Position numbers and translations under genes: made by a program. Shown here one piece after another: positions 1 through 24,000 of a stretch of DNA of 24,000 bases. The notes under the pieces are model-generated. The model was not told the origin of the DNA. It did not search any database and saw only the letters and a list, made by a program, of their open reading frames with translations. Location of the stretch: assembly GCA_040220895.1 (NCBI GenBank), contig JAVJVY010000009.1, forward strand, positions 48,362-72,361, in the 5' to 3' direction. This DNA is from Vicingaceae bacterium. GTDB lineage: Bacteria; Bacteroidota; Bacteroidia; Flavobacteriales_E; Vicingaceae. Positions within the stretch are counted from its first letter, which is position 1, and each line of letters opens with the position of its first letter.

Positions 1-1626
1 ACGGTCAAAACCAAATGCAATTCCCCCGTGCGGTGGCGTGCCAAACTTGAAAGCATCCATTAAAAATCCAAATTGGGCCTTGGCCTCCTGCTCAGTGAAA
101 CCCAACCACTTGAGCATTTCAGCCTGGACCTCTCTTTCTGTTATTCGGATTGAACCTCCTCCGACTTCCACACCGTTAATCACCAAGTCATAAGCATCTG
201 CGACAAGCGATGTTAATCGGCCCTCTGCTATTTTCTTTCTTTCGGTGTCATTTTTTAAAAACGATGTAAATGGGTGATGCAAGGCGTGGTGTCGACTTGT
301 ATCCTCGTCCCATTCCAACAATGGAAAATCGTTTACCCAAAGCGCCATGTATTCATTTCTTTTTCTAAGGCCAAGTTGATTTCCCATTTCCAACCGAAGC
401 TCACATAGAACTTCCCGACTTTTTATAGTATCGCCGGAGACAACTAACAAGAGATCGCCCTCCTTGGCGTCAAAGGACTCTTTCCAGGCTTTAAGGTCAG
501 CCTGGGTAAAAAATTTGTCAACCGAAGATTTAAAGGTGCCATCCGAATTACACTTCACATATACCAATCCCTTGCCCCCTACCTGTGGTTTGCGAACAAA
601 ATCAGTTAGTGCATCCAGTTGTTTTCTGGAATATTCTGCACAACCTTCTGCCTTTATTCCCACAATGAGTTCTGACTGATCGAAAACCTGAAATCCCTTT
701 CCCTTAACTAATTCGGTGAGCTCCACGAATTTCATCCCAAAACGGATGTCGGGTTTATCGCTACCGTATAATCTGAGGGCCTCCTTATAAGGCATAAGTG
801 GAATATCCCCTAATTCAATTCCCTTGACCTCCTTAAATAGGTGGCGAACCAGTCCTTCAAAAACACGTCTGACATCCTGTTGCCTTACAAATGACATTTC
901 GCAGTCAATCTGTGTGAATTCCGGTTGTCGATCGGCTCTGAGATCTTCGTCTCTGAAACATTTGACAATCTGATAATAACGATCGTATCCCGCCACCATC
1001 AGCAATTGCTTAAACGTCTGGGGTGACTGCGGCAAGGCATAAAATTGTCCTTCATTCATTCTAGAGGGAACAACAAAATCACGCGCACCTTCCGGGGTCG
1101 ATTTGATTAAAAAAGGGGTTTCTATTTCGAGGAAATCCTGTTGATTTAAATAAGAGCGCACTTGCTGGGCAAGCTTGTGCCGAAGGACGATGTTCTCTTG
1201 AACAACTTTTCTTCTAAGGTCAAGGTAGCGGTATTTCATCCGTAATTCTTCTCCACCATCTGTGTTTTCCTCTATGGTAAAAGGTGGTGTTTCACTGTCA
1301 TCGAGAATAAACAGATCGCTCACTTCTATCTCGATGTCTCCGGTGGCCATAGCTGCATTTTTACTCTCACGTTCTCTGACCATTCCCGTTACTCTTAGCA
1401 CGTATTCCCTGCCAACTTTCCTGGCTTGACCGCATAAATCGGAATCTTTTTCCATGTTGAAAGCCAATTGTGTGAGTCCATAGCGGTCCCTGAGATCAAT
1501 GAAGGTCAACCCACCCAATTCTCTTGAGCGCTGGACCCAGCCGGATAGTATCACCTCCTGCCCAACGTGATCTTTGGTGAGTTCTCCACAAGTATGACTG
1601 CGGTATATTTCTGTAGTAGGTGTCAT
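1..1626 (-). CDS. aspS: Aspartate--tRNA ligase (AspRS); C-terminal end cut off by the window start
   Basis: This ORF is absent from the ORF track because it runs off the edge. Reverse-complement translation from the ATG at 1626 gives [22 protein letters not shown]. The frame stays open to nt 1, where it reads [20 protein letters not shown], the class II motif 3 region typical of AspRS. 542 codons are present. Confidence 0.92.
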
Positions 1627-1717
1627 GAGACAAGTGCTTGTAGTGTGCTGCGAAATTAGAAAATTATAGTGCAATGGGTCTAGCTTTCATTAGGCCATTT
1701 TGGCTAATATTGAACCA

Positions 1718-2182
1718 ATGCTTCCCATTGACAAAGAGATCGAACTGTTTTCTGACGAATACTTTATGCGCGAGGCGCTGAAAGAGGCAAATACAGCTGC
1801 TGAAAAAGACGAGGTTCCCGTTGGTGCTGTTGTTGTAATCCGAAATAAGATAATCGCCAGAACCCACAATAGCACCGAATTATTAAACGATGCCACTGCA
1901 CATGCCGAAATTCTTGCTATAACTTCAGCTTCCAATCACCTTTTGAGCAAATACCTCAATAAATGTACCTTGTATGTCACCCTCGAACCATGTTTGATGT
2001 GCGCTGGTGCCCTTTTTTGGAGTCAATTGGGTAAATTGGTTTACGGTGCAAGTGACGCAAAACGGGGTTATTCACTATTCGCCAAACACAATGCGCTCCA
2101 CCCAAAAACAACCGTTTTGCACGGTGTGCTTGAAGAACATTGCTCTAAAATTTTGACTAATTTTTTCAGAAAAAAAAGGTAA
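1718..2182 (+). CDS. tadA: tRNA-specific adenosine deaminase (CMP/dCMP deaminase zinc-binding fold)
   Basis: It has the HAEILAI zinc-ligand and catalytic Glu motif, and the PCLMCAGAL Cys pair. Size and N-terminus (FMREALKEA) are typical of TadA. The ATG at 1718 is preferred. The ORF track starts at a TTG at 1700, which remains possible. Confidence 0.88.
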   Translation: MLPIDKEIELFSDEYFMREALKEANTAAEKDEVPVGAVVVIRNKIIARTHNSTELLNDATAHAEILAITSASNHLLSKYLNKCTLYVTLEPCLMCAGALFWSQLGKLVYGASDAKRGYSLFAKHNALHPKTTVLHGVLEEHCSKILTNFFRKKR

Positions 2183-2226
2183 GATCATTCTTCGTAATTT
2201 TGACGGTCTAACCAAAAAAGAAAAAA

Positions 2227-2640
2227 ATGTATCCTCCCGATTTAGTAGCTCCAATGAAAACCGAACTCACCGATGTTGGATTTGACGAGTTAACCACCCC
2301 AGAAGATGTGGATAAGGCTTTGAGTGCAGACTCAGGAACAGTGTTGGTCATGGTTAATTCTGTTTGCGGTTGTGCAGCTGGTAGTGCCAGACCAGGTGTT
2401 AAGCTCGCTGTTCAAAACAGTAAAACACCAAACAAATTGACCACCGTTTTTGCCGGTTTTGACCAGGAGGCAACCGCTCAGGCCAGAAAATACATGCTAC
2501 CTTACCCTCCATCAAGTCCTTGTGTAGGTCTTTTCCAAAATGGTAAACTAGTGCATTTCATAGAAAGGCATCACATTGAAGGCTCCTCTCCACAAATGAT
2601 TGCCGACAATCTTAAAGCTGCATTTGACGAGTATTGTTGA
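2227..2640 (+). CDS. Bacilliredoxin-family thiol-disulfide oxidoreductase (BrxA/BrxB, YphP/YqiW, DUF1094-like)
   Basis: 137 aa, with the VNSVCGCAAG redox motif (CGC at nt 2365-2373) and overall similarity to the YphP family as I remember it. Confidence 0.75.
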   Translation: MYPPDLVAPMKTELTDVGFDELTTPEDVDKALSADSGTVLVMVNSVCGCAAGSARPGVKLAVQNSKTPNKLTTVFAGFDQEATAQARKYMLPYPPSSPCVGLFQNGKLVHFIERHHIEGSSPQMIADNLKAAFDEYC

Positions 2641-2664
2641 TCCTTAAATTTTAATTATTTATTC

Positions 2665-2689
2665 AAAGGAGGCTTAGGCCTCCTTTTTT
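2665..2689 (+). terminator. Rho-independent terminator downstream of the bacilliredoxin gene
   Basis: The stem AAAGGAGGC pairs with GCCTCCTTT around a TTAG loop and runs straight into a T tract (aaaggaggcttaggcctcctttttt). It lies 25 nt after the stop codon. Confidence 0.75.
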
Positions 2690-2715
2690 AATTTTTCATA
2701 CATTTAGTCAGCCTT

Positions 2716-3048
2716 ATGGAAAGTCCGGAAAAATGGCCCTATAAAGATTTTCTTACTTTTTTGCTCATCCTGGGCGCCAATGCCGACCTTGAAATTAGTG
2801 AAGAAGAAAAGGACCAGATCATCTTTAAAGTAGGCGAAGAAAACTACAATCGAATCAAGCATATTTTTGACCGTCAAAATGATGCCCAGCGCATAGAAAC
2901 AGTGGTAAAACTATACGAAAGATTTGATCAGGAAATAGGCGGTAAAGAAAATCTGGCCAAGACTCTCAGAGAAGTATTTCATGCTGGGGGAAGCAAGGAA
3001 AAAGTCATGGATCGGTACTTGCTCATCATGCTCAAAAAAATTCTTTAA
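2716..3048 (+). CDS. Small hypothetical protein (helical, possibly TerB-like)
   Basis: 110-aa ORF with an ATG start in a clean intergenic context after the terminator. The acidic-helix segment (ANADLEISEEEKDQI) only weakly recalls TerB-like proteins, and I recognise no firm family. Confidence 0.5.
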   Translation: MESPEKWPYKDFLTFLLILGANADLEISEEEKDQIIFKVGEENYNRIKHIFDRQNDAQRIETVVKLYERFDQEIGGKENLAKTLREVFHAGGSKEKVMDRYLLIMLKKIL

Positions 3049-4478
3049 TTCTTTTCGAGCCCTGTACTGGTGATAATGTAACTCTCCTGGTAGTTGTCGT
3101 AATCAGTATTGATGTCCCAAAGGTCATTTGATGCCCCCTTGGATATATTTTCCGCCGCGCGCATCCCCATTAGGATAGAGTGGTCCTGGTTATTATATTT
3201 AAACGCGCCGTACCGACCTATGACGGAAAGGGACTCATAGGAACTAAGAAAGTCCTCTACAGGTTTCAAATGCTCTTTATATCCCATGCTATAGACCGGG
3301 TAACATCTTGGAAGGCGAATGACTTTACCATCCAGAATCGCTGCCTTTCCAATTAGTGAAGTTTTTCTTACCTCTTCTTGAGCCTGGGCAATTATTTCAT
3401 CGTCGCTCTTTGTCCAAAAATCGTCTTCCTCATAGCACCAGTATTCCAACGCCAAAATGGTCCTATTCTCATTTCCATATAGTTGTGGAACCCAATTTCT
3501 AAAATTCGTTATCCTCCCAAAACTTAGGTCCTGAGAGTGGATGTATAGCCAATTGTCGGGGAACAAGTCAACCGCATCAACGTGCAGATAAACCATAATG
3601 GTATTTCGATAGGTTAATTTGGAAACTTTGTTCCTTATCTGTTCGGGCACGTCATCCAGACGCTCCACCAGCAATGTCAAGGGCATGGACGAAATAACTT
3701 CGTCAAACTCAAGGGTATCGCCGTTCTCCAACTCAATGCCCACGGCCTTATTTCCCTTTGTCAATACCTTTTTGACAGGCCGGCTTAGGTGCACATATCC
3801 TCCATTAGCCATCACCTTTTCTTTCATTTTTTCGTATACCATTCCTGTCCCGCCCAAAGGATATGCAAACTGATCGACCAGCGTTTTATGCGTTCCCTTT
3901 TTGGTTAAGTGAAGTGCATTTTTAACTACTTCGAACAACGACAGTTTTTTTATCCGCTGAGCTGCAAAATCAGCATCCAACTTATCACAAGTAATCCCCC
4001 AGAGTTTTTCGCTATAAGTCTTAAAGAATATTTCAAACAGGCGTTTGCCGAAACGATTGGTGACCCAACCTTCAAATGTGCTAGTGTCTGGAGCCTTTCT
4101 AAATCGTTGAATGGCAAAACTCCACAGGCATCGCGCCGCTTCGATAAACCCCAGTTTGGAAAGTGCATCAAAGGGCTTTAACGGATAGTAAAAAAAATTG
4201 TCATCGTATAATATTCTGGTTAGACGGTCAACCATTTGATAATCCGAACCTACCACTTCGAGCCATAAGGAATTAACCTGCTTGTCGCTAGAAAAAAACC
4301 GGTGCGGCCCGATGTCTACCCGTTGATTCCAAAGGTCGATTGATTTGGCCAGACCGCCTACAAATGGGGCCGCCTCGAACACCTCGACGTTGATTCCCGC
4401 TTCTTTGGATAATTGATAGGCGGCGGTCATGCCGGCAGGTCCTGCGCCAATAACTGCTACACGTTTAGACGGTGTCAT
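3045..4478 (-). CDS. FAD/NAD(P)-binding oxidoreductase (amine oxidase / protoporphyrinogen oxidase / UDP-galactopyranose mutase-like superfamily)
   Basis: 477 aa. It has an N-terminal Rossmann dinucleotide motif, VAVIGAGPAGMTAAYQL, followed by EVFEA..VGG. The substrate cannot be inferred from sequence alone. Confidence 0.8.
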   Translation of the reverse strand: MTPSKRVAVIGAGPAGMTAAYQLSKEAGINVEVFEAAPFVGGLAKSIDLWNQRVDIGPHRFFSSDKQVNSLWLEVVGSDYQMVDRLTRILYDDNFFYYPLKPFDALSKLGFIEAARCLWSFAIQRFRKAPDTSTFEGWVTNRFGKRLFEIFFKTYSEKLWGITCDKLDADFAAQRIKKLSLFEVVKNALHLTKKGTHKTLVDQFAYPLGGTGMVYEKMKEKVMANGGYVHLSRPVKKVLTKGNKAVGIELENGDTLEFDEVISSMPLTLLVERLDDVPEQIRNKVSKLTYRNTIMVYLHVDAVDLFPDNWLYIHSQDLSFGRITNFRNWVPQLYGNENRTILALEYWCYEEDDFWTKSDDEIIAQAQEEVRKTSLIGKAAILDGKVIRLPRCYPVYSMGYKEHLKPVEDFLSSYESLSVIGRYGAFKYNNQDHSILMGMRAAENISKGASNDLWDINTDYDNYQESYIITSTGLEKN

Positions 4479-4530
4479 GGATTGTTAAAAGGAAGCCAAA
4501 ACTAATTAAAACTGGCTTAAGATTGGCATG

Positions 4531-6588
4531 TCAATGTTGAACCAAAAAGCGTAGATTGATCTGTTGCTCTGCATTGATCAGCACAAGGATATAAGCGCCA
4601 TTCTCGAGGTTCGTAACCTGTAGTTCCGCCATTCCTATCCCCATTGGTCTCGATGAAATTAGTTTCCTTCCCGACATGTCGCGTACTTCCAATTGATCAA
4701 CAGACCAATTATTTGGCCATTTGATCCATACACCCTCATCGGCCGGATTGGGGATCACGCTTACCTGATCTGCTAATCCAAGCTGATTTATTCCAACCGG
4801 ATGGGCTCGGAGTATATTCAAGCTGTATGTTTCCAGTGAGTATTCGAGATTACCATTCTTTAATGCCCGGATGGTCCATTTCCCTTTCAGGGTGTCAAGG
4901 TAATCAACACCGTAAAAATTCATTATGCTATCCAAAAAAGCAAAATCAGCCAAAAAATGTGCATTCATACCCCCATTATCCGAGCGCAGTTGAAATGATG
5001 CTGAATCGGTAAGGTCGGCGCCGATGGTATCAAACAACCATTCATAGGTCACGTTATCACGTGGTACGCTGTCCCAGAAAAAACTATAGTTACTTCCCTT
5101 TTTACTTTGAATCAAGACATTATTTTGTGGAAAAACCAGTGAAAATCCGATGTTACCACGTATTAGTAAAATGTTCCTGTTTGAAGAGGCATATTCTCGG
5201 TAGGCACTATCCTCGGCGCTGGCTGTCCATTGTAAATGGAGGCTGTCACCGATGGCGTAATTATTATCAAAGAACAAGCCGTAATAAAGTTCTTCATGGC
5301 CAATACTGTAATTACTATTTGCTCCATTATTTGGAGAAAAACCGGAATAAAGTGGATTTGAAAAATTGCCGCTGGTGTCGTCAAACTCCAGCTTATATTT
5401 TACCGAAGCATAATGGTTCAAGTCAGACCAATCGAATAATTTATTCTGACCGCCTTCAAGGGTTACAACGTTGTTGTTTGAAGGTGAAGTGAGGTTGAAT
5501 CCCAGCGTTTTTCGCGTCACAACAACGGTAAAAGCCTTGGCCGTATCGCTGTATTTTCCCAGTAACACTGAACGAACCGTCCATTCCAACGCAGTTGCGG
5601 TATTAAAAGGAAGGCCAACGCTACTCAATGCGGAATCTGCTTGATGATTGGTAATAGTGAAAACCGTGTCCTCGCCATTGTTATCTGCATTGGCAACAAG
5701 AAGTGGATTAGCGAACCCTGCACCTGGATAATCAAACATGATTTCGTACTTCAACACACCACAGTTATCGGCAAGACTCGATTTCTTCCAGGCAAATTGA
5801 TGCGTTAATTCATGAAATCCTTTTAATTCAATGCTCGAAAATGAAATGGGTGAAACAAGACTGAATGTCCCCGTTTTTGGTGCCAGATTAACGGAATCAA
5901 CCCATCTATATGCCGTGCTTAGATGTTGATTTCGATTCGGAAAATCGATGGTATGTCCCACACCGATCATGTAATTGGAGTCCACATAGGCACAGTTGGC
6001 ATTCAGGGCACTGAGCATAGGGAAAAATCGCGTATTTGGCACATCTAGACTTCCATGAACCAGGTAAAAAGGTTTTCGGCCGGATTTACTAATGGTGGAA
6101 GAAACAAAAGATGATCCGTTTACGGCTGCCCCAACGGGAATAAATCCCCCAAAAAGACCGGCGTGTTCCAAACCAAATTCGTAAACTGCCTTTCCTCCAA
6201 CCGAAAAGCCAATGGCATAAACACGGCCAGTATCCACATTGAACCATTTTCTGGCCGAATCCATTAACGCCAGGGTAAAGGCATAATCCACGCTGTCGGT
6301 AACATCTCCGTCACTGTCGCCGTCTGGACAAATCAACAGCAAGTCATTCATTTCTGCAAAAGCCAACAGGGTGTCACACCATGATTGAGCATTCCATCTT
6401 AACGTATTGAATGGGTGGAAGCCGACCATCATTTCATTGGCCGAGGATGCATTGTATGCGCTGGGTACGTATATGGAATATTTCTTGGCCGGATTACTCG
6501 AAAAGGCAAAAGAAGAATCAATACGCAACTGGGCTTCAACCATTTGATGGCTGGCCAGTAGAATTAAAAGTGGCAATAATTGTTTCAT
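4531..6588 (-). CDS. Secreted alpha/beta-hydrolase (esterase/depolymerase-like) with three internal repeats and a T9SS type A C-terminal sorting domain
   Basis: The signal peptide is MKQLLPLLILLASHQMVEAQ. The nucleophile elbow is GFSVGG (Ser129), with candidate Asp182 and His212. Three repeats of about 115 aa follow (aa 241-594). The C-terminus is Por_Secre_tail-like. Confidence 0.8.
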   Translation of the reverse strand: MKQLLPLLILLASHQMVEAQLRIDSSFAFSSNPAKKYSIYVPSAYNASSANEMMVGFHPFNTLRWNAQSWCDTLLAFAEMNDLLLICPDGDSDGDVTDSVDYAFTLALMDSARKWFNVDTGRVYAIGFSVGGKAVYEFGLEHAGLFGGFIPVGAAVNGSSFVSSTISKSGRKPFYLVHGSLDVPNTRFFPMLSALNANCAYVDSNYMIGVGHTIDFPNRNQHLSTAYRWVDSVNLAPKTGTFSLVSPISFSSIELKGFHELTHQFAWKKSSLADNCGVLKYEIMFDYPGAGFANPLLVANADNNGEDTVFTITNHQADSALSSVGLPFNTATALEWTVRSVLLGKYSDTAKAFTVVVTRKTLGFNLTSPSNNNVVTLEGGQNKLFDWSDLNHYASVKYKLEFDDTSGNFSNPLYSGFSPNNGANSNYSIGHEELYYGLFFDNNYAIGDSLHLQWTASAEDSAYREYASSNRNILLIRGNIGFSLVFPQNNVLIQSKKGSNYSFFWDSVPRDNVTYEWLFDTIGADLTDSASFQLRSDNGGMNAHFLADFAFLDSIMNFYGVDYLDTLKGKWTIRALKNGNLEYSLETYSLNILRAHPVGINQLGLADQVSVIPNPADEGVWIKWPNNWSVDQLEVRDMSGRKLISSRPMGIGMAELQVTNLENGAYILVLINAEQQINLRFLVQH
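4534..4764 (-). other. T9SS type A C-terminal sorting domain (CTD) of the esterase
   Basis: The last 77 aa read VSVIPNPADEGVWIKW...LEVRDMSGRKL...LENGAYILVLINAEQQINLRFLVQH. This follows the canonical type A CTD pattern (PNPA, xDxxGR, GxYxl, kfxk). Confidence 0.8.
4807..5868 (-). repeat. Three tandem protein-level repeats of about 115 aa inside the esterase gene
   Basis: The repeats cover aa 241-359, 362-477 and 480-594. They share F-x-L-x-x-P ... F-x-W ... V-x-Y-x-x-x-F-D ... F-x-N-P ... L-x-W-T-x-x-A. The repeats are diverged, so I see no DNA-level repeat. Confidence 0.6.
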
Positions 6589-6596
6589 ATCAAGCG

Positions 6597-6604
6597 CAAA
6601 TCTA
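6597..6604 (-). promoter_or_regulatory. Candidate Bacteroidota -7 promoter box (TAGATTTG) upstream of the esterase gene
   Basis: Exact match to TAnnTTTG on the minus strand, 8 nt upstream of the ATG at 6588. This would imply a very short or leaderless 5' UTR. I found no clear -33 TTG. Confidence 0.35.
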
Positions 6605-6742
6605 CGCCGAAAAGTTGACTAAATACATCGTTCAATGTCCTTCGCAGAAGTGGATACATAGCTATCCAAAAGATTTTGATTCCCCTTTTTGGCCATATTT
6701 CACACAATACATCAGGCTGTACAATTAGTTCTGTTTTTTTAT

Positions 6743-7573
6743 TTAATCATGTCGTGATATACCGGCAATTGCCTGCTTTAGCAAAGAGGTCAGATCTCCT
6801 TCGGCCTTTGCTGCAATGGCCATGATTTCTTTTATGTTGACAGGGGCAAGTCTGGTTGGATCGCAGTCATCGGTCAGCACCGAAAGTGCACAAACAGGCA
6901 GGCCTAAATAGTTGGCAACGATCACCTCGGGAACCGTTGACATGCCCACAGCGTCAGCACCCATGTTCCGAAGCATGCTGTATTCAGCCCTCGTTTCAAG
7001 ATTTGGACCCTGAACCGCCACATACACTCCTTTGCGCAATGTCAAGTCAATGCCGCTTGCGGCTTGATTGATTGCTGCACGCAGATCCGAATCATACGGT
7101 TCAAACATGTCGGGCCACCGGGGACCTACATCATGGTCATTTTCTCCACGAAGAGGATTTTCGGGAAGTAAATTGATGTGATCTTCAACCATCATGATGT
7201 CTCCTTTATTCCAGGCCGGATTTAAATTTCCTGCAGCATTAGAAACAAAAAGGCGCTTGATCCCTAATTTTTTTAGCACATATAGCGGAAAAGTGATGTC
7301 TTTCATAGAAAAACCTTCGTAGTAATGAAGACGGCCGTCCAGAGCTAATATCGGATGGCTATCAAGATTTCCAAGTACCATTTTTCCCTCGTGACTTACC
7401 ACTGTGGGCATCTTAAATCCAGGAATACTTGAATACTCAACTATCTTTATAATTTCTATTTCCTCAAGTAGTTGGCCCAGCCCGGTACCCAAAATAACCG
7501 CGCTTTTCGCCGAACCCATTCCAGCTCTTGTCAAGGTGCTAAATGCCTGATCAATGGTGTCTTTAAAGGACAC
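6743..7573 (-). CDS. Trimeric PNP/MTAP-family purine nucleoside phosphorylase; last gene of the rSAM operon
   Basis: It aligns by eye along its full length with PunA and human PNP (GTGLG, GRLHYYEG, SNAAGNLNP, GPNLETRAE, GADAVGMSTVPEVIVA). The GTG start at 7573 overlaps the upstream gene by 11 nt. The base-specificity position reads SVLTDDCD (Asp235) rather than the Asn of 6-oxopurine PNPs. Confidence 0.88.
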   Translation of the reverse strand: MSFKDTIDQAFSTLTRAGMGSAKSAVILGTGLGQLLEEIEIIKIVEYSSIPGFKMPTVVSHEGKMVLGNLDSHPILALDGRLHYYEGFSMKDITFPLYVLKKLGIKRLFVSNAAGNLNPAWNKGDIMMVEDHINLLPENPLRGENDHDVGPRWPDMFEPYDSDLRAAINQAASGIDLTLRKGVYVAVQGPNLETRAEYSMLRNMGADAVGMSTVPEVIVANYLGLPVCALSVLTDDCDPTRLAPVNIKEIMAIAAKAEGDLTSLLKQAIAGISRHD

Positions 7574-8186
7574 GACTTTGCTTATTTGACTTATAAACCT
7601 GGTACATCTTTTCGAAATGCCTGAAATCCGTAAGTGTATCTATGTCACGTTTAACCTGAAGCATGTGAACATTCAAGTCCAATTCAACGGCATTTGTCAT
7701 AAGTTCACGGCAGGTGGTTGAAGCACTCCAGGTAATTCCTTTCAGCAGAGAGGGATATTGCTCTTTTTGTCCCAATAGGTAGAATCCGCCATCCGCTGCC
7801 GGGCCCACGACAAGATCACTGCGGTCAAGCGCATTGAAGGCTTCCATAATCAGTTCTCCTGAAATCTCTGGACAATCGCTGCCAATGATCACCACTTTCC
7901 TCGCGCCGTCCATCAGGCAACTTTTAAGTGCATTATTTAATTTATCATCCAATTTTCCTTTGGACTGCTCTTTCACCTTCATTCCTTTTGTCATACTGAA
8001 ACGGTGATCGGGTTCGTCAAAGTAGAGGTGAACTGAAATGGGTAGGTCTGCAATGGCATCCATGGTGTGCTTCACCAACCACTTATATACCGCAAGTGCC
8101 TCTTCGTCTCCAAGGTATTGTGCAAGTCGGGTTTTTACCTTGCCCTGTACCTGACTTCGCATAAAAACTATTAAATGATCACTCAT
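7563..8186 (-). CDS. DUF2064 / TIGR04282-type transferase ('rSAM/selenodomain-associated transferase 1', annotated in databases as an arsenosugar-biosynthesis glycosyltransferase)
   Basis: 207 aa. The N-terminus LIVFMRSQVQGKVKTRLA, the segments VVIIGSDCPE and GPAADGGFYLLG, and a nucleotidyltransferase-like fold pattern are typical of DUF2064. Its context next to an ArsS-type rSAM supports the call. Confidence 0.75.
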   Translation of the reverse strand: MSDHLIVFMRSQVQGKVKTRLAQYLGDEEALAVYKWLVKHTMDAIADLPISVHLYFDEPDHRFSMTKGMKVKEQSKGKLDDKLNNALKSCLMDGARKVVIIGSDCPEISGELIMEAFNALDRSDLVVGPAADGGFYLLGQKEQYPSLLKGITWSASTTCRELMTNAVELDLNVHMLQVKRDIDTLTDFRHFEKMYQVYKSNKQSRVL

Positions 8187-8670
8187 ATGCTTTTTCCCCC
8201 TTGATCAGCCATTTTCCCCATGAATTGCTGTATGGATGTACTTTTTGAGTTTTTACTTCATTGCCATCAACGACGGAGTAACCATTGTTTACCCAATTAA
8301 AGATACCCCCGTATAAGTTTTTTACATTCTTATATCCGGCCTTTTCAATTTGTTCAGCCACTTTCTCACTTCGATATCCCACCGAACAGTATACGACAAT
8401 TTCACTGCCGGGATCCAAACTGAGCTGATTCATGTCAAAATCCTTATATCCAACCCAGAGGGCTCCTTCAAGATGACTTACCTGGTATTCTTCACGTGCT
8501 CTTGCATCAAGGATTACAAGGTTTGAGGAAGTTGTGCGTTCCTTGTCCAGTTCGTTTGGTTGAATCAGCGGAATGCTTTTGTCGATAAGATTGTCGACCA
8601 TTTGATCGAAGCTTTGACCCCTGATACCACAGGCTGCTAATAAAAGAAAGAATAATTGGCTGATTCTCAT
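8179..8670 (-). CDS. Exported single-domain rhodanese (sulfurtransferase-like)
   Basis: The signal or lipoprotein peptide is MRISQLFFLLLAACG. The active-site loop is YCSVGYRS (Cys95), and rhodanese-type flanks are present (LDARAREEYQVSHLEGA, NLYGGIFNW). Confidence 0.85.
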   Translation of the reverse strand: MRISQLFFLLLAACGIRGQSFDQMVDNLIDKSIPLIQPNELDKERTTSSNLVILDARAREEYQVSHLEGALWVGYKDFDMNQLSLDPGSEIVVYCSVGYRSEKVAEQIEKAGYKNVKNLYGGIFNWVNNGYSVVDGNEVKTQKVHPYSNSWGKWLIKGEKAYE

Positions 8671-8673
8671 TTA

Positions 8674-9726
8674 CTATTGACTTACTGTTGAGCCTTGGCA
8701 ACTTGATCCTGCTCCTGCTGTGCATCCATAACAGTGCTGTCCGGTCACAATTGCTCGTTGTTTAAGTGCCTGCAAACTTATGTCAGCTAAATTCATTCCC
8801 GATGAAGTCACAACTCCCAATTGTAGCATCTGATTAAAATCGCAGTCATAAACCTTACCGGTGTAATCAACCGATATGGTATTGCGACACATTAAACCAT
8901 CAACGGCAGCAGGATTAAATGACTCCACTAATTTTTCCATATAATCTTCGTAATTACCGCTAGCAATGAGATAGTCCAAAAAACGATTGATGGGCAGATT
9001 CGTTAGTGCGAATAATTGATTGAATGTTATATCATGGTTATCCTTTAGGACTCTTTTGAAGGTTCGCTCCAATTCCTTTTGATCACCTGGCAAAAATGCT
9101 CCACCCGGATTATAGACCAAGTCGAGTATCAGGTCATCTCCGTAACCAACTTCATTCAACATTCGCAAAGCCTTGATGGATTTATCGAAAACGCCATTGC
9201 CTCGTTGTCGATCAGTCTTTGATGCAGAGAAATATGGAAGCGAACTTACCACGCGTAATCGGTTTTCCCGAAAGAACTCGGGCAAATCCTGGTAAGAAGC
9301 ACTGGCCAGAAAAATGGTCAGATTGGAACGAACGATGATTTCCTTCACTCCCGCTTTTCTGAGTTCCGATATGAAATACCTGAAATTGGGATTCATTTCG
9401 GGAGCTCCGCCGGTAAGATCGACCGTGGGCACACCAAATTCACGAATTTTAGACACACAAAGGTCCATGACCTCGCGCTCCATAATTTCCTTTCTTTCGG
9501 GACCGGCATCCACATGGCAGTGCTTGCATGTTTGGTTACACATGTAGCCCAAATTGATTTGAAATATTTCGAGGTCCGTTGGTTTTAATTGCTGAAATCC
9601 ACTCTTCTTGAGCATTTCTTTGAATCTCGGGAGCTTTCCACCGGTAAAAAGGCCGTTGTTCAGAACATCGTTCTGGTAGGAGGGCGAAGCCAAGGTTGCA
9701 TTTAAATGTTTGAGTGTCTGGGCCAT
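8674..9726 (-). CDS. arsS: ArsS-type radical SAM / Cys-rich domain protein (TIGR04167-like)
   Basis: The CX3CX2C motif CNQTCKHC lies at aa 63-70 (nt 9517-9540). The C-terminal Cys-rich tail HCYGCTAGAGSSCQG (nt 8698-8733) is characteristic of this family. 350 aa. The gene symbol reflects family membership only, not a demonstrated substrate. Confidence 0.82.
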   Translation of the reverse strand: MAQTLKHLNATLASPSYQNDVLNNGLFTGGKLPRFKEMLKKSGFQQLKPTDLEIFQINLGYMCNQTCKHCHVDAGPERKEIMEREVMDLCVSKIREFGVPTVDLTGGAPEMNPNFRYFISELRKAGVKEIIVRSNLTIFLASASYQDLPEFFRENRLRVVSSLPYFSASKTDRQRGNGVFDKSIKALRMLNEVGYGDDLILDLVYNPGGAFLPGDQKELERTFKRVLKDNHDITFNQLFALTNLPINRFLDYLIASGNYEDYMEKLVESFNPAAVDGLMCRNTISVDYTGKVYDCDFNQMLQLGVVTSSGMNLADISLQALKQRAIVTGQHCYGCTAGAGSSCQGSTVSQ

Positions 9727-9727
9727 T

Positions 9728-10063
9728 TCACATGGAAAGTTTCTTGACCTTGTTCATCATTTGCACTCCGTGTACCAAAGAAGCTCCTCCGCGTATTGCA
9801 GCTGCTACGTGAACCGCTTCCATCATTTGGGCTTCATCCAGCCCTTTCTCCAAACAGCCAACGGAATACGCGTCTATGCAGTAAGGGCATTGAATGGTAT
9901 GCGAAACTGCCAGTGCGATCAATGCCTTTTCTCTCGCAGTTAGGGCTCCTTCCTCAAATACACTGTTGTAATATGAGAAGAACTTTTTGGCCAACTCCGG
10001 TTCAAATTCGGCGATGTCACCAAACTTTTTAAGGTCAGCGGGGTCGTAATAGGTGTTTTCCAT
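9728..10063 (-). CDS. AhpD/carboxymuconolactone-decarboxylase-like 'peroxidase-like' protein associated with ArsS-type rSAM clusters (TIGR04169-like)
   Basis: It starts MENTYYDPADLKKFG and has the AhpD-like CxxC motif SHTIQCPYCIDAY (CPYC at nt 9878-9889). The ATG at 10063 is preferred over the track's TTG at 10093. The stop lies 1 nt before the arsS ATG. Confidence 0.8.
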   Translation of the reverse strand: MENTYYDPADLKKFGDIAEFEPELAKKFFSYYNSVFEEGALTAREKALIALAVSHTIQCPYCIDAYSVGCLEKGLDEAQMMEAVHVAAAIRGGASLVHGVQMMNKVKKLSM

Positions 10064-10071
10064 TTTTGAGG

Positions 10072-10800
10072 TTATTTTCCGTTCAAATCCCAATTGTACT
10101 TCAAGAAGTTTAAACTGGCATTTTTAGCTATTTCCAAATGAGGAGTTTGTTTATTGATGTAAACCGGAATCGAAGATTCCTCCTTTAAAAAATCTGATGC
10201 GTACCACTCAAATATTTTTGAAACCTGCAAGTGATTCTTACTCAGTATATTATACCTATCATCGTTGATGAAACCCCTGGCTGCCAAACGGAGTTCAATG
10301 TTGAGATTTTCTGCTGTATAGGCCTTGTTTCTAAGTGGGGGGCACGATTTGGCGGAACAATTTATGGCAAAATGGATACGCGAATCATTGAATTGACCCA
10401 ACAGCATGGTCTTTTCTATGTAATTCAATGTATACAACTTACCGCCGATGTCAATGAAAGGAATATTCCAGGCATCTTTTCCATCTTCCTTTATGTCCAT
10501 GATCGTTTTTAGAGGATAGTATTTTAATATGAGTTTAATAGTGAATGCGTTATATGCATTTATCCAAAAAGCTTCTTGCTGTTCTACTTTCCAATTTGGT
10601 TGGGGCGGGTTCTTTTCTAAAAACTCCAGGTATTGATTTAGTACTTCTTCATCGCTTTTAAAACCTTGGTAATTTACATTGCCATATGGATCAACGTATT
10701 TCTGTAAAAGGTCCGTCCATTGCCCATGAGTGACATTCTGTGACCATAAAAAAGAAGTAAAGGTGAACAGCAGTATAGTTGCAACGATTGATTTTAGCAT
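10072..10800 (-). CDS. Exported DUF547-domain protein; first gene of the rSAM operon
   Basis: It has the DUF547 signatures EAFWINAYNAFTIKLIL and DSRIHFAINCSAKSCPPL. I chose the ATG at 10800, which gives the signal peptide MLKSIVATILLFTFTSFLWSQ. The track ORF extends to 11073, but that extension overlaps the divergent gene and has no signal-peptide logic. Confidence 0.8.
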   Translation of the reverse strand: MLKSIVATILLFTFTSFLWSQNVTHGQWTDLLQKYVDPYGNVNYQGFKSDEEVLNQYLEFLEKNPPQPNWKVEQQEAFWINAYNAFTIKLILKYYPLKTIMDIKEDGKDAWNIPFIDIGGKLYTLNYIEKTMLLGQFNDSRIHFAINCSAKSCPPLRNKAYTAENLNIELRLAARGFINDDRYNILSKNHLQVSKIFEWYASDFLKEESSIPVYINKQTPHLEIAKNASLNFLKYNWDLNGK

Positions 10801-10814
10801 GGGATTCTTTTGAA

Positions 10815-10822
10815 CAAATGTA
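10815..10822 (-). promoter_or_regulatory. Candidate Bacteroidota -7 promoter box (TACATTTG) for the rSAM operon
   Basis: Exact TAnnTTTG match on the minus strand, 15 nt upstream of the DUF547 ATG, within the 106-bp divergent intergenic region. On the plus strand, TATCTTTA (10876-10883, one mismatch) lies upstream of the aminotransferase. Confidence 0.4.
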
Positions 10823-10906
10823 CCAAATAAGGATGTTAGATAATTGTCCGGCTTTTTACAATACTCCAATTGTAATATCTTTACATTTAACGCCGAAACA
10901 ACCACC

Positions 10907-12064
10907 ATGCCACAGTTTTCAGGATCTATTCGCTCTAAACTACCACAAGTAGAAACGAGCATTTTTACCACTATGAGCCACCTGGCCGTCCAGGAACAGG
11001 CCATAAACCTCTCACAAGGATTCCCCGACTTTAGCTGCAGCCCCTCACTGATAGAACTTGTGAATAAATTCATGCAGGCAGGCTATAATCAATACAGCCA
11101 TATGGCCGGTTTTATTGGATTGAGAAAAGTGATCTCTGATAAGGTCGAGAAATTGTACGGCTTGAGGTACAACGCTGAAACTGAAATTACTATTACGGCC
11201 GGGGGCACTCAGGCCATATTTACGGCCATTATTAGTAGCATAAGTGAAGGCGATGAAGTCATCATTTTTACCCCCGCTTACGATTGTTTTGAGCCGGCAA
11301 TTGAATTGAGCGGAGGCAAGCCGATCTTTGTGCAACTGAGCGGCCCGGATTATCATATTGATTGGGAGTTGGTAAAGAAAGTGATCAACCAGAAAACCAA
11401 GATGATCATTATTAATTCGCCGCACAATCCGACTGGAAATGTGCTTACCGAGGAAGATTTTGACCAGTTGGAAAAAATTGTCGGTAATTCAGACATCCTG
11501 GTGCTGAGCGATGAGGTCTATGAGCATATTGTGTTTGATGGCAGGCAGCACCAGAGCATGGCTCGATTTCCGAAATTGGCTGAACGCAGCTTTGTAGTTT
11601 CTTCTTTTGGAAAGACATATCATACCACGGGTTGGAAAGTGGGGTATTGCCTTGCTCCCGAAAACTTGATGAAAGAATTCAGGAAGGCGCATCAATACAT
11701 TGTTTTTGCCGTGAACACCCCAATACAGCATGCCTTGTCAGAATTTCTCTTGTACGAAGATGCCTACAATGGCCTTTCCGCTTTTTACCAAGACAAGCGA
11801 GACCTCTTTTTAAAATTAATAGCGAACAGTCGCTTTAAATTCGAGCCCAGCAAAGGCACCTATTTCCAACTTTTAAGATACGATGGGATCACGGATATGG
11901 GCGACGTAGAGTATGCCATTGAACTGACAAAAAAGAATAAACTGGCCTCCATTCCAGTATCGGTATTCTATCATAAAAAAGTAGACAACAAAGTGCTGCG
12001 GTTTTGCTTTGCCAAAGACGACAGTACGTTGCAGGCCGCGGCAGAAATACTAAACTTTCTATAA
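10907..12064 (+). CDS. ybdL: PLP-dependent methionine/glutamine aminotransferase (YbdL-like, class I)
   Basis: It aligns by eye end to end with E. coli YbdL (SKLPQVETSIFTTMSHLA, AINLSQGFPDF, SDEVYEHIVF, SSFGKTYHTTGWKVGYC with the PLP lysine, LRFCFAK). The ATG at 10907 fits the YbdL N-terminus better than the track start at 10844. Confidence 0.88.
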   Translation: MPQFSGSIRSKLPQVETSIFTTMSHLAVQEQAINLSQGFPDFSCSPSLIELVNKFMQAGYNQYSHMAGFIGLRKVISDKVEKLYGLRYNAETEITITAGGTQAIFTAIISSISEGDEVIIFTPAYDCFEPAIELSGGKPIFVQLSGPDYHIDWELVKKVINQKTKMIIINSPHNPTGNVLTEEDFDQLEKIVGNSDILVLSDEVYEHIVFDGRQHQSMARFPKLAERSFVVSSFGKTYHTTGWKVGYCLAPENLMKEFRKAHQYIVFAVNTPIQHALSEFLLYEDAYNGLSAFYQDKRDLFLKLIANSRFKFEPSKGTYFQLLRYDGITDMGDVEYAIELTKKNKLASIPVSVFYHKKVDNKVLRFCFAKDDSTLQAAAEILNFL

Positions 12065-12065
12065 C

Positions 12066-12872
12066 GTGTCTGACCTTAAGATCTCTTTGATTCAAACGGA
12101 ATTGTTTTGGGAAAACAAGAGGGCAAACTTCGAATTCCTTGCAAGGAAGATCGCTGAATTAAAAGGGAAAACCGACATTGTCCTTTTACCGGAAATGTTC
12201 TCTACCGGTTTTACCATGAACGCTAAAATTCTGGCGGAAAGCATGGATGGAAATACTATCTCTTGGATGCACCAACAAGCAAAAGAATATGGGCTGGTTG
12301 TTGCGGGAAGTTTTATTTGCAATGAGCAGGGCAAGTATTATAACCGCTTTGTATGGATGCCTCCTGATGGAAATCCGATCCATTACGATAAAAAGCACCT
12401 TTTCAGAATGGCAAAGGAAGAGGCGCATTATTCTCCGGGCAACCACCTAAAAACCATTGAGTATAATAATTGGAAAATACGGCCAATGGTATGCTACGAT
12501 CTTAGATTTCCAGTTTGGAGCAGCAATCGTGTAAATCAGACTCAGGGAAGTCTCAACCCAGCATTTGACGTCCTTCTTTACGTAGCCAACTGGCCCAAAG
12601 TTAGAGTTTCGGCCTGGGATATATTGCTAAGGGCCAGAGCAGTTGAAAATCAAGTTTACTGCCTGGGTGTTAACAGGGTTGGTGAAGATGGTAATGGAAA
12701 GGTCTATTCGGGACATTCAGCTGTTATCGAACCCAAGGGCTCTTATTTACTGGAACCCGTGATTGATATTGAGGGGTCTTTCACCGTTGCCCTGAACAAA
12801 TCCTACCTTGAGGACTACCGTAAAAAATTTCCACAAGGACTTGATGCGGATCAGTTTGAGCTAACGAATTAA
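12066..12872 (+). CDS. yafV: Omega-amidase / carbon-nitrogen hydrolase (YafV-like, 2-oxoglutaramate amidase)
   Basis: It aligns by eye with E. coli YafV. The Glu-Lys-Cys triad contexts are LPEMF, YDKKHLF and VCYDLRFPVWS. The GTG start lies 1 nt after the ybdL stop. Confidence 0.87.
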   Translation: MSDLKISLIQTELFWENKRANFEFLARKIAELKGKTDIVLLPEMFSTGFTMNAKILAESMDGNTISWMHQQAKEYGLVVAGSFICNEQGKYYNRFVWMPPDGNPIHYDKKHLFRMAKEEAHYSPGNHLKTIEYNNWKIRPMVCYDLRFPVWSSNRVNQTQGSLNPAFDVLLYVANWPKVRVSAWDILLRARAVENQVYCLGVNRVGEDGNGKVYSGHSAVIEPKGSYLLEPVIDIEGSFTVALNKSYLEDYRKKFPQGLDADQFELTN

Positions 12873-15800
12873 GTTCAGGCTACCTTTTTCTTCTTTGGAC
12901 GCTATATTTCCATCTGCTTCTTTGATCTTATAAAAGATCTTCCAAACATAGGTGTCAGAGGGCACCGGTTTGCCATCTTTTGTCCCATCCCAGGTGAAAT
13001 TTGGGTTCTTAGTAAGGTATATCAGCTCTCCCCATCGGTTATAAATGTGGAACTCAAAATCATCAAGATTCAAAGCGCTTATACTGAATATATCGTTGAT
13101 CTGATCGTTGTTTGGAGTAAAGGCATTCGGTACAAAAATCTTTTCAGTACAGTACTCTACGACTTTTGAAAAACTTCGAACTTCACACACGCGCCCATTA
13201 ATTATTGTCACGCCATAGGTTCCTTCTTCAGAAACCGTGATTGAAGGTGTTACTTGTCCATTATCCCATTTGTAGCGGTAATCTTCACCTCCGGCACTAA
13301 GGGTAATGCCAAAGGGGTTTTCCTTTTTGCAAAATACGGCCGTGCGGGGTAATTCAGAAACCGGATATTCGTAAACCACTAGATTCGTTGAATCTCGTCC
13401 TATACAGGTGCCATCGTTGATCTCAACCCAATAAAAGCCCGGAGTTCGGACAACTATTTGTTGGCTTGTTTCACCCGTAGACCATGAGTAGGCAGAACCT
13501 GCATTTGATGCGTCAAGAATGGCGCTGTCACCTTCACAGATTTCTGTAAAAAATCGAATGTCTGTTTTTGGAAGAGGCGCCAATCCTATTTCCACCGTAT
13601 CGGTAAAGGTGCAATTGAAGGCATCTGTTACGCGCACCCAGTACTGACCGTCGCCTAAAACCAAGAGCACTGAATCAGATGAGTTGTCTTGCCATGCATA
13701 AGATGCAAAGTCGGGTCCCGCCTTTAACTTAAGAAATCCGCCTAAGCAGTAATTGGTGTCAGGACCTAAATCGAGTAGCGGCGAAGGGTATACTGTAAGG
13801 GTGAGACTATCCTCATCGGTACATCCAAATGAATTTGTTACACCTAGCACAAAAGTCGTTGTTTCATTGACGCGTGCAACGGGATTGGGGATTGAAGCGT
13901 CGTCCAAAGCCGCTGCAGGAGTCCAGTTGTAAGTACCACCACCACTGCCCTGCAGCTGAACAATTTCATCCCTGCAAACGTTCCTGCTTGCCGAAACCAC
14001 GGCTGCTGGATTTGGCAACAAATTGATGAAAACAGTGTCAGATTTGATACAACCCGAAGTGTCAATTACCATGACCGAATAAAATGAACCGTTTTTAACA
14101 GTCACACTCGGATTGGGAATGGTATCGTTTGAAACTTCCCAACCTGGGTACCAAAAGTATTTAGGGTCGGCCGCATTGGTGGTAACGCTTAACGGATAAT
14201 CGGTTGTATTACACAGCGTGGTGTCTTTCTGCGCGTCAACATCAAAACTTATTAATGAAAGATCGATGCTGTCGGTGAGGATGCATCCGGTGGTCAAGTC
14301 TGTAAGATCTAAATAATACCGCCCCGGACTATCCATCAATGCTTTTGGATTTTTTAAGGTTGGGTTGTCGAATAAGTTCGACGGCGACCAGTCATAACTG
14401 AAACTATTGGGCACGTAAGAACAGTACTTAAAGCCAATATTGGCTCGACGGTTATACAAGCTGGCAGAATTATTACTGCAAACCGAATTTCCGCGGTTGT
14501 AAGAAACACAGTTGAAAACCGGGAAGGGCTGAGAATAGCGGACCTCCGAGCTGATGCCCAAAGCACTATTTTGATAGCAAACCTCTACCACCACATTGGA
14601 GAGTCCGTCCCAGTTAAATCGGTTGTCGAAATCAAACCAATTTATACCGTTGACCAGAATAATGTCTTTTGGTTCAAAAACCGTGGCCAGACCACCAGTA
14701 AACGTGGTTGACAGTGAGTTGCTCGACGTACAACCCATTTTAATTCTAAAATTTTGATAGTCGTCTTTGCCGAGGTTTGAAATGTCGAATGAAAGTGATG
14801 AGATCTGACCCGAAGTGTTCAAACCGGCCGAAGCTATTTCAGCTGCAGTGATTAGAAACTGTTTTCTTCCGCTAAGATCACTGGAAACAAAAGGGGTGAT
14901 GTTGAACTGGGAAGAAGTAAAGGTTTGCGTTCCTATATTCATGGTAGAAGATGCATTACAAAGCGAGGAATTGGATTTACCACAACCCAGCAAAGGATTC
15001 GCGAAAAGCCTGAGGCTATCACCTTCGCAATTAGGTCCTGCGGCCGAAGATAAATTGATGTCAAGGGCATCTTGGACGCCAAAATTCAACGTGTCCCATT
15101 TGATACAGCCCAAGCTGGATTTTATTTCAGATAAGATTGTAATTGCATCATTTACAAATATATACGGGTTTGAAACACTTGTCGAAGACACTAAAGCAGC
15201 GGGTGACCAAAGGTAGGTTACAGGGTTCGAAGAGGTATGACTGGCATTGAGCTGTACACTGTCTTCTATACACAAGATCGAATCGGCCGTGGTCGTAGTA
15301 TTGAAATTGGGGGCAACCGTGATGTCAATGGTGTCAAGGTCAAAACAACCCGTCTGTGGATCGGTAACCCTTAGTTCATAAGGGGTACTTGCCGAGGGGG
15401 AAGCCTTCACATTGGGAATGGTATCGTTGTCCAGTCCGGCGGCGGGCGTCCATTGGTAGGAGTAAGCCTGATTGGGGGGGCTAGCGCAATATTTCAAGCG
15501 CATTTCGGGCCGTACCGTCGTTCCGAAATTCGCAACTGTGTCACTACAAAAAGGTGGCGAATTCCACTTCATGGCAGTTCTGTTTGCTGCCAGAATCGTA
15601 TAATTCATGGTGGTAAAAGTGAAGCCAAGGGAAGAAGTATTTTGCCAGCAGACTTCAACCACCAGGTTGGATGTTCCGTCCCAGACATAAGGCGCATCAA
15701 AAGCGTAGTCATTCCACCCCGAACTAATGTTGATGTTCTTAGGCGTGTAAACCGTCTGAGTGGATTGAATGAATGGGATTGAACCAAAACCGGTAAATGA

Positions 15801-17591
15801 ACTCTGAGATGTACAACCGATCTTAATGGTAAATCCTTGTCGCAGCGTAGAAGCCGAACCCGTTGAAAGGAGGTTAAATCCAAGAGAGGTAATGCTCTTG
15901 GAATTGGTCAAAGCGGCGAGTTCCGAAGCCAAAATGATGTATTGCTTCTTTTGACCCGGATTATTTCCAAAACCATTCGCGTCGTATGGACTGATGGTCA
16001 CCCCACCGGAGGGAAAGCTGGATGTACCCGAAAAGGTCAAGTCAGACTGATTGGTGCAGCTAATCCAATTGTATGCCTGACATCCCACCGCACTGGTGCT
16101 TATGTCTATGGGCAAAGAATCACCGGCGCAAATCGTGGTGTCTTGAGTAAGAATGGCCGTATTAACCGGTGGGTTTAAACTGACACTGAAACTATCTGTT
16201 CTTTCACAACCGGCTGTGCTCTTTATTGAGAGATATACCACAGCGTCTGCTGTAAAATAAGCTGTAGTGTTGGGCAAGGTGTCATTTGTGATTAATGCTC
16301 CAGACGACCATTGATAGCTGGCTCCTGGCCCGGCATTATCTGTGGATATCAATGGAATCGTATCGGCTTCACATAAGGCCGTATCACTGTTAACGGTAAA
16401 CGCAAAGCTATTACCCACGACAATCTCAGAGGTATCAACCACCAAACAACCGTTTGCATCAGTGATCGTGGCAATATAAGTGGTTGTTGATGTTGGACTG
16501 GCCTTTGGCGATCGAATAACGGCTGAAGACAAGCCGGCAGTTGGTGTCCAAGTGTAAGTAAGCGTATCGGTATGAACCAGGTCGCAAAATTTAAAACGAG
16601 TGTTAGGCCTACGGTTTATGTTTTGGCCAGAATTAACTCCGCAAACATTGCTATTCGCCACTTGGTAGCGCATTACATTTTGTCCTGTTATAATTTCATA
16701 TTGAATAAAAGGCGTACCATTCGATGCAGAAGCATTCACATAGCACAATTCAACCACTAAATTGCTCTCCCCATCCCAACGAAAAGCATTGTCAAATACA
16801 AATTCTCTCCAGCCACTTCCGCTGATGACCGTTGTTTTAGGGATGTAGACATTCGACAGCCCACCTTGCCAATTTCCAAACACCGAATCGTTAGTACAGC
16901 CTATGTTAATTCGCAAATTGTCGTAGGTCTGACTGCCGGTAAACAAATTGAAATTGAAGAAAAGCGAAGTAAGATTGGTAGGGCCGGTTACACCAACATT
17001 GGTAAGGTCGTTTTTGGTGAAAATGAACTGCCGCTTGTTACTTCGAACTTGTTGAAAAAAATTATTGACTTTATAAAATGGATTCTCAAACTGAGACCCT
17101 CCCCAAAAGGTGCCTGAACCTACTGTTCCGGTTGTCGTGGTAGTTAAGCAAGTGCCGGGGACCACTGCACAAAGCGCCGTATTTGTGATTTTGAGTTGCA
17201 CGCTGTCACCTCCGCATATGGTGTCCCTTTGGGGAATTATTCCAACTGGAGGCGGAACGTTTTGCACAGTGATAGTAACGACATCAGTGACCGTATCAGA
17301 AGTTGGGGTGTTTATTACGGTAACAGTGTAAATTGTGGAAGAGCTTGGCGTTGCCACAGGACTGGCAATGTTCGCGTTGTTTAGGCCCGTGGCAGGTGAC
17401 CAAGTATACGTATAACTGCTGCCCCCCGATGGGGTGGTAAAAAGTTGAACAGAGCTTCCGGGGCAAATGGTGGTGTCAGCGCTCGAAACAGTTGTTATTT
17501 GCGCAATTAGATCTGTGGAGCAAAGTATTGTAAGCACCGCAGGCAAAACAAATGCCTTTAAAAAGCCATGAGTCGAAAAATGTCCATTCAT
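12861..17591 (-). CDS. Giant (1576 aa) cell-surface repeat protein with a T9SS type B C-terminal domain (SprB-class adhesin-like)
   Basis: The signal peptide is ...VLPAVLTILCSTDLIAQ. Many Ig-like repeats of about 80 aa follow the pattern C-x-G-D-S..L ... Y-x-W-x-P..GL ... NP ... T-x-Y ... GC..D. There are three inserted modules of about 190 aa. The C-terminus is a gliding-motility/CHU_C-type domain. Confidence 0.9.
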   Translation of the reverse strand: MNGHFSTHGFLKAFVLPAVLTILCSTDLIAQITTVSSADTTICPGSSVQLFTTPSGGSSYTYTWSPATGLNNANIASPVATPSSSTIYTVTVINTPTSDTVTDVVTITVQNVPPPVGIIPQRDTICGGDSVQLKITNTALCAVVPGTCLTTTTTGTVGSGTFWGGSQFENPFYKVNNFFQQVRSNKRQFIFTKNDLTNVGVTGPTNLTSLFFNFNLFTGSQTYDNLRINIGCTNDSVFGNWQGGLSNVYIPKTTVISGSGWREFVFDNAFRWDGESNLVVELCYVNASASNGTPFIQYEIITGQNVMRYQVANSNVCGVNSGQNINRRPNTRFKFCDLVHTDTLTYTWTPTAGLSSAVIRSPKASPTSTTTYIATITDANGCLVVDTSEIVVGNSFAFTVNSDTALCEADTIPLISTDNAGPGASYQWSSGALITNDTLPNTTAYFTADAVVYLSIKSTAGCERTDSFSVSLNPPVNTAILTQDTTICAGDSLPIDISTSAVGCQAYNWISCTNQSDLTFSGTSSFPSGGVTISPYDANGFGNNPGQKKQYIILASELAALTNSKSITSLGFNLLSTGSASTLRQGFTIKIGCTSQSSFTGFGSIPFIQSTQTVYTPKNINISSGWNDYAFDAPYVWDGTSNLVVEVCWQNTSSLGFTFTTMNYTILAANRTAMKWNSPPFCSDTVANFGTTVRPEMRLKYCASPPNQAYSYQWTPAAGLDNDTIPNVKASPSASTPYELRVTDPQTGCFDLDTIDITVAPNFNTTTTADSILCIEDSVQLNASHTSSNPVTYLWSPAALVSSTSVSNPYIFVNDAITILSEIKSSLGCIKWDTLNFGVQDALDINLSSAAGPNCEGDSLRLFANPLLGCGKSNSSLCNASSTMNIGTQTFTSSQFNITPFVSSDLSGRKQFLITAAEIASAGLNTSGQISSLSFDISNLGKDDYQNFRIKMGCTSSNSLSTTFTGGLATVFEPKDIILVNGINWFDFDNRFNWDGLSNVVVEVCYQNSALGISSEVRYSQPFPVFNCVSYNRGNSVCSNNSASLYNRRANIGFKYCSYVPNSFSYDWSPSNLFDNPTLKNPKALMDSPGRYYLDLTDLTTGCILTDSIDLSLISFDVDAQKDTTLCNTTDYPLSVTTNAADPKYFWYPGWEVSNDTIPNPSVTVKNGSFYSVMVIDTSGCIKSDTVFINLLPNPAAVVSASRNVCRDEIVQLQGSGGGTYNWTPAAALDDASIPNPVARVNETTTFVLGVTNSFGCTDEDSLTLTVYPSPLLDLGPDTNYCLGGFLKLKAGPDFASYAWQDNSSDSVLLVLGDGQYWVRVTDAFNCTFTDTVEIGLAPLPKTDIRFFTEICEGDSAILDASNAGSAYSWSTGETSQQIVVRTPGFYWVEINDGTCIGRDSTNLVVYEYPVSELPRTAVFCKKENPFGITLSAGGEDYRYKWDNGQVTPSITVSEEGTYGVTIINGRVCEVRSFSKVVEYCTEKIFVPNAFTPNNDQINDIFSISALNLDDFEFHIYNRWGELIYLTKNPNFTWDGTKDGKPVPSDTYVWKIFYKIKEADGNIASKEEKGSLNLIR
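12864..13151 (-). other. T9SS type B CTD (gliding motility-associated C-terminal domain) of the giant protein
   Basis: aa 1481-1576 read CTEKIFVPNAFTPNNDQINDIFSI...FHIYNRWGELIY...WDGTKDGKPVPSDTYVWKIFYK...GSLNLIR. Confidence 0.88.
14421..14984 (-). repeat. Unrecognised Cys-bracketed module, copy 3 (aa 870-1057)
   Basis: Sequence: CGKSNSSLC...RKQFLITAAEI...ISSLSFDI...NFRIKMGCT...INWFDFDNRFNWDGLSNVVVEVCYQN...RRANIGFKYC. Confidence 0.7.
15486..16082 (-). repeat. Unrecognised Cys-bracketed module, copy 2 (aa 504-702)
   Basis: Sequence: CQAYNWISC...KKQYIILASEL...ITSLGFNL...GFTIKIGCT...GWNDYAFDAPYVWDGTSNLVVEVCWQN...VRPEMRLKYC. Confidence 0.7.
16584..17171 (-). repeat. Unrecognised Cys-bracketed module, copy 1 (aa 141-336 of the giant protein)
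   Basis: Sequence: CAVVPGTC...KRQFIFTKNDL...LTSLFFNF...NLRINIGCT...GWREFVFDNAFRWDGESNLVVELCYVN...RRPNTRFKFC. Confidence 0.7.
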
Positions 17592-17642
17592 TGCAATGAG
17601 CGCGCTTAATTACGACTCCATACCCTTCTGCCAAGGATGGTG

Positions 17643-17650
17643 CAAAGATA
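17643..17650 (-). promoter_or_regulatory. Candidate internal -7 promoter box (TATCTTTG) upstream of the giant adhesin gene
   Basis: Exact TAnnTTTG match on the minus strand, 52 nt upstream of the ATG at 17591, in the only sizeable (72 bp) gap of the four-gene T9SS cluster. Confidence 0.4.
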
Positions 17651-17663
17651 CTGAAATGATAGC

Positions 17664-18308
17664 CTATTTTGGCTCTTGTGTGGGAACATCAATAAATTCC
17701 CCGTCCAAAAGCGCAACACGGTATAAAAAAGGATCGACGGGTTCAGAAATGAACTCGAACTTTCCTGAGATATAGCCGTTCACGTCATCGCGACTGGTAA
17801 TGCTGATCACACCGCTTTGCAACCTGGCGGATCCCGGTGTTACGCCGGGAGCGAAAGAAACATAGCGTTCATACGTTTCCAGATTTGATACCTCATAAAC
17901 ACCACGCTCCAATGACCTCGGAATTTTAAATGCCATGGATATAAAACCTGAGTTATTTGGGAAAGTGTCTGACGCAATTACAATGATGTTATCCGGATCG
18001 GTGGTATTATTGACTTGGACATACCTGGCTGTCCAGAATCGATTTTGCGTCTTATTGCTGTCTATGATCCATGTGCTGTCAACGGTTACTGTCAGCGCAG
18101 GATTACCAACCTCACATGGCGCACAGCTAGGTCCACCGCAATCCACTTTGTATTCGGTTCCATTCTGAATTTTATCGGTACAAGAAGCTCCTTCAACTGC
18201 GGGATACGTTTCCACCGGGCCTTCTTTGACGCAGGAATTCAAGGCCACCGCAGCTATAGTCAATACCATGGCCGCATACTTATAAGTTGATTTAAACATT
18301 GTTTTCAT
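17664..18308 (-). CDS. Putative lipoprotein with an N-terminal four-Cys mini-domain and a beta-rich C-terminal domain
   Basis: The signal peptide and lipobox-like segment is AAVALNSC (Cys26). A C-x13-C-x4-C-x2-C motif follows (CTDKIQNGTEYKVDCGGPSCAPC, nt 18114-18182). The C-terminal part ends ISITSRDDVNGYISGKFEFIS...LLDGEFIDVP, which recalls lipocalin-like Bacteroidota lipoprotein domains. No firm family assignment. Confidence 0.65.
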   Translation of the reverse strand: MKTMFKSTYKYAAMVLTIAAVALNSCVKEGPVETYPAVEGASCTDKIQNGTEYKVDCGGPSCAPCEVGNPALTVTVDSTWIIDSNKTQNRFWTARYVQVNNTTDPDNIIVIASDTFPNNSGFISMAFKIPRSLERGVYEVSNLETYERYVSFAPGVTPGSARLQSGVISITSRDDVNGYISGKFEFISEPVDPFLYRVALLDGEFIDVPTQEPK

Positions 18309-18316
18309 CGTTAGAA

Positions 18317-19387
18317 TTAAAAGAATTCTGTGTTACCTTTTCTGGGCAGCAGGGTTCGTTCCTTCCAGAAACTTGAATAGGTCAGGACGAACTCGAGTGC
18401 ACCCCTCTTTTTGACAAAGCTAGTTCCGGCTTCACCCGAAATATCCATATCATAAGAGATGCCCAAATCTATGTTCTGCCTGAGGTCAACTTTCATAAGT
18501 AAGACCAGGTCCTTAGTTGTTCTATAGAAAATTCCGGCATAAAACGCAGAAGACTTTTTAATGTGTGTCATTCGGGAATCGAAGGACAAGTAAAATTTGG
18601 AGATCACACCGACCGTAGTTTCGCTTACGTAAGATCTGGAACGATACATAACGTGTGGCATCAATGACATGGTCGTATTGGGTATGAACCATTCAGCCGC
18701 CGTGTGAAACACCATCTGCATTGGCACATTTTCAACCAAGCGGTTGTCAAAATTACTTTCGGGCTCATTGACCTGATTAAGGGCAAATCCGGCATTCAAT
18801 TTTAAATGATCTTCTTTCGCGTAGTTCCAAAGCAAGCCTACTGAGATTGGCGTATAATTTGCCTTCTCATTATTGGCCAATGGATCTGAAAAAGCGTTTG
18901 GGTCATAGGAAGCGCTTCCTTCATCAAACTGGCTTTCCCACCTGAAATTTGAATAATTTACCGATCGCGTTGCCTGTCCAACCTTGGTGCCAAGTGTCAA
19001 GTGATGCAATTCGCCAATTCTAAGGTTATACGACAACATCAGATTAATTTCCTGAAGACCCAAGTCCCCTTCACCCGCTTTGTCATTTAAAAAATTCAAC
19101 CCTGCACCAAAAAATGATTTTCTTTCACTGCCATCCGATTTTTTATACTTTGCTATACCCATGTCCCAAGAGGCAAAAATGGTGGTAAATGGATCTGCAG
19201 CACTGTATTGACTTTGACGATAATCCATAATAAAGCGATAATCCCCTCCAAACGCTCCTGTGGAGGCGGGGTTTATTGCAGGCATTACCGTATAGTATTG
19301 TGAGTAATTGATGTCCTGAGCCGTGACCGATCCAACCATCAATACGGCCAGTGCCGCTAAACCTTTTCTAATAAATCTCATCTTCAT
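18317..19387 (-). CDS. PorP/SprF-family type IX secretion system outer-membrane protein
   Basis: 356 aa. After the signal peptide comes the family N-terminal signature QDINYSQYYTVMPAINPASTG. An alternating beta-barrel-like pattern runs to a C-terminal F. It lies directly after a type B CTD cargo gene (16-nt gap), like the sprB-sprF arrangement. Confidence 0.85.
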   Translation of the reverse strand: MKMRFIRKGLAALAVLMVGSVTAQDINYSQYYTVMPAINPASTGAFGGDYRFIMDYRQSQYSAADPFTTIFASWDMGIAKYKKSDGSERKSFFGAGLNFLNDKAGEGDLGLQEINLMLSYNLRIGELHHLTLGTKVGQATRSVNYSNFRWESQFDEGSASYDPNAFSDPLANNEKANYTPISVGLLWNYAKEDHLKLNAGFALNQVNEPESNFDNRLVENVPMQMVFHTAAEWFIPNTTMSLMPHVMYRSRSYVSETTVGVISKFYLSFDSRMTHIKKSSAFYAGIFYRTTKDLVLLMKVDLRQNIDLGISYDMDISGEAGTSFVKKRGALEFVLTYSSFWKERTLLPRKGNTEFF

Positions 19388-19403
19388 CTGCCTCTATGTT
19401 ATG

Positions 19404-21956
19404 CTACCTGATCAAAGATATTTGTCCGGCCTGTTCGATAGGAATACCTGACTGAAACGGCCTTGCTATCATTTTCCACAAGTAAACGTCTTTTGAAAGT
19501 AATTCGCCATCGACAGTTCCGTCCCATCCACCATCAAGGTCGCGACTTTCGTAAACTGCTCGGCCAAATCGATCATAAATTTGGAATTCCATGCTTTTAA
19601 TTCCTTTTGTTTTGACCACTAATTCATCGTTAAAGCCATCTCCATTTGGCGAGAAGGCAGTAGGCACAAAGATCACAATGCGCGGGTTCAAACTAACAAC
19701 AATGGAATCAGCATTCTCACAACCATTCGAATCAGTACCAATAACATAGTAGGTCCTGCTTTGTGGGTTTTGCCTATTGTAGATTGGTGTGGCTATCGGC
19801 CGGTTGCAATCCTGGCAACTCAATTCATCGTTGTTGATGGCCGACCAGAAATACGAATTTCCGGCATAAGCTCGCAGTATCAGATTGTCTCCAAGGAATA
19901 TGGTGGTGTCAACGCCCGTATTGATCAATGGAAGCGGATTAACCACGATTTCTGTGGCAGTTGTATCCGACGAACATTGATTGCCATCTCCGTCCAGATC
20001 CGACAAAGCAATGACCGAATATGGTGTATTGACAGTGGGATTCACCATAATCGAAGCAGTAGTAACGGCAGGATTAAGCCATTGATACGTCGTGGCTCCC
20101 ACAGCGGTGAGTGTAGCGGTGTCCCCTATGCAAATATTCGTGTCACCCTGAATGTCTGCCTGTGCGGGTTGAATGACGGTGATCTGTACACTGACGGTGT
20201 CAATGCAATTTGCACTGGCTGCCACAAAAGGATAAAAGAAATTCGTGTCGGGATTGAAAATATAATCTCCACCGATTTGGGTGAATCTATAATTGAAGAA
20301 AGATTGCAAGTTGAATACCGTGGGAACAGATGAGTAATTCATAATGGCCGAATCACCTGAACAGATCTTAATCTCAATGTTGGCGGAATCAAGCACTGGC
20401 GCAGACGGAGCAGGCACTGAGGTCATTTGAATGGTAGGTACGGGGAATATGGTCACGTTCTGGGTTGCTGAATTTTGACAACCGTTGGTGTCTGTATAGG
20501 TATACGTTATGTTGAAGCTTCCAGGGCCGAGTTGTCCGGTAATAATCGTATCACCGTCAGCGGAAATACCCGGTCCGCTAAAGGTTCCTCCGACAGGATT
20601 TACATAGGTGGAGGTATTCAGGTTTCTGCGACCCGAGTTTTCGCATAAATTCGAGACTGAATTAAAAACAACTGCAGGGATTGGGTTGACAACGATGTTC
20701 TGTGAGACACAGGTTTCACAATTGTTCGGGCCAGTATAACAATAAGTAATGGTATGCGTGCCGGCTCCGGCGATGGTCGGATCGAAATAAAATGCCCCAG
20801 GTATTCCCGAAACTCCAGTACCTGAATAAGTCCCCCCTGCTGGAGTTCCCTGATTCAATAGGATCTGGTTATCATTCGCACATGGCGAAGGAAAGGCATT
20901 CAGAGTCACAGTCGGGTTCTGATTGACCAAAATGGAATCTATGGCGAAGTTTGAGCAAACACCGTCAAAAAAGTTAAACGTTATGACATTCCAACCAACA
21001 TTACCCGGGTCGGGATCAAAAGTTCCAAGAACAGTATCCACCCCATTTCCTGTGAACCATGCAGTCGGCCAACCCGAGGTGCTGGGTGACTGACCGGTTA
21101 TACCATATGCCCCGTCAAATTCGCAGGCAAATTTTTGCGCTGCTGGAATGCTCAAAGAAACCGTAGGAAGAGCTCTGACATGAACTTGCGTTGAGGCCGT
21201 GTCTGTGCAGTTGTTTCCATTGATGAAATAGTACTTGATGGTATGGTTCCCAACACCTGCGTTTCCTATATTGAAATTGGATCCGCTAATCCCCGGCCCT
21301 GTCAAGGTGCCTCCACTCGGTCCGGTTGTGACGGGCACACTCTGTGGAATTTGGTTAGAGCAATAAGCCGTATCAAGGCCTGAGATACTGGCAGCAGTTA
21401 CCGAATTGACGATGACACTTATCGAGGCGGTATCTGAACATCCTGTGGTACTGTTGGTAAAGGTATAGCTAAGCTGATACGGAGAACCACCGGAGCCAAC
21501 GGTTGGGCCGAAATTTCCCGAACCACTGCTCACGCCTGATCCAAAATAAAAGCCGGTTCCGCCCGTTGTGGGAAGCCCCCCGGTAAGCGCAATACTGTCT
21601 TGATTCTCACAGTATGGCCCCAAAGTAGAAAATGTTACGTTGGGAGTCGCATTCACGGTAATGGTTACAAAAGCAGTGTCAGAACAACTATTGGCCGTGT
21701 AACCCAGGGTATGAGTTCCGACTCCGGCCGAAATGGGAGAAAAGTTATAAGGACCCGAGCCTATAACACCTGGGCCAAAATACACACCGGGAGAAGGTGT
21801 CCCGCCGCTCAACAACGTCAAGCCGCTATTAGTACACTGATTGGGATAGGTAGTGTTCCATTGAGAACACTGCGCTGTTCCTTCAAAATATCCAAACAAC
21901 AAAACGCCGACAACGGCGATGCTGCGAAGTGGGAAAATCGTTTTAATTCTAGCCAT
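19404..21956 (-). CDS. 850-aa cell-surface repeat protein with a T9SS type B C-terminal domain
   Basis: It has a signal peptide, six repeats of about 80 aa (G-x-G-V/I-S ... F-x-P ... G-x-G-x-H-x-I-x-Y ... C), two Ig-like C-x-G-D ... Y-x-W repeats, and then a type B CTD. Confidence 0.88.
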   Translation of the reverse strand: MARIKTIFPLRSIAVVGVLLFGYFEGTAQCSQWNTTYPNQCTNSGLTLLSGGTPSPGVYFGPGVIGSGPYNFSPISAGVGTHTLGYTANSCSDTAFVTITVNATPNVTFSTLGPYCENQDSIALTGGLPTTGGTGFYFGSGVSSGSGNFGPTVGSGGSPYQLSYTFTNSTTGCSDTASISVIVNSVTAASISGLDTAYCSNQIPQSVPVTTGPSGGTLTGPGISGSNFNIGNAGVGNHTIKYYFINGNNCTDTASTQVHVRALPTVSLSIPAAQKFACEFDGAYGITGQSPSTSGWPTAWFTGNGVDTVLGTFDPDPGNVGWNVITFNFFDGVCSNFAIDSILVNQNPTVTLNAFPSPCANDNQILLNQGTPAGGTYSGTGVSGIPGAFYFDPTIAGAGTHTITYCYTGPNNCETCVSQNIVVNPIPAVVFNSVSNLCENSGRRNLNTSTYVNPVGGTFSGPGISADGDTIITGQLGPGSFNITYTYTDTNGCQNSATQNVTIFPVPTIQMTSVPAPSAPVLDSANIEIKICSGDSAIMNYSSVPTVFNLQSFFNYRFTQIGGDYIFNPDTNFFYPFVAASANCIDTVSVQITVIQPAQADIQGDTNICIGDTATLTAVGATTYQWLNPAVTTASIMVNPTVNTPYSVIALSDLDGDGNQCSSDTTATEIVVNPLPLINTGVDTTIFLGDNLILRAYAGNSYFWSAINNDELSCQDCNRPIATPIYNRQNPQSRTYYVIGTDSNGCENADSIVVSLNPRIVIFVPTAFSPNGDGFNDELVVKTKGIKSMEFQIYDRFGRAVYESRDLDGGWDGTVDGELLSKDVYLWKMIARPFQSGIPIEQAGQISLIR
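19407..19685 (-). other. T9SS type B CTD of the 850-aa protein
   Basis: aa 758-850 read PRIVIFVPTAFSPNGDGFNDELVV...FQIYDRFGRAVYES...WDGTVDGELLSKDVYLWKMIA...GQISLIR. Confidence 0.88.
20442..21869 (-). repeat. Six tandem protein-level repeats of about 80 aa in the 850-aa adhesin
   Basis: The repeat-initial Cys residues fall near aa 41, 116, 199, 278, 359 and 438. Each unit has L-x-G-G-x-P-x-G-G-x-Y/F-x-G-x-G-V/I, then F-x-P-x-x-x-G-x-G-x-H-x-I/L-x-Y, then a Cys and V-x-V-N-x-x-P. Confidence 0.65.
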
Positions 21957-22068
21957 AATTCTGTTCTAATTCAGCTCTCCTCAGGTTGGTCGTAAAACTG
22001 CTACTAAAGTATGAAATTATTTAATTTTATATAGACGTCTGACACTCAGTAAAAGTTGCCCCCTAGAG

Positions 22069-23679
22069 CTACTTTAATTTCCATTCGATCGCTTGGTCCC
22101 AGTTAGATCTGATCGTCAGGGTTCCCTGGTAGATGAATACCTCCTCGGCATGGATGCCTTTTAGGTAGTTCCCGCTGTCCCAAGAACCATTCGAATTTTG
22201 ATCTACAATGTACTTCAGACGGTACTTTCCTGGCCTCAAGTAGGCGAAGTAATAGCTATTGACCCCCTTTAGAACCACTTCCTTAACCACCTTTTTACCT
22301 TCATCCATTAAAAAAAGAATTCCATCTTGCGGTGCCATGTTCAGGTTTATTTCCAGGCTGCCGTATTCCTCACTTCGCAGTGTTTTAAGTGGCAAAGCCA
22401 ATGAGTCGTTCACCCTTCCACTGATGTCTTCCAAACAAGCGCTGTCAAGCACCAGCAAGTAGCTCTGATCCGCCTTCCACGCGGCGGCCAGCGTTAATTT
22501 TCTACCGCCTTTTGATGGGCGTAAAAGATAAGAAATTGGAATACTGTCGCGGAAAAGCAACAACTTAGATGAATCGATGACCCTGAAAGGGAAGGGAGAT
22601 TCAAATTCAAGGTCTTCGCCCAATTCAAGCACTTTTGATCGAAGGTTGTTTGATGGCCGGAATTCACTTAACACCGGTGCTTCTGCAAAAGATATTTTTA
22701 ACGTGTCCACAGCAGCTGTGTCAGCTTGTACCCTAAAATGGAGTTCTTCAGTGTGATAAGATGAATCAGGTGCCCAATAGACCACGCTATCACGACTTTC
22801 ATTGTACTCCGGGATGAAGTCATAAACGCTGCTATTGCCTTCATCGGCGAATATGGTCAATGAATCTACGCTGCGTTTAAAGGAAAGGTAAAAGCTCCAT
22901 GGGTTGGTCGATCCGTACGATTTTAGGAACTGGTAACCGCGCTCTTCCTTAAAAAGTGTGGCATAGATGGGGGGTATAGAATCTTCATTAACAAAAATCA
23001 TGCTATCCAGAAAATCAATTTTTTCACTTGGTCGGTCGAACAAGTAATTTCCATTTTCGTCTGAACAGAAAAATACCTTGTAGTTGCCTCGCTTCATGTT
23101 CTTCACTGAAAAAACTCCTTGCTTATTTGACCTTCCCATATAACGCGGTGGTTCTTTGTATGGAATGCTATCATCGTCCAATAGGTAAAGAAAAACGAAG
23201 GCATCCCTGACCGCTTCCAGAGTAAAGGCATCTTTTATTTGACCAATAATAGATAGTGAATCGACGTAATCGCCGGTGGAAAAAACATAGCGAAGTCCTT
23301 TGGCAGGATTGTTCTCGGTGATGTCAATAACGGCCTCGTTGAATTCAAAAACATAGGTCGTGTTCGGCCATAATGAATCATCCAAATTGCGAATGGTCAA
23401 CTTCTTGCCGTTTGCCAGAACACTAGGTGAATAGCGCAATACCGGTGTGATAAGTAAATTCTTATTGGCGTTTTTCAAATTCACGAATTCGTCAAATTCC
23501 ATCTTTATCCGGTCAGAATTGAAATGAGTAGAAAAGGTGTCAGGTGTGCTTCTGATTAATTTTGGAGGCGATTCATCCTTTTGGCCGCCTTGAAGGGCCA
23601 CCCTTTGTGCGCAGGCAAAAACAAGGCAAATTGCCCCCAGAGAAAAAAACAGTTGAATTAAATTGGCTCTATTTAACAA
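22069..23679 (-). CDS. Putative lipoprotein with an N-terminal bacterial Ig-like (SbsA/Big_5-like) domain
   Basis: 536 aa. The signal peptide and lipobox is LGAICLVFAC, followed by PPKLIRSTPDTFSTHFNSDRIKMEFDEFV, a typical Big_5-like start. The only available start codon is the TTG at 23679, because an in-frame stop lies at 23689-23691. It overlaps the upstream gene by 11 nt. Confidence 0.65.
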   Translation of the reverse strand: MLNRANLIQLFFSLGAICLVFACAQRVALQGGQKDESPPKLIRSTPDTFSTHFNSDRIKMEFDEFVNLKNANKNLLITPVLRYSPSVLANGKKLTIRNLDDSLWPNTTYVFEFNEAVIDITENNPAKGLRYVFSTGDYVDSLSIIGQIKDAFTLEAVRDAFVFLYLLDDDSIPYKEPPRYMGRSNKQGVFSVKNMKRGNYKVFFCSDENGNYLFDRPSEKIDFLDSMIFVNEDSIPPIYATLFKEERGYQFLKSYGSTNPWSFYLSFKRSVDSLTIFADEGNSSVYDFIPEYNESRDSVVYWAPDSSYHTEELHFRVQADTAAVDTLKISFAEAPVLSEFRPSNNLRSKVLELGEDLEFESPFPFRVIDSSKLLLFRDSIPISYLLRPSKGGRKLTLAAAWKADQSYLLVLDSACLEDISGRVNDSLALPLKTLRSEEYGSLEINLNMAPQDGILFLMDEGKKVVKEVVLKGVNSYYFAYLRPGKYRLKYIVDQNSNGSWDSGNYLKGIHAEEVFIYQGTLTIRSNWDQAIEWKLK

Positions 23680-24000
23680 GCTTTCGACTTAAAATTTCAC
23701 AAAATTTTTCCAGGTACTCTTGGTCACTATCACCAAAGTCATCCAACAAATGACTGTCGATGTCGAGCACTCCTAGCACCTCGCCCGAATTATTATAAAA
23801 TGGCACGACAATTTCAGACCTTGACAAGGGACTGCAGGCAATATGACCCGGAAAGTTGTGCACATCAGCAACAACTAGTGTTTTTTTTAACTCCCAGGCA
23901 CTTCCGCAAACGCCCTTGCCTTTGGCTATTTTAGTGCAGGCCACCGGACCCTGGAACGGTCCTAGGACCAATTCATTCCCAGAAACCAAATAAAACCCTG
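23669..24000 (-). CDS. msrC: GAF-domain free methionine-(R)-sulfoxide reductase (YebR/MsrC-like); N-terminus beyond the window end
   Basis: The frame is open to the window edge (..GFYLVSGNELVLGPFQGPVAC..). The three Cys residues are spaced C-x9-C-x23-C, matching E. coli fRMsr Cys84/94/118 as I remember it. The GAF-like segment SEIVVPFYNNSGEVLGVLDIDS is present. Confidence 0.75.
   Translation of the reverse strand, partial: GFYLVSGNELVLGPFQGPVACTKIAKGKGVCGSAWELKKTLVVADVHNFPGHIACSPLSRSEIVVPFYNNSGEVLGVLDIDSHLLDDFGDSDQEYLEKFCEILSRKLVK

Follow-up and report, generated by a model that had tools for sequence, protein, structure and literature searches.

Genes at the locus

In the window (the whole stretch of 24,000 nucleotides that was analysed), six consecutive open reading frames (ORFs) are located on the minus strand at 10800..6743, in the order DUF547, AhpD-like, radical SAM (rSAM), rhodanese, DUF2064 and purine nucleoside phosphorylase (PNP) (Table 1). 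According to these coordinates, the first three junctions are gaps (8, 1 and 3 nt) and the last two are overlaps (8 and 11 nt). The six-gene cassette described in the earlier note is thereby confirmed, with exactly the junctions it gave and with tight operon-like spacing. The motifs it had listed (CNQTCKHC, HCYGCTAGAGSSCQG and CPYC) are all present, and its six family assignments were upheld by a profile check, in which every protein scored above the curated cut-off and none below. In addition, Pfam DUF2064 matches the DUF2064 protein with 98.0 bits, and the rSAM enzyme consists of the Pfam domains Radical_SAM and DUF3641 (183.5 bits). The models TIGR04167, TIGR04169 and TIGR04282 are all titled 'arsenosugar biosynthesis' in NCBIfam and co-occur in 80 related loci. 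In the NCBI annotation of the same contig, the DUF547 and DUF2064 proteins are 310 and 199 aa long, versus 242 and 207 aa in the ORF calls. The start codons of the earlier note are favoured, because of the signal peptide of the DUF547 protein and because the HMM alignment pairs model position 1 with residue 5 of the 207-aa DUF2064 form.

Table 1. Coordinates of the cassette genes and of the regions on either side.
Feature	Position	Strand	Details
DUF547 protein	10072..10800	-	242 aa; Pfam PF04784 (DUF547) 93.3 bits, cut-off 27
AhpD/CMD-like protein, CPYC motif	9728..10063	-	111 aa; TIGR04169 191.9 bits, cut-off 120
ArsS-type radical SAM enzyme	8674..9726	-	350 aa; TIGR04167 424.7 bits, cut-off 300
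Single-domain rhodanese	8179..8670	-	163 aa; NF045521 rhoda_near_glyco 186.8 bits, cut-off 145
DUF2064/TIGR04282 protein, CofC/MobA-like	7563..8186	-	207 aa; TIGR04282 171.6 bits, cut-off 134
Trimeric-type PNP homologue	6743..7573	-	276 aa, GTG start; PRK08202 325.2 bits, cut-off 218
Empty ArsM slot	6589..6742	-	154-nt spacer from PNP to next gene; comparison with syntenic L091
Divergent intergenic region	10801..10906	.	106 nt, DUF547 versus methionine aminotransferase gene; holds TACATTTG

The TAnnTTTG box that had been reported upstream of the first gene is present as TACATTTG at 10815-10822 on the minus strand, 14 nt upstream of the DUF547 ATG, but it lends no support to a promoter. With 20 copies in the window and a chance expectation of 21, the motif is not promoter evidence; a promoter assignment for TACATTTG is only an inference. 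A second box, TAGATTTG at 6597-6604 in the spacer downstream of PNP, is that of the downstream SusE/T9SS gene, and a similar box is found upstream of the same gene in two related loci (L090 and L091).

ArsS and the proteins with signal peptides

The ArsS-type enzyme carries the CX3CX2C motif as CNQTCKHC, and its C-terminal motif HCYGCTAGAGSSCQG, nearly invariant in an alignment of 81 sequences, has a cysteine where some family members carry selenocysteine. ArsS is known as a GxxU selenoprotein family (PMC13188914). ArsS adenosylates DMAs(III) to 5'-deoxy-5'-dimethylarsinoyl-adenosine (DDMAA) (PMC13598754), and co-transcription of arsS and arsM has been described in Synechocystis (bioRxiv 10.1101/2022.09.23.509062). 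The AhpD-like gene is a near-universal partner, adjoining ArsS in 53 of 54 full-flank loci, and its CPYC protein may regularly act with ArsS as its redox partner.

The rhodanese has a signal peptide, a lipobox-like LLAAC and the catalytic loop YCSVGYRSE. Among its homologues, the signal peptide is found in 32 of 35 and Cys95 in all 35. NCBIfam already has a curated model dedicated to this subfamily, NF045521 ('rhodanese near glycosyltransferase'). The DUF547 protein also starts with a signal peptide, MLKSIVATILLFTFTSFLWSQ, as do the majority of its cassette-linked homologues, and its invariant residues are H143, C148, C153 and P154 (HFAxNC-x4-CP). Its AF2 model (pLDDT 95) gave no match to PDB folds in Foldseek (best E 1.7). 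Both signal peptides had been overlooked in the earlier note. They suggest an extracytoplasmic site of action for part of the system, and both proteins have conserved cysteines. Any role given to the AhpD-like, rhodanese or DUF547 protein in the cassette is a guess.

The position of ArsM in related loci

No arsM, TIGR04283 or ars gene is present in the window or among the Pfam-labelled called genes about 8 kb past each end (about 42 kb overall), and the local absence noted earlier is borne out over this range. The gene neighbourhoods of ArsS homologues across Bacteroidota, proposed beforehand as a check, have been tabulated. The six-gene order, whose conservation in relatives had been considered critical, recurs in L090, L091 and Tenacibaculum. 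L091 is fully syntenic with the window over a 20-kb neighbourhood and has the order DUF547-AhpD-ArsS-Rhod-DUF2064-PNP-ArsM, in which an arsenosugar-type ArsM of 323 aa (NF038099, 535 bits) is placed directly after PNP and before the next gene. In the corresponding spacer of the window, no ArsM remnant was detected by permissive tblastn. L090 also has a syntenic neighbourhood and, like the window, contains the six genes without ArsM, with proteins that are 39-81% identical. All six genes are under purifying selection, with pN (0.08-0.45) far below pS in comparison to both L090 and L091 and with synonymous sites saturated.

In two Tenacibaculum loci (L004 and L006), the six genes follow each other exactly as in the window and ArsM is present as well, and the usual order in Flavobacteriaceae is AhpD-ArsS-Rhod-DUF2064-PNP-ArsM-(fatty-acid hydroxylase)-DUF547-TIGR04283. 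In a Bacteroidota MAG (L088), AhpD-ArsS-PNP-ArsM is divergent from an adjoining ArsR-ArsI/CadI-ArsN2-ArsC cluster. About half of the 54 full-flank Bacteroidota ArsS loci have no ArsM within 10 kb, and in the ArsS tree they are mixed with the ArsM-linked loci, with no split. ArsM is cleanly gone from its slot in the otherwise complete clusters L010, L015, L026 (Confluentibacter flavum), L040 (Gelidibacter sediminis) and L043. The most parsimonious reading is that ArsM was lost from the slot after PNP in the lineage of the window, with at least two independent losses, and such loss is common among related bacteria.

The earlier note had concluded from the lack of a local arsM that the substrate is open (As, Se, S or other). 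This conclusion is weakened by the ArsM slot of L091, the ArsM of Tenacibaculum, the ars genes of L088 and the ArsM-less half of the loci, which is not separated in the tree. It is likely that the cassette of the window is a reduced member of the Bacteroidota arsenosugar biosynthesis cassette, with dimethylarsenite supplied through an unlinked arsM or from external methylated arsenic. Since the cassette is already curated in family databases and ArsM loss is common, it is a fairly ordinary member.

Proposed pathway and alternative explanations

In the proposed pathway, ArsS would cleave SAM and transfer the 5'-deoxyadenosyl group onto dimethylarsenite, resulting in DDMAA, as has been shown for its orthologues. 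For any step past DDMAA, no experimental demonstration in any organism was found in the literature searched. DDMAA could then be phosphorolyzed by the cassette PNP to adenine and alpha-5-deoxy-5-dimethylarsinoyl-ribose-1-phosphate, as suggested by gene content, pocket residues and fold. In human PNP numbering, the pocket of the window PNP contains N243D, H257I and F200L, and N243D, H257I/L and F200L are shared without exception by the 40 cassette-linked PNPs and the window PNP (41 total). His257 of human PNP contacts the 5'-OH. Human PNP does not use adenosine, which is used by its E201Q:N243D mutant (PMC2799393), and His257 has been described as an active-site residue of PNP (PMC9916683). Judged from these residues, the substitutions fit a 5'-modified adenosine substrate. 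The candidate identity as MTAP was rejected, as the protein fails the MTAP model (94.4 bits versus a cut-off of 274.85) and passes PRK08202.

The PNP signature is equally compatible with 5'-deoxyadenosine or methylthioadenosine. The PNP could thus be a clean-up enzyme for such compounds, as inhibitory by-products of uncoupled SAM cleavage by ArsS, while TIGR04282 acts on another substrate. Asp243, Ile257 and Leu200 agree with any adenosine of the 5'-deoxy or 5'-thio type, the closest solved structures (4m1e and 4lna, structural genomics proteins from Planctomyces and Spirosoma) share the substitutions, and PNP is missing from 24 of the 54 full-flank ArsS loci. However, this explanation appears doubtful: TIGR04282 is also present in 27 of the 30 full-flank loci with PNP, and where coordinates were printed PNP follows directly after TIGR04282, often overlapping, with ArsM directly behind it. 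Moreover, a route to a beta-riboside by way of a phosphorylase, then a nucleotidyltransferase of the CofC type and finally an inverting GT2 makes sense chemically.

Along this route, the TIGR04282 protein is probably a nucleotidyltransferase, which would convert the sugar-1-phosphate with a nucleotide to NDP-arsenoribose, as gene content and fold suggest. It contains GKVKTRL (KxRL type) and IIGSDCP (acidic GSDCP motif), is matched by the CofC model TIGR03552 (E 5.6e-14) and by Pfam DUF2064 and CofC, and resembles PDB 3cgx ('putative nucleotide-diphospho-sugar transferase', E 1e-22). The NCBI name of TIGR04282, however, is that of a glycosyltransferase rather than a nucleotidyltransferase. A GT2 transferase (TIGR04283, absent in the window) would pass the arsenoribose to an acceptor to form the beta-riboside. 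GT2 enzymes are inverting, and the beta-riboside is the typical form of arsenosugars. The sequence of adenosylation, base removal and transfer that had been suggested earlier fits the PNP pocket and the CofC-like DUF2064 protein.

Dimethylarsenite would normally be supplied by ArsM. With the slot empty, two sources would remain, an unlinked arsM and imported methylated arsenic. In the strictest form of the latter, the organism would have no arsM and would convert dimethylated arsenic from others, which sea water and algal material contain in abundance, to arsenosugar-type products, while the exported rhodanese and DUF547 proteins and the AhpD-like thiol protein would help to capture dimethylarsenate or reduce it to the trivalent substrate. 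The clean, repeated loss of ArsM in the clusters above, the window and L090, at least twice in the window's own lineage on the most parsimonious reading, is in line with this, as are the purifying selection on the remaining genes and the export of two cysteine-bearing proteins. Among the closest ArsM relatives in a collection of 5.8 billion proteins, none from this organism was found in the best 120 of about 7950 matches, which points the same way but is weak evidence because of this number of matches and because the source is a MAG, where absence of arsM is not provable. Such scavenging is nevertheless unlikely: an arsenosugar-type ArsM can sit apart from ArsS, as in L096, where the 6 kb to each side of it contain no ArsS, and no uptake system or dimethylarsenate reductase was identified.

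That the cassette of this lineage handles a different substrate or element, be it selenium, sulfur or another metalloid, as considered in the earlier note, is very unlikely. Rhodaneses handle sulfur or selenium, and one is part of the cassette, with no arsenic gene in view. The ArsS family was also first noticed through selenoprotein members (PMC13188914). Against this, the syntenic L091 carries ArsM in the slot, and the window ArsS does not stand apart from ArsM-linked ArsS in the tree, has the identical C-terminal motif and a comparable TIGR04167 score (425 bits versus 445 for L088). The NF045521 rhodanese subfamily also occurs in ArsM-containing clusters. Least credible is a decaying remnant. 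In its favour, three of the nine genes of the fuller Flavobacteriaceae cluster (ArsM, fatty-acid hydroxylase and TIGR04283) are gone, but all six ORFs are intact and above their cut-offs, with catalytic motifs, tight junctions and low pN preserved, and the ArsM-less form persists in the diverged L090.

Comparison with known systems

The window PNP shares with MTAP and 5'-deoxyadenosine phosphorylase salvage enzymes the Asp used in base recognition as well as a hydrophobic residue instead of His257, but it belongs to the trimeric PNP-I family (PRK08202, 325 bits). TIGR04282 resembles models of CofC, the 2-phospho-L-lactate guanylyltransferase of the F420 pathway, and the GT-A-like 3cgx; compared to the route from sugar-1-phosphate via NDP-sugar to GT2, arsenoribose-1-phosphate is only its putative substrate. 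The radical SAM enzyme of the window belongs to the family (TIGR04167) that operates in the ArsM-ArsS system of Synechocystis sp. PCC 6803, but its gene has no arsM adjacent or within about 42 kb. The window adds DUF547, AhpD-like, rhodanese, TIGR04282 and PNP genes, which are not mentioned in the cyanobacterial work cited above. The cassette curated in NCBIfam for Flavobacteriaceae consists of TIGR04169, TIGR04167, NF045521, TIGR04282, PNP, NF038099 ArsM, fatty-acid hydroxylase, DUF547 and TIGR04283. Six of these nine genes are present in the window, where they pass the same models and share the order AhpD-ArsS-Rhod-TIGR04282-PNP, without ArsM, the OlsE-like hydroxylase and the TIGR04283 GT2. 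DUF547 is paired with TIGR04283 in the Flavobacteriaceae cassette, whereas it is found at the front of the operon in the window, Tenacibaculum and Polaribacter.

Gene content and family membership of the cassette

The ArsS-centred gene cluster of the Vicingaceae window is a reduced version of the cassette already curated by NCBIfam as arsenosugar biosynthesis. The earlier note had placed six open reading frames on the minus strand, and all six were found exactly there, with the claimed junctions (gaps of 8, 1 and 3 nt, followed by overlaps of 8 and 11 nt) and the quoted motifs. The latter are CNQTCKHC, which is the CX3CX2C cluster motif of ArsS, CPYC, and HCYGCTAGAGSSCQG, which is the Cys/Sec-rich motif (GxxU/C) of the C-terminal DUF3641 domain of ArsS. 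The GxxU motif has been listed for the ArsS family (PMC13188914). In profile searches of the window proteins, all six scored above the curated threshold of their family, including TIGR04167, TIGR04169, TIGR04282 and DUF547, for which this check had been proposed. Since the NF045521 cut-off is passed, the rhodanese also has a dedicated NCBIfam model. The phosphorylase (PNP) falls slightly under the inosine/guanosine-specific PNP I model TIGR01700 (290.0 bits, equivalog cut-off 293.35) and far under the MTAP model TIGR01694 (94.4 bits, equivalog cut-off 274.85). The start codons of the DUF547 and DUF2064 genes differ in another annotation of the same contig; those of the earlier note agree better with a predicted signal peptide and with where the HMM alignments begin.

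Features of the window in and around the cassette, with positions in nucleotides
Feature	Position	Strand	Profile match
DUF547 protein	10800..10072	-	Pfam DUF547 (PF04784), 93.3 bits (cut-off 27)
AhpD-like protein	10063..9728	-	TIGR04169, 191.9 bits (cut-off 120)
ArsS radical SAM	9726..8674	-	TIGR04167, 424.7 bits (equivalog cut-off 300); DUF3641, 183.5 bits
Rhodanese	8670..8179	-	NF045521 rhoda_near_glyco (rhodanese near glycosyltransferase), 186.8 bits (cut-off 145)
DUF2064 protein	8186..7563	-	TIGR04282, 171.6 bits (cut-off 134)
PNP	7573..6743	-	PRK08202, 325.2 bits (cut-off 218); TIGR01697, 282.8 bits (cut-off 197.1)
Bacilliredoxin, BrxA/BrxB type	2227-2640	+	TIGR04191, 206.6 bits
T9SS-tailed SusE-domain protein	4531-6588	-	
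TAGATTTG / TAGTTTTG box	6597-6604	-	
TAnnTTTG box	10815-10822		
Methionine aminotransferase	10907-12064	+	PRK09082, 564 bits
Omega-amidase-like CN hydrolase	12066-12872	+	PRK10438, 253 bits
CHU_C-tailed protein, 1576 aa	12861-17591	-	
PorP/SprF family protein	18317-19387	-	
CHU_C-tailed protein, 850 aa	19404-21956	-	

Loss of ArsM from a defined slot

The absence of the arsenite methyltransferase ArsM, of a TIGR04283 glycosyltransferase and of ars genes, as reported in the earlier note for the window, was confirmed there and in flanks of about 8 kb at each end. No NF038099-type ArsM is present in the window or its flanks, a span of about 42 kb, and tblastn of the window with a member scoring 224.8 bits on TIGR04283 gave no match. 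The genes called in the flanks encode tRNA synthetases, a peptidase, OmpA-like and uncharacterised proteins, all unrelated to the cassette, and show no Glycos_transf_2, methyltransferase or ars-type Pfam match. A permissive tblastn of the 154-nt spacer between the PNP and SusE genes detected no ArsM remnant.

Homologues of the window DUF547 protein led to two relatives, L090 and L091, in which the entire 20-kb neighbourhood is shared. In L091, the same six genes in the same order are followed by a 323-aa ArsM (NF038099, 535 bits) and then by the same SusE/T9SS gene, while on the 1.63-Mb contig of L090, ArsM is absent exactly as in the window. The earlier note had taken the local absence of arsM to leave the substrate open, and this inference is weakened by the ArsM in the slot of L091; its family identities stand. 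All six cassette proteins of the window are closer to L091 than to L090, with a slight margin for DUF547; for the rhodanese and DUF2064 proteins, the two relatives resemble each other slightly more than they resemble the window. Because distant genera also carry ArsM in this slot, the most parsimonious history would include at least two independent losses, assuming the rooting implied by the protein identities. The six cassette genes are still under purifying selection, with a pN of 0.08-0.45 and saturated synonymous sites (pS 0.76-0.90) between the window and L090 and L091. The lack of ArsM reflects a recurrent loss, at the level of the lineage, from a defined slot and is not a sign of another substrate.

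An unlinked arsM of the window organism was searched for using a Fulvivirga ArsM, which gave at least 7949 near-equal matches, too many to single out a genome, and using the ArsM of L091. The organism's own ArsM was not found among the best 120 of about 7950 matches; the source is a metagenome-assembled genome (MAG) of an uncultured bacterium. Four candidates, P0255, P0273, P0253 and P0254 (NCBI or NCBI+Logan), were rejected, as all come from other assemblies. An unlinked copy elsewhere in the genome is plausible by analogy, given that an NF038099-type ArsM can sit apart from ArsS. At such a locus (L096, 3974-6972), the 6 kb to each side of an arsenosugar-type ArsM (NF038099, 549 bits) are free of ArsS. 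The neighbours of this ArsM carry IF-2B and class II aldolase Pfam domains and look like MtnA- and MtnB-like proteins (methylthioribose / 5-deoxyribose salvage).

ArsS loci across the Bacteroidota

One genome per GTDB species was scanned for ArsS, and the best 80 of at least 600 loci were analysed, with neighbours labelled by the window proteins and by clusters of the remaining ORFs. All 80 loci are from Bacteroidota, and their ArsS is 55-62% identical to that of the window. Among the 54 of these that extend 8 kb or more in both directions, the AhpD-like protein is nearly constant (53/54), followed by TIGR04282 (35), PNP (30), ArsM and rhodanese (26 each), DUF547 (25) and TIGR04283 (22). The 322-aa methyltransferase after PNP matches NF038099, "arsenosugar biosynthesis arsenite methyltransferase ArsM", with 574 bits, and the GT2 glycosyltransferase adjoining DUF547 in relatives is TIGR04283. 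ArsM is cleanly missing from the otherwise complete clusters L010, L026, L040, L043 and probably L015. Loci with and without linked ArsM are intermixed on the neighbour-joining tree of ArsS, and the 81 aligned sequences hardly vary in the C-terminal motif, so the window ArsS is not a diverged subtype.

Two further gene associations were observed. In many Flavobacteriaceae (L009, L010, L014, L020, L025, L026, L032, L043, L076, L078), a recurrent group, consisting of an NAD(P)/FAD oxidoreductase, a NapH-like 4Fe-4S membrane protein, an AglJ-like GT2, a cellulose-synthase-like GT2 and a large membrane protein, sits downstream or upstream of the cassette. A divergent second DUF2064 paralogue adjoins the AhpD-ArsS pair in Muricauda, Maribacter and Pontibacter-type loci, either upstream of AhpD (L013, L018, L021, L022, L030, L042, L054, L056, L057, L060, L063) or downstream of ArsS (L011, L050, L072, L079). 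It sometimes co-occurs with the canonical TIGR04282 protein, and the L018 copy scores 100.6 bits on TIGR04282, under the cut-off of 134.

Genomic surroundings of the cassette

The sequence of the window also lies on an 85.6-kb contig of GCA_040216755.1 (JAVJOL010000007.1), and this contig recurs in GCA_040219005.1 and in three Logan assemblies. Other genes of the window encode TadA, a bacilliredoxin and an amine-oxidase-like flavoprotein. With its bacilliredoxin gene, this organism may possess a thiol system of the bacillithiol type, which could be relevant to arsenic thiol chemistry. The CHU_C, PorP/SprF and SusE-domain neighbours that flank the cassette are typical Bacteroidota type IX secretion cargo. 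The SusE/T9SS gene lies directly downstream of PNP, and the box upstream of it is kept with similar flanks in all three syntenic genomes (at about 14070 in L090 and about 15100 in L091), which suggests that this gene is driven by a separate promoter and lies outside the cassette.

A TAnnTTTG box upstream of the first gene, pointed out in the earlier note, does exist, but with 20 copies of the motif in the window and 21 expected by chance, the box carries no weight. Scans of the window for sigma-70 promoters and terminators gave counts at or below shuffle expectation, and Rfam and tRNA scans gave no matches.

The methionine aminotransferase and omega-amidase-like genes, divergent from the cassette, resemble the glutamine transaminase / omega-amidase couple that closes methionine salvage. 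The pair adjoins the cassette in the window and in both syntenic relatives (L090, L091), but not in any of the other loci compared (the best 80 of at least 600), so a functional tie to the SAM-consuming cassette is unsupported; the adjacency is confined to the window's own lineage.

Predicted route from DDMAA to a riboside

In marine food webs, the main organic compounds of arsenic are arsenosugars and, to our knowledge, only the first committed step of their synthesis (ArsM and ArsS) has been shown biochemically. A literature search on DUF2064, TIGR0428x and the steps after 5'-deoxy-5'-dimethylarsinoyl-adenosine (DDMAA) found no relevant papers. From the cassette and its relatives, a concrete path can be proposed by which DDMAA becomes a riboside, through a PNP whose pocket is adenosine-type and 5'-modified, a CofC-like nucleotidyltransferase and an inverting GT2.

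ArsS orthologues adenosylate dimethylarsenite, DMAs(III), to DDMAA (PMC13598754), and the window ArsS would by analogy do the same. In all 40 cassette-linked PNPs and in the window, human Asn243, the residue of 6-oxopurine recognition, is replaced by Asp, His257 by Ile/Leu and Phe200 by Leu; the phosphate and ribose contacts His64, Arg84, His86, Tyr88, Met219, Ser220 and Glu201 are kept. His257 contacts the 5'-OH in human PNP. It is an active-site residue (PMC9916683), and adenosine is not accepted by the human enzyme but is accepted by its E201Q:N243D mutant (PMC2799393). The cassette pocket thus fits a 5'-modified adenosine such as DDMAA, and 5'-deoxyadenosine would suit it equally. The TIGR04282 protein matches CofC guanylyltransferase models and PDB 3cgx. 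PNP products are alpha-ribose-1-phosphates, GT2 enzymes are inverting, and natural arsenosugars are beta-ribosides. A chain of PNP, the CofC-like nucleotidyltransferase and the GT2, acting in turn, would therefore yield a beta-riboside. This chain is complete in many relatives; the window is without the last enzyme.

Exported partner proteins and the source of methylated arsenic

A signal peptide is predicted for the rhodanese in 32 of 35 homologues and for DUF547 in most homologues, indicating that part of the cassette system probably acts outside the cytoplasm. The window rhodanese has a lipobox-like LLAAC, and its catalytic Cys is invariant among homologues. In DUF547, His143, Cys148, Cys153 and Pro154 are invariant, and a Foldseek comparison of its very confident AlphaFold model (pLDDT 95.1, pTM 0.89) with the PDB gave no match (best E 1.7). 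Plant class IV GRX-like proteins combine the DUF547 domain with glutaredoxin (PMC13621322), a hint of thiol chemistry.

Arsenosugar genes are widespread in non-photosynthetic Bacteroidota (about 7950 ArsM clusters of the NF038099 type at E <= 1e-100), and the recurrent ArsM-less cassettes raise the question of a dependence on methylated arsenic made by others. An improbable scenario is that some marine Bacteroidota, including the window organism, have no arsM at all, that their ArsS cassette is fed by dimethylated arsenic from algae and other microbes, and that the exported rhodanese and DUF547 form a periplasmic module for capture or reduction of methylated arsenic; DUF547 has an invariant His/Cys-x4-Cys-Pro site and no relative of solved structure. 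If true, the cassette lacking arsM would open a way into arsenosugars by cross-feeding, and DUF547 would gain its first function. The source of dimethylarsenite and the biochemistry of the partner proteins are questions on the whole family and not on the window alone.

Comparison with known arsenic gene clusters

In a Bacteroidota MAG (GCA_039819065.1; L088, 5435-10972, and L089), AhpD-ArsS-PNP-ArsM divergently adjoins four ars-type genes, encoding an ArsR-type regulator, an ArsI/CadI enzyme (127.8 bits, cut-off 116), ArsN2 (138.3 bits, cut-off 125) and a thioredoxin-type ArsC (165.7 bits, just under the cut-off of 174.3). This is the only locus seen in which the cassette touches a classical ars resistance operon. 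ArsR, ArsI, ArsN2 and ArsC queries from L088 gave no matches in the window or in the GTDB loci analysed (80 best-scoring of at least 600), so the ars-operon link is confined to L088/L089.

The common order in Flavobacteriaceae is AhpD-ArsS-Rhod-TIGR04282-PNP-ArsM-(OlsE-like hydroxylase)-DUF547-TIGR04283, and two Tenacibaculum loci (L004, L006) have the exact six-gene order of the window, followed by ArsM. In Synechocystis, arsS is linked to arsM and co-transcribed with it (bioRxiv 10.1101/2022.09.23.509062), whereas this linkage is not found in the window. The window is one further member of the cassette and not a new system.

What the first reader, a model, noticed from the sequence alone, without database searches (positions are those of the whole stretch)
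6743..7573. The operon's PNP carries an adenine-type Asp (and possibly a hydrophobic 5'-pocket residue) instead of the 6-oxopurine Asn/His pair
Seen in the sequence: the protein is PunA/human-PNP-like throughout. The segment I align by eye to human PNP ...SLITN243KV...ANH257EEV reads SVLTD235DCDPTRLAPVNI247KEI (Asp235 codon at 6869-6871).

Established knowledge: Asn243 sets 6-oxopurine specificity in trimeric PNPs. Asn-to-Asp changes shift activity toward adenosine. MTAP has Asp at this position in a TDYDCW context, and His257 contacts the 5'-OH.

Inference: this enzyme may act on adenine nucleosides with a modified or absent 5'-OH. Candidates are 5'-deoxyadenosine (the universal rSAM by-product), MTA, or a 5'-deoxy-5'-substituted adenosine made by the ArsS-type enzyme. 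That would explain why its GTG start is overlapped and coupled to the transferase gene. Phosphorolysis would also give a ribose-1-phosphate derivative that the neighbouring transferase could use.
Basis: partly seen in the sequence, partly recalled or inferred. Interest (0 to 1): 0.62.

Follow-up and report, generated by a model that had tools for sequence, protein, structure and literature searches.

The report
MTAP-like nucleoside phosphorylase in arsenosugar operon
The last gene of this arsenic-sugar operon encodes a purine nucleoside phosphorylase with an adenine-type, 5'-OH-independent active site; this makes it a testable candidate for the unassigned step that removes adenine from the arsenic-adenosine intermediate, but the active-site signature is a trait of its whole bacterial lineage and not an adaptation to the operon.

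Summary
Observation confirmed. Window 6743-7573(-) encodes a PunA-type trimeric PNP. Asp235 (GAT, 6869-6871) lies at the human PNP Asn243 position and Ile247 (6833-6835) at the His257 position. This is the pair that MTAP has (Asp220/Val233).

Interpretation partly supported.
- The signature is not operon-specific. All 120 nearest homologues carry it, as do 19/19 unlinked PunA genes of the same class (11 from ArsS-free genomes) and PDB 4m1e and 4lna.
- The enzyme is not a dedicated paralogue. It is the only NP-I (PF01048) protein in a 99%-complete genome, which has no MtnN, MTAP or DeoD.

The link to the cassette is nevertheless real.
- 13/30 same-class ArsS cassettes carry such a PNP, as do 17/32 well-flanked metagenomic ones.
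- The PNP appears in at least six gene orders, and every linked copy is of the Asp/hydrophobic type.
- In other genomes it usually sits between the TIGR04282 transferase and AsSugarArsM.
- All 149 ArsS-positive genomes of 401 have a PunA-like gene; none of the 25 PunA-less genomes has ArsS.

Best reading (about 0.5): a broad adenine/5'-substituted-nucleoside phosphorylase that also cleaves the ArsS product DDMAA to adenine plus an arsenoribose-1-phosphate.

This genome has no ArsM. No enzyme of this lineage has been assayed. The scan reached the same idea before on at least eight other genomes.

The parts
6743..7573 (-). PunA-type (trimeric NP-I) purine nucleoside phosphorylase, Asp/Ile subtype; last gene of the operon
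   Evidence: NF006054 325 bits, TIGR01697 282.8 bits; TIGR01700 (inosine/guanosine-specific) 290 bits, just under its cut-off of 293.35. AlphaFold pLDDT 93.5. Foldseek TM 0.96 to 4m1e and about 0.91 to human PNP.
6869..6871 (-). Asp235 codon (GAT), at the human PNP Asn243 / MTAP Asp220 position
6860..6874 (-). T234-D235-D236-C237-D238 motif; T, D235 and C237 are invariant in the subfamily alignment A1; resembles MTAP T-D-Y-D-C
6833..6835 (-). Ile247 codon (ATA), at the human PNP His257 / MTAP Val233 position; first residue of the C-terminal helix
7563..7573 (-). 11-nt overlap of the TIGR04282 stop codon with the PNP GTG start (translational coupling)
7563..8186 (-). TIGR04282 (DUF2064, CofC-like) 'arsenosugar biosynthesis glycosyltransferase'; the usual partner of the PNP
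   Evidence: 171.6 bits, cut-off 134. In well-flanked metagenomic cassettes, 15 of the 17 with a PNP also have this transferase, and 15 of the 17 with the transferase also have a PNP.
8179..8670 (-). Rhodanese-domain protein NF045521 (rhoda_near_glyco)
   Evidence: 186.8 bits, cut-off 145
8674..9726 (-). Radical SAM ArsS (TIGR04167), which adenosylates dimethylarsenite to give DDMAA
   Evidence: 424.7 bits, cut-off 300; reaction as described in PMC13598754 and the 2026 bioRxiv preprint on ArsL
9728..10093 (-). AhpD-like TIGR04169 arsenosugar-associated peroxidase-like protein
   Evidence: 191.4 bits, cut-off 120; next to ArsS in 76 of the 80 metagenomic loci and in all 40 genome-derived loci
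10072..11073 (-). DUF547 protein, first gene of the operon
   Evidence: PF04784 92.3 bits; recurs near the cassettes at varying positions

Best explanation
The gene encodes a functional trimeric-type purine nucleoside phosphorylase. It belongs to a wide bacterial lineage that has Asp where 6-oxopurine-specific PNPs have Asn243, and Ile/Leu/Val where they have the 5'-OH-binding His257. MTAP has the same pair.

Shown: the fold, the family, the conserved phosphate- and ribose-site residues, the two substitutions, the fact that it is the only NP-I enzyme in the genome, and the recurrent linkage to ArsS cassettes.

Inferred:
- The enzyme accepts adenine nucleosides. Because Glu193 is kept, it probably accepts 6-oxopurine nucleosides too.
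- It does not depend on a 5'-hydroxyl, so it can take 5'-deoxy and 5'-substituted adenosines.
- It therefore serves general purine, 5'-deoxyadenosine and MTA turnover.
- The sugar phosphate passes to the adjacent CofC-like TIGR04282 protein, probably for nucleotidyl activation. It then passes to the GT2-type TIGR04283 transferase, encoded elsewhere in this genome. An inverting transfer there would give the beta-riboside found in natural arsenosugars.
For: Family, fold and residues.

Sole NP-I enzyme in the genome:
- PF01048 gives one hit in a 99.2%-complete genome.
- The MTAP model hits only this gene, at 94 bits.
- Offline tblastn with PunA, MTAP, two MtnN, DeoD, Udp-like, Amn-like and MqnB-like queries finds only this gene.

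Linkage to the cassette:
- 12 of 29 same-class ArsS loci, plus this window, carry a PNP in the cassette.
- 35 of 80 metagenomic ArsS loci hold one; of the 32 with at least 4.5 kb on both sides, 17 do.
- At least six gene orders keep the PNP with the cassette: ArsS-Rhod-GT-PNP, ArsS-GT-PNP, ArsS-PNP, ArsS-PNP-GT, the divergent order DUF547<PNP<GT|AhpD>ArsS, and PNP-DUF547-AhpD-ArsS-GT.
- Every linked PNP is of the Asp/hydrophobic type.
- In five other loci (four sampled genomes and one metagenomic contig) the PNP is followed directly by NF038099 AsSugarArsM (577 bits). In three of them DUF547 comes next, and in one TIGR04283 follows DUF547.

Phylogenetic profile: all 149 ArsS-positive genomes of 401 have a PunA-like gene, and none of the 25 PunA-less genomes has ArsS. 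Fisher p = 6.6e-6, not corrected for relatedness.

Non-redundancy of the subtype: in four two-copy genomes, one copy is Asp/Leu and the other Asn/His.

Published background:
- Radical-SAM adenosylation by HpnH is followed by adenine removal by the PNP homologue HpnG (PMC13459092).
- The cluster-encoded NucPNP cleaves MTA and adenosine (PMC8694150).
Against: - The Asp/hydrophobic signature is lineage-wide and independent of ArsS, so it is not an adaptation to DDMAA.
- As the only NP-I enzyme, a housekeeping role alone explains its presence.
- About half of same-class cassettes have no linked PNP, and none of 11 sampled cassettes in other classes has one.
- This genome has no ArsM of either type. 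DDMAA could form here only from imported dimethylarsenic.
- B. fragilis PNP (Asp/His) binds Immucillin-H, so Asp does not exclude 6-oxopurines.
- Glu193 is PNP-like, not the Ser of MTAP.
- No member of the Asp/hydrophobic lineage has been assayed; 4m1e and 4lna are structural-genomics entries. I found no paper on their specificity.
Confidence: 0.5

Rival explanations
1. Housekeeping only. The gene is the cell's general purine nucleoside phosphorylase. Its place at the end of the ArsS operon reflects inherited gene order, or convenient co-expression, for example to clear the inhibitory by-product 5'-deoxyadenosine and recycle adenine. It has no step of its own in the arsenic pathway.
For: - It is the only NP-I enzyme in the genome.
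- The same subtype occurs in ArsS-free genomes and next to unrelated housekeeping genes such as YggS, RluD and thiolase.
- About half of the cassettes lack it.
- This genome has no ArsM.
Against: - Linkage survives at least six rearrangements of the cassette, across families whose PNPs are only 43-56% identical to this one. This is hard to explain without selection for proximity.
- In other loci the PNP sits between two pathway genes, TIGR04282 and AsSugarArsM.
- ArsS never occurs without a PunA-like gene in 401 genomes.
- ArsS transfers the adenosyl group, so its main product, not a by-product, is a 5'-substituted adenosine.
Confidence: 0.3
2. Ordinary 6-oxopurine PNP. Despite Asp235 and Ile247, the enzyme prefers inosine and guanosine like other PunA enzymes. 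The substitutions are neutral lineage variation.
For: - It scores 290 bits against the inosine/guanosine-specific model TIGR01700, only 3 bits under the cut-off.
- Glu193 (human Glu201) and all phosphate-site residues are kept.
- The Asp/His-type B. fragilis PNP binds Immucillin-H.
Against: - Asp235 and Cys237 are invariant in the subfamily, and the His257 position is always Ile/Leu/Val. That is constraint, not drift.
- Genomes with two copies keep one Asp/Leu and one Asn/His enzyme.
- From my own knowledge: Asn243Asp in human PNP raises adenosine activity, and His257 mutants lose efficiency with 5'-OH substrates. Structures of the engineered E201Q/N243D (with 2-fluoroadenine) and His257 mutants are listed.
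Confidence: 0.12
3. Arsenate handling by arsenolysis. The PNP uses arsenate in place of phosphate and forms ribose-1-arsenate, which thiols reduce to arsenite, as reported in vitro for mammalian PNP. This would feed the arsenic pathway.
For: PNP-dependent arsenate reduction in vitro is cited in PMC12608789. A rhodanese-domain protein lies in the same operon.
Against: - The in vivo relevance was already doubted for mammals (text quoted).
- It explains neither the Asp/Ile signature nor the tight pairing with TIGR04282.
- ArsS uses dimethylarsenite, not arsenite, and this genome has no ArsM to methylate arsenite.
Confidence: 0.03

Closest known systems
Trimeric purine nucleoside phosphorylase (human/bovine PNP, bacterial PunA; NF006054, TIGR01697)
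   Same: Same family and fold: 42% identity to human PNP, TM about 0.91. The phosphate site is kept (Thr30 for Ser33, His61, Arg81, His83, Ser212), as are Tyr85, Met211 and Glu193.
   Different: Asn243 is Asp235, His257 is Ile247, Phe200 is Leu192, and there is a 3-residue deletion in the Phe159 loop. It falls just under the cut-off of the inosine/guanosine-specific equivalog TIGR01700.
PDB 4m1e (Planctomyces limnophilus) and 4lna (Spirosoma linguale), both deposited as 'PNP I'
   Same: Nearest solved structures (TM 0.96 and 0.93). They have the same subtype: TDLC..P, Leu at the His257 position, and GP(N/Q)LETRAE.
   Different: These are structural-genomics deposits, and I found no published specificity for them. 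Whether either gene lies near an ArsS gene was not examined.
5'-methylthioadenosine phosphorylase (MTAP/MtnP, TIGR01694)
   Same: Same superfamily. It shares the specificity residues Asp220/Asp222/Cys223 and the hydrophobic 5'-pocket Val233/Val236/Leu237, which correspond to D235/D236/C237 and I247/I250/M251.
   Different: Only 28% identity and 94 bits against a cut-off of 274.85, so it is not a family member. It has Glu193 where MTAP has Ser178. No canonical MTAP was found in any of 401 genomes of this phylum.
HpnH/HpnG of hopanoid side-chain synthesis
   Same: Same logic: a radical SAM enzyme adds the 5'-deoxyadenosyl group to its substrate, and a cluster-encoded PNP homologue then removes adenine (PMC13459092).
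   Different: HpnG belongs to a different NP-I subfamily; the NCBIfam scan of this protein lists only PNP and MTAP/MTIP models. Its substrate is a lipid.
Cluster-encoded phosphorylases acting on SAM-derived 5'-substituted adenosines: NucPNP (nucleocidin), FlB (5'-fluoro-5'-deoxyadenosine) and SalT (5'-chloro-5'-deoxyadenosine)
   Same: A biosynthetic cluster supplies its own NP-I phosphorylase to cleave adenine from a 5'-modified adenosine. NucPNP cleaves MTA and adenosine (PMC8694150). FlB and SalT are cited from my own knowledge.
   Different: To my knowledge those enzymes are MTAP-type and are dedicated extra copies. This one is PunA-type and is the only NP-I enzyme in the genome.
Engineered human PNP Asn243Asp and E201Q/N243D
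   Same: The same Asn-to-Asp change. By my own knowledge it shifts activity towards adenine nucleosides. The double mutant in complex with 2-fluoroadenine is PDB 3gb9.
   Different: Here the Asp is natural and invariant in a whole lineage, and it is combined with loss of His257.

Membership tests
Trimeric PNP / PunA (NF006054; TIGR01697 subfamily) | Profile score above the curated cut-off | tested here: met
   NF006054 325.2 bits (cut-off 218); TIGR01697 282.8 bits (cut-off 197.1)
Trimeric PNP / PunA (NF006054; TIGR01697 subfamily) | NP-I alpha/beta fold superposable on solved trimeric PNPs | tested here: met
   AlphaFold pLDDT 93.5; Foldseek TM 0.96 (4m1e), 0.94 (8swt), about 0.91 (human PNP)
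Trimeric PNP / PunA (NF006054; TIGR01697 subfamily) | Phosphate- and ribose-site residues (human Ser33, His64, Arg84, His86, Tyr88, Met219, Ser220) and Glu201 | tested here: met
All these positions are invariant in alignment A1.
Trimeric PNP / PunA (NF006054; TIGR01697 subfamily) | Homotrimeric assembly | not testable with these tools
   Only a monomer was modelled
Inosine/guanosine-specific PNP I (TIGR01700 equivalog) | Score above cut-off, with the Asn243/His257 pair that sets 6-oxopurine and 5'-OH recognition | tested here: not met
   290 bits against a cut-off of 293.35; Asp235 and Ile247 occupy the two positions
MTAP / MtnP (TIGR01694) | Profile score above the curated cut-off | tested here: not met
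   94.4 bits against a cut-off of 274.85
MTAP / MtnP (TIGR01694) | Asp220/Asp222 base contacts and the hydrophobic 5'-alkylthio pocket (Val233, Val236, Leu237) | tested here: met
The Ser178 equivalent is Glu193, which is not MTAP-like.
Arsenosugar biosynthesis gene set (NCBIfam TIGR04167 ArsS, TIGR04169, TIGR04282, NF045521, NF038099, TIGR04283) | Encoded in one operon with ArsS and its signature partners | tested here: met
   Six co-directional genes with gaps of -22, +1, +3, -8 and -11 nt
Arsenosugar biosynthesis gene set (NCBIfam TIGR04167 ArsS, TIGR04169, TIGR04282, NF045521, NF038099, TIGR04283) | Recurrent co-location across lineages | tested here: met
   13/30 same-class cassettes, 17/32 well-flanked metagenomic cassettes, several gene orders. 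Not universal: 0/11 in other classes.
Arsenosugar biosynthesis gene set (NCBIfam TIGR04167 ArsS, TIGR04169, TIGR04282, NF045521, NF038099, TIGR04283) | Catalyses a step of the pathway (phosphorolysis of DDMAA) | not testable with these tools
   Needs an enzyme assay or a knockout; no published assay was found
HpnG-type hopanoid-associated phosphorylase | Profile match to the HpnG family | tested here: not met
   The NCBIfam scan of the protein at E <= 0.001 lists only PNP and MTAP/MTIP models

The most novel reading that the evidence does not exclude
The Asp/hydrophobic PunA lineage may be the long-missing phosphorylase for MTA, 5'-deoxyadenosine and other 5'-substituted adenosines in Bacteroidota and neighbouring phyla. 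No canonical MTAP was found in any of 401 genomes of the phylum, and canonical MtnN in only 21. The lineage may keep the ancestral MTAP-like specificity from which the Asn/His 6-oxopurine PNPs, including the human enzyme, later arose.

In arsenosugar producers the lineage would open a three-enzyme route. The PNP makes alpha-arsenoribose-1-phosphate. TIGR04282 activates it with a nucleotide. The inverting GT2 enzyme TIGR04283 then makes the beta-riboside. That would complete the pathway proposed in 1987.
Probability: 0.3. Interest if true: 0.75.

Novelty: new variant of a known kind. Interest (0 to 1): 0.5.

Why it matters
Arsenosugars are the main organic arsenic species in marine algae and seafood. 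Only the first two enzymes of their synthesis, ArsM and ArsS, are known. The step that removes adenine from DDMAA, and the steps that attach the arsenoribose to glycerol or lipids, are unassigned.

A phosphorylase kept inside the cassette, next to a nucleotidyltransferase-like protein, gives concrete and cheaply testable candidates for those steps.

Separately, an uncharacterised and very widespread PNP subtype carries MTAP-like specificity residues. In many Bacteroidota it is the only NP-I enzyme. This bears on how the phylum disposes of MTA and of the radical-SAM by-product 5'-deoxyadenosine, and on how 6-oxopurine specificity evolved in the PNP family.

Tried and rejected
1. AlphaFold on the single sequence failed (pLDDT 35.8). 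I repeated it with a 71-sequence alignment.
2. A methionine-salvage link to the divergent YbdL-like and YafV-like genes (10844-12872) was rejected. Neither gene is found near any of the 40 genome-derived ArsS loci. Among the 80 PNP loci there are only two weak YbdL-like hits (30% and 21% identity) and no YafV hit. The genome also has no MtnA.
3. Gap-filling by complementarity with MtnN and MTAP is only suggestive. MTAP is missing from all 401 genomes and MtnN is rare. But 22 of the 25 PunA-less genomes also lack both, and two that I checked have only a Udp-like NP-I enzyme. Another route for 5'-deoxyadenosine must therefore exist in the phylum.
4. I looked for a substitute adenine-removing gene (MTAP, MtnN, DeoD, Udp-like, Amn-like, MqnB-like) in cassettes without a PNP. 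None was found, apart from one unrelated MqnB-like gene 2.4 kb away.
5. Linked PNPs do not form their own clade. They cluster with unlinked Bacteroidia sequences.
6. Rooting the family with human MTAP gave an unresolved basal polytomy (outgroup branch length 10). Ancestry of the Asp/hydrophobic state is compatible with the tree but not shown.
7. The promoter and terminator scan gave counts no higher than shuffled sequence.
9. Literature searches found no paper on the specificity of Asp-type trimeric bacterial PNPs or on a DDMAA-cleaving enzyme. The library omits most subscription journals.
Full report
**What is there**

Window 6743-7573 on the minus strand is a 276-codon ORF with a GTG start.
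- It scores 325 bits against NF006054 (purine-nucleoside phosphorylase, cut-off 218) and 282.8 bits against the PunA/XapA subfamily TIGR01697.
- It falls 3 bits short of the inosine/guanosine-specific equivalog TIGR01700.
- It scores 94 bits against MTAP, whose cut-off is 275.

It is the last of six co-directional genes:
- DUF547, 10072-11073
- AhpD-like TIGR04169, 9728-10093
- radical SAM ArsS TIGR04167, 8674-9726
- rhodanese NF045521, 8179-8670
- CofC-like TIGR04282, 7563-8186
- the PNP, 6743-7573

The gaps between them are -22, +1, +3, -8 and -11 nt. The next gene downstream, a T9SS esterase, lies 154 nt away.

**The residues**

Codons were read directly: Asp235 is GAT at 6869-6871 and Ile247 is ATA at 6833-6835.
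- The block GMSTVPEVIVA is identical between human PNP and this protein, and from it to the T-D there is no gap, so D235 corresponds to N243.
- Bacterial Asn/His-type PNPs of the same length place their His exactly at the Ile247 column.
- In the AlphaFold model (pLDDT 93.5, built with a 71-sequence alignment) residue 247 opens the C-terminal helix.
- Against human MTAP: D235=D220, D236=D222, C237=C223, I247=V233, I250=V236, M251=L237.
- Other differences from human PNP are Phe200 to Leu192 and a 3-residue deletion in the Phe159 loop. Glu201 is kept as Glu193, and the phosphate site is intact.

Their numbering agrees with the chain ranges reported by phmmer.

**Is the signature special to the operon? 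No.**
- All 120 nearest homologues in the 5.8-billion-protein collection read T-D-[D/E/N]-C-[D/Y]-P with Ile or Leu at position 247.
- Among 73 PunA genes from named genomes: 29 are Asn/His (28 of them Bacillota or Bacteroidota), 25 are Asp/His (22 of them Chitinophaga), and 16 are Asp/Ile or Asp/Leu. The last group comes from Bacteroidota, Latescibacterota, Thermodesulfobacteriota, Hydrogenedentota and unclassified bins. Only one of the 80 loci has an ArsS gene within 10 kb.
- The neighbours of unlinked Asp/Ile genes are unrelated housekeeping genes.
- I fetched 19 PunA genes of the window's own class that are not linked to ArsS, 11 of them from genomes without any ArsS. All 19 have Thr-Asp and Ile/Leu/Val.
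- The two nearest solved structures, 4m1e (Planctomyces limnophilus, TM 0.96) and 4lna (Spirosoma linguale), are of the same subtype.

**Is there a second housekeeping enzyme? No.**
- PF01048 finds one gene in this 99.2%-complete genome.
- The MTAP model finds only the same gene.
- MtnN is not found.
- Offline tblastn with eight different NP-I representatives finds nothing else.

The enzyme is therefore not a dedicated paralogue. It is the cell's only nucleoside phosphorylase of this superfamily.

**Is the subtype functionally distinct?**
- In four genomes of other classes that have two PunA genes, one copy is Asp/Leu and the other Asn/His.
- In the tree, the His-bearing sequences (Asn/His and Asp/His, with human PNP) form one group with 92-93% SH-aLRT support. 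The Asp/hydrophobic groups lie outside it in an unresolved base next to the MTAP outgroup.
- Coexistence of the two subtypes argues for different roles. An ancestral MTAP-like state is compatible with the tree but not shown.

Asp alone does not mean adenine-only. The Asp/His enzyme of Bacteroides fragilis was crystallised with Immucillin-H (8swt), and Glu193 is retained here. I expect broad base tolerance with little dependence on the 5'-hydroxyl.

**Is the link to ArsS real? Yes.**
- ArsS is common in the phylum, in 149 of 401 sampled genomes.
- I fetched all 29 same-class ArsS loci. Twelve have a PNP in the cassette, which makes 13 of 30 with this window. None of 11 loci from other classes does.
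- In an independent set of 80 metagenomic ArsS loci, 35 contain a PNP. Of the 32 with at least 4.5 kb on both sides, 17 do, and 15 of those also have TIGR04282.
- At least six gene orders keep the PNP with the cassette, and every linked PNP is of the Asp/hydrophobic type.
- In five other loci the PNP is directly followed by NF038099, the arsenosugar-type ArsM (577 bits). DUF547 comes next in three of them, and the GT2-type TIGR04283 follows DUF547 in one. There the PNP sits in the middle of the NCBIfam-defined arsenosugar gene set.
- No alternative adenine-removing gene occupies cassettes that lack a PNP.
- All 149 ArsS-positive genomes have a PunA-like gene, and none of the 25 PunA-less genomes has ArsS. 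Fisher p = 6.6e-6 for the phylum sample and 2.4e-3 within the class. Relatives are not independent, so these values overstate the case.

**Mechanism proposed**

ArsS transfers the 5'-deoxyadenosyl group of SAM to dimethylarsenite and gives DDMAA (PMC13598754). A 2026 preprint says only that the adenine 'can then be removed'. I found no paper that names the enzyme.

The proposed steps are:
1. A phosphorylase with an adenine-compatible Asp and a hydrophobic 5'-pocket cleaves DDMAA to adenine and 5-deoxy-5-dimethylarsinoyl-alpha-D-ribose-1-phosphate.
2. The adjacent CofC-like TIGR04282 protein, which has a sugar-phosphate nucleotidyltransferase-type fold, could activate this sugar phosphate.
3. 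An inverting GT2 enzyme (TIGR04283, present in this genome at contig C16:45144-45809) would then yield a beta-riboside. That is the configuration of natural arsenosugars.

The stereochemical argument rests on established knowledge of PNP products and GT2 enzymes. It is inference, not a result.

There are precedents for the logic:
- HpnH (radical SAM adenosylation) is followed by the PNP homologue HpnG (PMC13459092).
- The cluster-encoded NucPNP cleaves MTA and adenosine (PMC8694150).
- From my own knowledge, FlB and SalT act on 5'-halo-5'-deoxyadenosines.

**Cautions specific to this genome**
- Neither ArsM type is encoded anywhere; the best NF008823 hit is 29 bits and NF038099 gives none. Dimethylarsenic would have to be imported, or the cassette acts on something else here.
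- The gap-filling argument for a general MTA/5'-deoxyadenosine role is weak. No canonical MTAP was found in any of 401 genomes and MtnN is rare. But most PunA-less genomes lack both as well, and two that I checked have only a Udp-like enzyme.

**Verdict**

The active-site signature is a lineage trait and does not explain the operon coupling, and the enzyme is the sole housekeeping NP-I protein. The conserved, rearrangement-proof linkage still makes it the best available candidate for the adenine-removal step.

The scan has reached the same idea before on at least eight other genomes; my counts were made independently of those notes and agree with them. What this window adds:
- it is a case without any ArsM and with the PNP as the only NP-I enzyme;
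- no canonical MTAP was found across the phylum sample;
- Asp/Leu and Asn/His paralogues coexist in the same genome;
- ArsS is found only in genomes that have a PunA-like gene.

No biochemical test exists.

Noticed in passing
whole genome G000 (window = C9:48362-72361): The ArsS cassette is complete, but the genome encodes no arsenite methyltransferase. The best NF008823 hit is 29 bits and NF038099 gives none. In five related loci an AsSugarArsM gene follows the PNP directly. The substrate would have to be imported dimethylarsenic, or something else.
   Followed up: partly
G000 contig C16:45144-46546: A second small locus holds the TIGR04283 'arsenosugar' GT2 glycosyltransferase (224.6 bits), immediately followed by a second DUF547 gene (41% identical to the window's). 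The gene set is thus split over two contigs.
   Followed up: partly
window 10844-12872 (+): A YbdL-like methionine aminotransferase and a YafV-like omega-amidase are transcribed divergently from the operon. Neither is found near any of the 40 genome-derived ArsS loci. The 80 PNP loci give only two weak YbdL-like hits and no YafV hit, so a methionine-salvage link is unlikely.
   Followed up: yes
phylum sample of 401 genomes: No canonical MTAP (TIGR01694) was found in any of the 401 genomes, and canonical MtnN (TIGR01704) in only 21. How most of this phylum disposes of MTA and 5'-deoxyadenosine is not obvious. Some genomes (G022, G047) have only a Udp-like NP-I enzyme.
   Followed up: partly
G111:C11:532435-534016 and G359:C1:654561-656158 (L231, L233): Tandem PunA duplicates. 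One copy is the usual T-D-D-C-[D/E]-P type with Leu. The other is an unusual T-N-D-C-D-P type with Leu at the His257 position, i.e. Asn combined with a hydrophobic residue.
   Followed up: no
ArsS genes of G291, G306, G334, G046, G146, G262, G341: Each has a single in-frame TGA, and in six of the seven the match then runs on to residue 349-350 of the query. This fits the selenocysteine-containing forms implied by the family name 'radical SAM (seleno)protein ArsS'. The window's copy has none.
   Followed up: no
L108 (G375:C3:1-336): The PNP directly downstream of ArsS has an in-frame stop (..NFKK*DLV..) and may be a pseudogene. That genome has three PunA-like matches.
   Followed up: no
Lewinellaceae loci L032, L037, L078: A further PunA variant combines Asn at the 243 position with Val or Ile at the 257 position and forms its own long-branched group.
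   Followed up: no

What the first reader, a model, noticed from the sequence alone, without database searches (positions are those of the whole stretch)
14421..17171. Triplicated, unrecognised Cys-bracketed domain of about 190 aa, nested inside Ig-like repeats of the giant adhesin
Seen in the sequence: three copies (aa 141-336, 504-702 and 870-1057) recur with a period of about 365 aa. They share these blocks:
- [RK]xQ[FY][IL][IF]TxxE/D[LI]
- I[ST]SLxF[ND]
- F[RT]IK[IM]GCT
- GW/NWxxFxFDxxFxWDGxSN[LV]VVE[LV]C[YW]xN
- a terminal R[RP]xxxx[FL]K[FY]C

Six Cys positions are conserved, so three disulfides are possible.

Each copy starts right after the C-x-G-D-S..L strand of a host Ig-like repeat. 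It ends just before that same repeat's Y-x-W-x-P..GL...GC..D part. An example is ICGGDSVQLKITNTAL-[module]-DLVHTDTLTYTWTPTAGL. The module is therefore a domain insertion in a loop, not a bead on the string.

I cannot match the module to a Pfam family from memory. The WDGxSNLVVE core suggests a beta-sandwich or jelly-roll binding domain. It may be the ligand-binding 'business end' displayed three times on a SprB-like stalk.
Basis: seen in the sequence. Interest (0 to 1): 0.65.

Follow-up and report, generated by a model that had tools for sequence, protein, structure and literature searches.

The report
Unnamed binding-type domain nested in Ig repeats
A secreted surface protein of an aquatic Flavobacteriales bacterium carries three copies of a roughly 190-residue all-beta domain, each spliced into a loop of an Ig-like stalk repeat; the domain belongs to a very large family that Pfam, NCBIfam and the PDB do not describe, and its function is unknown but most likely adhesive.

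Summary
The gene at 12861-17591 (minus strand) encodes a 1576-aa protein with a T9SS type-B C-terminal domain. It holds three homologous modules (aa 141-336, 504-702, 870-1057), about 33% identical, with pairwise E of 7e-19 and 5e-27 and six conserved Cys.

Each module interrupts an Ig_7/PKD-like repeat between the C-x-G-D-S-x-x-L strand and the Y-x-W-x-P strand. With the module deleted in silico, each host aligns end to end with the intact repeats, and one host matches Pfam Ig_7 across the junction.

No Pfam, NCBIfam or PDB sequence match covers the module. AlphaFold models give a confident all-beta sandwich. Foldseek finds only weak jelly-roll resemblance (PHR domain, CBM-like domain of acetyl-xylan esterases, ConA-type lectins; TM 0.51 or less).

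The module is not rare. A profile finds at least about 4,700 and probably about 12,800 clusters at 50% identity, in Bacteroidota and Cloacimonadota surface proteins. It often sits at the N-terminal tip and reaches 14 copies per protein. The nested, Cys-bracketed unit recurs in many Bacteroidota proteins, and in two relatives it sits inside SprB repeats.

Best reading: an uncharacterised ligand-binding head displayed three times sideways on an adhesin stalk. Binding is inferred, not shown. The 'SprB-like giant adhesin' label does not fit this protein.

The parts
12861..17591 (-). Host gene, 1576 aa. It is a Sec/T9SS-exported surface protein with Ig-like repeats, three nested modules and a type-B C-terminal domain.
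   Evidence: ORF list and translation. Pfam CHU_C and Ig_7, NCBIfam TIGR04131. The same protein is found on a 55-kb metagenome contig. A 99% identical cluster mate is named 'gliding motility-associated C-terminal domain-containing protein [Vicingaceae]'.
17502..17591 (-). Probable signal peptide, aa 1-30 (MNGHFSTHGFLKAFVLPAVLTILCSTDLIA|Q).
   Evidence: Read from the translation: a hydrophobic core followed by A-Q. No predictor was run.
17259..17501 (-). Ig-like repeat 1, intact (aa 31-111).
   Evidence: Alignment of the repeats. Weak PKD/Ig hits.
17172..17258 (-). Host Ig repeat 2, N-terminal part (aa 112-140). Holds strands A-B with C-G-G-D-S-V-Q-L.
   Evidence: The AF2 model shows two strands here.
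16584..17171 (-). Module copy 1 (aa 141-336), running from Cys 141 to Cys 336.
   Evidence: Module HMM E 4.7e-49. The AF2 core has pLDDT of about 90 or more.
16401..16583 (-). Host Ig repeat 2, C-terminal part (aa 337-397). Holds Y-T-W-T-P ... N-G-C.
16167..16400 (-). Ig-like repeat 3, intact (aa 398-475).
16083..16166 (-). Host Ig repeat 4, N-terminal part (aa 476-503).
15486..16082 (-). Module copy 2 (aa 504-702).
   Evidence: Module HMM E 1.7e-48.
15300..15485 (-). Host Ig repeat 4, C-terminal part (aa 703-764).
15066..15299 (-). Ig-like repeat 5, intact (aa 765-842).
14985..15065 (-). Host Ig repeat 6, N-terminal part (aa 843-869).
14421..14984 (-). Module copy 3 (aa 870-1057).
   Evidence: Module HMM E 2.2e-53. 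AF2 pLDDT is about 90 in the core.
14235..14420 (-). Host Ig repeat 6, C-terminal part (aa 1058-1119).
13137..14234 (-). Further intact Ig-like repeats (aa 1120-1485), including the Pfam Ig_7 match at aa 1195-1269.
12864..13136 (-). T9SS type-B sorting domain (aa 1486-1576).
   Evidence: PF13585 CHU_C E 3.6e-17 and TIGR04131 E 2.1e-16.
18317..19387 (-). PorP/SprF-family gene, two genes upstream on the same strand. It is a possible shuttle for type-B cargo. It lies directly downstream of another CHU_C protein (19404-21956).
   Evidence: PF11751 E 7.6e-35. Pairing rule from PMC12618676. The C-terminal domains of the two CHU_C proteins are 37% identical.

Best explanation
**What the protein is.** The gene encodes a cell-surface protein of a Vicingaceae-like member of the Flavobacteriales. 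It is exported by the Sec pathway and then by the type IX secretion system through a type-B C-terminal domain.

**The stalk and the insertions.** The body is a stalk of about eleven Ig_7/PKD-like beta-sandwich repeats. In repeats 2, 4 and 6, the loop between strand B (C-x-G-D-S-x-x-L) and strand C (Y-x-W-x-P) carries an inserted module of about 190 aa. The module is all-beta and of jelly-roll type.

**The cysteines.** The module starts and ends with a Cys and has four further conserved Cys. Three disulfides are most likely. One would staple the two ends of the insert together. A second would link the two Cys within the C-terminal half of the module (V-E-V-C and V-C-S). The third would tie the N-terminal arm to the G-C-T strand.

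**The family.** The module belongs to a very large, unnamed family of extracellular domains in Bacteroidota and Cloacimonadota surface proteins. In the proteins examined it usually sits directly after the signal peptide, at the distal tip, or in tandem arrays.

**Proposed function.** I propose it is a ligand-binding (adhesive) head. In this protein three heads project sideways from the stalk and so give multivalent binding. The likely ligand is a polymer or cell surface met in water, possibly a glycan.

**Shown versus inferred.** Shown: the homology of the three copies, the nested topology at sequence level, the all-beta fold prediction, the lack of any family assignment, the family's size, and the recurrence of the nested unit. 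Inferred: the disulfide pairings, the sideways geometry, and any binding function or ligand.
For: **Homology and nesting**
- The three copies are homologous.
- The spliced hosts align end to end with intact Ig repeats, leaving only about 5 extra residues at the junction.
- Spliced host 2 hits Pfam Ig_7 positions 6-75 of 84 across the junction at E 3.7e-4. The intact repeat 8 scores E 9.3e-4.

**Structure**
- AF2 model of unit 1: mean pLDDT 84.3, pTM 0.75. Two host strands lie before the insert and at least three after it. The module is all-beta with one short helix.
- The unit 3 model agrees for the module.
- Foldseek against the PDB gives only remote jelly-roll and binding-module hits: PHR domain 3gbw (TM 0.51), the CBM-like domain of AcXE esterases 7toj/7tog/7tok, ConA-type lectins and CBM35. 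The AcXE domain takes part in sugar binding (PMC9105624).

**No family assignment**
- No Pfam, NCBIfam or PDB sequence match covers the module.

**Family size and position**
- The profile search finds 26,261 clusters at E up to 1e-3, 12,796 at E up to 1e-10 and 4,717 at E up to 1e-30, with up to 14 copies per protein.
- In 87 of 138 top hits that begin with Met, a module starts within 60 residues of the N terminus.
- Partner domains are all extracellular: Por or CHU_C sorting domains, fn3, PKD, GEVED and choice-of-anchor domains.

**Recurrence of the nested unit**
- Nested units recur in 9 of 147 top proteins and in most of the 27 genome loci, all from Bacteroidota MAGs. The six Cys are nearly invariant in them.
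- The two Cys in the C-terminal half co-occur across 650 modules (phi 0.83).
- Every one of the 41 modules that has both the G-C-T Cys and the terminal Cys also has two N-terminal Cys.

**Secretion context**
- The protein has a type-B C-terminal domain, and a PorP/SprF gene lies nearby.
- Type-B cargo are known or predicted adhesins (PMC12618676).
Against: - No binding function has been shown for any member of the family, and no member appears in the PDB.
- The structural resemblance to lectins and CBMs is weak (TM 0.51 or less, E above 1e-3) and generic for beta sandwiches.
- Conservation is only slightly higher in predicted strands than in loops (entropy 1.93 vs 2.04). There is therefore no clear signature of a conserved pocket or of hypervariable binding loops.
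- I could not inspect model coordinates. The contact between the host's N-terminal strands and its C-terminal part, the closeness of the module's two ends, and the disulfide pairings are all unverified.
- The host Ig segments have only moderate confidence (pLDDT 59-86).
- The PorP/SprF gene is not directly downstream of this gene, as the usual pairing rule expects.
- The count of 26,261 hits is inflated. The search profile also contained Ig and Por-tail columns (one search shows a Por-tail hit).
Confidence: 0.6

Rival explanations
1. The module is specifically a carbohydrate-binding module or lectin. The protein would tether the cell to polysaccharide particles or algal surfaces, or hold polysaccharide at the cell surface. 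This is a narrower form of the best explanation.
For: The best PDB fold matches include the CBM-like domain of Bacteroidota acetyl-xylan esterases (7toj, 7tog, 7tok), CBM35 (4qb2) and ConA-type lectins. That CBM-like domain contacts the sugar ligand (PMC9105624). The relatives come from aquatic Bacteroidota. A SusE-domain T9SS protein lies in the same window.
Against: All the fold matches are weak (TM 0.51 or less, E above 1e-3). No CBM or lectin Pfam family matches even at E up to 10. No aromatic platform or metal-site motif could be identified. The gene is not in a polysaccharide-utilisation locus; its neighbours are another CHU_C protein, PorP/SprF and DUF6252.
Confidence: 0.25
2. The module is structural or self-associating rather than ligand-binding. 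It might make homophilic contacts between neighbouring surface proteins or cells (aggregation, a surface lattice). It might instead act as a bulky side-arm that stiffens or spaces the stalk.
For: The family occurs in long tandem arrays of up to 14 copies with little else between them. Conservation is spread over the whole fold rather than concentrated in a site. Disulfide stapling suggests mechanical robustness.
Against: The frequent position at the N-terminal tip, right after the signal peptide, is typical of binding heads rather than spacers. Ordinary Ig, fn3 and PKD repeats already serve as the stalk in the same proteins.
Confidence: 0.12
3. The module is an unrecognised enzyme domain, for example a hydrolase or lyase, displayed on the surface.
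For: Only that no function is known, and that some jelly-roll folds are catalytic. Foldseek lists cupin-type dioxygenases at very low probability.
Against: No match to any enzyme family in Pfam, NCBIfam or the PDB. The few invariant polar residues (Q, D, N, E) lie in or next to core strands and turns. The enzyme-like fold hits have probability of 0.1 or less.
Confidence: 0.03

Closest known systems
T9SS type-B cargo adhesins of Flavobacteria (SprB, Fjoh_3952 and similar) with their PorP/SprF-like shuttles
   Same: N-terminal signal peptide, a long repetitive beta-sandwich stalk, a type-B sorting domain (TIGR04131/PF13585) and a PorP/SprF-family gene nearby. Type-B cargo are known or predicted adhesins (PMC12618676).
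   Different: The window protein has no SprB repeats and is four times shorter than SprB. The sprF-like gene lies two genes upstream and directly follows another CHU_C protein, instead of lying directly downstream. The nested module is not a described part of SprB-type adhesins.
Fibrillar adhesins built from a binding head plus stalk domains (for example CshA NR2/GEVED; PMC10952558)
   Same: Modular logic: a variable beta-sandwich head combined by domain shuffling with different stalk repeats and different anchors, including CHU_C in Bacteroidetes. GEVED co-occurs with the module family in one homolog, P0024.
   Different: There is no sequence match to GEVED (PF20009) or CshA_NR2. Here the head is also inserted inside stalk domains and repeated along the stalk, not only placed at the tip.
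CBM-like N-terminal domain of FjoAcXE-type acetyl-xylan esterases (PDB 7tok, 7toj, 7tog)
   Same: A Bacteroidota beta-sandwich of similar size that does not group with existing CBM families. It is among the best fold matches in both models and contributes sugar-contacting residues (PMC9105624).
   Different: TM is only 0.23-0.45, identity 6-10%, and E is 3e-3 or weaker. There is no sequence relationship. That domain is fused to an SGNH esterase, not to an adhesin stalk.
PHR domain of MYCBP2/PAM/Highwire (PDB 3gbw)
   Same: It is a beta sandwich of about 160 aa.
   Different: It is a eukaryotic intracellular domain. Identity is 9-11% and rmsd 7.5 A, and there is no Pfam hit. The resemblance is at the level of general topology only.
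Known nested-domain architectures (for example the laminin LF domain inserted in an LE repeat, PDB 5lf2)
   Same: A globular beta domain is inserted in a loop of a small disulfide-rich repeat of a rod-like extracellular protein. 5lf2 appears in the fold hit lists.
   Different: The host fold (EGF-like) and the kingdom are unrelated. The fold match is weak (TM about 0.25).

Membership tests
T9SS type-B cargo (gliding motility-associated C-terminal domain proteins) | C-terminal type-B sorting domain (TIGR04131 / PF13585 CHU_C) scoring above the curated cut-off | tested here: met
   PF13585 scores 62.7 bits against a cut-off of 27. TIGR04131 scores 59.8 bits against a cut-off of 35. Both cover aa 1486-1574.
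T9SS type-B cargo (gliding motility-associated C-terminal domain proteins) | [quoted passage not shown] | tested here: inconclusive
   A PorP/SprF gene lies at 18317-19387. It is two genes upstream and directly downstream of another CHU_C gene. The gene downstream of ours is a convergent CN-hydrolase. The two C-terminal domains are 37% identical. Orphan cargo and shuttle sharing are documented (PMC12618676).
Ig_7 (PF19081), the Ig-like domain associated with CHU_C, as host of the insert | Match to the Pfam model across the whole repeat, including across the splice junction once the module is removed | tested here: inconclusive
   The whole protein passes the cut-off (33.3 bits against 27.3) through repeat 8. 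Spliced host 2 matches positions 6-75 of 84 across the junction, but at 21.2 bits, E 3.7e-4, below the cut-off. Spliced hosts 4 and 6 give no Ig_7 hit. All three align end to end with the intact repeats.
SprB repeat proteins (PF13573) | SprB repeat matches in the stalk | tested here: not met
   The window protein has no PF13573 hit at E up to 1. In relatives L017 and L006 the spliced host does match SprB across the junction, at E 5.7e-5 and 1.4e-3.
Any characterised CBM, lectin or adhesin-head family in Pfam (including GEVED, CshA_NR2, cleaved adhesin, PA14, PHR) | Sequence match of the module to the family model | tested here: not met
   The three modules give only two chance-level hits at E above 0.1 (NOD2_WH, AglB_L1) and nothing else at E up to 10. 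Of 27 family members scanned, none has a model covering the module. NCBIfam hits fall only on the Por tail.
Proteins with a solved structure | Sequence or fold match to a PDB chain at a level that implies homology | tested here: not met
   Profile searches of PDB sequences give no hit in the module region. Foldseek against the PDB gives no match at E up to 1e-3 and a best TM of 0.51.
The unnamed module family itself (profile built here) | Full-length match to the 200-position module HMM with the core G-x-G-T, Q-x-[IL]-[YF], I-x-S-[IL]-x-F and W-D-G-x-S-N-L-V-V blocks | tested here: met
   The three domains score E 4.7e-49, 1.7e-48 and 2.2e-53 and cover HMM positions 7-200. The window copies were among the 27 sequences used to build the HMM, so these scores are partly circular. 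The independent evidence is the alignment with homologs found by search.
Nested 'Ig with insert' unit (profile built here from 22 units) | Colinear match running host strands A-B, then module, then host strands C-G, without a large extra insertion | tested here: met
   The window units cover HMM positions 2-295, 6-295 and 9-289 of 298. Their aligned length is about equal to the HMM length. The same holds for 34 units in 9 other representative proteins and for most genome loci. The three-dimensional completion of the host fold could not be checked from coordinates.

The most novel reading that the evidence does not exclude
The module would define a major, so far unnamed superfamily of extracellular binding domains of the FCB group (Bacteroidota and Cloacimonadota), with its own fold variant and a new ligand specificity. 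The disulfide-stapled 'Ig or SprB repeat with inserted head' would then be a conserved composite building block. T9SS adhesins would use it to place several binding heads sideways along one stalk. That would point to where ligand recognition sits in the many uncharacterised gliding and adhesion proteins of Bacteroidota.
Probability: 0.35. Interest if true: 0.65.

Novelty: new variant of a known kind. Interest (0 to 1): 0.45.

Why it matters
T9SS surface proteins of Bacteroidota are numerous and large, and mostly annotated only by their stalk repeats and sorting domains. What they bind is largely unknown.

This module is one of the commonest unannotated pieces of such proteins. It is found in thousands of sequence clusters, often at the distal tip.

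Naming it, solving one structure and finding one ligand would transfer to a very large set of proteins from aquatic, gut and rumen bacteria. The nested, disulfide-stapled unit is also a clean natural example of domain insertion into an Ig-like repeat. It could be useful for protein engineering and for annotation pipelines that currently split or miss the host repeat.

Tried and rejected
**Library searches with no result**
- Pfam on the whole protein, on the three modules at E up to 10, on 27 family members and on 6 top hits. No model covers the module.
- NCBIfam. The apparent M36, M6-like and PorU hits all fall on the Por sorting tail of homologs, not on the module.
- PDB sequence search with two profiles. 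The only hits were a Por-tail chain and chance matches.

**Structure work**
- Foldseek against the PDB with two independent models gave only generic jelly-roll matches.
- The first AF2 run (unit 3, alignment without nested homologs) modelled the host Ig poorly.
- A second alignment with nested units cut from database proteins was accepted and gave a better model.

**Homolog searches**
- The word-indexed homolog search was insensitive here (10, 24 and 12 hits) and did not return the window protein.
- The exhaustive profile search was needed. Its profile included Ig and Por-tail columns, so the loosest count is inflated.

**Viral contigs**
- One alignment was too diverse to use. Two pattern scans found no relatives. 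The BFVD structural hit could therefore not be followed by sequence.

**Other checks**
- Strand versus loop conservation gave no clear functional signal.
- My first regular-expression test for nesting was too strict (13 of 611). I replaced it with a nested-unit HMM.

**Ideas considered and rejected**
- Relation to the TANFOR N-terminal domain (PMC7073777): rejected, because no corresponding NCBIfam model was hit.
- Relation to GEVED (the V-V-E-V-C motif against G-E-V-E-D): rejected, because there is no Pfam hit and the motif sits in mid-domain rather than at the C terminus.
Full report
**1. What is there**

The finding lies in one ORF, window 12861-17591 on the minus strand, 1576 aa.
- Pfam finds a CHU_C type IX secretion signal domain at aa 1486-1557 (E 3.6e-17) and an Ig_7 'CHU_C associated' repeat.
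- NCBIfam finds the T9SS type-B sorting domain TIGR04131 (E 2.1e-16).
- The N terminus reads as a signal peptide. This is my reading; I ran no predictor.
- The identical protein is on a 55-kb metagenome contig (Logan SRR26209234).
- A 99% identical cluster mate exists. One member of that cluster is an NCBI MAG protein named 'gliding motility-associated C-terminal domain-containing protein [Vicingaceae]'. Vicingaceae are Flavobacteriales, Bacteroidota.

**2.

- The three modules are about 33% identical. BLASTP gives E 7e-19 (copy 1 vs 2) and 5e-27 (copy 1 vs 3).
- The roughly 365-aa period is a super-unit of one interrupted Ig-like repeat plus one intact repeat, present three times. The super-units are 31-32% identical over about 350 aligned residues.
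- There is no DNA-level repeat implication. The triplication is old.

**3. The module is nested, not a bead on the string**

I removed each module in silico.
- The three spliced hosts (89-90 aa) then align end to end with the intact repeats 1, 3, 5, 7 and 8. Only about five extra residues remain at the junction. The hallmark residues line up: Cys in C-x-G-D-S, Y-x-W, and the late G-C.
- Spliced host 2 matches Pfam Ig_7 positions 6-75 of 84 across the junction at E 3.7e-4. That is as good as the intact repeat 8 (E 9.3e-4), though both single repeats are below the curated cut-off. Spliced hosts 4 and 6 gave no Ig_7 hit.
- An AF2 model of unit 1, built with nested homologs in the alignment, has mean pLDDT 84.3 and pTM 0.75. 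It shows two strands before the insert and at least three after it, as expected for an Ig fold split after strand B.
- I could not read coordinates, so the three-dimensional completion of the host remains unverified.

**4. What the module is**

No library assigns it.
- The three modules give nothing meaningful in Pfam at E up to 10.
- 27 family members and 6 top hits have no Pfam model over this region.
- NCBIfam hits fall only on the Por tails of homologs.
- PDB sequence searches with two profiles find nothing in the module.

Both AF2 models give a confident all-beta domain (core pLDDT about 90 or more) with one short helix.

Foldseek against the PDB returns no match at E up to 1e-3. The best matches are generic jelly-roll or sandwich domains:
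- the first PHR domain of MYCBP2 (3gbw, TM 0.51);
- the CBM-like domain of Bacteroidota acetyl-xylan esterases (7toj, 7tog, 7tok);
- ConA-type lectins, CBM35, viral capsid jelly rolls and the laminin LF domain.

The AcXE domain does not group with existing CBM families either, and it contributes sugar-contacting residues (PMC9105624).

**5. It is a member of a very large, unnamed family**

- Word-indexed searches found only a few relatives. These included small stand-alone proteins made of the module plus a Por tail, and many proteins with the module directly after the signal peptide.
- An exhaustive profile search of 1.84 billion representatives found 26,261 clusters at E up to 1e-3, 12,796 at E up to 1e-10 and 4,717 at E up to 1e-30. 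The best-scoring stretch of almost every listed top hit covers the module region, and proteins carry up to 14 copies.
- Caveat: the profile also held Ig and Por-tail columns, and one search shows a Por-tail match. Only the stricter counts should be trusted.
- Named cluster members come from Prevotella, Bacteroidales, Flavobacteriales and Cloacimonadota. Their names derive from other domains they carry, never from this one.
- In 87 of 138 top hits that start with Met, a module begins within 60 residues of the N terminus. The median is 4 copies, though the top list is biased towards multi-copy proteins.
- Family consensus: I-G-x-G-T ... P ... Y-x-Y-S-x-Q-x-I-Y-T-A-x-E ... I-x-S-I-x-F ... I-Y-x-G-x-T ... 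F ... W ... V-F-x-G ... G-W-x-x-I-x-L-x-T-P-F-x-Y-D-G-x-S-N-L-V-V ... R-P-N-I.

**6. The nested, Cys-bracketed unit recurs**

- A genome scan found 27 loci, all in Bacteroidota MAGs: Sphingobacteriales, Flavobacteriales, Parvicellaceae, Salibacteraceae, Chitinophagales, Vicingus and others. They are 27-41% identical to the window module.
- From these loci, 19 units show the same order: host strand, then C-x(6-8)-C, the module, R-P-x-x-x-F-x-x-C, and then Y/F-x-W ... G-C.
- In the 22-unit alignment all six module Cys and the host's late Cys are invariant or nearly so.
- An HMM of the nested unit aligns colinearly, with aligned length about equal to model length, to 34 units in 9 of the 147 top representative proteins. 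There are up to 6 units per protein, and the proteins carry either type-A or type-B sorting domains.
- In two Salibacteraceae loci the host is a SprB repeat. The spliced host matches PF13573 positions 3-37 of 37 across the junction, at E 5.7e-5 and 1.4e-3.

So the same loop of related stalk repeats has been used repeatedly, or the composite unit has spread by duplication and shuffling.

**7. Disulfides**

- Across 650 modules, the Cys of V-E-V-C and the Cys about 35 residues later co-occur strongly: 113 modules have both, 27 and 9 have only one, phi 0.83.
- All 41 modules that have both the G-C-T Cys and the terminal Cys also have two N-terminal Cys.
- This fits three pairs: first with last Cys (a staple across the base of the insert), second Cys with G-C-T, and V-E-V-C with the following Cys. 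The pairing is an inference from co-occurrence, not a measurement.
- The host's own two Cys (C-x-G-D-S and G-C) would clamp the split Ig across the insertion. This is also an inference.

**8. Context**

- Upstream on the same strand lie a Big_5 protein, an 850-aa CHU_C protein, a PorP/SprF gene directly after it, and a DUF6252 gene. The adhesin gene follows. A convergent CN-hydrolase gene overlaps its 3' end by 12 bases.
[quoted passage not shown] Orphan cargo and shuttle sharing are documented (PMC12618676).
- The two C-terminal domains in the window are 37% identical over 92 aa. Whether they share the shuttle cannot be decided.

**9. How it most likely works**

Shown:
- a T9SS type-B surface protein with an Ig-like stalk;
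- three homologous all-beta modules inserted in the B-C loop of alternate repeats;
- membership of a huge extracellular family that favours the distal tip.

Inferred:
- The modules fold in the periplasm and acquire disulfides before T9SS export.
- They project sideways from the stalk near the junction with the preceding repeat.
- They act as binding heads, which would make the protein trivalent.
- The ligand is unknown. A glycan is the leading guess, but only from weak fold resemblance and the ecology of the hosts.

Rivals are a structural or self-associating role and, much less likely, an enzyme. Conservation is only slightly higher in predicted strands than in loops (entropy 1.93 vs 2.04), so the sequences give no clear pointer to a site.

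**10. Comparison and novelty**

- The protein works like other fibrillar adhesins built from stalk repeats plus a binding head (PMC10952558) and like the type-B T9SS adhesins.
- It is a member of the type-B cargo class, because the sorting domain passes both curated cut-offs.
- It is not a SprB-repeat protein, and the module belongs to no named family tested.
- The kind (a modular adhesin with a nested domain) is known.
- The module family and the conserved 'repeat with inserted head' unit appear undescribed in Pfam (2025 copy), NCBIfam (June 2026) and the PDB. I could not query InterPro, CATH/ECOD or the AlphaFold DB.
- I rate it a new variant of a known kind. It is of moderate interest, mainly as an annotation and structural-genomics target with wide reach.

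Noticed in passing
Model md6a2d4f119a6 of window 16401-17258 (-): Foldseek against predicted viral structures (BFVD) gives a much stronger match than any PDB entry. The target is A0A6J5NL19, an uncharacterised 463-aa protein of an uncultured Caudovirales phage: E 5.8e-10, TM 0.57 normalised to the query, 305 aligned columns, 13% identity. Several minor tail proteins rank lower. Two pattern scans of IMG/VR contigs found no sequence relatives.
   Followed up: partly
L017:5851-6783 and L006:584-1513 (Salibacteraceae MAGs): The same Cys-bracketed module is nested inside a SprB repeat (PF13573) rather than an Ig_7 repeat. The spliced hosts match the SprB model across the junction, at E 5.7e-5 and 1.4e-3. 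The adjacent intact repeat scores E 1.3e-11.
   Followed up: yes
window 17664-21956 (-): Three upstream genes lie on the same strand as the adhesin gene. They are a second type-B cargo (850 aa, CHU_C), a PorP/SprF-family gene directly after it, and a DUF6252 gene. The two CHU_C C-terminal domains are 37% identical over 92 aa. Whether both cargo use the one shuttle is open.
   Followed up: partly
window 12861-12872: The 3' end of the adhesin gene overlaps the 3' end of the convergent carbon-nitrogen hydrolase gene (12066-12872, + strand) by 12 bases.
   Followed up: no
window 4531-6588 (-): A 685-aa protein with SusE-like domains and a type-A Por_Secre_tail. It is therefore another T9SS cargo in the window, of the type-A class.
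   Followed up: no
window 8674-11073 (-): A radical SAM protein with a DUF3641 C-terminal domain (8674-9726) lies near a DUF547 protein (10072-11073). It is unrelated to the finding.
   Followed up: no
P0049 (Bacteroidales, 1617 aa) and P0046 (1651 aa): In some family members the modules follow one another directly, with no Ig host between them (gaps of 15 residues or fewer in 58 of 486 consecutive pairs). In P0049 the closing Cys of one copy lies about 7 residues before the opening Cys of the next.
   Followed up: partly
P0182 (232 aa, ENA contig of 1232 nt): A fragment that is 65% identical to the window protein over the aligned part and has the same N-terminal layout: signal peptide, intact Ig, then interrupted Ig with the start of the module. 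It is the only moderately close ortholog found besides the 99% identical strain variants.
   Followed up: no
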